A program made the translations under genes and the position numbers. The notes beneath the pieces are model-generated. The model was not told where the DNA came from, searched no databases, and saw only the letters and a program-made list of their open reading frames with translations. Below are positions 1 through 64,000 of a DNA stretch of 64,000 nucleotides, one piece after another (the stretch's first letter is position 1; every line of letters starts with the position of its first letter). This DNA comes from Caldisphaera sp. (GTDB taxonomy: Archaea; Thermoproteota; Thermoprotei_A; Sulfolobales; Acidilobaceae): assembly GCA_049971805.1 (NCBI GenBank), contig JBMFKU010000004.1:18462-82461 (forward strand), in the 5' to 3' direction.

Positions 1-585
1 ACAGACTTTTTTTCAATAATAAATTCTTTTCAGGAAGCAAAATCCATAGCAAGAAGAATGTTTATCACAAATTCATTTGATAGTTTGTTTGCCTCTCTTG
101 GTGTATCGATAGGAGGTTTTCAAAAAAATGTAGATCCATTAACATTAGGCATGAGTATTTTAGGTGGAGCACTTACTATGGGCATATTTAGTAGCTTTAT
201 AGCTGTTTATTTATCAGAAAGAACAGAAAGATTAAATGATTTAAAGAAATTGGAAAAAGAGATCATGGTTTCATTAAAAGATAGCATTTATGGGAGATCA
301 ATAAATATACTAGCATTTTATATTTCTTTATGGAGTGGTGTAGGTTCTATTTTGTTTGCTTCATTAGTTTCATTACCATATTTTGTTTTTGTCATACTTA
401 ACATAAAAGTGACACTAGCATTTTTTGTATCTATAGCTATAGCATTTTTTGAATTGGCTTATTTGGGTTATTATATGAGCAAAGTAAGTAATGAAAAGGT
501 ATTAATAAACATAATAAAAAATTTGGCTCTTGGAGTTTGTGCTATTTTATTAATATTAACTATCAAGCTATTTATTATAAAATAG
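1..585 (+). CDS. VIT1/CCC1-like (TIGR00267-type) membrane protein, probably 5'-truncated by the window edge
   Basis: Frame is open from base 1; RRMFITNSFDS motif, then A(V)YLSERTER and several TM segments. Confidence 0.6.
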   Translation, partial: TDFFSIINSFQEAKSIARRMFITNSFDSLFASLGVSIGGFQKNVDPLTLGMSILGGALTMGIFSSFIAVYLSERTERLNDLKKLEKEIMVSLKDSIYGRSINILAFYISLWSGVGSILFASLVSLPYFVFVILNIKVTLAFFVSIAIAFFELAYLGYYMSKVSNEKVLINIIKNLALGVCAILLILTIKLFIIK

Positions 586-656
586 CGGGGGGTGGATTTG
601 AACCACCGACCTCGGGGTTATGAGCCCCGCGGGCTACCAGGCTGCCCTACCCCGCT
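583..656 (-). tRNA. Initiator tRNA-Met (CAU)
   Basis: Reverse complement AGCGGGGTAGGGCAGCCTGGTAGCCCGCGGGGCTCATAACCCCGAGGTCGGTGGTTCAAATCCACCCCCCGCTA; A1-U72 pair, G-C rich anticodon stem, CAT anticodon. Confidence 0.96.
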
Positions 657-780
657 TTCCCCCGCTACAAAGATTTTCGTAGTTTCTTGGGTTTTAATAT
701 GTTTTGTGTAGAAAACATTTAATGAAAATCTAATTGTATAAAAATTGTTGTAACAAAAAAATTAAATGCCTTTGTTGTTT

Positions 781-828
781 GGGTCCAATTAAATGGGCCC
801 CCAGGCTCAATTTTAACCCGGGGGCCTT
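781..828. other. GC-rich stem-loop(s) immediately 3' of speD (terminator, stability element or small RNA)
   Basis: Minus strand GGCCCCCGGG-11 nt-CCUGGGGGCC (10 bp with one G.U); overlapping plus-strand GGGUCCA/UGGGCCC hairpin. Confidence 0.45.
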
Positions 829-830
829 TT

Positions 831-1232
831 CTATTCCAGGCTCCTATCAGTCACTCCAATTTCAACATCTTCAGGTTTCAATGCATTTACTATGCAGTCA
901 AATGCTTTCTTTGGATCTGTATAAAATCCGCAACTATATACATCAACTGTAGCAAATCTATATTCAGGCCATGTATGAATCGTTATATGGCTCTCTAACA
1001 CAATAGCCACTGCGCTAACTCCCTCGCCTATTTTCCATGCCTTAATATCAAGTATGGTCATATTTCCTTCTTGACCAGCTTTGCGTAGCAATTCTGATAG
1101 ACCCTTTTCATCGCTCAAAAGAGGAGTATTATGGCAACCCTTTATGTTACCGTAAACATGGCGGCCTACTACTTTTGGTTTTTTGTTTTCAATGCTTTTA
1201 TCTATATTGTATGTAGCTTGCATATATGGCAC
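831..1232 (-). CDS. speD: S-adenosylmethionine decarboxylase proenzyme (pyruvoyl)
   Basis: ESH self-cleavage site in [12 protein letters not shown]; WKIGEGVS and DVYSCG match the SAMDC paralog rather than the ArgDC paralog. Confidence 0.9.
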
Positions 1233-1426
1233 CCCCCTATTTAAGCCCTATACAATAATAGCCCCCCAGCACTTTAAAGCTTACTTTATCTTTTATTAAA
1301 TATTAAAATAGTAAATTTATTAAAATAAATATGTTGTTGATTTTATCATTTTGATTAAAATAAATAATATAAAATATAGATTATTTTAATTATAACCGGT
1401 CTGTATCTAATTAAAGGGGGATATAA

Positions 1427-1612
1427 ATGAAAGATTTGGAAAACAAAACACCTAGAGAACTAATTGATATGGTATACATAAGATTAGAGATGTTAGAAAA
1501 AGATGTATCGGAAATGGCAAAACAAGAAAATTCAAAGGGAAAATTAATAGCTATAGAGGAATGGATTGAAGAAATAAGGGATTTACTTAATGTAGTTAGA
1601 GTTAAGTGCTAA
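1427..1612 (+). CDS. Small hypothetical helical protein
   Basis: 61 aa ORF with upstream AGGGGG SD-like sequence; amphipathic helices. Confidence 0.6.
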   Translation: MKDLENKTPRELIDMVYIRLEMLEKDVSEMAKQENSKGKLIAIEEWIEEIRDLLNVVRVKC

Positions 1613-1680
1613 AAATTTAGTTATTAATTGCAGATTTCTTTAATTTTTTAAATAATAATTTTAAATTATATAATATAATG

Positions 1681-2298
1681 TTACTTCTTTATTCTGCTTG
1701 TTACAAAGTCTTCATAAGTAAAGTCAGGTTCTTGCCCTGGTGCTAACAAACCTTTATTTTTCATAATTTCTCTAGTCAAAAGCCAATAAACCAAAGCCAA
1801 GCTCCTTCTTCCTTTATTGTTTGCCGGTATTATAAAATCAACATCTTCTATTTTGTTGTCGGTATCTGCTAACGCAACTACTGGTATGCCTATTTTAGAA
1901 GCCTCGACTAAGGCTTGCTTATCAGTTCTTGTATCTGTTATAATTACAACGTCAGGTTCTGTATAGCTCTCAAGCTTTGGATTAGTAAATATTCCTGGAA
2001 TTACTCTTCCAGTTATCGCTTTACAGCCAAGCCTATCGCACATCATAGCTATTGGTCTTTGGCCATAGATCCTAGTAGAAACTACTGCTATTTTCTTGGT
2101 ATCGAAAGTAGAAAGAAATCTTCCTGCTATTTTAATTCTCTCATCAATTTTATTAACATCTAATAAATAAAAACCATCAGGTAATATCTTATAAACAAAT
2201 TGTCTCATATATTTCGTACAAATTTGAGTTCCAAAAATTACTCCTGCTTTTTTATAGGTATCCGAAGAAATTAATAACTGAGATTCTTCTGCGCTCAC
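1681..2298 (-). CDS. rps2: 30S ribosomal protein S2
   Basis: GRVIPGIFTNP, DTDN and PANNKGRRSL motifs. Confidence 0.97.
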   Translation of the reverse strand: MSAEESQLLISSDTYKKAGVIFGTQICTKYMRQFVYKILPDGFYLLDVNKIDERIKIAGRFLSTFDTKKIAVVSTRIYGQRPIAMMCDRLGCKAITGRVIPGIFTNPKLESYTEPDVVIITDTRTDKQALVEASKIGIPVVALADTDNKIEDVDFIIPANNKGRRSLALVYWLLTREIMKNKGLLAPGQEPDFTYEDFVTSRIKK

Positions 2299-2534
2299 GC
2301 ATTTGCACCTCTTTCTAGTTCCTTTAGTCTTGCAACTCTAAGTGTGCTATATTTTGATATTTGTTCTATATATGCTATGCTTGTATATAAGGTTCTTCTG
2401 CAACAATATCTTTTAACACCTAGATCGTCAAGTACTTTTTCAGGATCTTCTCCGGCTTCAACTCTAGTTTTGAAGGGTTCATATAAATGCCCTAAAGGGG
2501 CTCCACAAGTCAAGCATCTTATAGGAGGTAACAT
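2295..2534 (-). CDS. rpoN: RNA polymerase subunit N (Rpo10)
   Basis: PIRCLTCG and RYCCRR motifs; true start is likely ATG at 2534 (MLPPIRC) rather than 2579. Confidence 0.95.
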   Translation of the reverse strand: MLPPIRCLTCGAPLGHLYEPFKTRVEAGEDPEKVLDDLGVKRYCCRRTLYTSIAYIEQISKYSTLRVARLKELERGANA

Positions 2535-2541
2535 TTTATTT

Positions 2542-2997
2542 TCACCTATACGAAGTCTGCCATCCTCTTCTTGCACCATATCTCATATATTTCTCTGGTT
2601 CAGTTCTTCTATAATCGCCAGATAGCATTGATCTGTCATATTCTTCAAAAATTTGTTTAATTCTTTCTGATATTAGGTTTTTCCTTTTGCACTCTTCACT
2701 GGAATCATTGCATTTAAAGAATGTAACTAAACCCCTTGCTACAGCAGTTCTAATGGCACTTGCTTGCCCCATTACTCCTCCTCCATTAACTCTAACATCA
2801 ATATCAAGTATATTTCTTATTTCATTTCCCACTAGCAATACTGGTTCTAATACTTTGATCCTAGCCATTACATTTGGTATTAATTCTGCTGGAACACTAT
2901 TGATTCTGAATTTTCCATTACCTGGTTTTATTATTGCAGTAGCAACAGCCTTCTTTCTCTTTCCAGTCGAAACTATTATATTTTGGTTATTGCTCAA
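2542..2997 (-). CDS. rps9: 30S ribosomal protein S9
   Basis: GKRKKAVA, GGGVMGQA and C-terminal QTSYR. Confidence 0.97.
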   Translation of the reverse strand: MSNNQNIIVSTGKRKKAVATAIIKPGNGKFRINSVPAELIPNVMARIKVLEPVLLVGNEIRNILDIDVRVNGGGVMGQASAIRTAVARGLVTFFKCNDSSEECKRKNLISERIKQIFEEYDRSMLSGDYRRTEPEKYMRYGARRGWQTSYR

Positions 2998-3436
2998 TCA
3001 TGCTCACCTTCCAACCTAATTGCTCAGCTATTACATTTAATGTAGTGTATTTCCTCCCTAATTTATCTGCACTTATTTCTTGTAGTTTTATAGCTTGCTT
3101 ATTTTTATATTTGTTAGGAATTCCTACAAATACCGTTAATCTTTTTAAGGCATCTTCTCCTTTCTTATTGTTTTTAGGCAACATACCTGCAACAGTTTTT
3201 TTAAATAATCTTGTAGGAGATCTAGCTCTTTTTGGTCTCCATTTATGGGAATAGTGACTTTTAACATTTAATATAGTGTCTTTATAAAATTGAATTAGTT
3301 TGCTAGGCTCTCCGCTTACAACTATCTTTTCTGAATTTATTACTACAACTCTTTTCCCTTCTAATAGTATTTTAGCTACATTACTGGCCAATCTACCTAA
3401 GATGGTATTGCTTCCATCTATTACAATTTCTTCCAT
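2987..3436 (-). CDS. rpl13: 50S ribosomal protein L13
   Basis: IDG..ILGRLAS and GMLP motifs; operon context. Confidence 0.96.
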   Translation of the reverse strand: MEEIVIDGSNTILGRLASNVAKILLEGKRVVVINSEKIVVSGEPSKLIQFYKDTILNVKSHYSHKWRPKRARSPTRLFKKTVAGMLPKNNKKGEDALKRLTVFVGIPNKYKNKQAIKLQEISADKLGRKYTTLNVIAEQLGWKVSMIEQ

Positions 3437-3446
3437 TTAAATCACC

Positions 3447-3806
3447 TTATATGATTATCTTAACATTTTTACCTTCCGGATTTTCTTTGATAGCCTCTAC
3501 TAAGGTAATACCAGTACTGTCAGAGGATCTTATTTTTTCAAGAGCTTCTTCTGAAAAGGAGAATGCAGCTATAGTAATTTTTTTAGTTATTTTTCCATTG
3601 CCCAAAACTTTACCAGGTACAATTACCATATCACCTTCTTTTGCTAGTTTATTTATTTTATTTAGATTTACAGTAACTCTTCTTCTTGCAGGTCTTGACA
3701 AGATTTTTGCTGCATAAAGCCAAACTTTAGATTTGGTTTTACTATATTGCATTTTAAGTGCCTTATCTACATTTATTAATACATCATTTGTAATACCTTT
3801 ACTCAT
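3447..3806 (-). CDS. rpl18e: 50S ribosomal protein L18e
   Basis: [15 protein letters not shown] and AAFSFS motifs. Confidence 0.95.
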
Positions 3807-4650
3807 ACTTCTTCACCTCTAGTTTCTCTAGCTTCTGTAACAGCGCGTCCGCCCTCCTATCAAGGCTTTTAGAGGCTTCTAAAATTATTTGTTGCGGTTC
3901 TAGGGATCCATTGGATTCTACTGTTAATAACAATCTGTTGCTATCATATCTAACCTTTATTATGCCTTTGCAAGCACTATCTTCACAATATCTTAACCCA
4001 CTTGTGTTTATATTTGTTTTATAGTCTATTGATTTATTTTCTTTTGCCTTTAAGGCGTCTGCTACTTCTTTATAAGCCGATACGCACTCTATGCACTCAT
4101 CATTAGACATGCTTCCGTTTACATCAACAGTTGTTACGTATTGCAATATGGAAACAGAAGCAGGACTCCATTTTCCATGCTCTTTTCCTCTACCCAGTCT
4201 GGCAAATCCAACTAGGTGAATTCTTTGACCAGGTGCCAAATAGATTATTGGTGTATCAGGGTAAGCTGGCTTAATATTTTCATCAGAAAACTTTAAATCG
4301 GAGGCTTTAATATAAATACCTGAAACATTATCTCCTTCCAGCTCTTTTTCGAGTGAGACTTGCACATAGCAAGATACATCTGTTTCATTTTTGTCCTTAC
4401 ATTCTTCTAACAATTTATATTTATGGATAGCTTCATCAGATTTTAATACCAATAATCCTAGTCTGTGAGCTATTATTTCATCATAAATGCTTGTATCATT
4501 ATCATAAAAATAAACATAATCTACAGCCATTGTAGGAACATCAGAAAGGGCCAGTCTTCTCAAAGCATTTCCAAATGATATTGGAAATCCTTCTAAATAA
4601 ATAGTGATCCTGTTGCTATTAGCTTCAATGATGTCGAGATTCCTTTCCAT
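3799..4650 (-). CDS. rpoD: RNA polymerase subunit D (Rpo3)
   Basis: [16 protein letters not shown] and GKEHGKWSP; Cys-containing ferredoxin-like insert. Confidence 0.96.
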
Positions 4651-4734
4651 ATACTATACCCCTCATATTTGTTTCACTGCAAAAATAAAATAGAATACCT
4701 AACTAATTAAATTTATATTAAAAATTAATAAAGA

Positions 4735-5130
4735 TTAGACTCTGCGTCCTCTTCTTCCTCCAGGTCTTCTTGTTGTATCATGTGGTATTGGTGTAACATC
4801 TTCTATACGACCTATAACAAATCCTGCTCTGGCTAGTGCTCTAATAGCAGATTGTGCTCCAGGACCAGGAGTTTTCGGTCCATGACCCCCTGGAGCTCTA
4901 ACCTTTATATGAATAGCTGTTATACCTCTATCCATAGAGGTTTGAGCAACTCTAATAGCTGCTATCATTGCAGCATAAGGTGATGGTTTTTCTCTATCTG
5001 CTTTTACCACCATACCACCAGAGACCTTTGATGAAGTTTCTGCTCCACTAATATCAGTAATATGAATTACTGTATTATTAAAGCTGCTATAAATATGAGC
5101 TACACCCCACTTTAGTTCTCTAAAAGCCAT
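4735..5130 (-). CDS. rps11: 30S ribosomal protein S11
   Basis: SFNNT, PGPGAQ and C-terminal GGRRGRRV. Confidence 0.98.
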
Positions 5131-5678
5131 TAAGACTCACCTTCTTTCTCTGCCACTGATGAGGAACCACTTTCAGTTACTTTTTCCATAATTTCTTTGA
5201 TAGAGCTTCCAACGGTATATGATATTTTATCTTCCTCATCTCTTGATATTAAATATCCAGGACTTGTAACCCTTTTACCGTTAATCGATATATGGCCATG
5301 AGAAATAAATTGTCTGGCTTGATATATGGTGTTGGCCAAACCTTTCTTTAATACAATTGTTTGCAATCTTCTTTCTAAGACATTTTCTGAAGTTAAACCC
5401 AAAATATCATCTAAGGACGCATCTTTATTTACCAAACCTAATTTAAATAACCTATCTAAAAGGCTTTTACCCACCTCAGATCTTTGCGGTTCTGGCAATG
5501 CTAATAATGTTCTTGCCTGATGTCTTATTTTTCTTATTAATGTTTCAGCAGTCCAAAGCTCTTTTTTATTTCTTAGACCATATTTTCCAATTATTTTCAT
5601 TTCAGTTTCTAGTCTTTGCTTAATCCAGGGATGACCTGGGCCTTCCCATCTCTTTCTACTACTTCTGGGATCCCCCAC
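5130..5678 (-). CDS. rps4: 30S ribosomal protein S4
   Basis: [25 protein letters not shown] and [11 protein letters not shown]. Confidence 0.97.
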
Positions 5679-6150
5679 TTGTTTCCACCTTTTCTTTTCT
5701 AACTCCTATTGTCATACCTAGTCTTCCCGTTGTATGTGTTTTTTGCCCTCTTACTTTTAGTCCTAGTTTATGTCTTGAGCCTCTCCATGAATTTATTTTC
5801 TCTTCTCTTTCAACATCACGTCTTGCTGCAAATATTAGTTCTGCTCCAATTAAGTGCTTATCATTGCCTGTTTCGTAATCCTTTCTCCTATTATACATCC
5901 ATGAAGGTAATTTTAATTTGGTTAAATCGCTAATAACTTCTTCTAATTGTTTTAATTCTTCATTGTTTAGATAACCAATACGCTTATTTGGATCGATTCC
6001 AAGATGTCTTACTATTGCAAGTGCTGTAGAGAATCCTATGCCTTTAACCTTACTAAGACCATAAATGATATTCATCTTTCCATCTATGTCGGTTTCTGAT
6101 ATTCTTATTATGTATTTAAATGATTCCTCTTTGCTTTCTTTTGCAGGCAT
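5659..6150 (-). CDS. rps13: 30S ribosomal protein S13
   Basis: [14 protein letters not shown] and [11 protein letters not shown]. Confidence 0.97.
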
Positions 6151-6191
6151 TCACCATTCCCCCTTGATGTTAATTGTTAAAGGTTAATAGG

Positions 6192-6575
6192 TTATGCTCC
6201 AGCCTTTGCTCTTAATTCTTTAATTTTATCAACAATTTTCTTTATATCGTTTTCTGCTTCACCACTTTCTACAATAGCAACACTTGCTGCTCCTACTTCA
6301 ATTCCAACAGATTCTCCTAGTTTCTTTTTGCTAGGTACATAGATAAATGGTATCTTTTTGCTGTCGCATAATAATGGTAAATATGCAACAATTTCTGGTG
6401 GATCGACATCTGTTGCTATAACCACTAGCTTAGCATTACCTCTTTCGATGGCTTTAGTTGTTTCATTTGTTCCTTTCTTAACTTTACCACTTCCCTTTGC
6501 CTTACTAACAACTTTATATATTTCCTCAGCTAAATCCTCAGGTACATCAAATAGCACGAAATCTGGTTTTGACAC
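6192..6575 (-). CDS. rpl7ae: Ribosomal protein L7Ae (K-turn binding)
   Basis: [14 protein letters not shown] and DVDPPEIV. Confidence 0.97.
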
Positions 6576-6577
6576 TA

Positions 6578-6609
6578 TTCATCCTCCTCCCCTATCTGGG
6601 TCGTCTCAC
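6578..6609 (-). promoter_or_regulatory. Putative K-turn in the rpl7ae 5' UTR overlapping the SD sequence (autoregulation)
   Basis: Leader GUGAGAC-GA-CCC-AGAUA-GGG-GAG-GA-GGAUGA folds as C-stem + 3-nt bulge + tandem G.A pairs; L7Ae leader K-turns are known in archaea. Confidence 0.55.
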
Positions 6610-6673
6610 AAAAGTAAGTAACTGAATAATTTTTAAATATAACGTATCTTAACTAATAATATAGAGAGATAGG

Positions 6674-7216
6674 GTGAATTATATGTGTTTAAGTAATTTA
6701 AATGCTGGGGAAAAGGCTCCAGAAATTGTTAACATGTTTATTGAAATTCCAATGAATAGCTCAGTAAAATACGAACTTGATGAAAAAAGTTGTTTGGTTA
6801 AAGTTGACAGATTTTTGTACACAAGCATGGCATATCCTTTTAATTACGGTTTTATTCCGGGCACAAAATCCGAGGATGGCGATCCAATAGATTTGTTGTT
6901 AATAAGTAGAGAACCAATAATGCCTGGAACAATTATTGAAGCAAAGCCTATAGGTATTTTGCTTATGCAAGATGAAGAAGGACCTGATAGCAAAATAATC
7001 GCGGTGCCAAAGGAGAAGTTAGATCCAATTTATGGTTCATGGTCTGATGTAAAAGACATACCAGAATTTCTTAAGAAAAAGATATCGCACTTCTTTGAGC
7101 ATTATAAAGAGTTAGAACCTAATAAATGGGTAAAAGTAACTGGTTGGGAAGGTAGCAATAGAGCTAAAGAAGAGATATTGGTAGCAATAAAGAGAGCTAA
7201 AGAAGAGAATAAATAA
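6674..7216 (+). CDS. ppa: Inorganic pyrophosphatase (family I)
   Basis: [15 protein letters not shown] and HYKELEP; start may be ATG at 6683. Confidence 0.96.
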
Positions 7217-7292
7217 AATTTATTGAGATTAATCAGTTGGCATATTAACAAACATATAGGGCAAATGATTAGAATAATTTAATAAATTTAGC

Positions 7293-8588
7293 TTAGTTTA
7301 TGGCGATAACTATTATATTATTTAAATTTGATCCTGTTTGACCAGTTTTTATTAATGCATTAATTCTATCTAAAACATAATAGCTATTGTTGTTGTTTAA
7401 TTCCTTTACTGCATTGACGCCAAGCTCTTTAATTCTATCTAGATCTTGACTTGAAATTATGGCTCCAGCACAATCTGTCGGGCCATCAATTCCATCTGTT
7501 GCAAATGCCAATAAACTAGCATTTTTTTCTTTAGGTATTTGCCAATAATTTATTTTAATTCCCCATGCTAAAGCTAGTTCTAGATTTCTGCCCCCCTTTC
7601 CATTACCTTTTACTGTAACAGAAGTTTCACCTCCTAAAATTAACGCTAAAGGTGGTTTGACAGGAATATTTTTGTTAATTACATCTAAAGTAATTGATGC
7701 TAGAGCATATCCTACTTCTCTTGACTCTCCTTCAAGCCTGCTTGTTAATATGATGGTCTTATATCCTTTTTTCTTTAATTTTGCAGAAACAGCTTTTAGT
7801 ATTTTTTCATTGGTAGCTATTATTTTATTATTTACTTTCTTTAATTTTATATCTCCAGGTTTTGGTGTATCCTTAATACTTCCTTTAACCCCTTCATATA
7901 ATATTTTTATAATATTTTTAGGAATTACATCTTTTAGGTTGTTATTATTGATTATTTTTAGTGCATCTTCAAAGGTTGTTGGATCAGGTACAGTAGGACC
8001 TGATGCTATTTGATCTATAGAATCACCCGGTACATCGCTAGCATAGAATCCATAGATATTTGAAGGATAAGCATATTCAGCAAGCCTACCACCTTTTATT
8101 TGGGAAACATGTTTTCTTATAGTATTTATTTCAGATATATTTAGTCCAGAATTTAGCAAGGTCTTATTTAATTCTATTATGTCATCTAAGGTAATTCCTT
8201 CTAATGGTTTTTCTACGAGTGCAGATCCTCCTCCTGATACTAAAAAAATCACTGATTCTTTAGTGGATGAAGCCTTTGACCATTCTATTACAGCTTCACC
8301 TGCTTTAATACTGTTTTGATCTGGTATAGGATGGCTTGATTCTATAATCTCTAAAGAATTTAGCTTTGGCCTTTTTGAACCTTTAGGAATAACAATAACA
8401 CCCCCTTGTATTTTATTATCTAGTATTTCTATAGCCCCATTTGCCATAGAAATGGCCCCTTTACCAAAAGCTATTAGTATAGTATTTTTTTTCTTAATTT
8501 TTTTCAAATGATATTTAACAGGAATAGAAAGATCAGATTCTTTTATTATTGTATCTATTAACTCGTTTAAATCATATTTTGAATTCAT
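7293..8588 (-). CDS. Glycerate kinase (class II, MOFRL)
   Basis: FGKGA, SSHPIPD, SGGGSAL, GGETSV, GRNLE and TDGIDG. Confidence 0.92.
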   Translation of the reverse strand: MNSKYDLNELIDTIIKESDLSIPVKYHLKKIKKKNTILIAFGKGAISMANGAIEILDNKIQGGVIVIPKGSKRPKLNSLEIIESSHPIPDQNSIKAGEAVIEWSKASSTKESVIFLVSGGGSALVEKPLEGITLDDIIELNKTLLNSGLNISEINTIRKHVSQIKGGRLAEYAYPSNIYGFYASDVPGDSIDQIASGPTVPDPTTFEDALKIINNNNLKDVIPKNIIKILYEGVKGSIKDTPKPGDIKLKKVNNKIIATNEKILKAVSAKLKKKGYKTIILTSRLEGESREVGYALASITLDVINKNIPVKPPLALILGGETSVTVKGNGKGGRNLELALAWGIKINYWQIPKEKNASLLAFATDGIDGPTDCAGAIISSQDLDRIKELGVNAVKELNNNNSYYVLDRINALIKTGQTGSNLNNIIVIAIN

Positions 8589-8775
8589 TTTAGCACCATT
8601 AATCTATTAAAAATATTAAAGTTAAAGGTTTATTTGCCTTATATTAATGATGCTTAGTTTCTCATGACAAAATAAAGACAAACCTGCCGTTTAAGCAAGT
8701 AAAGCCTTTAAGTCATTTAAGATAAAATAAATGAAAGCTAGCCATCAAATAGTATATTTTACCGATAGATTAGTA

Positions 8776-8934
8776 GGGGTCGGACTTTCATAGGGCTTCA
8801 TGGTATTTTATATCAACCCTTATCCTCATACCCCTATTCCTCTCCCCCATGCCGTCTATGGGGCTGACTCCCCTCGATGACATAGGGAGTTTCATTGAAC
8901 CCATCTCCACCTCACATTGCTCATCGGCTTCATT
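8776..8934 (-). mobile_element. IS607/IS200-IS605 family remnant: tnpB C-terminal tail, omegaRNA region and right end
   Basis: GC-richer segment; minus frame ends ...MRIRVDIKYHEAL*, then GAAAGTCCGACCCC; resembles the 63.8 kb element tail; no upstream tnpB body. Confidence 0.6.
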
Positions 8935-9194
8935 ATGACACTCTTTAATTTATTTTTATCAGTAAAGTTTATAAGTAATGCTGTTAAGAAAGGATTAGAA
9001 ACAATAAAATGATATCAAATAATATAAACTTCATGACCTATTGAAAACTATTGACAAATGCCATACCCCTTAGCAAGGATAAAGGATTTCTTCCTTTAGT
9101 TAACTCAATATGGATTCTAAAAGGATCTAATTCTACAATACCTAAAAGACATTAATATAAGAGTAGCATCTAAGAATGTAACCATCAAGATCTC

Positions 9195-9228
9195 GGGAAT
9201 TTCGCCCTTCATGGTGTTGGAGGTTCAG
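9195..9228 (+). mobile_element. Degenerate IS200/IS605-type terminal palindrome
   Basis: GGAATTTCGCCCTTCATGGTGTTGGAGGTTCAG resembles the ..CCGCCCTTYAGGGCGGGGAGGARGTCAG end motif. Confidence 0.4.
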
Positions 9229-9400
9229 TAGTTAGATTAATAAAATAACTAGTTTCCTTTCTGCTATAAAGGATAGCTTATTATAATTAAATATCAACCC
9301 TCATAATAATTTTATTAAATTTTAAGATGATTTCCCAAACTTTGGATTGTAAAAATATTATTAACCTCTCTTATTTCTTGATATCATTGGTGGTTTAAGA

Positions 9401-9844
9401 GTGGCTACTCAAGTAAAGAAATACTTAGTTAAAGATGTGATGAGAACTCCAATAGTAACTGTTTTACCTACAAAGCTAGTCAGCGAAGTAGCAAAAACTA
9501 TGATAGATAAGGATGTTGGGTCAATATTGGTCGTTAATGAAGATAACAGTTTATTAGGTATAGTGACAAAAACCGATATAGTTAGAGATGTTGTTGCAAA
9601 GGGTATTGTGCCTTCATCAATAACAGTTGGTCAAATTATGTCAAAGAATCCATATTATGCATTTGATGATACACCATTAGAAGAAGCAGCTAGATTAATG
9701 GGAAGTAAGAGCGTTGGCCATTTGCCAATATTAGATTCAAAAAGCTTAAAACCCATTGGTATAATCTCAAAAAGAGATATATTAAAATTAGCACCACATT
9801 ATATTGACCTAGTTTATCAGCTGGAAGCAGAGAAGAAATTTTAA
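9401..9844 (+). CDS. CBS-pair domain protein
   Basis: VKDVMR..., GSILVV, GIVTKTDI and second CBS repeat. Confidence 0.9.
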   Translation: MATQVKKYLVKDVMRTPIVTVLPTKLVSEVAKTMIDKDVGSILVVNEDNSLLGIVTKTDIVRDVVAKGIVPSSITVGQIMSKNPYYAFDDTPLEEAARLMGSKSVGHLPILDSKSLKPIGIISKRDILKLAPHYIDLVYQLEAEKKF

Positions 9845-10124
9845 TTATATATAAAATTTCTGGAAGAATAATATATTTAAATATTTAAAGAAATTTTAAA
9901 AACAAATTATAACAAAAGTCAAAAAATTGCCATTGATGATAGAATAGAGCTTTTAAGGTTTGTTTTAAATAAAATCATAGGAATAATTATGCTTCCCTCA
10001 GGTCAACTTTATAAGTATGAGAGCAGGAGTTGATCATTACTCCCGCAATGTCTGAAGGAGGCATCTTAGAAGTAAAGCTTGAAGTAGCTTCCATAAAGAG
10101 GAGTAACCCTCAAGACCTCGGGAA

Positions 10125-10622
10125 CTAAAGCTCTTCATGGTGTTGAGTAGGTCGGAGTAACTTAGCTTCACTTATTATTCTTCTTATATTTTTCCAATGA
10201 CTCCCTTCCCAATAAATTTGACCACATGAATTACACAAATAGAAAACATCATGATTTTTCAATGCTGCAGGTGGAACTCTACTTTTAATTACATTTTTGT
10301 CAGTTATTTTTACTAATTTTCCATTGCATTCTGGACATCTGCTTTTTTCTGGATTTACATCTAATTCAATAATTTTTTTAACATATAGATCTGCTAATAT
10401 CTGTGCTGGTTTTAATGAATCTATAAAAATAACATCTAGGTTGAGCTTTTTCGCTTTATAATATAATCCTTTATCACCTGTTAATATAGTTCTTCTTGAT
10501 TTTTTAGCTATATCTATAATTTGATTATCGCTATAATCTCTAGAGTATAACACGTCATAACCTAGAATCCTTAGCCATTTTGTTAATTTCCCCAACATAG
10601 CATCTGTTATATATTTAGTCAA
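10125..10622 (-). CDS. Mut7-C/DUF82 PIN-like RNase with Zn ribbon
   Basis: DAMLGKLTKWLRILGYD, RCPECN and CNSCGQIYWEGSH. Confidence 0.9.
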   Translation of the reverse strand: MTKYITDAMLGKLTKWLRILGYDVLYSRDYSDNQIIDIAKKSRRTILTGDKGLYYKAKKLNLDVIFIDSLKPAQILADLYVKKIIELDVNPEKSRCPECNGKLVKITDKNVIKSRVPPAALKNHDVFYLCNSCGQIYWEGSHWKNIRRIISEAKLLRPTQHHEEL

Positions 10623-10810
10623 TTCTAATTCCCCTAGTTTTAATAATGAAGAATAACAATAAGTTTATATGAACAATTTACTATATTTTAACTACAACAA
10701 AGCTACTAGGTAAGAGCCTTAATTAATATTAAGAAGATCATACGTAAATATGTTTTTGGTATTAATGTATTATTGGGAAATATAATACGACAAAATTAAA
10801 ATGAAGATTA

Positions 10811-12580
10811 TTGCTTAAAAGTTTAAATATTGCTAGATATTTAATTAAAATTGCAAGGGCGAAATACTTGCTTATTATTAAAGATATGATATTAATTATA
10901 ATTATAATAATATCAATATCATTATTATTAATGAGAAAGCTAAGGCACGATATAATTGGAGTAGCTACAATGGTTGCATTGGTTCTATTAGGGTATATAT
11001 CGCCACAAAACGCATTAGATAATTTTGGTTCCATTACAATTATAGTTTTTATATCAACTATGATAATAAGTGGGACTTTAGCTGATTCTGGATTGCTTGA
11101 AATATTAGGTAATATTTTGGCATCAAAGATAAAAAGCGAGAAAATTTTATTATTAGTACTGCTTTTTCTTATAGTTGTAGCATCAGGTTTTGTTAGTGAT
11201 GTAGCATTAACTCTAGCATTTATGCCATTAATCTATTCAATATCATCAAGACTAAATAAGCATTCATCAAAATATCTTCTGCCATTAGCTTATTCCGCTA
11301 TACTTGGGGGAAGATACACATTAATTGGAACCTCATCGAACATAATTATAGCTAATGAATGGTATAATAAATTTGGTACTCAATTAAATATATTACAGTT
11401 TGCTAAAATAGGTTTAATAGAATCATTTATTAGTGTAATAATAATAATTTTAGTAATTGTACCAATAATAGGTAAAGGAGGCAGCGAAATTACTTCTTTG
11501 AAGCAAATATCAGTTTCTGATTATATAATAGAGGCTCAAATAACTGGAGAAAGCAATTTTAAAGGAAAAAGCCTGAAAAGTGTGGAGAAAGCCTTAGGAG
11601 TTAAAGTAATTAGAGTGATTTCACCTTGGAGATTTATTGGATCATCAAGAAAACTTAAGGAAGGAGATATTTTAGTATTAAGGATTAGACCTGATCAACT
11701 ACCATTATTGTTATCCTCTAAGGGGTTAAAGATAACAGAAAAGAGCGAACAAGAAAAACAGTTTTTTGAGTTGTTAATTACAAGTTCTTCTAAAATAATT
11801 AATAGAAGGATTAGTGAGCTACAATTAGAAGAGAGGTATAATGTATCTATAATAGGAGTTGCGTCTGGAAGAAGTCTCTATAGAATTTCCGATTATACAT
11901 TAAGTTCCGGTGATGTACTATTAGTTCAAGGAAAAGAAGAGGATGTAGCTAAACTAGCAAGTGTTTATACTCTTATGCCCCTAGCAGGAAAAGGACCTAA
12001 GCCTTTTGATAAAAGAAAAGCCATTATGGCTATCACAGGATTAGGTTTAGCCATTGCTATAAGTTATCTTGGCATTAGCTTATCAATTTCATTTCTAACA
12101 GGCGCATTAATTTCTTCGCTTAGTGGGCTAAGCACTGTAAGGAAGCTCTATGACTACATAGAATGGCCTGCAGTTATATTTATAGGATCTTATTTAACTA
12201 TAGGGGAAGTTATGGAATCAAGCGGTTTAACCGGAATAATTGGATTGTTTATACATAATTCCCCTATAATTCTTTTCTTAGTTGCATTAATATTATCCAA
12301 TACTATAGGATATGTAGCTACAGCAATAATTTTAGCACCTGTAGCTCTGTCCTTCCCAAATCCATTATTAGGGGCAACAATATTATCTATGAGCGTTTCT
12401 TCTCCATTTTTAACTCCGTTTGCCCATCAGGCAAATTTAATAGTTTACAGCGCAGCTGGATATAAAATAAGAGATTATCTAATATCAGGTTCAATTATTA
12501 TTGTAGTAATAATGTTTATTACATTTTATTATTTCCATTTGATTCCAATAGCTCAAATATATTTTAACCATTATTCATAG
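10811..12580 (+). CDS. SLC13/CitMHS-type permease with TrkA-C domains
   Basis: SGFVSD, LGGRYTLIGTSSNII and TPFAHQANLIV with central soluble RCK-C domains; start may be nearer 10886. Confidence 0.85.
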   Translation: MLKSLNIARYLIKIARAKYLLIIKDMILIIIIIISISLLLMRKLRHDIIGVATMVALVLLGYISPQNALDNFGSITIIVFISTMIISGTLADSGLLEILGNILASKIKSEKILLLVLLFLIVVASGFVSDVALTLAFMPLIYSISSRLNKHSSKYLLPLAYSAILGGRYTLIGTSSNIIIANEWYNKFGTQLNILQFAKIGLIESFISVIIIILVIVPIIGKGGSEITSLKQISVSDYIIEAQITGESNFKGKSLKSVEKALGVKVIRVISPWRFIGSSRKLKEGDILVLRIRPDQLPLLLSSKGLKITEKSEQEKQFFELLITSSSKIINRRISELQLEERYNVSIIGVASGRSLYRISDYTLSSGDVLLVQGKEEDVAKLASVYTLMPLAGKGPKPFDKRKAIMAITGLGLAIAISYLGISLSISFLTGALISSLSGLSTVRKLYDYIEWPAVIFIGSYLTIGEVMESSGLTGIIGLFIHNSPIILFLVALILSNTIGYVATAIILAPVALSFPNPLLGATILSMSVSSPFLTPFAHQANLIVYSAAGYKIRDYLISGSIIIVVIMFITFYYFHLIPIAQIYFNHYS

Positions 12581-12632
12581 AATTATTAAAACTATTAAAA
12601 TTAATTTTAACAATATAAAAAATTGTTTGCTC

Positions 12633-13751
12633 TTATCTATTATATGCTTTTGTTCTTTTTGAATTTTTCTCAATATAATCAACATTAACCTCTACTCCTA
12701 TCCCTGGCTTTTCTGGTGCTGTAATGGTACCATCTTTATTTAATATCCATGGCGGATCAACTATATCTTTTTCATAATATTTATCGCTTGCACTTATATC
12801 GCTAGGATATTTTACTCCTGGTAATGTTGCGGCAGCAACTAAATGCCCTCTACCAATCCCTGTTTCTAGCATACCGCCTATCCAAACTGGTCTATTGGCT
12901 ACCTTATACCAAAAATCATGTATCTTAGTTGTTTCACTTAATCCTCCAACTCTGCCTGGCTTTATATTTATAATCATAGCAGAACCTAATTGGTATGCTT
13001 TCCTTGCATCGTTTACATCCTCTATGCTTTCGTCTAAACAAATTGGTGTCTTAATATGTTTTGCTAACTCTGCATGATCTACTAAATCCTTCCAATGTAA
13101 AGGTTGTTCGACCATTAACAATTTATATTCATCAATTTTTCTAAACAATTCCATATCTGTAATTTTGTAAGCAGAGTTTGCATCTACTTGAAATGGCAAA
13201 TTATAACCAAATTCTTCCCTTACTTTACTAATAGGCTCTAAATCATAACCTGGCTTAATTTTAATTTTAATTCTTCTATATCCCTTTTCTAAAAAATAAC
13301 CAACCCTTTTTATTAGTTCACCAGTGTTCTTTTGAATTCCTATACTTACACCGCTCACAATATATTTGTTTTCTCCACCTAAATATTTCCATAAAGGTTT
13401 GCTATTTAATTTTGCCTCTAAGTCCCACAAAGCCATTTCAAGACCTGCTTTAGCCATATTATGGCCTCTTATATTAGATACAAGCTCATTATATTTTTCT
13501 GTATTTAAATCTTTTTCATTAATAATCTTTGGTATAATAAATTCATTCAATATATGCCATGCTGTTTCCCAAGTTTCATAGCTATACCAAGGTCCCTCGC
13601 CTGCAACTGATTCTGCCCACCCTTCTTCACCGCTTTTATCTTCAACTCTTATTAATAATGCTGGTCTTTCAACAGTTTTACCAAAACTTGTTTCAAAGTC
13701 TTCTTTTAGTTTAACCCATAGCTCATATAAATCTATTCTTTTTATATCCAT
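12633..13751 (-). CDS. menC: o-Succinylbenzoate synthase / N-succinylamino acid racemase (enolase superfamily)
   Basis: KIKIKPG, VDANSAY, EQP, LDES, NIKPGRVGG and GGMLETG. Confidence 0.85.
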   Translation of the reverse strand: MDIKRIDLYELWVKLKEDFETSFGKTVERPALLIRVEDKSGEEGWAESVAGEGPWYSYETWETAWHILNEFIIPKIINEKDLNTEKYNELVSNIRGHNMAKAGLEMALWDLEAKLNSKPLWKYLGGENKYIVSGVSIGIQKNTGELIKRVGYFLEKGYRRIKIKIKPGYDLEPISKVREEFGYNLPFQVDANSAYKITDMELFRKIDEYKLLMVEQPLHWKDLVDHAELAKHIKTPICLDESIEDVNDARKAYQLGSAMIINIKPGRVGGLSETTKIHDFWYKVANRPVWIGGMLETGIGRGHLVAAATLPGVKYPSDISASDKYYEKDIVDPPWILNKDGTITAPEKPGIGVEVNVDYIEKNSKRTKAYNR

Positions 13752-14620
13752 GTATTACCACCCAATAAACTGTTTAGATCCGTCTTTAATAAAACTACAT
13801 AACCATATTTTTCCTTATTTTTAGCAAATCCAACTGCTATGTATCCATTGCTTAAATAGAATTTATAGGCCTCTCTAGTATAAGATCTCCATAAATTAGC
13901 TATATTTTTATCAAAATTCTTTATCTTTGAAATTTCTCTGGGTATAGCTATCAAAATTATCTTCTTTAGATCAAAATTCTTCCTTATTGGTATCTCTATA
14001 TTTGATTCAATTGATCTATCTAATGCTATATTTATATCTTTCTTAGTTAATTCCTCTATTGATGGAGTCTTTAATGCACTTCTTAATTTATTTAAAACAT
14101 AGTTAGATGATATATACCATTCTGCTTCAAATCTATCTGTATCTAATCCTTCATTAATTGAATCTCTTATATTGCCATAATAGTTTTCTTTATATATTCT
14201 GGCGATAGCTCCTAGCTTTTCTAAATTAAAGTTAAGGTTTAAACCTTGCAATGGATCAAAGGTCCATTTAATAACTTTAATTCCCATTTTTAGAACTTCT
14301 TCTCTTTGATATAATTTTAGCTGATACCCGATGTTTTTGTATTTTTTATCTTCTAAAACCCCTGTCATGTGACTATAAAAATATTGTGATTCTCCACAAC
14401 CTACAATCCAACCCATTGAAAAACCAATCATAGTTTCTTTATCATATGCTCCTATTATTAATCCTCCATTTTCATTTATGGCTTTTAAAACATGAACTGG
14501 TGTAGTCTCTTTATAATCTGGCATTCCCCAAGCAGATTTTTCTATTTCAACAATTTTTTCAAGATCTCTTACATCATATATTTTTCTTATTTTGACTGGT
14601 TCTTTCAAGGATTTCACCAA
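13742..14620 (-). CDS. GNAT acyltransferase, D-amino-acid N-succinyltransferase-like
   Basis: YSHMTGV, WTFDPL..N..FN..KLGA and TDRF.AEW; overlaps the NSAR gene. Confidence 0.8.
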   Translation of the reverse strand: MVKSLKEPVKIRKIYDVRDLEKIVEIEKSAWGMPDYKETTPVHVLKAINENGGLIIGAYDKETMIGFSMGWIVGCGESQYFYSHMTGVLEDKKYKNIGYQLKLYQREEVLKMGIKVIKWTFDPLQGLNLNFNLEKLGAIARIYKENYYGNIRDSINEGLDTDRFEAEWYISSNYVLNKLRSALKTPSIEELTKKDINIALDRSIESNIEIPIRKNFDLKKIILIAIPREISKIKNFDKNIANLWRSYTREAYKFYLSNGYIAVGFAKNKEKYGYVVLLKTDLNSLLGGNTWI

Positions 14621-14749
14621 AATAAATTGTTTTATTTTTAAATTTAAACTTTATTGTAAGACGATATTTTAAGCTAATAATATCATATATAGCTTTATAT
14701 ATAAGTTTATTAAAAATGAGTATCACATCTTATTATTCTGGGTATTAGG

Positions 14750-15739
14750 ATGGAATACAGAGAATTTGGAAAAACAAAGCTAAAAATAAGTAAAGTTGGT
14801 CTAGGTTTTATGGAGATAGGATCAACATCATGGAAAGGTAAAGTTGAGAAATCTATAGAAATAATAAAGGCAGCTCTTGAAGTGGGAATTAACTTTTTTG
14901 ATACAGCTGAAATTTATGGAGATGGTAAAAGCGAACAATCTCTTGGATTAGCTTTAAGAGAACTAAAGCATGCTGATAATGTTATTATTGCAACTAAAGT
15001 TGGTGGTTTTAGGCCTACTCGGTATTTTATAGAAAAAGGTATTATCGGCTCTATAAGAAGGCTTGGCATAAAGCCAACTTTATTGCAACTACATTGGCCT
15101 CCTCCTTCATGGATACCATTATGTGAAACAATAAAAGGTTTAGAAAAAATGATAGATAAAGGATTTGTTGACTATATAGGGGTATCAAATTTTTCTGGCA
15201 AGTTACTTAGCAAGGCACTTCATTGCACTAAAAAATATGAAATAATATCAGATCAAATAGAATACAATCTTGTCTATAGAACTCCTGAAATAGATTTGAT
15301 ACCTTTAGCTCAAAAAGAAAGAATTGAAATAATTGCATATAGTCCTTTAGCAAAAGGAGCTTTAGCTGGCATAAAAAAACCCACAGCAATAGCTCAAAGA
15401 TTTGATGGAAAATTCAAAAAAATTATAGAAGATAAAGAATTGTTTGGCGTAATAGAAAAAATAAGTCAAGAAAAGAATGTAAAAAAATCACAGATTGCCT
15501 TAGTATGGCTAATAAATAAAAATTCTTTACCAATACCAGGAACAAGAAATTCTGAAAGAGTTTTTGATTTTGCTGATTCTGTTAACATTTATTTAGATAG
15601 CAAAGAATTAAATTTGTTAGACAAGGTCTCGTACAGATATATTACTATTTGGGGAAACGAGTATAGTAATTTAAAAAGCTTGAGGTATGTTCCATGTGTT
15701 TTACAGTACATAGGTATAAAAGCAATTGGAGGGGTTTAA
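14750..15739 (+). CDS. Aldo/keto reductase
   Basis: FDTAEIYG.G.SE, LHWP, IGVSNF and AYSPLAKG. Confidence 0.92.
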   Translation: MEYREFGKTKLKISKVGLGFMEIGSTSWKGKVEKSIEIIKAALEVGINFFDTAEIYGDGKSEQSLGLALRELKHADNVIIATKVGGFRPTRYFIEKGIIGSIRRLGIKPTLLQLHWPPPSWIPLCETIKGLEKMIDKGFVDYIGVSNFSGKLLSKALHCTKKYEIISDQIEYNLVYRTPEIDLIPLAQKERIEIIAYSPLAKGALAGIKKPTAIAQRFDGKFKKIIEDKELFGVIEKISQEKNVKKSQIALVWLINKNSLPIPGTRNSERVFDFADSVNIYLDSKELNLLDKVSYRYITIWGNEYSNLKSLRYVPCVLQYIGIKAIGGV

Positions 15740-15877
15740 TTAAATGTATTAACAATTTTTAAGATTGATGGTACAATAAAATGCTAATTATTATTTCGCT
15801 CGAACATGCTATTATTAGCTCATTTAAATTCACTTTAATAAACCTATAAATTTTGAGTTACTACTATTAGTAGTAAG

Positions 15878-16522
15878 GTGGTAAGCATGAAAAATTCTGA
15901 AGTTTTAAGAGAAAGTGTTGGTGATCTGTGGGATAATTATATAAGGCATAAGTTTGTTTTAGATATGAAAGAAGGTACCTTGCCATTAGATAACTTTAAA
16001 TATTTTATGATTCAAGACTCTAAGTATGTTAATATAATGCTAAGGTCATTGCTAAATGCATCTAGTAAGGGACCATTAAGTGATGTAATTAATATATTAA
16101 ATGCTATCTTTGGATCAAGAGATAAAGGATTAGAGGCAGAAAGTGAAATTCTGAGTAAATTAGGCATCGATGAATCGACTATAAATAACACCGGTTATAA
16201 TTTAATTAACTATGCATATACAAGACATTTATTTTATTATTCTAACTTAGGATGGGATTATTTTTTAGCTGCATGGACTCCTTGTATGTGGGGATACATT
16301 TTTGTGGGGAAGATTGTAAAGGATTCGCCCAATGAAATCTATAAGACTTGGGCATCATTTTATGCTTCAAAGGATTATGAAAATAGAGTTAAAGTTATTT
16401 TAGATGCATTAAATTCCATCAAAATAAATAACACATTAAAGGAAATCTTTAAAGATAGTGTAAATTTTGAGATAATGTTTTGGGATGCATCGCTAAGAAA
16501 AGATCCAACAAATATTTTTTAA
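15878..16522 (+). CDS. tenA: TenA/THI-4 family thiamine salvage protein
   Basis: H.FV..M..GTL, FKYFMIQD, PCMWGY and FWD. Confidence 0.85.
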   Translation: MVSMKNSEVLRESVGDLWDNYIRHKFVLDMKEGTLPLDNFKYFMIQDSKYVNIMLRSLLNASSKGPLSDVINILNAIFGSRDKGLEAESEILSKLGIDESTINNTGYNLINYAYTRHLFYYSNLGWDYFLAAWTPCMWGYIFVGKIVKDSPNEIYKTWASFYASKDYENRVKVILDALNSIKINNTLKEIFKDSVNFEIMFWDASLRKDPTNIF

Positions 16523-17697
16523 ATGGCTTTAAATCTTTCATCCCATTGCTCATATATTTTTAGCATTTCTTTGCTAACACTAGGCTTTCTCGATCTTATT
16601 GCCTCTGAAAAATCTTCAATAGTTAATGGTCTAACCACATCGCTTTTACCATCTGATTCAAAATATTCTCTTACAGATCTCATATAAGCATCTTGGACTA
16701 TATCCCTTATATCGCTCCCTGAATAGCCATCCAACAGATCGGCTAATCTATCAAAATCAACACTATTATCTAACTTTATTTTAGATGTTAACATATCTAA
16801 AAGTTTAATTCTGGCTTCTTTGTTAGGTAATGGAACATATATTCTCTTCTGGAATCTTCTTATAAATGGCTCATCTAATGCCCATGGTTTATTTGTAGCA
16901 CCTATAACGTATACGTGCAGTGTTTGAGATTTATCCTGTAATCCATCCATTTCTTTCAGGAATTGATTTCTTACTCTAACTTCTCCTCCTACCTCATTGG
17001 AATGCACTCCTAATAACGCATCTAGTTCATCTATAAATATTATAACAGGACTTTTTTCGGATGCTTTACTTCTGGCATAATCAAAAACCTTTCTTACATT
17101 TTTTTCTCCTTCTCCTAGCCATTTACTCATTATATTAGTTGCATCCAGATATATGAATTCGCCCTTTATTTCGTTTGTGACAGCTGCTGCAAGCATTGTT
17201 TTTCCTGTTCCTGGAGGCCCATAAAGCAATATACCTCTAGGCCAGCCTAGAGGGAATAGATCAGGCCTTTTGACTGGATATATTATTGCCTCTCTTATAG
17301 CCCTTTTTGCATCATCTAAACCAGCTATATCATCAAATGTTACGCTAGGTTTCTCTTTTAATACAAATTCAGGTAAGTTTTCTACTATAGAATTACCCTT
17401 TATTTCAACTTTAATTTCATCAGGTAAACCTTCTCCTATAGCCTGACTTGCTTTACTCTCTATGTACTTTAGTCTTAGGTTTAGCTCATAAATAGTCTTT
17501 TTATATAGTTTGGTCATAGGATGTTCTGGATAGTTTCTTACTATTTCCTCTAATGCTTCAATACCCTTCTTATATTTATCAATTGCTGTCTCATAATCCT
17601 TATTTCTTTCAGCGTCTAATGCTTCTTGTATTTTCCTTCTAGCAGTTTGCTCCAACATAGCGACTGGGTTAGTTTCATTCATATTTTCTTCCTCCAA
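16519..17697 (-). CDS. cdvC: Vps4-like MIT + AAA ATPase (cell division CdvC)
   Basis: N-terminal MIT helices; LGWPRGILLYGPPGTGKT, DELD and ATNKPW; directly downstream of an ESCRT-III gene. Confidence 0.92.
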   Translation of the reverse strand: MEEENMNETNPVAMLEQTARRKIQEALDAERNKDYETAIDKYKKGIEALEEIVRNYPEHPMTKLYKKTIYELNLRLKYIESKASQAIGEGLPDEIKVEIKGNSIVENLPEFVLKEKPSVTFDDIAGLDDAKRAIREAIIYPVKRPDLFPLGWPRGILLYGPPGTGKTMLAAAVTNEIKGEFIYLDATNIMSKWLGEGEKNVRKVFDYARSKASEKSPVIIFIDELDALLGVHSNEVGGEVRVRNQFLKEMDGLQDKSQTLHVYVIGATNKPWALDEPFIRRFQKRIYVPLPNKEARIKLLDMLTSKIKLDNSVDFDRLADLLDGYSGSDIRDIVQDAYMRSVREYFESDGKSDVVRPLTIEDFSEAIRSRKPSVSKEMLKIYEQWDERFKAI

Positions 17698-17745
17698 TAC
17701 TATTAGTTATCAAAAAATTTGGTTTAAAGACTGAACGGCTATTCG

Positions 17746-18531
17746 CTAAGTGGTTTGTTGAGTTGGTAAATCTACCTTAATTATACCTCTTGCTTCCAAT
17801 CTATATAGAGTGTCCTTAATTATATTTAATGGTATACCTAATTCCTGTGAAGCCTTCTTTAAACTCAATACCCCATTTGTTTGCCTTATATAGTCTAGGA
17901 CCTTTCTTTCTATAACTTCTGGATCAAAAGAATCTGGCACTCTTGGGGATAATTGATCAGCTTCTTTTTGAGCATTGGCCAGAGCATTGGCCATTAATTC
18001 ACTTGCTTCTGGAAGTAACTCAGAAATGCTACTTCCTTGCGGGATTGCGTTTGTTATCACACCAGCCTTTCTTATAACGCCTTCTGTCGCTTCTATTACA
18101 TTGCTTAAAGACGTTACCGCCTGCGGAGCCAATCCAGTCAAATATTCATCCATGGCGCTCATAGCATATTTTAATGGCCCAATTATTTTAATTATGGATT
18201 CTAAATTCCTTGTATCTTGAACTCTTCTGATTGCAAGTTCTATCATATTTCCATAGGCTAAGACAGCCTTTAGAACCTTTTTCTTTAATACAATTTCAGC
18301 CGCATTAATTTCCATGTTTTCTGTATCTTTAGATTTAGCAGAGCTGACCATTTTTTCATAATAACCTTGAATCTCGTTCACAAGGCTTGTTTTAACTCTA
18401 TCAATTTCCATTTTCACTATGCTAAGTTGTGCTAATATTCCATCATAGTCTATTCCTTCTTCTTGTGATAAACTAGTTTCTTTATATGATTGCCCTCTAG
18501 CAAAGAATTTTTTCACTACATCTCCTATCAT
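17746..18531 (-). CDS. cdvB: ESCRT-III/Snf7 protein with C-terminal winged helix (CdvB)
   Basis: Helical Snf7-like core, LLPEA/SPRVP proline segment and C-terminal wHTH (VLDYI...LEARGIIKV). Confidence 0.8.
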   Translation of the reverse strand: MIGDVVKKFFARGQSYKETSLSQEEGIDYDGILAQLSIVKMEIDRVKTSLVNEIQGYYEKMVSSAKSKDTENMEINAAEIVLKKKVLKAVLAYGNMIELAIRRVQDTRNLESIIKIIGPLKYAMSAMDEYLTGLAPQAVTSLSNVIEATEGVIRKAGVITNAIPQGSSISELLPEASELMANALANAQKEADQLSPRVPDSFDPEVIERKVLDYIRQTNGVLSLKKASQELGIPLNIIKDTLYRLEARGIIKVDLPTQQTT

Positions 18532-18681
18532 TTTTTATCCCTCAACTCTATTATTATTTATAATAATAACAGAAATCTTTAACAGTGCTTCCTGGTAACA
18601 CCATATAAATACTATCTTGATAAATAAGCAATGAACTAACTCTAAGGAGTGGAATGGTTAGTTCTTTATTAGCTTTGAAAA

Positions 18682-19407
18682 TTAGAGTTTATTAGCTATT
18701 TCTGGCCTCATTGACCCTGAAAGCAATAAAAGTATACCTGTTATTAATAAAGATGAATCAAATATATTCCATTTTAATAATATAATTAACAATATAGATA
18801 TAGAGGATATAAAAGCTCCTCCCATTACAAGTCCTGCATCTGTTGTAAATGGACATACTGCATTTTCTTGCCTAAAGTAGAATGCCATAATTGAGGATAT
18901 TAGAGCTGAAGAAGCTAGCCCAACAACTGGATTAAAGAATATAGATAATATTGGCAAGATTACAATAATGAATGAGTGTAATCTTTTCGTAACAAATCCT
19001 AAAGAGATTGTGGATATTAGTAAAAAAGAGAAATAGAGTAATTTTTCAATCATTCCTGAGGTAATAAATGCAAGTAAAGATGATATTAGTAATGAAGAAG
19101 TAACTAGCGTTTTGAATTCTTTTATAGAACTATATATTAATAAAATTGTTAATGGAATAAATGCAATAAGCTTTATTGGAGAAAGAATTACTATAATTAA
19201 AGCAATTATTGCTAAAGATATGTAAATTAAATAGTTTTTTAAACTTAGTAAGGTTATTGGCTCAATAATAGTAATTAGAAATACTGCCGATGATAGTATT
19301 ATTATAGGCGAGAAGAATATAGATAATGTAAATAAAAATGCTGATATTGCATAGAACACACATACATACAGCCAAACTCCTTTGCAATAGTTGCTCATAA
19401 ATTTCAC
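18682..19407 (-). CDS. Hypothetical polytopic membrane protein
   Basis: Many TM segments, CPF motif; abuts the ctaB stop with no gap. Confidence 0.7.
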   Translation of the reverse strand: MKFMSNYCKGVWLYVCVFYAISAFLFTLSIFFSPIIILSSAVFLITIIEPITLLSLKNYLIYISLAIIALIIVILSPIKLIAFIPLTILLIYSSIKEFKTLVTSSLLISSLLAFITSGMIEKLLYFSFLLISTISLGFVTKRLHSFIIVILPILSIFFNPVVGLASSALISSIMAFYFRQENAVCPFTTDAGLVMGGAFISSISILLIILLKWNIFDSSLLITGILLLLSGSMRPEIANKL

Positions 19408-20259
19408 CTAGTAAAATCTTGCTAATACAAAGATAACCACTACTACTGAATTTGCAAATTTAAATATAGATAAGGCATCATTTTTAGAAGGTTTACTAAC
19501 AAACTTTCTGATTTTTAAAAGCGCAATTATTACAAGTATTGTTGATATAGAAGCAGCTATTAGCCCCCTATCTAGCAATAAGTAAAAAATCCATGCAATT
19601 ATAGCTAAAGAAGCTACAGACATCATTACTATATTTCCAAAGGTTTTTTCATTTGAAACTACTGATAGCATGGGAATTGAAGCATTTTTGTAGTCTTCTA
19701 AATGATAATAGGCTATAAACCAAATGTGCATGGGAATCCAAGCTATTATTATAAGGGCTAATAATATCCCACCTATTCCATAACTGCCTGTCGCTGCAGC
19801 CCACCCTCCCAAGGAAGGCATCGCACCTGCTATCCCACCTAGCCATATATTCATAGTTGTGCTTCTTTTAGTAAGTTCCGTATACCCTATTATATCGAAG
19901 AAAAGGCCAAGAATAATTGCATATACAACGTATTTATTTATAAAATCAGCCGCAATAATTCCAATTAAAATTAATATAGTAATGCCTGCAATAGCTTCTG
20001 CATTACTTAATTGATGAGATGGTAAAGGTCTATTTTGAGTTCTTTTCATTATTGAATCTATATCAGTCTCTAAATACATATTAAGAGCCGTAACTCCTCC
20101 AATGCCTCCAACCCCGATGGCAATCAGCAATAAAACATCTCTTACATTAACTGGCTTACAGGCTGCAAAATAAGCACCATAAACTGTTAATAGTAATAAA
20201 CCTAACTGTGCTGGTTTTGTCATATTAAATAATGCCTTTACTTTTTTTGCCAGCCTCAT
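19408..20259 (-). CDS. ctaB: Protoheme IX farnesyltransferase (heme O synthase, UbiA family)
   Basis: TKP, N..E.DID.IMKRT.NRPLP, GGIAGAMP and DY..A.IPML. Confidence 0.9.
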   Translation of the reverse strand: MRLAKKVKALFNMTKPAQLGLLLLTVYGAYFAACKPVNVRDVLLLIAIGVGGIGGVTALNMYLETDIDSIMKRTQNRPLPSHQLSNAEAIAGITILILIGIIAADFINKYVVYAIILGLFFDIIGYTELTKRSTTMNIWLGGIAGAMPSLGGWAAATGSYGIGGILLALIIIAWIPMHIWFIAYYHLEDYKNASIPMLSVVSNEKTFGNIVMMSVASLAIIAWIFYLLLDRGLIAASISTILVIIALLKIRKFVSKPSKNDALSIFKFANSVVVVIFVLARFY

Positions 20260-20367
20260 TGTTTTCCCCGTTTTTTAAATCTTGTTTATCTTAAATAGAT
20301 AAATTTATACTTAACTAAACATTAAAAGAGAAAATTTAACGCTCTTAATAAACATCGCAATTTATGA

Positions 20368-21426
20368 TTAAAAATTGCTTAACGCTTTCTTTGGCAATAA
20401 AATTCTGAGATCTTTGCCATTACTAACAAACTCTTTGGTATCGATTCTGTACAAAGTGTAAGGCCTTCTCAAGTAGTTAACTTTAATAAAGGCCTTTATA
20501 GCATTTTGAACAGCTAATTCTTTTGGCTTTACCCTTATTGCTGATAATATATTAATACCAGGTAGTTTCCAGTTAATGCAAGGAATTAATGTTCCATCTG
20601 CTAATAATCTAACCCTCATGCACCCAGCACAAAAAATAGGATTATCATATGATTTTACTATTTCTACTCTAACATTATTGGGTAATATATAAATAGGTCT
20701 ATTATGTAATTCCCTTCTTTCAACTTTTGCACCCTTTTTAATCAGCATATTTTCTATTAAATAAAGAGGATAATGTAGATCACTAAAATTATTAGCACCA
20801 GAATTTATTGGTTGCAGTTCTATTAATTGTAACATAATATTTTTCTTTGAAGCAAAATCTATAAGGTCATAAATTTCATTATCATTTAATCCTTTTATAA
20901 CTGAGACATTAATTTTTATCTTAAAATTATATTGTAAAGCCTCATCCAAGCCTTGCAAGGCTTTTTCTAAACCATCTACTCCGGTTATCTTTTTATAGAT
21001 CTCTTTTTTCAATGAATGTATAGAAATATTTATCCTTTGAAGTCCTGCTTCGCTAAGCTCTTTAGCATATTTGCTTAATAGATATCCATTAGTAGTCATA
21101 GATATATCAGAATTACTTGCTGCCATATATATTGATTTAATTATTTCAACAATATCATTTCTTACTAAAGGTTCTCCTCCAGTGATTTTAAATCCGTTTA
21201 TACCAATTTTATCAGCAGCCTCTGCTATTATTTCATAGTCACTTGGATAGAGTAAAGGAGGAAAGGATCCTACCTTCTGTGGCTTTCCTATAGGATCTCC
21301 TTCTAAATGGCAAAATATACAGTTATAGTTGCACTCTCTGGTTACAGCCATTCTGAGATTTTGGAGTGGTCTTCCATATGAATCTATTAACTTATTTTCC
21401 TTTCTTCCTTTCTTAGTTTCTGACAT
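20368..21426 (-). CDS. moaA: GTP 3',8-cyclase (radical SAM)
   Basis: DSYGR..LR, CNYNCIFCH, TGGEP and C-terminal FCAGC.RVRL.ADG.L.PC. Confidence 0.93.
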   Translation of the reverse strand: MSETKKGRKENKLIDSYGRPLQNLRMAVTRECNYNCIFCHLEGDPIGKPQKVGSFPPLLYPSDYEIIAEAADKIGINGFKITGGEPLVRNDIVEIIKSIYMAASNSDISMTTNGYLLSKYAKELSEAGLQRINISIHSLKKEIYKKITGVDGLEKALQGLDEALQYNFKIKINVSVIKGLNDNEIYDLIDFASKKNIMLQLIELQPINSGANNFSDLHYPLYLIENMLIKKGAKVERRELHNRPIYILPNNVRVEIVKSYDNPIFCAGCMRVRLLADGTLIPCINWKLPGINILSAIRVKPKELAVQNAIKAFIKVNYLRRPYTLYRIDTKEFVSNGKDLRILLPKKALSNF

Positions 21427-21667
21427 TATTTATTCCTCTTTCTAATCTAATAAATATGCTTAAAACCCTTTAAATTCAAGTATTATTACCCGATTTAACC
21501 CTTATTCTAAAGGGATAGGTTAGGCTTGGAAATATTTATTATCATTTTTATGAATTAAAAAATTATAAGTCTTTTCAAAAAAATTTAACCAAATTTAATA
21601 TCTATTTATTGCTAAAAATAAACAACTTAATAAACTCTTTTTAAATATAAGATTACGAGGATCTAAA

Positions 21668-22588
21668 ATGAAAGGAGGAATAATAACAATACTATCACCT
21701 GATGAAAATAAAAGCAAAGAAATAGCATTAAAATTTGGAAAATTACAGGATAGCGGAGATATATTAATGTATTATAGAAAGCAAGGTGATTATATATTAT
21801 CTACATTAGTTCCTAAAGAATACCCCAGTTCTATTATAAACTCTATAAAGGCTTCATCATTATCAAATAAAATAATAATAGTTCATAATGAATATTTAGA
21901 TTGGAGGGATGGAGAACTACTTCTATTAGCAAATTCAACAGGAACTAAATCATTAGCAACACATAGCGATACAGATAAATTAAAAAAACTTATTGAATCA
22001 TCAAACTTAAGTAACATAGAAATAAATAGATTCTTAGATGAAAAATCAAATATAGAAGCTGTTGAACCAAGATATGAAAAATTCGTTTATATTGATAGAT
22101 CTTTTACGGTAAAAGGAGTAGGTGCAGTTATGCTTGGATTTAGCTTTATGGATATAAAAGTGCATGACACATTGATAGCATTGCCATCAATGCAAAGAGT
22201 TGAGATCAAAAATATTCAAGTTTTAGATGAAGATCAGGTCTCTGTTAATCCAGGAGTAAGAATAGGGATAGCGTTGAGAAATGTAAAGGCAGAAGACGTT
22301 AAAGATACATATGCGTTAGTTCCAGATGAAAACAATATAAAAAACAATATAAAGGATGAATTAATCAAATATCCATGGAGTGAAATTAAATTAGGTTCTA
22401 CTTATCATTTTATAGCTGGTGGGATTTCTGTAACAGGCATCATTAAAGCATATGAAAATAGGGAGATAGACGTAGAGCTTAGTAAACCTATTCCAAATAT
22501 TAAGAGAATAATAATAGCTGATGTTAATGCTAAGAATAGAAAGCCTCGAATAATAGGTTATTTGAATACAAATTTTAATAAAGTATAA
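21668..22588 (+). CDS. SelB-like translation factor (archaeal SelBL) with degenerate G-domain
   Basis: EF-Tu domain II motifs IDRSFTVKGVG, EIKNIQ and GVRIGIAL; no P-loop. Confidence 0.8.
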   Translation: MKGGIITILSPDENKSKEIALKFGKLQDSGDILMYYRKQGDYILSTLVPKEYPSSIINSIKASSLSNKIIIVHNEYLDWRDGELLLLANSTGTKSLATHSDTDKLKKLIESSNLSNIEINRFLDEKSNIEAVEPRYEKFVYIDRSFTVKGVGAVMLGFSFMDIKVHDTLIALPSMQRVEIKNIQVLDEDQVSVNPGVRIGIALRNVKAEDVKDTYALVPDENNIKNNIKDELIKYPWSEIKLGSTYHFIAGGISVTGIIKAYENREIDVELSKPIPNIKRIIIADVNAKNRKPRIIGYLNTNFNKV

Positions 22589-22760
22589 TTCTTATATATA
22601 CTTATATAATGAGATACTAAAAACTGTCTCTACTTTTTCTTTTGCCCTTGAATGTTAAATTTGCTTTTACTTTTATTATCATTTAATAGTTTTAATTAGA
22701 AAAGGAAACCTTTTAACTACTGCTTTCCAAAAAATTAATTGCCCGTAAATGGGTTAGTAA

Positions 22761-23303
22761 ATGTGCGTGAGGAATGTAATCTTGAGTGAGGATAATAGTC
22801 GTAAGGTATCGGACCTCCGTGAGGGGGAAGATAATGTTTCTGTTAAAGTCAGGGTTTTAAGTATTAATGAACCAAAAGTAATTCATACGAAAAGAGGAGA
22901 TAGAACAATAAGCGAAGCTATAGTCGGCGACGATAGCGGAAGAGTAAAACTTACAATGTGGGGAAATCAAGCTGGAAAAATTAGTGAGGGAGATGCAGTT
23001 GAATTAAAAGGGGCTTGGACTACTAGCTTTAAAGGAGAGGTTCAATTAAATATTGGATCACGTGGTGAAATTAACAAAATTGAGGACAAAAGCTTACCAA
23101 AATCAGAAGAAATTCCAGAGAACACACCTAAGGCTTCTGAATCTAGTTCAAGGAGTTATGGAAGATCAAGGGGAGGATATAGAAGAGGAGGAAGGAGCAA
23201 CTACAGGGGAGGAACAAGGAGAGGAGGATTTTCTTCTTCATCCTCGTTTGGAGGATCCGATGAAGAAGGTGGCAATGAAGGAAGCGAAGGAGAAGACGAG
23301 TAA
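22761..23303 (+). CDS. ssb: Crenarchaeal single-stranded DNA-binding protein
   Basis: Single OB fold (VGDDSGRVKLTMWG, AWTTSFKGEVQLN) plus RG-rich and acidic tail; start probably TTG near 22782. Confidence 0.93.
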   Translation: MCVRNVILSEDNSRKVSDLREGEDNVSVKVRVLSINEPKVIHTKRGDRTISEAIVGDDSGRVKLTMWGNQAGKISEGDAVELKGAWTTSFKGEVQLNIGSRGEINKIEDKSLPKSEEIPENTPKASESSSRSYGRSRGGYRRGGRSNYRGGTRRGGFSSSSSFGGSDEEGGNEGSEGEDE

Positions 23304-23617
23304 GCTTACCTTCTACCTTTATTATAAAAAATTTTTATGTTTATTAATCTATAATCTTAGTTGTTATGCTATTAATTAAGATTTATTGATAAAAATAATA
23401 AGTGAACCTTGAATTTATGATAGAATAAAAGATTTAAGAGCTATTAATGTTTAAAATAAGAAGACGAGCACATTATTAATATATGTATGAACAACATATC
23501 TTTTTTCATATATTATTTAAAATGATTCTAAAATAATAATTAAAATTAAATTAATAACAAAGTTTTTAATCTTTTCTAACATTTTTATGTTTGAGCTGCG
23601 ATTGGTGATGCACATTT

Positions 23618-24265
23618 GTGGAGCTTAAAGAAACACACAATTTATGGATTGGCCTAGTCAAAATATCAGAATTAAAACAGCACGAATATGCTATAGAAGA
23701 TCATGTCTATAATATAAGAAAATCATTAGAAAAGACAAAAATTTTAAGAAAACCAATAATAGCCGATATAAATACAGGATTAGTAATAGATGGAGCGCAT
23801 AGGACTAGAGCATTAAGCTCTCTTGACGCCAAATATATTCCAGCAATATTAGTTAATTATCTTGATAATAAAGAAATAACTTTGAATAAATGGATTAGAA
23901 TCTATTTAATGAACATTTCTTCAAGGGATCTTTCCTATATAAAATCTATATTCACTTTTAATGAAATAACAATAACTAACAGCACAATAAAAGTAAAATT
24001 ATATAATAATGGATTAGATAGTTATATGCAAATAAACAAATTTGAAAATGATTATAAAAATCAGATTAACAAAATAAAATTTTCTAAAAGCATTGATAAG
24101 AAAATTAGAATAAAAAATGCACTAATTTTAGAGCCTCCTTTATTGACTAAAGAAGAGGTTGTAAGAGCGGCAGAAAATCAAATTCTTTTACCACCAAGAT
24201 CAACAAGACATATAACAGATCTTAAGAAAGTTTATATCAGCTATCCTCTTAAATATCTTTTTTAG
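23618..24265 (+). CDS. ParB/Srx-domain protein, SerK (free serine kinase)-like
   Basis: LKQHE, IDGAHR, P..LVNY, TKEEV and PPRSTRH match the SerK-like architecture. Confidence 0.65.
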   Translation: MELKETHNLWIGLVKISELKQHEYAIEDHVYNIRKSLEKTKILRKPIIADINTGLVIDGAHRTRALSSLDAKYIPAILVNYLDNKEITLNKWIRIYLMNISSRDLSYIKSIFTFNEITITNSTIKVKLYNNGLDSYMQINKFENDYKNQINKIKFSKSIDKKIRIKNALILEPPLLTKEEVVRAAENQILLPPRSTRHITDLKKVYISYPLKYLF

Positions 24266-24433
24266 TTTTTTTACTGTTGCTATGCTATATCCTGGTTATT
24301 CCTTTTCTAGCATAAAATGCAATTATTTATTAACTATGTTAATAATTACTTTATTGACAACAAATAAAGATTTTTTAAGATAAAGATGAATAAAATTTAT
24401 AAAGATTAAAAGACTTATAAAATTAGGAGAAAG

Positions 24434-24535
24434 ATGGGTTAATTAGAGGTACTGATCTAAGTTACCCATATGAAGTACTTAATTTCGAGGTAGGAATCCG
24501 CTTTGAAGAAAGCCTTTAGAGCGGAGAGAAGTTAA
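24434..24535 (+). mobile_element. Structured intergenic element ending in an IS200/IS605-like terminal palindrome
   Basis: Hairpin 24434-24469, plus 11-bp hairpin CCGCTTTGAAG/CTTTAGAGCGG followed by AGAGAAGTTA. Confidence 0.45.
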
Positions 24536-24545
24536 TAAATTTGGT

Positions 24546-24869
24546 TTGGTGATTATTATGGCTTCAGATAAGGAAAGTAAAAATTTAGATGAAAGCAAAT
24601 TAAAACTAAATAAAACATCAAAAAACATTGGGATATCTCTTATAGCAATAGGGGTGGCTTTGTTAATCTTCGTATTTTATGAGGCCTATGCGTCTTTTTT
24701 AAATCCAGGATTTATTGCAACGATAAATAATGCAACATCAAGTAATTCCATTCCCATAGCATTTACAGCAGAGGCTTTAGTAATTTTATTAATAAAGGTT
24801 GCATTCCTTGGTATCGCGCTAGCTGCAGGCTCTACAATATTATCGAAAGGGGTTGAACTAATAAAATAA
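24546..24869 (+). CDS. Hypothetical 2-TM membrane protein
   Basis: Two hydrophobic helices; GGTG SD suggests ATG at 24558. Confidence 0.7.
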   Translation: MVIIMASDKESKNLDESKLKLNKTSKNIGISLIAIGVALLIFVFYEAYASFLNPGFIATINNATSSNSIPIAFTAEALVILLIKVAFLGIALAAGSTILSKGVELIK

Positions 24870-24878
24870 TGGGGATTT

Positions 24879-25277
24879 ATGTTGAAATTAGGTCTTTTAG
24901 CAGTTATAGCAGGTTTGATTTTAATTGGATTAGCTACGTATCCATTATATGTCTTTGTTTCAGGGTTTTTTTCTCATCCATTATATATAAATGAGACTGA
25001 AACGAATTGCAATACAAGCATAGGATTGCTCTTTAATATCAAATATAACAATGATGTAGAAATAAGCAATTCTAACATATCCTTAACGTTAACTTATAAT
25101 AATAATAGTGAAAGAAATTTATTAATATATTCAGGAAATTTGTTGCCTAATGAAACAATTTCAAAATGCTTTCCTGTAAATTATTTTGAAAATGCAACTA
25201 AATATGAATTCTTCTTTAGTGGTAAGATAGCAGGCCTTTATTATTTTAATTTTACAGAGGTGAACAGTATTGGATAG
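24879..25277 (+). CDS. Hypothetical membrane-anchored extracellular beta-rich protein
   Basis: N-terminal TM, many N-x-S/T sequons, two Cys. Confidence 0.7.
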   Translation: MLKLGLLAVIAGLILIGLATYPLYVFVSGFFSHPLYINETETNCNTSIGLLFNIKYNNDVEISNSNISLTLTYNNNSERNLLIYSGNLLPNETISKCFPVNYFENATKYEFFFSGKIAGLYYFNFTEVNSIG

Positions 25278-25734
25278 AAACAAAATAAAATGGATAATAA
25301 AGCAAATAATATTGGGTTTAATAGAGGGGATATTTTATTCTATTGTTTACATTTATATATTACCTTATTTATATAGTTATGTTTTATCTTCAGTTTCCTA
25401 TGGATTTTCGATTTCTAGTTTATTGCCTTCTTATCTAACATCAGAAATACTAATTTTTATTGGTTTATTCATGGGTTTAGAAGTTGTTGCTAGGATTATG
25501 AAAGGAACAATATATAATCCATTATTAAGAGCTTCATCTTCTTTATTAGGATTGCTAATTGTACTAAGTTATTTTAATGATGGAATACTGAGAGTCGGAC
25601 CAATACCAGTTCAAAGCGGAGGAGATGTATTTATTACTTTAGATTTGTCATTAATTCTTTTAATATATGTTGCATTTATAGCAGCACCTGGTATAATAAT
25701 TCCTTTCGTTGAGTATTATGTTGAAAATAAATAG
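25270..25734 (+). CDS. Hypothetical 4-TM membrane protein
   Basis: Hydrophobic ORF overlapping the previous gene; GAGGTGA SD. Confidence 0.7.
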   Translation: MDRNKIKWIIKQIILGLIEGIFYSIVYIYILPYLYSYVLSSVSYGFSISSLLPSYLTSEILIFIGLFMGLEVVARIMKGTIYNPLLRASSSLLGLLIVLSYFNDGILRVGPIPVQSGGDVFITLDLSLILLIYVAFIAAPGIIIPFVEYYVENK

Positions 25735-25779
25735 AATATTGATTGAGTTTATTATCTTATTTTAATTAATTTTTTATGA

Positions 25780-25851
25780 GGGCCGGTAGTTCAGCGGAAG
25801 AATGCCGCCCTCGCACGGCGGAGATCCCGGGTTCAAATCCCGGCCGGTCCA
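25780..25851 (+). tRNA. tRNA-Ala (CGC)
   Basis: GGGCCGG..., anticodon arm CCGCC-CT-CGC-AC-GGCGG, G3.U70 pair, TTCAAAT T-loop. Confidence 0.96.
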
Positions 25852-26309
25852 TTTTAATTGTTATTTAATTTTGTTTATTACCTTAATTTTATCTTGTGCT
25901 CTCATTTAGTTAACTCTATTAACTTTGAATAGGCTTCAATATATAGCCAGATGCTGTGGGGGAAAACCCATAGGTTTTATGATAACTCTGCAAATTCGAG
26001 TTTTATATAGGTATATTGGCCAATAATGAACAACAATTTTAAAGCATATTAACAACAGTTTATACCAGTATAAACTCATGAACTTTTTATTAAGCTGTTC
26101 TTGCAAACTTAGAATAAGAAGTTTATGATATTAAAAAGTTGTAAATTTTACTTAATTATACCAAAAGTATATAGAATTTTGCTATGCTGAAATATTAGTA
26201 GGATTAGTTTCTGATTAATATCGATATAGCTGCATTGGCTTTTATTTTTTATTATTCTCTCTATTAAGCATTAAAAAATTAGTAAATAAATATAAAAATA
26301 ATTATTCAT

Positions 26310-27227
26310 TTAAATACCCTTAGCTCCTCCACCTAATGCTGCGAGCCCTTTGATAAAGTATCTGCCTAATACTACGAATACAGCTAAAGGAACTATAGAT
26401 TCTATCACACCTGCAGCAAATGATCTATTATAAATAATAGCATATCCTCCAGCATATTGCCTTACAGCTACTGGTAGAAGCATAAGGTGCGGATTACTTA
26501 TTAACAACTGTGGAATAAAGAAATTGTTCCAGATTTGTAGGAATGTAAATATTAAGGTGGAAAGAAAACCAGGAATCATTAATGGCATTAGTATTTTCCA
26601 AAATATATTCCAATCTCCAGTTCCATCTACTTTAGCGGCTTCAATTAAGTATTTTGGAACTGATGGCATAAATATTGACATTAATAATGCTGCCATTGGA
26701 ATATAAAACATTAAATAAGCAAAAATGACTCCATAGTACGTATTAAATATTTTAAAGAATGCTGATATTTCTATTAATGGTACTGTGGCGGTTTCAACAG
26801 GTAGATATGTTGCTAAAGATATTATAGCAAAACCTATTGTGCTGGCAATATAGTTTCTATCCATCAGTGTGTAAAAGAAATAAGCTCCCATAGCTCCAAG
26901 TAATGTTGCTAAAAATGCTATAGGTAACCCTATTATAATTTCTCTGATCAATGGCCATTCAAGTCCTATCATACCATAAATTCCCCCAAAACCATGCCAA
27001 TCAAAATAATATGCTTCACCACTTGGTTTGCTTGGAGGAATCAATGCTGGTGATGCTGCAGCTTGTATATTTGATTTAAGCCCACCAACTATTAAAGAGT
27101 AGAGTGGGATAAGCCATAATATAATCAAGATTAATGCAACCAATTGTAAAATTACATATTTTGCTACTCTTTTAGCATATTCGTTATTTTTAGGTAAGCC
27201 TTTTTCATTTGACTTCACATATATCAC
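26310..27227 (-). CDS. Carbohydrate ABC transporter permease (MalG/GlcU-like)
   Basis: EAAKVDG motif, WNNF and TM pattern. Confidence 0.92.
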   Translation of the reverse strand: MIYVKSNEKGLPKNNEYAKRVAKYVILQLVALILIILWLIPLYSLIVGGLKSNIQAAASPALIPPSKPSGEAYYFDWHGFGGIYGMIGLEWPLIREIIIGLPIAFLATLLGAMGAYFFYTLMDRNYIASTIGFAIISLATYLPVETATVPLIEISAFFKIFNTYYGVIFAYLMFYIPMAALLMSIFMPSVPKYLIEAAKVDGTGDWNIFWKILMPLMIPGFLSTLIFTFLQIWNNFFIPQLLISNPHLMLLPVAVRQYAGGYAIIYNRSFAAGVIESIVPLAVFVVLGRYFIKGLAALGGGAKGI

Positions 27228-28084
27228 CTCCTAAATACCCACTTCATTAACCCTAATATAGCAAATGGTAGAATTACAGCAGCGGCTATTAAAGTAACAA
27301 TAACTGACATAGCGGCTGATGCAGAGAAATATTCTGATATAAATAAGTTATATACATACATAACAAATGTCATCATAGTCGGGCTTGTTGCTGCCCCTCC
27401 TAATACGAACGGTATTGTAAATATTCTGAAGGAAAATAAAAATAAAAGAGCTGTTGCTACTATGAAGCCATTCATAGAGTTTGGTATTAATATTCTAAAT
27501 AATATTTTTGTTCCACTGGCGCGATCTAGCTTTGCTGCTTCTATTACTGATTTATCAACATTCATGAAGGAAGCTAAATAAAATAAAATTGCTAATCCAG
27601 TGTATGCCCACGTTTCAATAATAACCATAGAAACTAGTGCCATGGACGAACTTCCCAACCAATATGGAGCTGGTAAATGCATTAATTTTAATACATAATC
27701 GACTCCTCTTATTGGGTCAAGAAGCCATTCCCAAATTAATGCACTGGTTGAGGAAGCTATTGCTAATGGATATATAAATACGGAAAGATAAACCGATCTT
27801 TGAACATTGCTTGGTATAAAATATAATATTCCAGCAGCTAATAATCCTAAAATATTTCCAATAGCAACTAATCCTAGAGTAAAAATAATTGTGTGAATTG
27901 CTGAAATTTTAAAGAAGTATTGTGAAAATAAATAAGAATATGTAGCTAAACCAACAAACTTAGGTTTTCTAACTAAAATTGAATAATTTTGCAAGGAAAG
28001 CCAAACATTATAGATGACAGTAAACATTAGAAGTCCTGCAAAGAATAGTGTTGGTAATGCCATTATATAAACTGATTTTTTCAT
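27224..28084 (-). CDS. Carbohydrate ABC transporter permease (MalF/GlcT-like)
   Basis: EAAKLDRAS, FVGLATY and TM pattern. Confidence 0.92.
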   Translation of the reverse strand: MKKSVYIMALPTLFFAGLLMFTVIYNVWLSLQNYSILVRKPKFVGLATYSYLFSQYFFKISAIHTIIFTLGLVAIGNILGLLAAGILYFIPSNVQRSVYLSVFIYPLAIASSTSALIWEWLLDPIRGVDYVLKLMHLPAPYWLGSSSMALVSMVIIETWAYTGLAILFYLASFMNVDKSVIEAAKLDRASGTKILFRILIPNSMNGFIVATALLFLFSFRIFTIPFVLGGAATSPTMMTFVMYVYNLFISEYFSASAAMSVIVTLIAAAVILPFAILGLMKWVFRR

Positions 28085-28179
28085 ACTTAAGCACCCTCTT
28101 CATGTGTTTATATATAAAAAAAGATTAAAAACATTTGCGATATTACTTACAAAGATATAAAAAATAAAAAATTAAATTT

Positions 28180-29871
28180 TTACCACGTATATGTGGGGCA
28201 TGTATAATTAGACATATATGCGTATGTATTTGGATTAACCCATGGAGGCAAATAGTTTGCAAAAGGCTCTCCTTTCATTCCTAGGAATCCAAATCCACTT
28301 TTTGCTGCTGTTTGCCATTCTGTGCATTGTTGATGCATTATTGATGCAAATTGTGAATTAAAGGTATTTATATAACCAACACCACTTGTTTGCAAAGTTT
28401 CTGTTTGTGATATCATAGCTGAGAATGTATCTGTAAACAATGATTCGTCACTTGGATCAATTGTATATGCTGCAGGATCTGTAGCTGAGATGTTTTTGAG
28501 TGTTTCGTAATCATACCATTGTGCAGTTGTAGGATAGAAGTCTGTACCGTTGCTCCAAACCTCTACACCTTTACCACTGGATGTCCAAACTTCCATACCT
28601 TGGTATGAGTCCCAATATTCAGCAAATGTTACTGCAGCCTGTTCTACTGGATTTGCGTAAGATGGTACTGCAACAGAGTCTTCATTAACTGCGTAGTTAC
28701 CCCACGTACCTGGGAATGGTTGTTCCATTAAGGTTATATTGGTCCAATTTGTATATGGTGGAACAGGTGCATATGCATTAACATGATACCATATATGAGC
28801 ATATTCTGTTACCCAGTTTCCATTTGCTTGGAACACACTAGTTCCTTGTATTATATCAGCTAAACCTGAAGACCATGTTAGAGTTTGCCATCCTGGATAA
28901 TCGTAGCCTGTGAAATATATGAAGTCGTAATCTGTTTGATTTATCAATGATTGTACAGCTGGATCACTAAAATTCAGTACTCCATAGAGAATTTCATTAT
29001 ATAGTTTGGCACCTCCTGCAGGTCCATATTTTTCAGATGCTAATCCTAGGAATATGTCTTCCCATAAGTTTAGTTGATCCCAGCCACCATCTGCTCCTGG
29101 TACCATCCAAATGCCTGTAACTCCTTTGGATGCAAGTATTTTTGTATCGTTTATTAATTGTTGAACAGTCATAATTGGATATGAAATATTGTATTTTCTA
29201 AGTGTTTGTGGATTATAATACAATAATACTCCTCTATGTGCTTCTACTGGTAGTGAAAACATAGTTCCATTAAACATACCTGCTAATAGAGCTTCTTTAA
29301 CTGCCATTGTATATAATCCAGTTTTTTGTGCTATTGGCGTGAAGTTTACAAAGTCTGCTGCAAGTTGAGGCATAACCTCTACGTAAGACCACATAACGGG
29401 TGAGTAATGTGCCTGGAATGAGTTGGGTGGTTTTCCAGCTTCTATCATACCTAATATTACGAATTGCGCTACTGTACCTCCCGCGCCAGATACTGATGTA
29501 TAACTAACTTTATATTGAGGATATTTGGCAGAAAAGTTACCTGCTACCCATTCTAATCCTGGCGGATCTTCGGGACCCCACCAGTTTAGGAATGTAAATG
29601 TTGTTACTGAAGGCGTTGTTGTAGTTGTTGTAACTGGTACAGTTAAAGTTGATGTTGTAGTTACAGTTGTAGGTACTACAGATGTAGTTGTAACTGGTAC
29701 AGCCGATGTAGTTGTAACTGGTACAGCCGATGTAGTTGTAACAGTAGTGGTTGTGGTAACTTTTCTTGTTGCATAATACCCAGCAACCGCTCCTAGTACG
29801 ACAACTACAATAACAATACCAATGATGCCATACAATGCCCCTTTACTTATACCTCTCTCCTTTTCTTTCAT
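28180..29871 (-). CDS. Sugar ABC transporter substrate-binding protein (GlcS-like)
   Basis: RG|IS class III-like signal, TM helix, Thr-rich linker, then NWW, GAGG, PNSFQAH, GWDQLNLWE and NGNW. Confidence 0.88.
   Translation of the reverse strand: MKEKERGISKGALYGIIGIVIVVVVLGAVAGYYATRKVTTTTTVTTTSAVPVTTTSAVPVTTTSVVPTTVTTTSTLTVPVTTTTTTPSVTTFTFLNWWGPEDPPGLEWVAGNFSAKYPQYKVSYTSVSGAGGTVAQFVILGMIEAGKPPNSFQAHYSPVMWSYVEVMPQLAADFVNFTPIAQKTGLYTMAVKEALLAGMFNGTMFSLPVEAHRGVLLYYNPQTLRKYNISYPIMTVQQLINDTKILASKGVTGIWMVPGADGGWDQLNLWEDIFLGLASEKYGPAGGAKLYNEILYGVLNFSDPAVQSLINQTDYDFIYFTGYDYPGWQTLTWSSGLADIIQGTSVFQANGNWVTEYAHIWYHVNAYAPVPPYTNWTNITLMEQPFPGTWGNYAVNEDSVAVPSYANPVEQAAVTFAEYWDSYQGMEVWTSSGKGVEVWSNGTDFYPTTAQWYDYETLKNISATDPAAYTIDPSDESLFTDTFSAMISQTETLQTSGVGYINTFNSQFASIMHQQCTEWQTAAKSGFGFLGMKGEPFANYLPPWVNPNTYAYMSNYTCPTYTW
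29595..29760. repeat. In-frame 24-bp tandem repeats encoding the Thr/Val-rich linker (AVPVTTTS)n
   Basis: GATGTAGTTGTAACTGGTACAGCC repeated at 29681 and 29705, with degenerate copies around them. Confidence 0.85.
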
Positions 29872-30087
29872 ATTCTAACACACCTTCTGCAAAAAATCTG
29901 ATTTATTATATAATAATAGGAGGTATTAAAGTATTCTCTTCTTAAAAATTGTTTAATATTAATTAAAATAGTAATTAATTTCATTAAAAAAGATAAAATT
30001 TATAAAAAATATATTAAAAAATTGAAATATTATTTTTAGATTTGAGTTAATCCTAACAATAAAAATAATAGTAAGTATTTATGGTAT

Positions 30088-30462
30088 TTAAAAAACAAGA
30101 GGTATATACCCTTGAGAAAGCAGAAATGCAACTTTATTTCCTGCGTATATTACATCTATTCCCATTTGTGATGAAATTAAATTAAGATTATTTAAAAAAT
30201 TATTTTGCTCTGCAATAAATTTGCATGCTACTGTTTTTTGATTGCTTACTATATTATAGTTTTTCAAAGCATCTAATAGCCTTTTATTACCAAGACTAAG
30301 TTCCTTTTCTATGGGTCCAAAGAATATAACTTTGACATCACTGGCCCATTTATATTTTAATGCGTTTGTTGCCCATAGAAGACCTGTTAATGCTTTATCT
30401 ATATCGCTGCTTGAAATTATAACTAATGCCTTAATATTAGATATGTCCTTAGAGCTCAACAA
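30088..30462 (-). CDS. DsrE/DsrF-like protein
   Basis: A.NALKYKW..DVKVIFFGP.E, ACK.IAE and C-terminal GY.PLVF. Confidence 0.8.
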   Translation of the reverse strand: MLSSKDISNIKALVIISSSDIDKALTGLLWATNALKYKWASDVKVIFFGPIEKELSLGNKRLLDALKNYNIVSNQKTVACKFIAEQNNFLNNLNLISSQMGIDVIYAGNKVAFLLSQGYIPLVF

Positions 30463-30760
30463 TTACACCCAATAATTGGTAAAATGGTAACCTTTTTAAA
30501 TGCATGTTTAACATATAAATAAAAATTTAAATTTGTATTTATTAAAAATAATATTGTAATAATTTGTTTATATTTTTATATAGAAATTAATATAGTTTTA
30601 GTTATAGCTAATTATCTAACTAATTAGTATAATTAATATAATTAGAGCTTATTTTGCTTTTATAAATATAAGGCTATACTAAAGCAAATCGTTAATTAAT
30701 TTTTTAGATTAAATGCTGGTTTATTTTGTAAATTATAATAAATATATATTATTTTATATA

Positions 30761-31432
30761 TTAAGATGTAGTATTTGTAGATATCTTATTAACATTAGAT
30801 AAATTCATTAATCTAAGCGATTGTCCTATTGCTTTAGCTATTGGAGCTATAAAGCTCATAAAAGCAACAAAATCTTGATCAGATATTAATCTTATAATAT
30901 CAGCAGGGTTAGCATTTCTAAAACTTGTTAGTTTTTTTATGGTTTCGTTAAAAGAATTTACAAAGGTATTAATAAATTTAGCTATATTATCTAAAAAATC
31001 TATATTTAGCAACCCTTTAGCAATTTCAATAATTTTTCCTATAACACTCTTAATGTAATTTAAAAATTCAGTAAAGAGATGTAAAATGTTTTCAGTATTC
31101 AGTTGAGATGTTAGTTTTGTGATTAATTTGCTAAGTAGTTCTGATAAATGTTTAGAAGCATCTGCTAAATAGTTTATTATATTATTCTGCGAATCTATTA
31201 GTTTTATAATATTTTCTTTGTATGGATTATTTTCATCAATTGATTTCAATGAGTTAATTAATTCTGTAAAATTTTTTATCATTATTATAGTTGCTTGCGA
31301 CATAAAAGAATTTAGAAAATATGCCGTATTAACTATTAGCTCGCCAGTTATTTCTATTAAATTAGTCATAGGACTTTCTAAATTACTTTTTTCACTATTT
31401 TTTATATCTATGTTGTTCAATCTGCGCACCAA
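30761..31432 (-). CDS. Helical protein with a DUF1641-like C-terminus
   Basis: All-helical; C-terminal IIRLISDQDF..FMSFI..IAKAIG resembles DUF1641. Confidence 0.45.
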   Translation of the reverse strand: MVRRLNNIDIKNSEKSNLESPMTNLIEITGELIVNTAYFLNSFMSQATIIMIKNFTELINSLKSIDENNPYKENIIKLIDSQNNIINYLADASKHLSELLSKLITKLTSQLNTENILHLFTEFLNYIKSVIGKIIEIAKGLLNIDFLDNIAKFINTFVNSFNETIKKLTSFRNANPADIIRLISDQDFVAFMSFIAPIAKAIGQSLRLMNLSNVNKISTNTTS

Positions 31433-31557
31433 CTATATTTGCAGTTTCTATCTTTATAAGGTATAAGGAAAAATTACTATAATCAATTTTTAAAAACAAT
31501 GCATACATCTCTAATCAATTTCACCTACAATTTTGCTTAGATCATTTAAGATTGATT

Positions 31558-31818
31558 GTGGGGATCTAGACCTGAGCCACTAGTCTTTTTTATAGTTGCT
31601 TGTCATGACTCCTTTGAGCCCAATGGTGCCAGGCTCACATTTATTGCTCTTCATTACAACCTTTGGCAGAGCCACCATTGTGTGAGAAACTTGCTTACTA
31701 AAAAAGTAAACAAATATAATGGATTTTCTATGGTAATCAAAAAGATTTAGCCAATTTTATCAAGAATTTCATCAAAGCCTTGACTTTATCTCCCCACTAT
31801 AAATGACAGTGTTTTCAG
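31558..31818 (-). mobile_element. Eroded IS200/IS605-type remnant or structured RNA
   Basis: Minus strand 31780-31818 GAAAACACTGTCATTTATAGTGGGGAGATAAAGTCAA resembles the IS end palindrome; hairpin TGAGCCTG/TGGGCTCA at ~31614-31637. Confidence 0.4.
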
Positions 31819-32001
31819 TTATAAAATCCTGTGAAATCCATAGGTTATGCAAAAAAGCACACATTTATTAACTTTTCTATTTAGCTTTAAACCCTTTATG
31901 TTTTATAAACTCTAGTTGTAAATTAAAATGTGGAAAAAAGAGGTAGAAGTATAGAAATCAAATATCAATAATGCATATCATAAGCAAAAAGGTGAAATAC
32001 A

Positions 32002-32256
32002 ATGAGAAATGATGGTTACGTTATAATGCTCTGTCCTAGGTGCAATGTTCCAATGGATTACCTATCAGAAACAGAAAAAATAACCAATGGTAATAATAAA
32101 ATTTCAAAGGTTACTAGGTATTATAGATGTCCTGTTTGTGGAAGAAGGATAATAGATGAAACTTTGATTATAAAAGATAATGGAAACCAAATAATTATTG
32201 AATCCCATACTAATGGGGCAAGAAAAATATTAGAAAAACAGATAGCTAAAGCTTAA
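32002..32256 (+). CDS. Small Zn-ribbon protein
   Basis: CPRC...CPVCG; GGTGA SD. Confidence 0.75.
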
Positions 32257-33008
32257 ACTAAATTTATTTTTTCTATAAGTTCTTTTTTACAATCAATTAT
32301 CTTAGTTTCTTTAATTATAGAATCAGAATACAATTTCCTTGCTATTTTTGATATTTTATCTGCCATATAGATTGGTTTAATTGAGTTATTATAAATCATA
32401 GATTTTGCTATGTTAAAACTATCCTCTAATGATATGTTGCTTCCAATACTTATGTATATCCTTTTGTTATTGATTAATAGAATTTTTCCTACGATTTTAT
32501 CCTTATAAATTAATTCGTAATTATCGTTTCTTTTAACTTCATTGCCTACTAATCTTTTCTTTGCAATCCCTATGGTTGGTATATTAAATACAACTCCTAT
32601 ATGAGATGCAATTCCCGCAAAGCGGGGATGCGCATAGCCATGACCATCAACAAAAATTAGATCTGGTTTAGATCTCTTAATTAAATTTAATAAGGATGGA
32701 GTTAGCAAATACATTTCTCTAAATGCTAGCAGACCTGGGATGTATGGTATGCATACATGGCTTAATGTGGCAAAGCAATCTATTATATTAAATTCTGGAT
32801 ACCCGAAAGATACTGCTATTCCTATTCCTTTCCCTTCCTTATAGCCCCAATAAGATGCATCTACGGCAGCAATTATTTTTCCATTTAAATCGTTTAATTT
32901 TTTTCCATTAAAATTAATTTTTTTAGAAATTATTTCTTTCTGAATGTATATTGCTTTGTCTATGTTAAAGCTTTTTCTTATAGATTCACATTCTCCATCT
33001 GAAGACAT
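32253..33008 (-). CDS. nfi: Endonuclease V
   Basis: [17 protein letters not shown] and [10 protein letters not shown]. Confidence 0.93.
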
Positions 33009-33042
33009 ATTTTATGCCTGTAATTAATTTGTTTTTATATAT

Positions 33043-33666
33043 TTATTGGGTTTCTTCTATAACTTTTAATTTAAATGATTTTTCCTCCGGTTTTTTACCT
33101 AATTTAATTACAACAGAATCTATTCCATCGCCTGATGAAGAATCTCTTTCCATAGTAGTTTTTAATGCCTGTATAGCTATTTTTAGGGCATCATCAGTGC
33201 TAAGACCCTCGTTGTATTGGGATTCTAGTACTCCTAGCGCTGTTGTTCCTCCGCTTCCTACAGCCATGTATTTATCTTCGGTAATAGAGCCAAGCATATC
33301 CAATGTATATAGTTTTGGGGTATTGTCTTTATCAATACCACCAATAATAGATTCAATTAAAAATGGTAGCATCTTATAGGAATAAAGTATGTTGGAGAAT
33401 AACTTAGAAATGGCATATAGGCTCATAGTAGTTTCATTTGTAATTTCGTAAAAACTTATTTCTGCATTCATTATTCTAATTAATCCGCTAACATCAGCAT
33501 ATAATCCAGTTAATGAGATGCCTGCTCTGTCGTTTAAAACATAAACCTTTTTTGCATTTCTGCTCATTATGAAGCTACCATAGGACATTCTTTTATCTGT
33601 AGCTAAAACTATTCCATCCTTTGCTCTAATTCCAACAGCTGTACCTTGCTCATATGAAATAGCCAT
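33043..33666 (-). CDS. psmB: Proteasome beta subunit (likely the non-catalytic paralog)
   Basis: GIVLATDKR, GSG and ERD.SSGDG; N-terminus GTAVG instead of TTTVG. Confidence 0.92.
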   Translation of the reverse strand: MAISYEQGTAVGIRAKDGIVLATDKRMSYGSFIMSRNAKKVYVLNDRAGISLTGLYADVSGLIRIMNAEISFYEITNETTMSLYAISKLFSNILYSYKMLPFLIESIIGGIDKDNTPKLYTLDMLGSITEDKYMAVGSGGTTALGVLESQYNEGLSTDDALKIAIQALKTTMERDSSSGDGIDSVVIKLGKKPEEKSFKLKVIEETQ

Positions 33667-33822
33667 ATTATTTCACCTATCTCCAATTCTTGTATAGAGC
33701 CAGCCTTTAAAGGGCTTATGCTATATTTTTGTAATTTTATTTTACATTCTTAATAAAAATTAAAATTATTTAAAAGAAATAACTTAAAGCCTTTAAATAA
33801 TAATATAAATAGGGGATGTAAA

Positions 33823-34512
33823 ATGCAAGATGAAGCAATTAACAAGCCTATAGATCCTGATGAAATAGACGACGAAACTGGTGCCTTGCTTGTTAAAATA
33901 GCTAGGCAAAGCGTTGAATACTATTTTAAAAATAAAGCAATTATGTCAACGCCATCTTACATACCAAAAATTCTTCAAAGACCTGGAGCAGCATTTGTTA
34001 CAATAGATACTTATTATTCTGAAAATCAGAGCAGTTTAAGAGGTTGTATAGGTTATATAGAGCCAATAAAGCCTTTAATAAATACAGTAATGGAAGTATC
34101 TCTAGAGGCAGCTTTTAATGATCCTAGATTTAATCCAATGGATGAAAGAGAGATAAACTTCGTTACATTTGAGGTTTCCGTTTTATCTAAGTTAGAAGCA
34201 TCTCCTTCAGATAAAATTGGTAGACTAAACTTTATTGTTATAGGTAGAGATGGACTAGTTATTGAAAGAGGCTATAATAGAGGGCTTTTATTACCTCAGG
34301 TTCCAGTTGAAAATTTATGGGATAAAGAAACTTTTCTCTCAGAAACTTGTATAAAGGCTGGGCTATGGCCTGATTGTTGGTTAGATAATAAAACAAAGGT
34401 ATACAGATACAGAGCTATGGCTTGGAAAGAAGTAAAGCCTAACGGTATCATAATAAGAAGAGATCTGGCAAAGGAATACGAAAAGTTAATTAATAAACAT
34501 GAGAGTATATAA
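33823..34512 (+). CDS. AMMECR1-domain protein (TIGR00296 family)
   Basis: FVT, LRGCIG, AAFNDPRF, GLLLPQV and C.KAG. Confidence 0.92.
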   Translation: MQDEAINKPIDPDEIDDETGALLVKIARQSVEYYFKNKAIMSTPSYIPKILQRPGAAFVTIDTYYSENQSSLRGCIGYIEPIKPLINTVMEVSLEAAFNDPRFNPMDEREINFVTFEVSVLSKLEASPSDKIGRLNFIVIGRDGLVIERGYNRGLLLPQVPVENLWDKETFLSETCIKAGLWPDCWLDNKTKVYRYRAMAWKEVKPNGIIIRRDLAKEYEKLINKHESI

Positions 34513-34547
34513 GACTCACTAAGTAATAAAAAATTGGAGGATCAAGG

Positions 34548-34727
34548 ATGTCTATATCAGAAAAAATAAGAGAATATTTATCGGCATGGAAAAGAATAAT
34601 ACTTTTATCCAGAAGACCCGATGAAGAAGAATTTAACTTATTAACAAGACTAAGCTTATTAGGTTTTGTTATAGTCGGCGCTATAGGGTACATAATCCAT
34701 CTAGTATATGTATTATTGGTTGCCTAG
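34548..34727 (+). CDS. secE: Protein translocase SecE/Sec61-gamma (absent from the ORF track)
   Basis: MSISEKIREYLSAWKRIILLSRRPDEEEF...LGFVIVGAIGYII; GGAGG SD; directly upstream of spt5. Confidence 0.93.
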   Translation: MSISEKIREYLSAWKRIILLSRRPDEEEFNLLTRLSLLGFVIVGAIGYIIHLVYVLLVA

Positions 34728-34737
34728 GTGGTAATAT

Positions 34738-35196
34738 TTGGATTCACAAAACCAATATAAGGTCTATGCTATATCAGTTATTGGAGGATATGAAGAAAAG
34801 ATTGCCATGGTTTTTGCAGAGAGAGCACAGGCATTAAAATTAAATGTAAAAAGTATAATATATTCAGAAGAATTAAAAGGAACAGTAATAGTAGAGGTAA
34901 GCGATCCAAAGGATTTATTTTATTTGATTAGAGGAGTAAAAAATGTAAAAAGAAGGAGACCTATAACCATTAATATACAAGAAGTCGTCAAGCTATTAAA
35001 ACCCCCTATATCTTTGCCAACTCTTGAGAAAGGTCAGCTAATAGAAATCATTGGTGGTCCATTTAAAGGTATGAAAGGTCGCGTAGTTGAGATTTATTCT
35101 ACTAGAAATGAGGCAGATATAACGCTTTTAGAAGGTGATTCAAAAATAGTAGTAACAATACCAATAGAGTATATTAAGGGGGCAGAAGAAAAATAA
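34738..35196 (+). CDS. spt5: Transcription elongation factor Spt5/NusG
   Basis: GGYEEK NGN domain plus KOW motif IIGGPFKGMKGRV. Confidence 0.93.
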   Translation: MDSQNQYKVYAISVIGGYEEKIAMVFAERAQALKLNVKSIIYSEELKGTVIVEVSDPKDLFYLIRGVKNVKRRRPITINIQEVVKLLKPPISLPTLEKGQLIEIIGGPFKGMKGRVVEIYSTRNEADITLLEGDSKIVVTIPIEYIKGAEEK

Positions 35197-35318
35197 TAAA
35201 ATAATGATAAATTCTTATAAATACAAATAAACCATTAATGCTTTAAATTTTTCTATCTTACTTCTTTAAAGGCTGCTATTTGGGCTAAAGATTGGCAATA
35301 AATATTAGGTGGGATAAA

Positions 35319-36059
35319 ATGTCTGGCTCATATGAAAGAGTACAAAAATATATTGATAATGTTGAGTTTGTAATGAAAGATTTAATAAATAAAAGAGAGG
35401 AATTAAAAAGAAAAGGATTAAATATTGATAATTTATTACAGAACATAAATGCATATCTTAATGATTCTAAGTATTATTTGAAAATTGATAAAATAGAAGA
35501 TGCCTTTATCTCAATTTCATATGCTGAGGGATTAATAGATTCACTTAAATTTTTAAGTTTAATAGATATAAAATGGTCTAATGAAGAGAAAGACTTAAAG
35601 AAGGTCTTCATAGCTGGTACATTTGATATTTTGCATCCCGGTCATATTAATTTATTGAGATTTGCCTCACAATTTGGTAAGGTATATGTGGTCATAGCTA
35701 GAGATAAAAATGCAGAAAAAGATAAAGGTAGACCCGTTATATTGGATGAAAAATCTAGGCTAGAGCTAATATCATCAATTAAATATACCTATGAAGCCAT
35801 ACTTGGGGATGAAAAGGATTATATTAAACCTATAGAAGAAATAAAGCCAGATATAATAGTTTTAGGTCCAGATCAACAAATTTCAGAAGAAAAGTTGGCA
35901 CAAATAGTTGAAAGTAGAATAAATAAAAGACCAATTATTATAAGGTATAAAGAAAAAGAGGCCTTTTCTGGAGATTTAAGAGGTTCTACAGACATATTGT
36001 TAAAGGCTTGTGGATTACTAAAGCAAAATAAAAATATAGTTGTTAGTAAATCTTCATGA
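35319..36059 (+). CDS. ribL: DUF357 + FAD synthetase (cytidylyltransferase-like) fusion
   Basis: AYLNDSKYY...SYAEGLIDSL (DUF357), then GTFDILHPGH, VIARD and PDIIVLGPDQ. Confidence 0.8.
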   Translation: MSGSYERVQKYIDNVEFVMKDLINKREELKRKGLNIDNLLQNINAYLNDSKYYLKIDKIEDAFISISYAEGLIDSLKFLSLIDIKWSNEEKDLKKVFIAGTFDILHPGHINLLRFASQFGKVYVVIARDKNAEKDKGRPVILDEKSRLELISSIKYTYEAILGDEKDYIKPIEEIKPDIIVLGPDQQISEEKLAQIVESRINKRPIIIRYKEKEAFSGDLRGSTDILLKACGLLKQNKNIVVSKSS

Positions 36060-36164
36060 TTGTTTCTATTTGTTTTTCATTGTATTTTTAGCTAATTTAT
36101 TGACCATACTTTTAAATTTTAGTTTACAATTTAGGTGAAAAAGCAAGTCCAAATTTGCCTTTAT

Positions 36165-36611
36165 TCAATCTCCACCTAGTATCTCGCCGGGCTCAGCGCT
36201 AATATCTATTTGGCTCATGAATTTTTCAAGCTCTCTTATGGAAACCATGCATATATAATTCCCGAGTTCATCAACTATAGGTAAGTGTCTAAACCCATAG
36301 TAGGCCATAGTTTTGATTGTTTTCAATACACTCCAATCAGGATTACCAGCAATAACATTTTTTGTCATAACTTCCTCGACTTTCGTTTCATCAGATTTCA
36401 TTGATTTAAATAAAACTTTGTTTAAAAGATCTCTTTCGGTAAATATACCCAATATTTTACCCTCTTCATTAATTACAGCAACAGCACCAATTCCTGTTTC
36501 TGCCATTATATTTATTGCCTTTGTTACATTATCATTTGGATAAACTTTAGGTTGCAGACCCGTACATATTGTTATTACAGGAGGACCCTCATTTGCCAAC
36601 CTTCTCACCAA
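36165..36611 (-). CDS. CBS-pair domain protein
   Basis: GIFTERDL and FRHLPIVD. Confidence 0.9.
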   Translation of the reverse strand: MVRRLANEGPPVITICTGLQPKVYPNDNVTKAINIMAETGIGAVAVINEEGKILGIFTERDLLNKVLFKSMKSDETKVEEVMTKNVIAGNPDWSVLKTIKTMAYYGFRHLPIVDELGNYICMVSIRELEKFMSQIDISAEPGEILGGD

Positions 36612-36720
36612 TATATATTTGTTGTTATTAGATCTTAAATATATCTTTATGACTTGTTTATTAATTTAGAGTAAACATAATATTTATTCTAATAGATATT
36701 ATAAGTTAAGGGGGTTAATT

Positions 36721-37419
36721 ATGGAATGCGATCCAAAAAAAGAAGCTGCAAAAGGGGCTGTTGAATTAGTTAAAGATCTAATAAATAATTTTAACATGAT
36801 AGGATTAGGCACGGGTAACACAATAAAATCTTTTATAGATGAAGCTAGATCTCTATTGTTTAATAAAAAAATAATTAGTTCTAGCAATTCTACAACAATC
36901 TATGTTTCCTCTCAAGGATTCGATGTAATAGAAATGCCTCTAAATGCCTTGGATTATTTATATATCGATGGAGCAGACGAGTTTACCAAAGAAGGAGATA
37001 TGATAAAGGGTGGTGGGGGAGCCTTATTAGGAGAAAAAATATTGGCATTTTCTGGTAAAATTAATATATTTGTTGTTGGAGAAGATAAGTTAGTAAATAA
37101 GTTAGGAGAAAAAAGACCAGTGCCTATAGAGATAGTCCCAAAATCTTATCCTTATGTATTAAAAGTAATAAACTCATACAGGTTTAAATCAGAACTTAGA
37201 CAGTCAAGTGGAAAGATTGGTCCTGTAATAAGTGATTGGGGCGGATTTCTATTAGATATTTCAACAGGTCCTATAGAAAATCCATATAAATTGAACAATA
37301 TTTTAAAATCCATACCGGGTGTTATAGAAACAGGTATATTTTTAGGCTATGCAGATTATATTGTTGTTGGTAAGAAAGATTGTGGTTATTATGTCATTAA
37401 ATCGAAAAGAAAAACTTAA
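36721..37419 (+). CDS. rpiA: Ribose-5-phosphate isomerase A
   Basis: GLGTG.T, DGADE and IKGGGGAL. Confidence 0.95.
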   Translation: MECDPKKEAAKGAVELVKDLINNFNMIGLGTGNTIKSFIDEARSLLFNKKIISSSNSTTIYVSSQGFDVIEMPLNALDYLYIDGADEFTKEGDMIKGGGGALLGEKILAFSGKINIFVVGEDKLVNKLGEKRPVPIEIVPKSYPYVLKVINSYRFKSELRQSSGKIGPVISDWGGFLLDISTGPIENPYKLNNILKSIPGVIETGIFLGYADYIVVGKKDCGYYVIKSKRKT

Positions 37420-37804
37420 CTATGAGATAAATGAGGACACATTTAATAAATCATATCCAAGTAAGTGGGAAGAAAAGATAAGAGAGGAAGTATATTCAGA
37501 TAAGTTCGTTTTGATTAACGAAAAACCTGAAATATGGGTTTATATGGGATCTCATGGAGATCATTTGCTTTTAGGAACGCAAAAATCAGCTATATATTGT
37601 AGCTGTAAAGGTTTTAGGATTAGCCTAGAAAGAAAAGATAATCAAGGGTGCTCTCATATATATGCATTAAACTTGTTAAAACCTGCTAAAAAATTTAGGA
37701 ACATATCAAAAAAATTAAGTCAAGATGATCTTATTAAAATTATTGAAGAAATTATGGAGATAGATTATAGCTATTTACTAAGAACTAAATTACTAGAGGA
37801 ATAA
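37391..37804 (+). CDS. SWIM Zn-finger protein
   Basis: YCSCKGF...CSHIYAL; start uncertain. Confidence 0.7.
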   Translation: MSLNRKEKLNYEINEDTFNKSYPSKWEEKIREEVYSDKFVLINEKPEIWVYMGSHGDHLLLGTQKSAIYCSCKGFRISLERKDNQGCSHIYALNLLKPAKKFRNISKKLSQDDLIKIIEEIMEIDYSYLLRTKLLEE

Positions 37805-37842
37805 TCTATTTATTATAAGATATTTTAAAATAATTAATATTG

Positions 37843-38031
37843 TTAAATCATTCTCGCGAATATTACTATGATTGCTATTACAACAGATATTATCATTAAT
37901 GTCATCGGTGAAATTTCAATTTTACTATCATAATTTTCATAAAATGCAATTAATCCTGCAGATGACATTGGTGAGGTTTGCTTTTTCTTTGAAGATCTCT
38001 TTTTGGGCTTAGTAGACATTAATTCCACCAT
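37843..38031 (-). CDS. secG: Preprotein translocase Sec61-beta/SecG
   Basis: SSAGLIAFYE and I.ISP, plus one C-terminal TM. Confidence 0.9.
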   Translation of the reverse strand: MVELMSTKPKKRSSKKKQTSPMSSAGLIAFYENYDSKIEISPMTLMIISVVIAIIVIFARMI

Positions 38032-38129
38032 CTATATATTATGTACTTCAGTATTTATAAGCTATTAAGAGCTAAAAACTCTAAGCTTTTACTATAGTAA
38101 AAGATTATAGAGATGTAATCAAAATATTA

Positions 38130-38885
38130 CTAATAATATTTAGCTCCTTTTATAGATTTTACCATTTCATATATCGATGTTGGATCCTTTTCAACAATAG
38201 TTCCATTAACTATGCCATCGGCTCCAGCTTTTATTATTTCTTTAGCTATTTCTGGAGAATTTATCCCACCACCTACTATTAGAAGACCATCAAATTCTAC
38301 CTGATCTAAGACCTTTCTAACTAAAGTAATGGTTGATGCAGGAATTGGGTAAGGTGCCCCGCTTCCAGCTTCTAAATAAATTATTTTAGCTCCTAGCATA
38401 GCACCCGCAAGAGAGTAAGCAGCTGCTATATCACCTCTTTCATAGGGTATCGGTCTTGCTTTACCTATGTATCCGGCAGCACCTCCATGACCTATTATTA
38501 TATAGGCTGTTGGAATTGTTTCGAGTCCCATTCTTAATATTATGGGCGCAGCCTGTGCTTGAACTCCACCAACATAATAGGGATCATCACTGTTTAAAAG
38601 TAGCATAAACAAAACCGCATCCGCACATGAGGTTAATCCATTTATATTACCTGGAAACAATATTACTGGAAGTCCCGATTCTTTCGATGATCTTACTAAC
38701 TCTGATAATTGTGGTTCAAATACTCCTAAGGAACCCCCTATTAGTATTGCGTTAGATTCTGCTTCAGAAGCTTTTAATGAAATTCTTTTAGCTTCTTCGG
38801 GTGTAGTCTTATCTGGGTCTATTAAAGTTAGGTGTATTTTGTTTCTCTTATTTTCCATTAATTTTTTAAATGTTTTTTCTTTCAA
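38130..38885 (-). CDS. Geranylgeranylglyceryl phosphate synthase
   Basis: LIDPDK, IGGS, LFPG, YLEAGSGA and VGGGI. Confidence 0.95.
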   Translation of the reverse strand: MKEKTFKKLMENKRNKIHLTLIDPDKTTPEEAKRISLKASEAESNAILIGGSLGVFEPQLSELVRSSKESGLPVILFPGNINGLTSCADAVLFMLLLNSDDPYYVGGVQAQAAPIILRMGLETIPTAYIIIGHGGAAGYIGKARPIPYERGDIAAAYSLAGAMLGAKIIYLEAGSGAPYPIPASTITLVRKVLDQVEFDGLLIVGGGINSPEIAKEIIKAGADGIVNGTIVEKDPTSIYEMVKSIKGAKYY

Positions 38886-38963
38886 AATTTCACCTTCTTT
38901 GGTTTATTCTTTAAATAACTAAACTAGGTAATATTTTTTCTAAATAAAGTTGTTAAATATAGC

Positions 38964-39296
38964 TTAGGATTCGGAATCAATTTCTTCCTGCCCCTCTTCT
39001 TCTTTCAGTTCAATCTTTTTTTCACATTCGTTAAGCTTATTTTCATAGCTTAAATCAACAACTTTATTATAAACATCTACTCTATCATAAATCTTAGGAA
39101 CTTTCATTTCGCAATATAAATGGCAATTCCCACATTTAGCTATTGCCAACTTCTCATCCTCGTTGCCCTCAATTTTTTCAAAATCTATGGTTAAGGTAAC
39201 TGCTCCACATCTTGGGCATTGGAAATATCTGCTTGGATGTCTTGGTTTTTTCGGTTTTAATGACTTCTTTCTCCTTCTTCTTGCCACCAATTGCAC
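38964..39296 (-). CDS. elf1: Transcription elongation factor Elf1
   Basis: Basic N-terminus, FQCPRCG, CGNC, VDVY and acidic tail. Confidence 0.85.
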   Translation of the reverse strand: MQLVARRRRKKSLKPKKPRHPSRYFQCPRCGAVTLTIDFEKIEGNEDEKLAIAKCGNCHLYCEMKVPKIYDRVDVYNKVVDLSYENKLNECEKKIELKEEEGQEEIDSES

Positions 39297-39400
39297 CTCT
39301 TAATATTTACGAATTTATTGTGGAAGGCGCAGTTTAAATTTGTGTATATTTTTTAAGATTTTTGTTTTAATTAAATTATTATTTATTTTTTAATAAATAA

Positions 39401-40558
39401 TCAGATAGAGTCTTTTAGTAAATTTATTAAAATTTTATCATCTATGTTAGCTCCAAATAATCTATTTTTTAGTCTGTCTGCGACAACAGGATTTAGAAAT
39501 GCCCTTCTAATAGCTTCTCTAAGCATATCCATGCCAAATCCATAATCGCTTAATTTCTTAGAGAATCCTAAAGATTCTTGGAAATTCTTTAATATCTTTG
39601 TTGTTTCATTGGGATCTGAGCTGGGCTTAAAATCAGGGTTAAAAATCCTTAGAAGTCTAGCAGAATCCATTGGTGAAGCTTTATGTATTAGTGGTGCCAG
39701 ATTAGGTCCAATAATGGCTAAACCACAACCATGGGGTAGCGAAGGAACTAAACCACTCATTATATTTTCCAGTGCATGTATTATATTTGTTGGTGATATA
39801 TCTATAGATACTCCTGCCATCATAGAAGCATAAAGCAAATAGTACCTGGCTTCAACATCATTCAAATTATTTATAGCTTTTGGTAAGTATTCGTATATTT
39901 GCTTTACAGCCTCTTCAGAAAATGCTTTAACCAATGGAGGGCTATTAGCTGTTGTTGTGGATTCATAAGCATGATAAAAGGCATCAAACGATGTGCATAG
40001 AACTTCTTCTTTTGGCATGGTCAAAGTATATTTAGGATCTTCAAATGCTGCTTTTGGATAGCAAACAGCGTTTCCTAGTTTATCACCTCTTTCTGTATCT
40101 GTTGTATTAGCGTATTTATTCACTTCACTACCAGTGCCATGGGTTAAGTTTACTGCAAAAACAGGAATTATTTTTTCTACCTTTCTTTTTCCATAAAGAT
40201 AATCTGTAGCTTTACCACCATTAGATGCTATGGCTGATCCCAATTTAGAAGTATCGATTATGCTTCCTCCTCCTATAGCTATTAGTGCTTCTGCCTTTGA
40301 TAATAATATTGTTTTTGCTAACTCATCAGCTTGTGATGATAACGGATTCGGTGTAATTCTATCAAATATAGTATAAGTTATATTTAATTCTTTTAATATC
40401 TTTATTACATCATCTAGTGCTCCGCTAGCTTTTGCGGAATTTTTACCAGTTACAACTATTAAATTCTTATTTCCTTTTAGATAGTTGCTTAAATTGCTTA
40501 TAGCTGAAGGTCCAAAATATATGTCATCATTACTGTATGTCCATACAAATTTTATCAT
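39401..40558 (-). CDS. Iron-containing alcohol dehydrogenase family protein
   Basis: GGGS.ID, THGTGSE, DAFYHAYE, HALE and HG.GL. Confidence 0.92.
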   Translation of the reverse strand: MIKFVWTYSNDDIYFGPSAISNLSNYLKGNKNLIVVTGKNSAKASGALDDVIKILKELNITYTIFDRITPNPLSSQADELAKTILLSKAEALIAIGGGSIIDTSKLGSAIASNGGKATDYLYGKRKVEKIIPVFAVNLTHGTGSEVNKYANTTDTERGDKLGNAVCYPKAAFEDPKYTLTMPKEEVLCTSFDAFYHAYESTTTANSPPLVKAFSEEAVKQIYEYLPKAINNLNDVEARYYLLYASMMAGVSIDISPTNIIHALENIMSGLVPSLPHGCGLAIIGPNLAPLIHKASPMDSARLLRIFNPDFKPSSDPNETTKILKNFQESLGFSKKLSDYGFGMDMLREAIRRAFLNPVVADRLKNRLFGANIDDKILINLLKDSI

Positions 40559-40781
40559 ATCTGTCTCACCTTCTCTTTTAACTTATTATTTGTTAGCGCT
40601 TATCTATATTTTTTAATAACCAGATATTATTACTTTATATTATTGTTCGATAAAGTTACCTTTATGTTTTAAATATTAAAAGAAAAATTCTGTTTATTAA
40701 TAAATTAAAAATCTATCTAAAGAGCAAAGCCAACAAAGATTTAACTTAAAAACCCTTAATACAAGATTTAGATAAAAGGGA

Positions 40782-40857
40782 GCGGCGGTAGTCTAGCCTG
40801 GATTAGGACGCTGGCCCGCCACGCCAGAGGTCCCGGGTTCAAATCCCGGCCGCCGCA
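40782..40857 (+). tRNA. tRNA-Gly (GCC), gene encodes C33
   Basis: GCGGCGG acceptor; anticodon arm CTGGC-CC-GCC-AC-GCCAG; TTCAAAT T-loop. Confidence 0.95.
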
Positions 40858-40968
40858 TTTTATTTTGAAAAAATATATAAGATATAATCTTTTAAGATGC
40901 TTTATAAGCAATGAAGAGCATTATTAAAGCTCGATAAAATATTTACAAAAAAGAACAGGGAATAGAAA

Positions 40969-41778
40969 ATGAAATGGATTAACCCAAGGATAGAATACAT
41001 AGGTGATATAGCTATAATAAAGGTTCCATTTAATGTAATATATAAAAATGAGGATATATTATCTTTAGCAGAAGATATATTAAAGAAATATAAATTTATA
41101 AAATCTGTATGGCTTGCAGCTTCACCTGTTAAAGGTGAGTTAAAAATAAGGGATTTTATTCATTTATTGGGAGAAAATAGATCAACCACGATTTATAAGG
41201 AACATAATTGTTTATTTAGATTAGATATAAAGAAGGTCTTTATAACGCCTAGATTAAGTTATGAGCATTTAAGGATAGCAAATCTTGTGAAGGAAAACGA
41301 GAGAATAGTAAATATGTTTGCTGGTGTCGGCTTATTCTCTATAATTATAGCAAAAAAATCAAAGCCAAAGATTGTTCATAGCATTGATATAAATCCTGAA
41401 GCATATAATTACATGAAAGAAAACATAAACTTAAACAAGGTTAATGATATTGTAATACCATATGTTGGTGATGCAAAAGATGTTATTGAGGAAAATTTAA
41501 TAGATTCTGCAGATAGAGTTTTAATGCCATTACCTGATTTAGCTTTGCCATATTTAAAATATGCTGTTCTTGCATTGAATAAGGAAGGATACATACATAT
41601 TTATTTGCATATAAAGGCAAATAAGTTGCAAGATCCTATAACTATATCTAACGAACAAGTTATAAATGCTCTAAATAATTTTAACATAGAATATAAACTA
41701 ATCAATTCAAAAATAGTGAGAACTGTTGGCCCAAGATTTTATCAGGTGGTTATAGATGTCTACGCAAAAAAACATTAA
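40969..41778 (+). CDS. tRNA methyltransferase Trm5a/Taw2-type (wyosine pathway), lacking the D1 domain
   Basis: IGDIAI, YKEH.C.F, MFAGVG, DINP and RVLMPLP. Confidence 0.82.
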   Translation: MKWINPRIEYIGDIAIIKVPFNVIYKNEDILSLAEDILKKYKFIKSVWLAASPVKGELKIRDFIHLLGENRSTTIYKEHNCLFRLDIKKVFITPRLSYEHLRIANLVKENERIVNMFAGVGLFSIIIAKKSKPKIVHSIDINPEAYNYMKENINLNKVNDIVIPYVGDAKDVIEENLIDSADRVLMPLPDLALPYLKYAVLALNKEGYIHIYLHIKANKLQDPITISNEQVINALNNFNIEYKLINSKIVRTVGPRFYQVVIDVYAKKH

Positions 41779-42319
41779 AGAAATTTTATTGCTAGAAAGA
41801 ATCATTGGCTATCTAGATCCATTTGCTGAAGAGTACCTTATAAAATTAAATAATAATGAAATTTCCACATCGAGCAGTTGCATGGGAAGAATAACAGTAA
41901 TTGAAGGTAAATGGCATTGGGAAAGAAATAGAGCCAGAATAGTCTTGAAATCTCATAAACCTATAACAATTTATGATTTATCAAATGTAATAGTTAGACC
42001 ATTTGATAACTTGTGGTTAAAGGTTACAGGCCCAATTATACATTTAAAGACAAATAAAATTAGCTGCGCATTTTTAATTTTAGATTCAGCAAGAAAATCA
42101 GGCTTTAAGCACAGCGGAATTTTTTCAAATTCAAATGGCTTATATACTGTTGAATTGCTAAGTGCAATTCAAATAGCCATGCCATTAAAAATAAATAATA
42201 CGTATACAATAAATCCAAGTTCATTAAATAACGTTATAGAAATTGCTAATAATGCTTTACTGGAAGGGCATAGAAGGTTAAACAAGTTGGTAGAATTAAC
42301 AAGTGAAATTAATTGTTAG
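41756..42319 (+). CDS. taw3: tRNA(Phe) wyosine methyltransferase Taw3/TYW3
   Basis: YLD, STSSSCMGRI, KSH, PIIH and SGFKHSG. Confidence 0.88.
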   Translation: MSTQKNIKEILLLERIIGYLDPFAEEYLIKLNNNEISTSSSCMGRITVIEGKWHWERNRARIVLKSHKPITIYDLSNVIVRPFDNLWLKVTGPIIHLKTNKISCAFLILDSARKSGFKHSGIFSNSNGLYTVELLSAIQIAMPLKINNTYTINPSSLNNVIEIANNALLEGHRRLNKLVELTSEINC

Positions 42320-43334
42320 ATCTTTTCTTGGACTCTACATTTCTTTTATAGGCTAATATCGGATGTTTAGCTCCGCAATCCATAGGACATAAATTTTTCT
42401 TTTTCATTACATCGCATCTGTAAGGATTTAAATTCTCCATGCCTAAAAATGAATTTGTAATTCTTTTTGATAAATTGTTTGATATTCCTAAAGAAGATTC
42501 CAAGACATTGCTTATTTCATCCTCGTCTACTCCTATAGATATTAGAAATGATATGTATAATAGTAACTTTTCATGATTTATATTACTTCCATTGTCTATT
42601 TCTTTTTTTATGGCCTTCATGCAAGGTGGAAAGCTGTTATAGTCCGTTTTTTCTCCTGTTGGTATTTTATTTTCAGCAATCTTAAGATATCTTGTTATAT
42701 TATTTCCTAATTCTTTTAATTCTTCGTTGTTTATCTCAATATTGTTTGCAAATGATTTTATTTTAGTTATTATTGCTATTTCTAAAAAATCTTTAAGTAA
42801 GCTTTCATCTAGATATACATTGCCATTCATTAAAAAGGAATTCACTAATCTAAATTTACTTTCCTGGCCATTAACTGATATTCTTAAATAGCTATCTAAT
42901 CTAACAGAATATTGCAATGTACGATATCTTACATTGCCTTGCTTTGTTCGTATCCAAGGGATTTTTATGGGCCTTTTTTCTATAATAACTCCTAATGACT
43001 TTGCTAGTGAAATTAATGTTTCTTCATCTTCATTGGCTATAAATGTGCTTGCTCTGTTTGCTTCCGCATTTGCAAATAAATTTAATGCTATTATGGAGTT
43101 TGTTGTTTTAATGCCTCCTAACGCTAAATAAAACGATAGGACTTCATCCTCAGTCGAATCTCCATTTTTTAAGGGACTAATTTTCTTAGTTATACCTTCT
43201 TCTAATCTTTTCTTAGTTATTCTTACTATCCTTTCATTTTCCATAAGAGATTCCAAGCTTATTTTATAGCCAAGATTGCTCTTAACGTATTCATCAAGCG
43301 ATATTGCAAATGGGTACTTGCTATATGTAAGCAT
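42309..43334 (-). CDS. priL: DNA primase large subunit
   Basis: KYPF N-terminus, RLVN...NG.VYL and Fe-S Cys motifs FPPCM...YRC..M....LCP..C. Confidence 0.85.
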   Translation of the reverse strand: MLTYSKYPFAISLDEYVKSNLGYKISLESLMENERIVRITKKRLEEGITKKISPLKNGDSTEDEVLSFYLALGGIKTTNSIIALNLFANAEANRASTFIANEDEETLISLAKSLGVIIEKRPIKIPWIRTKQGNVRYRTLQYSVRLDSYLRISVNGQESKFRLVNSFLMNGNVYLDESLLKDFLEIAIITKIKSFANNIEINNEELKELGNNITRYLKIAENKIPTGEKTDYNSFPPCMKAIKKEIDNGSNINHEKLLLYISFLISIGVDEDEISNVLESSLGISNNLSKRITNSFLGMENLNPYRCDVMKKKNLCPMDCGAKHPILAYKRNVESKKRSNN

Positions 43335-43436
43335 TTTTCTTCATATATAATATTTTGTTCAAGGTTTAAGAAAACTTCGGTTATTATAGTTATTTAATGA
43401 CTATAAATATTAATATAGGAAAAATTATTTATTATT

Positions 43437-44840
43437 TTGGTGAGAAAGGTGACTTCTTATAGAGATCTTTCGGAAAGAATAGCAGATTGGGCTGTTAATT
43501 TATCATATGAAAAGCTACCCAAGGAGGTTATTGAGGAAACCAAAAAAAGGATTTTAGATACATTTGGTGTAGCAATAGGCGCATTTTATGAGAAGCCTGT
43601 AAGCATAGCAAGATGGCTGGCAGAATCATCATCAAGTTCTAGAATAGCAGCAACTATTTGGGGAACAGATAGAACAGCACCTGCAGATCATGCAGATTTT
43701 GCTAATGGGTGCGCCAATAGATATTTTGATTTTATGGATACCTATTTATCAAAAGAAGCATTACATCCAAGTGATAATATACCAGCTATCATAGCTGCCG
43801 CTGAGATAGCTAAGGCTGATGGGAAAAAAGTGATTGAAGGTATTGTTGCAGCATACGAAGTTACTGCTAGATTGGCAGATGCTTATAGCGTAAGAAGTAA
43901 AGGATGGGATCATGTGGTATATATAGCAATAGCTTCTGCTGTTGGTGCAGGAAAGGTTCTTGGGTTAAATAAAGAAGGGATTTTACAAGCAATAAATTTA
44001 GCAACAGTTAATGCAACTGCTTTAAGGCAGACAAGGGCTGGAGAGCTTAGCATGTGGAAAGGATGTGCAGCAGCAAACTCGTCTAGAAATGGTCTGTTTG
44101 CAGCTATCCTGGCCATGCAGGGTATGAAGGGTCCCTCACCTATCTTTTCTGGAGAATTTGGATTCTTTAGAGTTGCTCTAAATGGAGACAAGTTTGATAT
44201 ACCAAAAATGGGTGGAGAAAATGGAGAGCCATTTAAAATTTTAGAGACGAGTATAAAATATTGGCCTGTTGAATATCATGCTATGAGCGCTGTTGATGCA
44301 GCACTTAAAATAAAGGAAAAAGCTGGAAGCTTGACACCAAAGGACATTAAGAAAGTTGATGTAAAGACTTTCCAAGTTTCATATAATATAATTGTAAAGG
44401 ATCCAGAAAAATGGGATCCGAAGACAAGAGAGACTGCAGATCATAGCCTACCATATATAATAGCTGTTGCACTTTTAGATGGGAATGTATGGTTAACAAC
44501 ATTTCATGAAGAAAGATACTTAGCTAAAGATGTTAGAGAAGTACTTTCAAAGATGAAAGTAGAGGTAGATCCCGAGCATGATAAATTCTATCCTACTGGG
44601 ATTAAGAATACAATAAAGGTTGAGTTAAGCGATGGAAGAGTATTCGAAGAAAGCAGTACATACCCACCAGGTCATTTTAAAAATCCATTAAGCAGGGAAG
44701 GTGTTGTTAATAAATTCAAGAAGGTTACTGAAGGCAAGCTGTATGAAAATAATGTAAATAAGCTAATAGATATTGTATGGAATCTAGAAAATTGTATGAA
44801 TATAAGTAAAGCTTTGGGTCTACTCAAAATTAAATCGTAA
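43437..44840 (+). CDS. prpD: MmgE/PrpD family 2-methylcitrate dehydratase
   Basis: RYFDFMDTY, HPSD, LSMWKG, WPVEYH and RETADHSLPY. Confidence 0.9.
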   Translation: MVRKVTSYRDLSERIADWAVNLSYEKLPKEVIEETKKRILDTFGVAIGAFYEKPVSIARWLAESSSSSRIAATIWGTDRTAPADHADFANGCANRYFDFMDTYLSKEALHPSDNIPAIIAAAEIAKADGKKVIEGIVAAYEVTARLADAYSVRSKGWDHVVYIAIASAVGAGKVLGLNKEGILQAINLATVNATALRQTRAGELSMWKGCAAANSSRNGLFAAILAMQGMKGPSPIFSGEFGFFRVALNGDKFDIPKMGGENGEPFKILETSIKYWPVEYHAMSAVDAALKIKEKAGSLTPKDIKKVDVKTFQVSYNIIVKDPEKWDPKTRETADHSLPYIIAVALLDGNVWLTTFHEERYLAKDVREVLSKMKVEVDPEHDKFYPTGIKNTIKVELSDGRVFEESSTYPPGHFKNPLSREGVVNKFKKVTEGKLYENNVNKLIDIVWNLENCMNISKALGLLKIKS

Positions 44841-45062
44841 TAAATATTATTGTTTTTATTTTAATAGCTTTTTATATCAAAAATTTTTCTAGCAAAATGT
44901 AAAATCTTGTTTTTAATTATATAAAAAAGAATTATAAGAATTAAGTAACTTAAATATTTATAGAGAGGATTTCTGATTACTTTTTTAAATGAAAGGTTGT
45001 TATTTAATGGATGAAAACTTCCTATTTAAAGATAATTTGTTCTTTATGAAATAGAAATTAGA

Positions 45063-46268
45063 TTATTTACCTTTCTTACCTTGTTTTTTACCTCCTTTTG
45101 TAACTGTAGTTTCTATAGGTTTTGGTTTTAGTAAAAACCCTCCTCCAAGAACTCCTATTACAATACCTAATATAAATAATCCTATAGAGACTTCGCCGTT
45201 TTTATGCAGTCTGGTGGAATATTGACCTAATTGATAGCTAGTTTCATTATATCTAACCTGCCAATAACTTACTAGACCTTGTAATTCCCCTAGCCTAGTT
45301 GTTAAGTTATTAATAGTATTGTTTAGTGATGTAATCTTGCTTATATATGAGTTTATGTTGCTTTGATAATTTATAAGGTTTGTGATATTTTGATATATAT
45401 TAGGATCTATTTGAGATACAATATCTAATGAATTTGTTAGACTAATAAGTTCTGGATTAAATGGTATTCCGTATAAATTAAAGGCAAGGCTGTATTGGTT
45501 TGGTTTGTTCAATGTAATATTTTGTATATCAACAATTAAATAAGAAACCCCTGTTTCTTGAGAAGTTCCATTTAAAAAGCCTTTAAAAAATTGTAAAGAT
45601 GAAAATGTTGGTGTAACAAGATTTAGACCTACTATTTCATTATTTAAGGAATTTTCTGAACCTATTAATGTAACCTTACTTATGTTGTTTATAATAGTTG
45701 AACTATTTGAATTAATTGTATAACTTAATATACTATTTGAAATATATTGGCTGACAAAAGTCCAATTAGTTTTTGGTAAATTAACTCCTAAGCCTAAATA
45801 TAAATCCTTTATAAAGGTTTCATTCTCATTAGAAATAAGGCTTAATTTATATGTTAAGTATGGGTAATAGGAGCTTGCAGTTATATAGACTTTAATAGAA
45901 ATATTGTTTGTTAAATTCATAGGTGTTAACATTATTTCTGCAAAATTTGAACTCTTTTCTATCAAATATGCTTCCCATCGTTTATTATATAATTCCCCAG
46001 GTAATGTTGAATTAATAGATAATATTAAAGAGGGAACTTGATTGCTATTGCTGACCAATTGAACTTTACCATTTTGGGTGTTGATTAACCAACTTGATAT
46101 GCTACCTCCTTTCAAAAGGTTTAATGTTATATTATAATAGTTATTTGTGATGGTAACAGTTGTGTTTGTTACAGTAACGCTTAATGAGGGAATTGATTGT
46201 GCATATGAAATGCTTCCCATTAAAGGGATTATAATAATTGCCAGCAGTATCAATGCTCGTATTTTCAT
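45063..46268 (-). CDS. Membrane-anchored surface glycoprotein, SlaB-like architecture
   Basis: Signal peptide, N/S/T-rich beta region, coiled coil, C-terminal TM and Lys-rich tail. Confidence 0.55.
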   Translation of the reverse strand: MKIRALILLAIIIIPLMGSISYAQSIPSLSVTVTNTTVTITNNYYNITLNLLKGGSISSWLINTQNGKVQLVSNSNQVPSLILSINSTLPGELYNKRWEAYLIEKSSNFAEIMLTPMNLTNNISIKVYITASSYYPYLTYKLSLISNENETFIKDLYLGLGVNLPKTNWTFVSQYISNSILSYTINSNSSTIINNISKVTLIGSENSLNNEIVGLNLVTPTFSSLQFFKGFLNGTSQETGVSYLIVDIQNITLNKPNQYSLAFNLYGIPFNPELISLTNSLDIVSQIDPNIYQNITNLINYQSNINSYISKITSLNNTINNLTTRLGELQGLVSYWQVRYNETSYQLGQYSTRLHKNGEVSIGLFILGIVIGVLGGGFLLKPKPIETTVTKGGKKQGKKGK

Positions 46269-46322
46269 ACTTTCTGCCTCCTGTCTTAGAAATTTTTAAT
46301 TACTAATTTAAGCTTAATTGAA

Positions 46323-46748
46323 TTGGACAGTGAAGAAAACATGTGCAATAATATATTTAAAGCTTCAGTATTTAGCGGAAAAAAAGAAGGAGAGTTCTTC
46401 GTTAGTATTTATGCAAAAAATTTTGAGATTGCTTTAGGTTTTATACCATATCCGGGAACACTTAATGCAAAATTATTAAGTAATTTTGAAGAGTTTGATC
46501 AATGCATTCTTAAAACAAAAAGCATTGTTGTAGATCCACCGAAAATACCTGGTATGAAATTAGGTAAGGTGATCGCATATCCAATATTTCTATTTAATTC
46601 AATAAAGGCATACGTTGTTAGACCAGAGATCACAATATATAGAAAAGACATTGTTGAAATTATTTCAGATAAGAAATTGAGAGACGAGCTTAATTTAGTG
46701 GATGGATCGATAATTGATATAAGCCTGCAAGAGGAAGAACTCCTTTAG
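46323..46748 (+). CDS. ribK: CTP-dependent riboflavin kinase (no HTH)
   Basis: VFSG..EG, LGF.PYPGTLN and EIIS..KLRD.L.L.DG. Confidence 0.88.
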   Translation: MDSEENMCNNIFKASVFSGKKEGEFFVSIYAKNFEIALGFIPYPGTLNAKLLSNFEEFDQCILKTKSIVVDPPKIPGMKLGKVIAYPIFLFNSIKAYVVRPEITIYRKDIVEIISDKKLRDELNLVDGSIIDISLQEEELL

Positions 46749-46816
46749 GTATAAGAGATATAAATACGAATGGCTTAAAGAGAATATTTTAATACTTTCT
46801 TTAGAGAATATAATAT

Positions 46817-48061
46817 ATGGTGAAAAATTTGGATTTTGATTTATCGGTAGATGAGAAGCTGTTTAAAGAATCCGTTCATGAATTCTTGTCTAAAACATTA
46901 AATCCTCATTGGATAAAAATGGATAGTGAAAAACGAATTCCAACAGAAATTATAAATAAAATGGGAGAGCAAGGTTTGTTTGCAATTCCAGTTCCGGAAG
47001 AATATGGAGGCCAAGGAGGTAATTTTGTCTTGGCCGCCTTAGCTGTTGAAGAAGTTGCATATAATGATCCAGCTGTTGCAACTGCTGTATTTACATTGCT
47101 AAATAATAGTTGGCCTTTATTGTTATATCAATTCGGTAAAGAAGAGGCTAAACAAGAAATACTACCATTAGTCGGCAAAGGAAGAGGGTTTTTTGGTATT
47201 GCCTCTACAGAGTCAAGCGGAGGAAGCGATGTAGCAGGAGAAAGGACTTTAGCTAAAAAAGAAGGAAACTTGTATAAATTAAATGGTGAAAAAATTTATA
47301 TTAGCGGAGTAAGAGAAGCTATAGAGCAATTAGAATTAGGAAGCTGGTTTTTAATAGCAAGAACAGGTAAGCCTGAGGATAAGCATAGAGGTTTGACCTC
47401 TTTTGCATTTATAGGCAATAAAAATGGGAAAAAAGCCCAAGGATTGGATTATTCTATTTTAAACACTATTGGTAGGCATGCAATCTCTACGGGTATGTTG
47501 AGATTTAATGATACTCCTGTTGAGCAAAAATATATAATAGGAGATGAAAATAAAGGCTATTATTTGGCCATGCAAGGCTTTTCTATGGCAAGAGTTTTGG
47601 TAAGCGCTGCAAACATAGGAGCGGCTCAATGGGCATTAGAACAAGCAGTTCAATATTCAAGGGAAAGGAGAATGTTTGGGGATAAACCAATAGCATCATT
47701 TCAAGGAGTAAGTTTTCCCATCGCTGAAATAGCTGCTAAATTAGAATCTACCAGATTATTGATTTATAAATCTGCTCAACTTGCTGATAAAATATTTATT
47801 AAAAAAGAACCTGGCTTCAGGCCTCAAGATTTAAATTATTGGGCGTCAGCATCTAAAATTATGGCTATAGAAACAGCTTTTGCCTCTATAGAAACTGCCA
47901 TGAAAACGCTTGGAGGATATTCATATACAGAAGAGGCAAATGTATTTAGGAATTTGCTAGGGATATTGTCTTATCTAGTAGGTGCTGAAGGTTCTCAAAA
48001 CATAATGAGATACATTGTTGCAAGAGAAGTAATAGGAAGGGATTATGTAAAGGGAGAATAA
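46817..48061 (+). CDS. Acyl-CoA dehydrogenase
   Basis: PEEYGG, TES.GGSD, LNGEKIYIS, R.MFG..IASFQ and GG..Y...EG. Confidence 0.93.
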   Translation: MVKNLDFDLSVDEKLFKESVHEFLSKTLNPHWIKMDSEKRIPTEIINKMGEQGLFAIPVPEEYGGQGGNFVLAALAVEEVAYNDPAVATAVFTLLNNSWPLLLYQFGKEEAKQEILPLVGKGRGFFGIASTESSGGSDVAGERTLAKKEGNLYKLNGEKIYISGVREAIEQLELGSWFLIARTGKPEDKHRGLTSFAFIGNKNGKKAQGLDYSILNTIGRHAISTGMLRFNDTPVEQKYIIGDENKGYYLAMQGFSMARVLVSAANIGAAQWALEQAVQYSRERRMFGDKPIASFQGVSFPIAEIAAKLESTRLLIYKSAQLADKIFIKKEPGFRPQDLNYWASASKIMAIETAFASIETAMKTLGGYSYTEEANVFRNLLGILSYLVGAEGSQNIMRYIVAREVIGRDYVKGE

Positions 48062-48065
48062 ATAC

Positions 48066-48431
48066 TTATTTGCAATAAGATTTCGTTAATTCATCTATAA
48101 TATCCTTGCATTTTTCTATTTTTTCTTTTGCATATGTTGATCCATGCTCAGATGCTTCTTTAAGCCCTTCTAATGCTTTGCATATCAATTGGTTCAAAGA
48201 GATTTTAAATAACTTTATATCATTATCTTTAATTTTTAATTGGGTTGTTTGAAAAAATGGTAGATAATCATTTATAGAATATGACCTTATGAAAATTCCA
48301 TCCGAATTCAATATCAATTTTTTATTGCTTCCTATATTATGCGATACTTCATATTCCCCTGCTGGTGGTGCTAAGCATATAGCTAGCTCAATATCTGATT
48401 TTTTATCACATGGGCATTTCACACTTGACAC
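48066..48431 (-). CDS. Hypothetical Cys-containing protein
   Basis: 121 aa ORF with six Cys. Confidence 0.6.
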   Translation of the reverse strand: MSSVKCPCDKKSDIELAICLAPPAGEYEVSHNIGSNKKLILNSDGIFIRSYSINDYLPFFQTTQLKIKDNDIKLFKISLNQLICKALEGLKEASEHGSTYAKEKIEKCKDIIDELTKSYCK

Positions 48432-48751
48432 CTATTTTTTTGTTTATATTTTAAGGTTTATTAAAATGGAGTTAATAAGAATGGTTTAATCAAATCGAAG
48501 CCATTTTATAAATATTTATAAAAATAAATAATTAATATAGTTTAACTTTTTATACTTCATTCATATTATTGATCTTGGAATTAAATAGTATATGGCCTGC
48601 TCAGCTCATATATGAGTAAACTTTAGATTAAAAAACCAGAAATGATAACGATCATTTTTCTTATATTCGTCGATTGTCTATTCTTATGTAGGCAAATGAC
48701 GATATATTTTTATAGGGAGAAAACAAAAGTTATGGGCGAAGGTGTTAGTAT

Positions 48752-49807
48752 TTGGTTAGTCCAAAAGCAGGCATTCATGGCTGGGGAGTTTATGTACCAA
48801 TCTATAGATTGCCATTATTTGAAATAGCAAGAGTATGGGGATGGCATCAGGACCAATATAAAGGGTTGGCTGTTGATGAAAAATCGGTTGCTGGTCCTGA
48901 CGAAGATTCTGTAACTATGGGATATGAAGCTGCAAGCAATGCAATACAAAGAGCAAAAATACCATCTAATAAAATTGGCGCAATATTTTTTGGGACTGAA
49001 TCAAAGCCGTATGCGGTAAAGCCAAGTGCAACAATAATAGGAGAAGCCTTGGGCATAACTCCATATACAATGGCAAGTGATCTTGAGTTTGCTTGCAGAG
49101 CTGCGAGTGAAGGTATGAGATCATTAATAGGAATGGTAAGTTCCAATTTGATAGAATATGGTCTAGTTATTGGTAGCGATACAGCACAATCTAATCCAGG
49201 GGATGTTCTTGAATTCACTGCCTCTAGCGGTGCTGCCGCTTTTATAATTGGACCTACAAAGAATGCTGCCGCAGTTATAGAAGACTCGACCAGTTTTATT
49301 ACAGACACGCCAGATTTTTGGAGAAGAGCTTCACAGCCTTATCCCTTGCATGGCGAAGGATTCACTGGGGAGCCTGCATATTTCTACCATATTGAAAATT
49401 CTGTGAAAATATTGCTTGAAAGAAATGGATTGACGCCAAAAGACTTTGATTATGTTATATTTCATCAGCCAAACGGTAAATTCCCTGTTAAAGTAGGTAC
49501 GGATCTAGGATTTAATATCGATCAAATCAAGGAAGGATTAGTGACGCCTATGATAGGTAATACTTATAATGGGAGTGCTTTAATTGGTTTAGCAAAGGTA
49601 TTGGATAAGGCAAAGGCAGGACAAAGAATATTAATGGCACCATTTGGTAGTGGGGCTGGAAGCGATGCCTATTATATTACAACAACTGATATAGTTGAAG
49701 AAAGAAAAGGCTTGGCACCTATGGTAGAAGACTATTTAAATAGAAAGGTTTTGATAGACTATGCAACATATGCGAAGAGTAGGTCTATTATTCATGTAAT
49801 TAAATAA
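48752..49807 (+). CDS. Hydroxymethylglutaryl-CoA synthase (archaeal)
   Basis: DED, GTESKPYAVKP, catalytic LEFAC, FHQPN and GNTY. Confidence 0.95.
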   Translation: MVSPKAGIHGWGVYVPIYRLPLFEIARVWGWHQDQYKGLAVDEKSVAGPDEDSVTMGYEAASNAIQRAKIPSNKIGAIFFGTESKPYAVKPSATIIGEALGITPYTMASDLEFACRAASEGMRSLIGMVSSNLIEYGLVIGSDTAQSNPGDVLEFTASSGAAAFIIGPTKNAAAVIEDSTSFITDTPDFWRRASQPYPLHGEGFTGEPAYFYHIENSVKILLERNGLTPKDFDYVIFHQPNGKFPVKVGTDLGFNIDQIKEGLVTPMIGNTYNGSALIGLAKVLDKAKAGQRILMAPFGSGAGSDAYYITTTDIVEERKGLAPMVEDYLNRKVLIDYATYAKSRSIIHVIK

Positions 49808-49819
49808 GGTGATATAATA

Positions 49820-50962
49820 ATGGTAGTATACATTGAAGGAGTGGGAATGACAAAAATTGATAGACATTACGACCTCAGCTTAAAAGATTTAGCAGCGACG
49901 GCTGCTTTTAAGGCTATAGATCAGTCTGGAGGTATTGATGGTATAGATTTCTTGGTTTTTTCAAACAGTTTAGCTCCTTTACAAGATAGCCAGCTTGATA
50001 TAGCAGGTTATATTTCGACATCTTTGGGACTTAAAGGTATAAGGGCATTAAATATAGAAGCGGGAGAGGCTAGCGGTTTAGCTGCTATATCAGTTGCCAA
50101 GTCTATTTTAGAATCAAACCAGGCAGATAAGGTACTTGTTGTAGGGGGTGAAAAATTAACAGAATTTGTAACTTCAAAGACATACAGGCATTTACAAATG
50201 GTCTATGATTCTGATACAAGGTCTTTTTATAACTCAGGATTCGCTGGAGACGCTGCATTAATAATGAGATTATATATGGATACATATAATGTAGATAGAG
50301 AAATAATGTCTTACTGGCCAGCATTAATGCATTCTCATGCAAAAGAAAATCCATATGCAATGTTGAATTTTGCAATTAAACCAGAAAAAGTTTCAAAATC
50401 CCAAGTGCTGGCTGATCCTATTACATTATTAGATGCCTATCCCTTGGGAGATGGTGCTGCCGCATTGGTTTTATCAACCAAAGATATTGTAAAATCACCC
50501 TTAGCAAAAATTACTGCTATTGAGTCATCAACTGGTTATGGATCTTTCGAGCTTTCAGAAGACCCCCTAGTCTTGGATTCATTAATAGAGGCTTATAGAA
50601 GACTTTCTTCTATAGTAGATACTTCAAACATTGATTTTATTGAGATACATGACTCGTTCACGATTACAGCCCTTATGATACTTGAATCAATAGGATTGGC
50701 TAATCGTGGCAAAGCGGCCGAACTAGTGGCTCAGGGATATTTTAGTGCTGGAGGTAAAGGACCTATGGCTAATCCAAGCGGTGGATTAAAAGCAAGGGGG
50801 CATCCATTAGGAGCAACTGGTATATATCAGGTTGCTGAGTCTGCTCTTCAAGTTTCAAACAGTTTTCCAGGAGTTAAAGTAGCAAATGCTAGGAAGGGAC
50901 TTGTAGTTTCATTAAATGGATTTGGTTCTAATGCTTATGTATCGTTAATAGAGAGGGTGTAA
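49820..50962 (+). CDS. Acetoacetyl-CoA thiolase-family protein lacking the catalytic Cys
   Basis: Thiolase motifs GGEK, NPYA, DGAAA, EIHD.F and NPSGGLKARGHPLGATG; EAGEASG in place of EAACASG. Confidence 0.88.
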   Translation: MVVYIEGVGMTKIDRHYDLSLKDLAATAAFKAIDQSGGIDGIDFLVFSNSLAPLQDSQLDIAGYISTSLGLKGIRALNIEAGEASGLAAISVAKSILESNQADKVLVVGGEKLTEFVTSKTYRHLQMVYDSDTRSFYNSGFAGDAALIMRLYMDTYNVDREIMSYWPALMHSHAKENPYAMLNFAIKPEKVSKSQVLADPITLLDAYPLGDGAAALVLSTKDIVKSPLAKITAIESSTGYGSFELSEDPLVLDSLIEAYRRLSSIVDTSNIDFIEIHDSFTITALMILESIGLANRGKAAELVAQGYFSAGGKGPMANPSGGLKARGHPLGATGIYQVAESALQVSNSFPGVKVANARKGLVVSLNGFGSNAYVSLIERV

Positions 50963-50965
50963 ATA

Positions 50966-51397
50966 ATGTCAATGGATTTATCTATTTCGAGGTTTTGGAG
51001 AAAAAAGAGTATAATTTATAAACTATATGGTGCTAAATGCAAGTCTTGCGGCAGGGTTCATTACCCACCAAAAAATGCATGCCCATATTGCGGAAGTAGA
51101 GATCTAGAGCTTGTGGAATTACCGAAAAAAGGAAAGCTATTATCATTTTCTACTGTATATGCGGTTCCTGATGGTGCTAGGTTGCAGTCTCCAGTCTACA
51201 TTGGATTTATAGATCTTGGTCTAACTAGGGTCGTTGCAGAGTTAACAGATGTAGTCAACTCAAATTCATTAAAAAAAGATATGGAAGTAGAGGCTGTTTT
51301 AAGAAAATCACAAGAAGATAGAGATGCTGGTTTAATATATTATGTACTAAAGTTCAGACCATCTATGGGTGCAAAAATAGATGAGCGAAAGTATTGA
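50966..51397 (+). CDS. DUF35 Zn-ribbon/OB-fold scaffold protein
   Basis: CKSCG..YPP...CPYCG and G.IYY..KFRP; follows the thiolase. Confidence 0.92.
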   Translation: MSMDLSISRFWRKKSIIYKLYGAKCKSCGRVHYPPKNACPYCGSRDLELVELPKKGKLLSFSTVYAVPDGARLQSPVYIGFIDLGLTRVVAELTDVVNSNSLKKDMEVEAVLRKSQEDRDAGLIYYVLKFRPSMGAKIDERKY

Positions 51398-52616
51398 TGA
51401 ATTAATTGAAAAGCTGCTAAAAGGAGAGATAAGTATAAGCAAATTAGATCAAATATTGGATGCAAATCTGGCTGCATTGGCTAGAAGACTATTTTTAGAA
51501 AAGAAATTTAATGTAAAATTAACAGCAATTGCTTCTACTCTATTAGATTTTAAGGATATAGTTAGTCATAATATAGAAAATCCGATAGGTGCTGTTCAAA
51601 TACCATTGGGTGTTGTTGGTCCGTTAAAAATTGATGGAGATTTTGCTAAAGGAGAATATTATGTACCAATGGCAACAACCGAAGGTGCATTGGTAGCAGG
51701 GGTTAATAGAGGAGTTAAGTTGCTTACATTAAGCGGAGGAGCAAAGGCTAAGGTAATTTACGATGGTATGGCAAGAGCACCATTAATATGGACTCCCAGT
51801 GTTAATGATGCAGTAAATCTTTCAGATTGGTTAAAAAATCATATTAATGAGATTAAGGAATCGGTAAAGCATGTGACAAAGCATGGGGAATTAAAGGAAT
51901 TACAAATTTTTATTGTGGGCAATATGGTATGGCCAAGATTTGTTTTTTCAACAGGTGATGCTATGGGAATGAACATGGCAACTATAGCTAGCGACAATAT
52001 TTGTAAATATATAGAAAATAACTATAAAGGAGATTATAGGTGTATCAGTGTAAGTGGTAATTTATGTGTAGATAAAAAGCCGAATTATTTAAATAAAATT
52101 TTAGGAAGAGGTAAATACGTAATTGCAGAGGCTGTTATAAAGGAAGAGGTTCTAAAAAAAGTTATGAGAACAACTTCTTATGATATTGATTATATAAATA
52201 AATCAAAGAATTTATTGGGAAATGCAGTTGCCGGTAGTTTGAGTTATAATGCGCATGTTGCTAATATAGTAGCAGCAATCTTTGCTGCTACTGGCCAAGA
52301 TATAGCACAAGTGGTTGAAAGTAGTATGAGCTATGTTTGGACTGAAACCAGAGGTCAAGATCTCTATATATCAACTACTTTAACTAGCTTGGAAGTAGGC
52401 ACTGTAGGAGGAGGTACATGGCTCCCAACGCAAAAGGAAGCCTTGGATTTATTGGGGGTCTCGGGAGGAGGAAACCCGTCAGGAATAAATTCATTGAAGT
52501 TGGCTGAAATAATTGCATCAATGGCCTTAGCTGGAGAATTGAATTTATTGGCAGCTCAAGCAACCGGAGAATTAGCATCTGCACATGAAAAACTTGGAAG
52601 AGGTGGCAAAAAGTAG
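51381..52616 (+). CDS. hmgA: HMG-CoA reductase (class I, NADPH)
   Basis: NIENPIG, PMATTEGAL, DAMGMN, GQD.AQ and GTVGGGT. Confidence 0.96.
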   Translation: MSESIDELIEKLLKGEISISKLDQILDANLAALARRLFLEKKFNVKLTAIASTLLDFKDIVSHNIENPIGAVQIPLGVVGPLKIDGDFAKGEYYVPMATTEGALVAGVNRGVKLLTLSGGAKAKVIYDGMARAPLIWTPSVNDAVNLSDWLKNHINEIKESVKHVTKHGELKELQIFIVGNMVWPRFVFSTGDAMGMNMATIASDNICKYIENNYKGDYRCISVSGNLCVDKKPNYLNKILGRGKYVIAEAVIKEEVLKKVMRTTSYDIDYINKSKNLLGNAVAGSLSYNAHVANIVAAIFAATGQDIAQVVESSMSYVWTETRGQDLYISTTLTSLEVGTVGGGTWLPTQKEALDLLGVSGGGNPSGINSLKLAEIIASMALAGELNLLAAQATGELASAHEKLGRGGKK

Positions 52617-52771
52617 GAAATTGATTTTTCTATTTTTACAAAATTTATAGACAATAAAAATTCTAAATATGAATTAAAAAAGTATAATAATGTAAAAATT
52701 AAAAATCTTTTTAATAATTTTGCAAACAGTATAATAAATAGAGATTTAACCCTATAGATCTTGAAAAACTC

Positions 52772-53341
52772 TTGTGCTTTAAAGAGTGGGGGTCAATAAA
52801 GTTGGTAAGGAATGAGATATTTAATTTTAAAAATAGAGCAATCGTAGAAACAGAAGATATCATATTGCCAAATAATAACAATCTAAAGTTATTTAGATTA
52901 AGATTTCTCCCTTTCACTGTATCAATTTTGCCTTTATTTACTAAGCAAAAATCTGTTGTTTTAATAAAACAATACAGACCTGCAATAAATAAGTATATAA
53001 TTGAAGTTCCCGCTGGTGTAGCTGAAAAAAATGAAATACCAGAAGAAGTAGCTAAAAGAGAGTTAAAAGAGGAAACCGGATTGTTGGCTAAAAGTTTAAT
53101 TCAAGCCGCTAAAGGATACGTATCTCCTGGATATTCAACGGAATATATGTATTATTATGTAGCATTAGACCCAGATATAGGCTTAGCTTCTCCAGAAAGC
53201 ACGGAAATAATAGAACCTATTAAGCTGAAACTAGATGAAGCAATAAAATTAATAGAAAGAGGAGAAATAGAGGATTCAAAAACTATATTGTTGCTTTTTT
53301 ATGCTAAAAATAACATTAGCACTTTAAGCCAAGCGATCTAG
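52772..53341 (+). CDS. Nudix hydrolase (ADP-ribose pyrophosphatase-like)
   Basis: QYRP, PAG....E...A.RELKEETG, SPG and DSKT; start may be TTG at 52802. Confidence 0.9.
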   Translation: MCFKEWGSIKLVRNEIFNFKNRAIVETEDIILPNNNNLKLFRLRFLPFTVSILPLFTKQKSVVLIKQYRPAINKYIIEVPAGVAEKNEIPEEVAKRELKEETGLLAKSLIQAAKGYVSPGYSTEYMYYYVALDPDIGLASPESTEIIEPIKLKLDEAIKLIERGEIEDSKTILLLFYAKNNISTLSQAI

Positions 53342-53840
53342 CACAAATAGATGTGCTATTAACTACCTTTCTAAGAACTTCATCTATTTTATTTGAAGCA
53401 TTTATTATTATAGAACTATTATTAGAAATTTGTTTATCTTCTAGAGGGACTTCAAATTTGTTATTTTCAACGCTTATTAGCAATTTTATGCTATCAGAAT
53501 AAATTTTTATATTTTTTGTACCAACTTCAAAGTAATTTTGAGAAATAGTTGCCCCAAAAGAATTATTTCCTATTTTCCAAATTTTTTTGTTTTCTGAATT
53601 TAACGTATACGTATTTCCACAACTGCTTTTGCAAATGTTTATATTATCCGTTTTAGTACATAAATTTTTGTTATTTCCAATGCATTCAACAAGCCTTGAT
53701 ATATCGTTTATACGATTTACTAGATCTATTATAGATATTAATGATGTAGCAGCAGATGCGCTAGCACCACCTTTTTTTGACATAGATTTTATGAGAGATT
53801 CTATTTTCGACATATATTGCATTGATGACATTTCTTTCAC
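53316..53840 (-). CDS. Hypothetical protein
   Basis: 174 aa ORF with six Cys and no recognised motif. Confidence 0.6.
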   Translation of the reverse strand: MKEMSSMQYMSKIESLIKSMSKKGGASASAATSLISIIDLVNRINDISRLVECIGNNKNLCTKTDNINICKSSCGNTYTLNSENKKIWKIGNNSFGATISQNYFEVGTKNIKIYSDSIKLLISVENNKFEVPLEDKQISNNSSIIINASNKIDEVLRKVVNSTSICARSLGLKC

Positions 53841-54039
53841 CTTTGATCCAGTTAATTTTGTATGAATTAGATTTTTAAACTCTAATGTTAATCATCGAAT
53901 TTTATTCTTTATTTATTATAAGATAAACCATAAACTTATTCTATGAAAATATTATTTAAAAAATATTACAAATTCAGTAATATAATATATTAACTTTTTT
54001 AATTTCAATAAGTTTTGAAGAACTGAAAGGTAATTAGCT

Positions 54040-55566
54040 ATGGACTATGTCTCAATAGTAGATTTGGGGTCTCAATATGCACATCTAATACATAAGAGAC
54101 TTTCGTATTTAAACATAGATTCTATTTTAACAACAGAATTCGATGAAAATGTATATAGGGCAAAGGCCGTAATAGTATCAGGTAGTCCGATGAGTGCATT
54201 AAAAGATAATGTAAAAGATATAGAAATTAATATAAGAAATATAGTTAATAGTGGAAAGCCTTTTTTAGGTATATGCTTTGGTCATCAAATGCTTTCCATT
54301 GCTTATGGAGGTAAAATGGTATCTGATAGAGCTGAATATGGAAGAACTAAGATAAATATAGTTTCAAAAAATAGCATTTTAGAGGGTCTAGACAACAATG
54401 AAGAGGTATGGATGAGTCATAGCGATTGTGTTATAGATCCAGGGAATGGAATTACTAATGCTATATCAGAGAGGGGATGTATTTCTGCTATTGAAATACC
54501 AAATAAAATTGCATATGGAGTTCAGTTTCATCCTGAAGTAACTCATACTAGGAAAGGATTACAGATATTTAAAAATTTCTTAGAAATAGCTGGATTTAAG
54601 TATAAGGAAATATCTATTTATGAAAAAGTATCTAATTATTATGCATATATTTTAGATGAAATAAAATCAAATTACCATGGTGGTAAGATAATTTCTGCTG
54701 TGAGTGGTGGGATAGACTCTACAGTTTCAACCTATATAGTAATGAAGGCCGTTGGATACAAAAATATCATACCAGTATTAATAGATCATGGATTATTTAG
54801 AGAAAACGAGGTAGACGAAGTCATATCGTATTTAAGAAAGGTAGGTATAGATCCAATATATATCAATGCTAAACAGGATTTTATTTCTAAGCTAGAAGGA
54901 ATTTTAAGTTGTGAAGAAAAGAGAAAAATCATAGGAGAACTTTTTGCACAAAAGCTTTTTGATATAATTAAGCAAGAAAATGCTGATTATTTAATACAAG
55001 GTACGGCATATCCAGATGTTATAGAAAGTGGGAAAACAAAGCACTCGCAAAAAATAAAGTCACATCACAATGTTGGAGGACTTCCCGAATGGTTTAATAT
55101 TAAAATTATTGAACCATTAAGAGGATTATATAAAGATGAAATCAGAGAATTAGGTAAAATTATTGGTCTTCCTGAAGAGATTTTAAAAAGACAGCCATTC
55201 CCTGGACCGGGATTAGCAGTTAGAATTATAGGTAATTTTTCAAGAGAAAAATTAGAAGCAGTTAGAAAAGCTGACAAAATATTGGCCGATATTCTTAAAA
55301 GAGAAGGAATTTATTCGCATTTATGGCAATCTATTGCAACTATATCAGACTCATGGGTGGGAGTAAAAGGGGATGAAAGAGAAGAAGGTTATATTATAAA
55401 CATAAGACTGATTTTAAGTGAAGATGGAATGACTGCCGACTACTATTTGCCACAAAAAAATTTGTTGGATGAAATATCAAACAGAATAACTAATGAAGTT
55501 AAAAATGTAAGTGCTGTGGGTTTTATAACATCTACTAAACCCCCTGCTACCATAGAGCCTTGTTAA
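54040..55566 (+). CDS. guaA: GMP synthase (single-chain GATase + ATP-PPase)
   Basis: DLGSQY, GICFGHQ, QFHPE, SGGIDS, KSHHNVGG and PFPGPGL. Confidence 0.96.
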   Translation: MDYVSIVDLGSQYAHLIHKRLSYLNIDSILTTEFDENVYRAKAVIVSGSPMSALKDNVKDIEINIRNIVNSGKPFLGICFGHQMLSIAYGGKMVSDRAEYGRTKINIVSKNSILEGLDNNEEVWMSHSDCVIDPGNGITNAISERGCISAIEIPNKIAYGVQFHPEVTHTRKGLQIFKNFLEIAGFKYKEISIYEKVSNYYAYILDEIKSNYHGGKIISAVSGGIDSTVSTYIVMKAVGYKNIIPVLIDHGLFRENEVDEVISYLRKVGIDPIYINAKQDFISKLEGILSCEEKRKIIGELFAQKLFDIIKQENADYLIQGTAYPDVIESGKTKHSQKIKSHHNVGGLPEWFNIKIIEPLRGLYKDEIRELGKIIGLPEEILKRQPFPGPGLAVRIIGNFSREKLEAVRKADKILADILKREGIYSHLWQSIATISDSWVGVKGDEREEGYIINIRLILSEDGMTADYYLPQKNLLDEISNRITNEVKNVSAVGFITSTKPPATIEPC

Positions 55567-55567
55567 A

Positions 55568-57400
55568 CTATTTCGGATTAGGGATTTCTTCTATTTCAGT
55601 AGTTTTATAGGATAATAATGGACTTATTATCTTACCCCCCATTACATCTACTAAACCCCTATCCGTTATCCTCAATTCTGGTATAACTGGTAATGATATT
55701 AATCCTAACGTCATAAAAATACTGTTTAGAGATGTGCCTGCAGTGCTTAGGGATTCTTCTAACTGTTTAGCTTGTCTATAAACAGATTCGTAGTTTTGAT
55801 CACTAAATAGGCCCGCAATAGGTAATTTAACCATAGATATTAACTTACCTTTATCTACATAAGCTATTCCTCCATTAGAATCAATCACATATTTAGCTGC
55901 AGTTATCATATCCTTTGGATCATATCCTGCTATGATTAAATTGTGCGTATCATGGGCTATAGTTTGCGCAATAGCTCCACTTTTTATTTCTAAATTTTCG
56001 ACAAATCCTTTTCCAATATTTCCGGTTTTATGATGTCTATCAATAACAGCTATATGCATAACATTTCTATTAGATCTAACAAATCCCTTTTTTATAGGTA
56101 AATTTTCTATTACTTTTTTTGTTAATGAACTACCTGGAATAGCCTTTATAACATATACGTCTGCATTACCTTCCTCTATGCTTGTTTTAATCAAAATATC
56201 TTCTTCATTAAATTGTTTAATATTCATAGTAGATTTAGAAAATGCTGGGTAGCTAAAATTACCCTCATTAAATAAAATTTTACCCTCATTAAATAAAATT
56301 TTACCATTTACCATAGTTTTTAGTACTTTTATATGATCAATGCTATTTGAAATTACTAGATCAGCATACCTACCAGGGGCTATTATTCCAACTTTATCGT
56401 CTATCTTTAGATGCTCTGCAGGATTTATTGTAGCCATTTGTATCGCCTTAATTGGATCAACCCCTAAATCTATAGATTGATTAATTATATAATCTATGTG
56501 GCCTTTTTCTACCAAATCAACAACATTAAGATCATCAGCAACAAAAATCAATCTTCTTGAATCTATGTGGTAATCTGTTATCGCCTTTATTAGATCTCTT
56601 AAATTTTTCCAAGCGCTTCCTTCACGGATAAATATATACATCCCTTTTCTTGCTTTTTCTAACAATTCTTCCACGATACTTGATTCATGATCACTAGATA
56701 TACCTGTTAAAATATAGCTATCCAGGCCTTCCTCTGTTAAAAATGGTGCGTGTCCTTCTATTATTTTATTAAAGTTATGTGCTAATTCTATCTTTTCTAG
56801 TGTGTTGTTTGATCCTTCTATAACACTATTAAAATCCATAACTTCTCCTAATCCAATTACTTTGTCATAAGTAAATAATCTCTTGATATCGTTATTGTTA
56901 ATTGTTTTAGCACCGCTGTCAAGCCCTTTGCTATGCTCTACTGCAGGAACGCAACTAGGAGCTTCAAAAAATATTCTGGGTAATGCATATTTGCTTTCTT
57001 CAATAAACAGCTCAACTCCTTTTAATCCTAAAACATTTCCAATCTCATGTGGATCAGCTATTAATGTTGTTACACCATGAATTATTTCAAGCTTGCCAAA
57101 TTCTTTCACACTTAAAAGGCTTGATTCTATGTGGATATGATTTTCAATAAATCCTGGCATAACATAGCTATTTTTTGCATTGATAATGTTTGTTTCATTA
57201 CCTTTATACAAGGATATCAATTCATCCCTACTTTCTGTAATTCTTACTATATATCCCTTATAAATCATTATAGATTTGTTTTCTAATATTTCTCCAGTAG
57301 TAACGCTGACCATATTGGCATTGTTAATGATAGTCTCTGCCTTTATTTTACCTTGCGATGCATTTAATAATTCTTTTAATAATGTTAACGTCAATATCAA
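55568..57400 (-). CDS. ade: Adenine deaminase
   Basis: HIHIESS, DPHEI.NV, GEVMD, DHE, REGS and HDTHN. Confidence 0.93.
   Translation of the reverse strand: MILTLTLLKELLNASQGKIKAETIINNANMVSVTTGEILENKSIMIYKGYIVRITESRDELISLYKGNETNIINAKNSYVMPGFIENHIHIESSLLSVKEFGKLEIIHGVTTLIADPHEIGNVLGLKGVELFIEESKYALPRIFFEAPSCVPAVEHSKGLDSGAKTINNNDIKRLFTYDKVIGLGEVMDFNSVIEGSNNTLEKIELAHNFNKIIEGHAPFLTEEGLDSYILTGISSDHESSIVEELLEKARKGMYIFIREGSAWKNLRDLIKAITDYHIDSRRLIFVADDLNVVDLVEKGHIDYIINQSIDLGVDPIKAIQMATINPAEHLKIDDKVGIIAPGRYADLVISNSIDHIKVLKTMVNGKILFNEGKILFNEGNFSYPAFSKSTMNIKQFNEEDILIKTSIEEGNADVYVIKAIPGSSLTKKVIENLPIKKGFVRSNRNVMHIAVIDRHHKTGNIGKGFVENLEIKSGAIAQTIAHDTHNLIIAGYDPKDMITAAKYVIDSNGGIAYVDKGKLISMVKLPIAGLFSDQNYESVYRQAKQLEESLSTAGTSLNSIFMTLGLISLPVIPELRITDRGLVDVMGGKIISPLLSYKTTEIEEIPNPK
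56259..56305. repeat. In-frame 21-bp tandem duplication within adenine deaminase
   Basis: TTACCCTCATTAAATAAAATT twice plus TTACC; encodes GKILFNE-GKILFNE-G. Confidence 0.85.
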
Positions 57401-57490
57401 TTCACTCCTTATTATTTGTAATATTAAGTAAAAATCGAGGTAAATATATTTTTCTTTTATAATAATATTTTTGTTTTGGAATGTAAAAAA

Positions 57491-58870
57491 TTAGATTGGT
57501 TTTTCTCCTAGGTTTCTCATTAAAAGTCTTGAGGCTATTATTAATGGATCCCATGTAGGGCTTAAGGTAGGCTGATATGCTATATCATCGTTAAATAAAT
57601 CCCATACAGTTGCTTTTTTAGTCAACAATGAAGCAACTACGTTAATACGCCAAAAAATCGATTCTCCTGGACCAACAGCTTGAGCTCCCAACAATCTACC
57701 TGTCTTCTCATCGGCTATCACCTTTAAATAAATTTTATTTTCTCCCCCTGGTATGTAATGAGCCTTGATTCCAGCATTAAGAGATGTTTCAATTGCCTTG
57801 AATCCATTTTTTTCTGCTTCTGATTTACTTAATCCTGTTTTTGCAGCAACTAAGTCAAAAACTTTAAGTGCTGAGGATCCAACGCTTCCTTCAAATATTG
57901 ATTCTACTCCACCCAAATTGCTTCCTGCTACATGACCCATTTTGTTTGCAATTTGAGCAAAAGGTCTCCACACATATTTACCAGTTACTAAATCTAAATG
58001 CTCAGCTACATCTCCTACAGCGTATATATCTGGGTTGCTACTTGTAACTTTTTCATCAACTATAACACCTCCGTTAGAACCTAAATTTAGTTTTGCCATT
58101 TTTGCTAATTCATTGTTAGGCTCTATGCCAATACCTATTATAAACATATCACCATCAAATTTTCCTTTTTGAGTTCTTACTTGTAGTACTGTGTTATCTT
58201 TAATATCAAAAGATTCTATAGGTGCATTTTTAACTACTTCTACTCCTTTTAAGCTCAATTCTTTTTCTATTAAATCAGCAAGATCAGGATCTAACATTTT
58301 TCGTAATATTTGATTTGAGTGTGTTATTATTGTTACTTTTAAGCCTAAATTAACTAGGTTTTCAGCCATTTCTAGGTTAACATAGCCTGCTCCAATCAAT
58401 ATAACTTTTTTACCTTTATCGAGAGAAAATGCATATTTCTTTATCTTATCACCCGAATCAAGGTGAGTTATGTAAAAAATATTTTTAGCACCTAATACTT
58501 CTGGCCATATTTTGCTTGCTATAGATTTAGCACCAGTTGCTAAAATCAATTTATCCCAGATTAATTTTTCTTCTTTACCATTTTTTAAATCCTTAAATCT
58601 TACCTCTTTATTTTTTATATCAACTTCTGTTACTTCTTTATTGAATCTTAGATCTACTCCCCTTTTTGTAAATTCTTCCGGTGGATAGAACAGTAAATCA
58701 TCTAATCCTTTTACTACATCTCCAACGTAATATGGTATTCCGCAGAAGGCGAAACTTGCCCAATTACTTTTTTCTAATACGATAACATCTAATGAAGGAT
58801 TTAATCTTTTTGCCCTTGAAGCTGCTGCCATGCCTCCAGGTCCTGCCCCTATGATTACAACTCTTTTCAT
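57491..58870 (-). CDS. CoA-disulfide reductase / NAD(P)H:sulfur oxidoreductase family flavoprotein
   Basis: GAGPGG, redox SFAFCGIPY, ATGA, GAGYV.LE, YAVGD and Y.P..SP.WDP. Confidence 0.88.
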   Translation of the reverse strand: MKRVVIIGAGPGGMAAASRAKRLNPSLDVIVLEKSNWASFAFCGIPYYVGDVVKGLDDLLFYPPEEFTKRGVDLRFNKEVTEVDIKNKEVRFKDLKNGKEEKLIWDKLILATGAKSIASKIWPEVLGAKNIFYITHLDSGDKIKKYAFSLDKGKKVILIGAGYVNLEMAENLVNLGLKVTIITHSNQILRKMLDPDLADLIEKELSLKGVEVVKNAPIESFDIKDNTVLQVRTQKGKFDGDMFIIGIGIEPNNELAKMAKLNLGSNGGVIVDEKVTSSNPDIYAVGDVAEHLDLVTGKYVWRPFAQIANKMGHVAGSNLGGVESIFEGSVGSSALKVFDLVAAKTGLSKSEAEKNGFKAIETSLNAGIKAHYIPGGENKIYLKVIADEKTGRLLGAQAVGPGESIFWRINVVASLLTKKATVWDLFNDDIAYQPTLSPTWDPLIIASRLLMRNLGEKPI

Positions 58871-58959
58871 TTAATCTCACTACTTAAAAAATTAGCATAG
58901 AAAAATTAAAAAACCTTAATATGAATCAGTTTCATAATTACAATCCATATGTTAAAAAT

Positions 58960-59283
58960 TTAAGCCTTTAGTAATAAACCACCACCAGAATCCTTTACAA
59001 TTTTTATCAATTCAGAGGTTATCTTTGATATTTTTTCTGTATCACCTTCAAGTCTTATATTTATATTTGCCTTAGATGTAGATTGTATAGTTATGTTTTC
59101 TTCGAATATTATCATAGATTTAATAAAAATATCTTTGCATGATGCAATTATCCATGACGGGGCGTTTGTAGAAACACATTCAAGGTTATCTATAAATTTC
59201 TTAATCGAATTAAAGCCGCTTATTAATAATGCAGGGTCTTCAAATATAACTTCAAGCTCAGCATAGGAATTCATTTTTATCAC
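58960..59283 (-). CDS. Hypothetical protein
   Basis: 107 aa ORF with typical composition and no recognised motif. Confidence 0.6.
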   Translation of the reverse strand: MIKMNSYAELEVIFEDPALLISGFNSIKKFIDNLECVSTNAPSWIIASCKDIFIKSMIIFEENITIQSTSKANINIRLEGDTEKISKITSELIKIVKDSGGGLLLKA

Positions 59284-59387
59284 ATTTTTAATCTTATTCT
59301 GGAATAAATTTAAATACTTTGTTATTGTAATCTAAAATGATCTGAAAATATTTTGTTTAGTGAAGAGCTATATTAGAGGCGAAAAAG

Positions 59388-60221
59388 GTGATAGCGCCCA
59401 AAATATCTATAGTATTTTCTGTTGACGATAAAGTAGGTAGTAATGTTGTAAATTTGCTGATTAAGGATAATTTAAATGATTTAAGTTTTTCTTTTTGTGA
59501 AAAAGCAATTAATTGTTATAAAATAAAAAATATACTTATAGCAGGCTTTAATGAAGAAACAATAAATTTTGATTTTTTAGATTCTACGCCGGATAAAACA
59601 GCAGAAGCTATAATAGTCATATCAAAACACCAATCTACCAGCAATGTAAAAGCTTTAACATTACATCATACTGGAAATCCTTCAAATGAAAATCCTTATG
59701 GAGGTAACCAAAAAGAGCTTTCTTTCGTAATGCCACTTCTTACCAAAACTTTATTTAAACTATATAAAGAAAATGCTAAAGATTTATCCGATTATGAATT
59801 TACTCTAGAAGCAACTCATCACGGGCCGACATCTGTTAAAAAACCTTTAACTTTTATTGAGATTGGTAGTACGGAGAGCGAATGGAATGATACTAACGCA
59901 GTAAGTGCTCTTACAAAAACCATTGAGAATTTTTTAAATTTAAAGGAAATAATTGATTGTGATCCCGCAATAGGTATTGGATCTAATCATTACCCCAAAA
60001 AATTTAGTCAAATAGAGTTAAATGAAAATTACTGTTTTGGTCATATAATTTCCAAATATTATGTAGACTTCATAGATTATAATATAATTAAACAGATGAT
60101 AGAAAAGAGCATTCCAAATCCCAAAGTAGCATTTATAGAAAAGAAAGGAATAAGATCAGAAAAAAGAAAAGAAATAGAAAAAATATTAAACAATTTTGGA
60201 TTAGAAATAATGTATGTATAA
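59388..60221 (+). CDS. dtdA: D-aminoacyl-tRNA deacylase (DTD2/GEK1)
   Basis: SKH, LT.H.TGN, EATHHGP, FIEIGST..EW and GHI.SKY. Confidence 0.93.
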   Translation: MIAPKISIVFSVDDKVGSNVVNLLIKDNLNDLSFSFCEKAINCYKIKNILIAGFNEETINFDFLDSTPDKTAEAIIVISKHQSTSNVKALTLHHTGNPSNENPYGGNQKELSFVMPLLTKTLFKLYKENAKDLSDYEFTLEATHHGPTSVKKPLTFIEIGSTESEWNDTNAVSALTKTIENFLNLKEIIDCDPAIGIGSNHYPKKFSQIELNENYCFGHIISKYYVDFIDYNIIKQMIEKSIPNPKVAFIEKKGIRSEKRKEIEKILNNFGLEIMYV

Positions 60222-60304
60222 TATAGGTTTATTTGTTATAAATTGCTTGATAAAGTAAAGCCAAATCTAGTCCTTTAATAAGAGAAGAAGTTAGTTAAAG
60301 AAAA

Positions 60305-60393
60305 TAGCCGGGCGGGGATTCGAACCCCGGTCACGGGGGTTCCTCTGAAATTCATCCAAGGCCCCGCATCCTTGGCCGCTAGACGACCCGGCT
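60305..60393 (-). tRNA. tRNA-Gln (UUG) with a 16-nt canonical 37/38 intron (60340-60355); gene encodes C33
   Basis: AGCCGGG acceptor; arm CGGGG-CC-TTG-G[ATGAATTTCAGAGGAA]C-CCCCG; BHB with CCUU/GAGG central helix. Confidence 0.92.
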
Positions 60394-60429
60394 AATTTAA
60401 AATAAAAAGATAAGAGAGATTAAAAAATT

Positions 60430-62451
60430 TTATTTGCCTTTAAAGGAAGCTTTTCTTTTCTCTAAAAATGCTGATACTCCTTCTGCTACATCTTCTGTGC
60501 TAAAAAGTAATCCAAACAGGTTTGCTTCTAGATTTAATCCAGCCCAAATATTGCTTTCTAATCCTTGTTCAATAGAAAGTTTAGCTGCCATTAATGCTAA
60601 AGGTGGTCTTTCGGCTATTTTTAAGGCTAAATCTCTAGTTTCTTGCTCCAATCTTTCTGGAGGTACAACCTTATCTACTAATTTAATAGACAGTGCATCT
60701 TTTGCAGTTATGCTATCACCAGTGAAGATTATAAGCTTGGACTGCCCTCTTCCAACTAATCTAGGTAATCTTTGTGTTCCTCCTGCTCCAGGTATGAATC
60801 CTAAATTAATTTCGGGTTGTCCAAATGCTGCAGTTTCTGAGGCTATTCTTATATCACCACTCATGGACAGCTCTAAACCGCCTCCTAGAGCGTATCCATT
60901 TATAGATACTATTATTGGTTTAGCAAAGAATTGCATTTTAAGTGTTAATTCTTGGAATTTCTTAGAAAATATGGCAGCTTGTACGGGTGTTAAACCTGCA
61001 AATCCTGTTATATCAGCACCTGCACTAAAGGCTCTGCCTGAACCAGTTAGAACCACAACTCTTATATCATCATTTAATTCTAGTTCGTCTAAGGTTTCAT
61101 ATAATTCCTTTATCATGTCTGGCGATATTGCATTTAATTTGTTAGGTCTATTAAGTATAATCCATGCTATCGGTTTTTCATATCTAACCAATAATGTTTT
61201 CTTTGCCTTTTCTTCAACTTTTTTATATTCATAAAATCCTTTACCGGACTTCCTTCCTAAAAGTCCTTGTGATTCCATATTAACGAGCAGGTTTGTGGGT
61301 TCGTATTCATCATTTCCTATTAACTGTTTAAGCTGTTTCAACGCTTTATTGATATTATCAATTCCAAAATCATCTGCAAATTCAAAGAGTCCTTTAGGCC
61401 ATCCTAGGCCTAAAACAACTGCCTTATCAATATCTTCTTTAGTTGCTACATCATTCTCTAATAGCCAAGCACCTTCATTTACAGCGGGTGCCATAAGTAA
61501 AATTGGATCCACTTTATTGGCTAAATCTTTAGGTATTTGAGGTCTAACATAAGCTCCTGGTTTTGGATATTCATAAAATCCTTTACCGGTTTTCATTCCC
61601 AATTCTTTTGAGTTGAATTTCTGTTCAAATAATGGGCAATGAATCATCTTAAATCCTCTTTCTGTCATTGCTTTATTTACAAAGTAAAATACGTCTATAC
61701 CACTATAATCAGCTAATTCGAAGGCACCCATTGGAAAACCTAAGTTATAACGAACAGAAGCATCAACCTCTAATATTGATGCTGTTCCTTTATGTACTAG
61801 CCAGCAAGCTGTGTTCATAAATCTTGCAAGAACTCTATTTGCTATAAAGCCTGGAACATCTTTTTTAACTATAACTGGTTGTTTTCCAAATTTTTTAGCT
61901 ATTTTGTATGTAACTGAAACTGTTTCATCAGATGTCTTTGCTCCTTTTATTATTTCAACTAAAGGCATTAATGGTGGTGGATTAAAGAAGTGCATCCCTA
62001 CAAAAAGTTCTGGAGAAGAAGTTGCGGCAGCAATCTCAGTTATAGGTAAACTGCTTGTATTTGTTGCCATTATTGATTCTTTTTTCCTATTTTTATCAAT
62101 GAACTTAAATAATTGTTGCTTCATTTCCAATTTTTCTGGAATTGCTTCTATAAACAAATCAGCTTCCTTTATAACATTTTCAAATTCTTTAGTAAAGTTA
62201 CCTTGGCTATCAGAATCAACTATTGGTTTTACTCTCGACATTATAGTATCTACACTTTCTTTTAACCCTCCTTTTTCATACATTTTAGATAAGCTCCATT
62301 TCATTTTTTCTAATGCGCTGTTAAGTATTTCATTATTTATATCTGCAATGTAAACTTTATATCCAGCTATAGCAGCAACTTCTGCTATACCATGTCCCAT
62401 AGTTCCTACTCCAATAACTAATATAGTGTTTACTTTATCTTCTGATAACAA
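60430..62451 (-). CDS. 3-Hydroxyacyl-CoA dehydrogenase / enoyl-CoA hydratase fusion
   Basis: GVGTMGHG, EAIPE, NTSSL, GMHFFNP; C-terminal FSAGADI, GGGLEL and PGAGGTQRL. Confidence 0.95.
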   Translation of the reverse strand: MLSEDKVNTILVIGVGTMGHGIAEVAAIAGYKVYIADINNEILNSALEKMKWSLSKMYEKGGLKESVDTIMSRVKPIVDSDSQGNFTKEFENVIKEADLFIEAIPEKLEMKQQLFKFIDKNRKKESIMATNTSSLPITEIAAATSSPELFVGMHFFNPPPLMPLVEIIKGAKTSDETVSVTYKIAKKFGKQPVIVKKDVPGFIANRVLARFMNTACWLVHKGTASILEVDASVRYNLGFPMGAFELADYSGIDVFYFVNKAMTERGFKMIHCPLFEQKFNSKELGMKTGKGFYEYPKPGAYVRPQIPKDLANKVDPILLMAPAVNEGAWLLENDVATKEDIDKAVVLGLGWPKGLFEFADDFGIDNINKALKQLKQLIGNDEYEPTNLLVNMESQGLLGRKSGKGFYEYKKVEEKAKKTLLVRYEKPIAWIILNRPNKLNAISPDMIKELYETLDELELNDDIRVVVLTGSGRAFSAGADITGFAGLTPVQAAIFSKKFQELTLKMQFFAKPIIVSINGYALGGGLELSMSGDIRIASETAAFGQPEINLGFIPGAGGTQRLPRLVGRGQSKLIIFTGDSITAKDALSIKLVDKVVPPERLEQETRDLALKIAERPPLALMAAKLSIEQGLESNIWAGLNLEANLFGLLFSTEDVAEGVSAFLEKRKASFKGK

Positions 62452-62626
62452 ACACCGCTCACCCTATAAATTTAGTTTTTAACGTGGAAATAAACATTTC
62501 ATAATGTTAAACTATTAATAATTTCATGTTGAGAATATAAATTTTGCTCTTATATTTTCAAATAAAAATAAGAAAAGAAAAAAGTAAATTATTTAAAAGT
62601 TTTCTGTTTTACAAATCTAGAGGCAG

Positions 62627-62914
62627 GTGAAAGAAATGAGCGACTATTTAGATCAGGTAAAGGATTTAATAAGAGGCGATATAAGCAAAAGTGGTTTAAA
62701 GATAGAGCCAAGAGGGAAAAATTCGTTTGTGCTAACAAAACAAGGGACTGATTTTATGATTGTAAGAGATTCTGATGAGCAAATTGAGATTTCGTTTAAA
62801 GGCCAAAGATACCAATATGATAAATATTATACGAAGCCTCAGCATTTAGCCCAAGTAATAACAAATGTAATAAATACCCAATTGACTCCTAGTAATGCAC
62901 AAGAAAATAAATAA
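62627..62914 (+). CDS. Hypothetical protein
   Basis: 95 aa ORF (ATG at 62636 possible); convergent with cren7. Confidence 0.65.
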   Translation: MKEMSDYLDQVKDLIRGDISKSGLKIEPRGKNSFVLTKQGTDFMIVRDSDEQIEISFKGQRYQYDKYYTKPQHLAQVITNVINTQLTPSNAQENK

Positions 62915-63018
62915 TTGTTTATAAATGCAATAATTGTTTATTTTCCTATAACCCTATATACTAGTTAAAAATTTTTAAAAAATAAAAAAGTTTTTGGATG
63001 AAATCCAAGGCTTAGAGA

Positions 63019-63201
63019 TTACGGATAGTTATCAGGCACTTTGGCTCTGAAGAACTTGCCGGTCTCTGGGCTCTTAAATAGACCTATCTTAACACCCTTT
63101 CTGCTTTTCGGGGCTAGAGCCCAAACCTTTATAGGCGATAGTTCTACTTCTTTACCCGAAGATGGGTCCTTTACCTTTACAGGCGGAAACTTTTCAGGCA
63201 T
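63019..63201 (-). CDS. creN7: Chromatin protein Cren7
   Basis: [35 protein letters not shown]. Confidence 0.95.
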
Positions 63202-63411
63202 TCATACCACCCTTATTTCTAAGTTTAAAGTTATTAGTCTAAGTTATTAAACATTATTGACGAAGATAAAAATTTTTTATGGGTTATAATTAAGTACCTT
63301 TAAAAGTACTATTAAAGTAAATCTTTAAAATTAGTGGGAAATATAATTTTATTCTTTTTTTACAGCTAACGCGTTTTGCTGGCAAAATAATGATAAGCTT
63401 TGCATAAGGAA

Positions 63412-63480
63412 TTGGGTTCGAGCTTCATTGGGCTTGATATAGTTTTGTATCAAGCCCACAGCTCTTGGCATCAGAGCATG
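63412..63480 (-). ncRNA. Candidate structured small RNA, possibly derived from an IS607/tnpB 3' end
   Basis: 11-bp perfect IR TGGGCTTGATA/TATCAAGCCCA extended by GAGCT/AGCTC; upstream CTTATAAA at 63489-63496; ends ATGAAGCTCGAACCC. Confidence 0.4.
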
Positions 63481-63572
63481 AAGGATTGTTTATAAGAGAA
63501 AGAAGGCAAAGTGTAAAAATTAAAAAATGAATTAAATAGTTGCTTGAAACATTTGGAGCCCTATTTTTTATG

Positions 63573-63686
<114 letters not shown>

Positions 63687-63796
63687 TCCAGCGTTTTATT
63701 TGAGTCTTAAAATCAGGTTTAATAGCTTTATGTTTTTAAGGTAAATAATTTTATGCGATTTTAGCTTTATGGTATAATAATGATAAAGTAAAGATA

Positions 63797-64000
63797 GACC
63801 TCACCCTCCAAAATGAAAGGGACGAGCTTAAGGGGTTTAGGCTTCATAAAATTTTTTAAATTTATATTCAATTCTCAGCCCTTGGGCTTCACCAAGGTCA
63901 CGAGGCATTGCCCAGTTCATATCTCTCTGCCCCTTTAGCGGTATAACCCCAACCCATACACGTTTAATATAACCTTTCTTTACATACTCTTTCAATGTGC
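63797..64000 (-). mobile_element. Internally deleted IS607-family element (tnpA HTH fused to the tnpB tail), running off the window end
   Basis: Minus frame 63998-63837: TLKEYVKKGYIK (IS607 TnpA MerR-like HTH) joined to VWVGVIPLKG..PRDLGEAQGLRIEYK..YEA* (TnpB C-terminal tail); followed by AACCCC and a degenerate palindrome. Confidence 0.65.

Follow-up and report, generated by a model that had tools for sequence, protein, structure and literature searches.

The window analysed here is a stretch of 64,000 nucleotides (G000:C4:18462-82461) from the genome G000, a metagenome assembly of 1,524,224 bp (1.52 Mb) in 66 contigs with 31.2% GC and an estimated completeness of 96.6%. It harbours a tRNA-Gly(GCC) gene that encodes C instead of U at position 33, a second tRNA gene with the same substitution, and three tRNA genes with U33 that served for comparison. 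U33 is among the most conserved residues in biology, and its conservation is usually explained by the turn of the anticodon loop and by contacts with the ribosome. The features on which the analysis rests are the following.

40782..40857, + strand: tRNA-Gly(GCC) gene, 76 nt, without intron and without encoded CCA (ARAGORN, Rfam RF00005, sequence)
40817, + strand: C33 of tRNA-Gly(GCC), with C32 at 40816 (sequence and alignment to the tRNA model)
40818..40820, + strand: anticodon GCC of tRNA-Gly (sequence, ARAGORN)
40858..40866, + strand: T-run (TTTTATTTT) immediately 3' of A73 and, as judged from the letters, a probable site of transcription termination
60305..60393, - strand: tRNA-Gln(UUG), the second C33 tRNA of the window (Infernal 44.3 bits, manual parse)
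60340-60355, - strand: 16-nt intron of tRNA-Gln(UUG), after position 37
60360, - strand: C33 of tRNA-Gln(UUG), opposite which, in the pre-tRNA, lies a G of the last helix strand of the intron
583..656, - strand: tRNA-Met(CAU), initiator-type, U33, for comparison (ARAGORN, Infernal/Rfam)
25780..25851, + strand: tRNA-Ala(CGC), U33, for comparison (ARAGORN, Infernal/Rfam)
63576..63685, - strand: tRNA-Lys(CUU), U33, with an insertion 3' of the anticodon arm, for comparison (Infernal/Rfam, manual parse)

Aligned with Infernal to the tRNA family RF00005, the tRNA-Gly(GCC) gene scored 61.8 bits against a gathering score of 29 and covered the model at full length (positions 1-71). Its anticodon arm consists of a 5-bp stem (CUGGC/GCCAG) and a 7-nt loop, C32 C33 G34 C35 C36 A37 C38, and the remaining cloverleaf is ordinary. 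The gene thus has what RF00005 asks of a tRNA, namely an above-threshold, full-length cloverleaf with a Gly anticodon in a loop of 7 nt, and the U33 that it lacks, owing to the C at 40817, is a conserved residue but no membership criterion. The original prediction, made from the letters alone, had described a C33 at 40817 in a CC-GCC-AC loop within a normal cloverleaf, the same change in a Gln tRNA of the window, and U33 in the iMet, Ala and Lys tRNAs; the first of these was confirmed by sequence, ARAGORN and Infernal/RF00005, the Gln tRNA proved to be tRNA-Gln(UUG), and alignment to RF00005 bore out U33 in the remaining three. Immediately downstream of the Gly gene lie two genes on the same strand, one for a TRM5/TYW2-family methyltransferase (40969-41778, PF02475, E 3e-44) and one for a TYW3 methyltransferase (41756-42319, PF02676, E 2e-27), both of which presumably act on position 37 of tRNA in the m1G/wyosine pathway; upstream, on the opposite strand, is a gene for an iron-type alcohol dehydrogenase (39401-40558).

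A metagenome assembly of 66 contigs and incomplete by estimate, in which neither ARAGORN nor Infernal found a Gly-UCC or a Ser-CGA gene, could in principle contain a C that is an assembly or sequencing error, or a dead or redundant tRNA gene beside a U33 gene that does the decoding. We therefore drew on Logan contigs from three DNA runs of one hot-spring study, which were compared over 40700-60450. The contigs of the three runs showed no T at 40817, with summed depths of about 80-140 in the probable source run, and the sole variant listed inside the gene, 40818 G>C, corresponds to the near-identical Gly-CCC paralog. In addition, a 641-nt contig from another sample covers 40700-41114 and has C at 40817. 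Four further genomes of the genus, each at species level, have the identical C33 Gly-GCC gene; one of them, the closed congener G005, consists of a single contig and has no other gene with this anticodon. Neither ARAGORN nor Infernal revealed a further Gly-GCC gene in G000, and a U33 pattern gave 0 matches there. Thus, neither a T at 40817 nor a second Gly-GCC gene with U33, the two findings that the original prediction had named as speaking against it, turned up in the runs and genomes searched. Together with the full-length tRNA score of the gene, these results leave an artefact a negligible chance, and we conclude that C33 in tRNA-Gly(GCC) is a real, inherited feature of tRNA genes and no error.

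The extent of the substitution was determined by tabulating position 33 over whole genomes. Infernal identified 44 tRNA genes in G000, 13 of them with introns that were parsed by eye, and ARAGORN returned the same set plus one extra call with a 980-nt 'intron' that had no Infernal support; this call, a tRNA-Ile at G000:C6:812-1886 whose 3' part resembles a tRNA T arm and acceptor end, is probably false. Seven of the 44 genes encode C33, those for Gly-GCC, Gly-CCC, Leu-CAG, Leu-UAG, Leu-UAA, Arg-UCU and Gln-UUG, and C32 accompanies C33 in all seven. The sister isoacceptors Leu-CAA, Leu-GAG, Arg-CCU and Gln-CUG of the same genome have U33. Hence the prediction held for C33 itself and fell short on its scale, since seven tRNAs of the genome, not two, carry it. 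In the closed G005, from which all 46 tRNA genes were retrieved, C33 was again found in seven, namely Gly-GCC, Gly-CCC, Leu-UAG, Leu-UAA, Arg-UCU, Arg-CCU and Gln-UUG, and as each anticodon occurs once in G005, no U33 copy stands behind its C33 tRNAs. C33 therefore occurs in the sole gene for its anticodon and is conserved among related species, as befits a natural variant; tRNA-Cys has U33 in both genomes. The demand on these tRNAs was estimated from 706 long ORFs of G000 (293,474 codons), in which the cognate codons of the seven sum to 42,766, that is 14.6% of codons. TTA makes up 50% of the Leu codons in these ORFs, AGA 68% of the Arg codons, CAA 77% of the Gln codons, and GGT and GGC together 45% of the Gly codons. 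We conclude that the C33 tRNAs are working tRNAs in high demand, including those for the main Leu, Arg and Gln codons.

Comparison of seven genomes of the genus (G000-G006) separated the relevant isoacceptors into those with C33 throughout, those in which C and U alternate, and those with U33 throughout:

Arg-UCU: C33 in 7/7, U33 in none
Leu-UAG: C33 in 7/7, U33 in none
Gln-UUG: C33 in 7/7, U33 in none
Gly-CCC: C33 in 6/6 retrieved, U33 in none
Leu-UAA: C33 in 6/7, U33 in G006
Gly-GCC: C33 in 5/7, U33 in G001 and G004
Leu-CAG: C33 in 4/7, U33 in G002, G005 and G006
Arg-CCU: C33 in 4/7, U33 in G000, G001 and G004
Leu-CAA: C33 in none, U33 in 7/7
Gln-CUG: C33 in none, U33 in 7/7
Leu-GAG: C33 in none, U33 in 6/6 retrieved
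Gly-UCC: C33 in none, U33 in all 3 genomes where it was retrieved

Judged by sequence divergence, the genus is old: around three tRNA loci, the flanking sequences share 84-92% identity within each of three species pairs and 66-80% between pairs or with G000, and the TrmJ homologs of G001, G002 and G005 share 62-63% identity with that of G000. A C not under selection should be lost to T over time in a genome of 31% GC, and retention of C33 in 7/7 species across such a deep divergence argues, within the scope of a few related genomes, that C33 is held by selection in Arg-UCU, Leu-UAG and Gln-UUG. In other tRNAs the residue changed between C and U within species pairs (Leu-CAG in G002/G003 and Leu-UAA in G005/G006), so either pyrimidine would appear acceptable there. 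Position 33 is the sole difference between the C33 and U33 Gly-GCC genes of the genus, and the differences among its three Gly isoacceptors are almost confined to positions 33, 34 and 38. Position 32 likewise varies between species, as tRNA-Arg(CCG) has A32 in G000 (C3:52721-52797, loop AU-CCG-GA) and C32 in G005 (C1:284693-284767). The U33 Gly-UCC gene of G003 is present in two identical copies on contigs C67 and C77 (loci L148 and L149), which may reflect a duplication or an assembly split.

The intron of tRNA-Gln(UUG) provided another view of C33. The Gln-UUG introns of the genus vary in sequence, and all 7 end with (G/A)AGG followed by a three-base bulge; in each of these genes the (G/A)AGG strand can pair with C32 C33 U34 U35. 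In Gln-CUG, the corresponding intron strand is GGAG, which can pair with C32 U33 C34 U35 in 7/7 genes. The intron base opposite position 33 is accordingly G in all seven Gln-UUG genes, which have C33, and A in all seven Gln-CUG genes, which have U33. Such pairing fits a bulge-helix-bulge splice site in its geometry. As far as pairing potential goes, this shows a Gln-UUG precursor built around C33, and it says nothing on the fate of the residue after splicing.

Among 41 relatives searched, we considered the best-matching locus in 30; it was Gly-GCC in 28, with C33 in five, all from this genus, and U33 in 23, which comprise two congeners and 21 genomes of other genera. Of 201 genomes of the order, 64 contained a match to a 22-letter pattern for the C33 Gly arm, and the reversed control of this pattern gave 0 matches; a 13-letter Gly pattern had been dropped as noisy, because it also hit coding DNA and a conserved part of 16S rRNA. 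By family, genomes with a C33 Gly arm were as follows.

f10: 25/26 genomes, several of them single-contig
f1 (the window's family, G000 not counted): 9/27
f3: 9/27
f5: 6/26
f8: 4/8
f13: 5/26
f7, f9 and f11: none with the 22-letter pattern

All 22-letter matches were Gly-CCC or Gly-UCC save four Gly-GCC, all from this genus, to which C33 Gly-GCC was confined in the order scan. The C33 Leu arm was detected in 12 of the 201 genomes, that is in 5/5 sampled of this genus and 7/7 of its sister genus, where C33 is found in Leu-UAA and Leu-CAA, and the C33 Arg-UCU/CCU arm in 6/201 (five of this genus and one of the sister genus); these two scans had no U33 control, and the context that they used fitted every one of 58 Leu arms and 36 Arg arms, gathered among the 41 relatives in 13 families. 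Throughout the phylum, the C33 Gly pattern matched 19 of 301 genomes, 18 of them within the order. Outside the order this pattern is insensitive, with the U33 form in 17/258 genomes and the C33 form in 1, and since the U33 control matches so few genomes there, we make no claim beyond the order. In summary, C33 in this genus is partly fixed and partly variable between species, in an order where C33 Gly-CCC and Gly-UCC are common.

As the original prediction had put it, such a lineage either tolerates C33 or restores U33 by an unrecognised deaminase. A precedent for the latter is Methanopyrus kandleri, in which C8 of tRNAs is edited to U8 by CDAT8, a cytidine deaminase fused to a THUMP domain. 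As in that organism, many tRNA genes of one archaeon here encode C at a near-universal U (7/44 in G000 and 7/46 in G005); unlike in the CDAT8 system, however, no intact deaminase-fold gene was found in G000, and its single THUMP match is a 401-aa protein without deaminase match, which we take to resemble Pus10. The sole PF00383 match in G000 (C39:96-335, locus L031) is interrupted by a TAA stop and has CVQR in place of the CAER catalytic motif of cytidine deaminases; to judge from these lesions it is a decayed cdd-type gene, a pseudogene. Within the genus, this gene is intact in G002 and G006 and interrupted in G000 and G003, and G001, G004 and the closed G005, in which several C33 tRNAs are present, gave no PF00383 match at a threshold as loose as E<=10; the cdd-type gene appears to be in the process of loss. 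At E<=0.01, PF00383 matched in 24 of the 41 relatives, and the cdd-like gene, where present, codes for a stand-alone protein of about 140 aa. We observed no co-distribution of deaminase and C33 across these 41 genomes, as many have the gene without C33 Gly arms and several show the reverse. PF14437 gave no match in 5 genomes (0/5), and a zinc-motif regular expression run over 3,234 six-frame ORFs of G000 retrieved nothing convincing. The pseudogene, the absences, the lack of co-distribution and the null results with PF14437 and the zinc motif make a deaminase of known fold behind C33 unlikely on present gene content. This search covered two cytidine-deaminase-fold Pfam families and one zinc-motif expression, so that a divergent enzyme or one of another fold would be missed by it, and an editing enzyme not of the cytidine-deaminase fold may convert C to U. 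Deamination of C33 to U33 after transcription by an unrecognised enzyme would render the C of the gene invisible to the ribosome, and it would suit the sharing of the change by several tRNAs, the free interchange of C and U alleles in some of them, as expected of a change that is silent at the gene level, the harm done by U33C in other systems tested (PMC3664417, PMC11096365, PMC8887486), and the C32 common to all C33 tRNAs, which could be a recognition element. Still, were U alone to matter in the product, it would be difficult to see why an AT-rich genome should have held on to C for so long, and the C33 of Gln-UUG is matched by an intron G. Weighing these points with the gene content, we regard editing as improbable. 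Of the two routes that had been predicted, tolerance is thus the favoured one, because the C33 genes are single-copy, read major codons and are kept in diverged congeners and, for Gly-CCC and Gly-UCC, in many families, whereas the deaminase found no support in gene content, with neither an intact nor a co-distributed gene nor a THUMP fusion.

A cytidine that persists at position 33 could also be chemically modified, in the base or the ribose, such that the mark reinstates the function of U33 in the turn or substitutes for it. Thermophilic archaeal tRNAs are described as heavily modified (PMC7668247), and the shared C32-C33 dinucleotide could serve as a recognition site. However, modification at position 33 is said hardly ever to occur (PMC11096365), and the known effect of C33 on an anticodon-loop enzyme points the other way, since in vitro Sulfolobus acidocaldarius TrmJ no longer formed Cm32 on a U33C substrate, though the E. 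coli enzyme did (PMC4105751); we therefore hold a compensating mark to be very improbable. The TrmJ homolog of G000, a protein of 241 aa encoded on contig C17, is closest to the S. acidocaldarius enzyme (PDB 4cnf, E 3e-35), scores 178 bits against NF041077, below the cut-off of 350, and is conserved in 5/5 relatives tested. Since U33C kills the activity of the S. acidocaldarius enzyme and G000 has its homolog, it is a reasonable inference that the C32-C33 tRNAs escape Cm32. The t6A enzymes of yeast and E. coli were reported to be blocked by C33, whereas those of human and nematode, whose initiator tRNAs naturally have C33, were not blocked (PMC8887486). It follows that the t6A machinery of this lineage would either accept C33 or leave Arg-UCU unmodified. 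Further effects of the substitution are on record in other organisms: U33C abolished tRNA-triggered acetyl-CoA hydrolysis by human Elongator as well as suppression by a yeast suppressor tRNA (PMC11096365), and a U33C allele of SUP70, the yeast tRNA-Gln(CUG) gene, gave a phenotype that its authors read as poorer decoding (PMC3664417). Given this harm elsewhere, tolerance in the present lineage would need a lineage-specific adaptation. A role of C33 in escape from nucleases found no support in one example, that of yeast gamma-toxin, which cleaves a stem-loop with C33 no less well than the wild-type one (PMC2275089).

In view of the effect of U33C on human Elongator, we also considered that loss of Elp3 might have freed U34 tRNAs for C33, and rejected it as a requirement, since 9 of 10 genomes with C33 Gly-UCC have Elp3 (5/5 in family f13 and 4/5 in f10) and most Elp3-less genera of the window's family are also without C33 tRNAs. 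In this comparison, Elp3 (TIGR01211) scored above the cut-off in 0/25 genomes of family f1 and in 9/16 genomes of other families, where the nine matches reached about 650-690 bits, a pattern that points to family f1 as a whole lacking the wobble-uridine modification pathway.

Taken together, the genes, their copy number, their conservation and codon load and the failure of any deaminase gene searched for to track the trait make it likely that C33 stays unedited in the mature tRNAs and that these work in translation. The best reading of the comparison is that C33 is partly kept by selection, being fixed in some tRNAs and alternating with U between species in others. For this genus and its sister, this would mean that a defined set of isoacceptors for Gly, Leu, Arg and Gln, all with C32, takes either pyrimidine at position 33. 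As to how the loop copes, the anticodon turn may form without the N3-H contact of U33, aided by the G+C-rich stems of a thermophile. The main consequence of C33 would lie in altered recognition by enzymes that read position 33, for which Cm32 formation by a TrmJ-type enzyme is the clearest candidate, and the t6A37 machinery would face the alternative set out above for Arg-UCU. A bolder version, which we put forward tentatively and consider rather unlikely, is that this clade decodes without need for U33 and maintains C33 as an identity mark that hides chosen tRNAs, those for the main Leu, Arg and Gln codons included, from U33-reading enzymes, that is from Cm32 formation by TrmJ and possibly from others; on this view, the modification state would be written into the tRNA gene.

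Natural tRNAs lacking U33 have been described before, and what is found here is the same substitution in seven elongators at once, among them the tRNAs of main codons. Candida tRNA-Ser(CAG) has G33, which is tied to codon reassignment. Like the tRNAs described here, it is a natural elongator without U33 that is used in translation; unlike them, it has a purine at this position, is a single tRNA and goes with a reassignment, and nothing in our data suggests reassignment. That position 33 affects translation is credited in PMC3664417 to Santos et al. 1996. The cytoplasmic initiator tRNA-Met of animals (metazoans) and plants carries C33 and functions; the C33 encoded by its gene stays in the functional tRNA, as is likely in the present case, and position 33 switches modification enzymes (PMC8887486). 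There, however, the residue concerns one tRNA that binds to the P site, whereas here it concerns seven A-site elongators that read about 15% of codons. Another case is the tRNA-Cys(GCA) of Sulfolobales, an archaeal elongator with gene-encoded C33 from apparently the same broad lineage, to which PMC7668247 devotes one sentence, its authors having been unable to isolate the tRNA. In contrast, tRNA-Cys has U33 in G000 and G005, and C33 occurs here in Gly, Leu, Arg and Gln tRNAs at once. Beyond that sentence we found no paper on C33 in archaeal elongators in the library searched, and earlier tabulations may exist.

This hot-spring archaeon is a natural test case for why U33 is conserved. Mutational tests conflate two roles of U33, one in the turn and on the ribosome and the other in recognition by modification enzymes, and the clade offers natural material to separate the two, as sister species have tRNAs that differ solely at position 33. 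Further assets are a genome that places about 15% of its decoding on C33 tRNAs and a closed genome within the genus. If C33 survives into the mature tRNAs, elongators do not need U33 as absolutely as textbooks hold, and the way in which the lineage compensates would be worth asking about; if the mature tRNAs have U33 instead, archaea possess a new type of tRNA editing enzyme that is still to be discovered.

Several tRNA genes of G000 also carry insertions at unusual places. The tRNA-Lys(CUU) gene of the window (63576-63685, - strand) and the tRNA-Lys(UUU) gene (G000:C7:7327-7436) share an insertion of about 37 nt located 3' of the anticodon arm, away from the canonical 37/38 site, and other insertion sites in the genome are the anticodon stem (Trp), the D arm (Thr-UGU) and between positions 32 and 33 (Pro-CGG).
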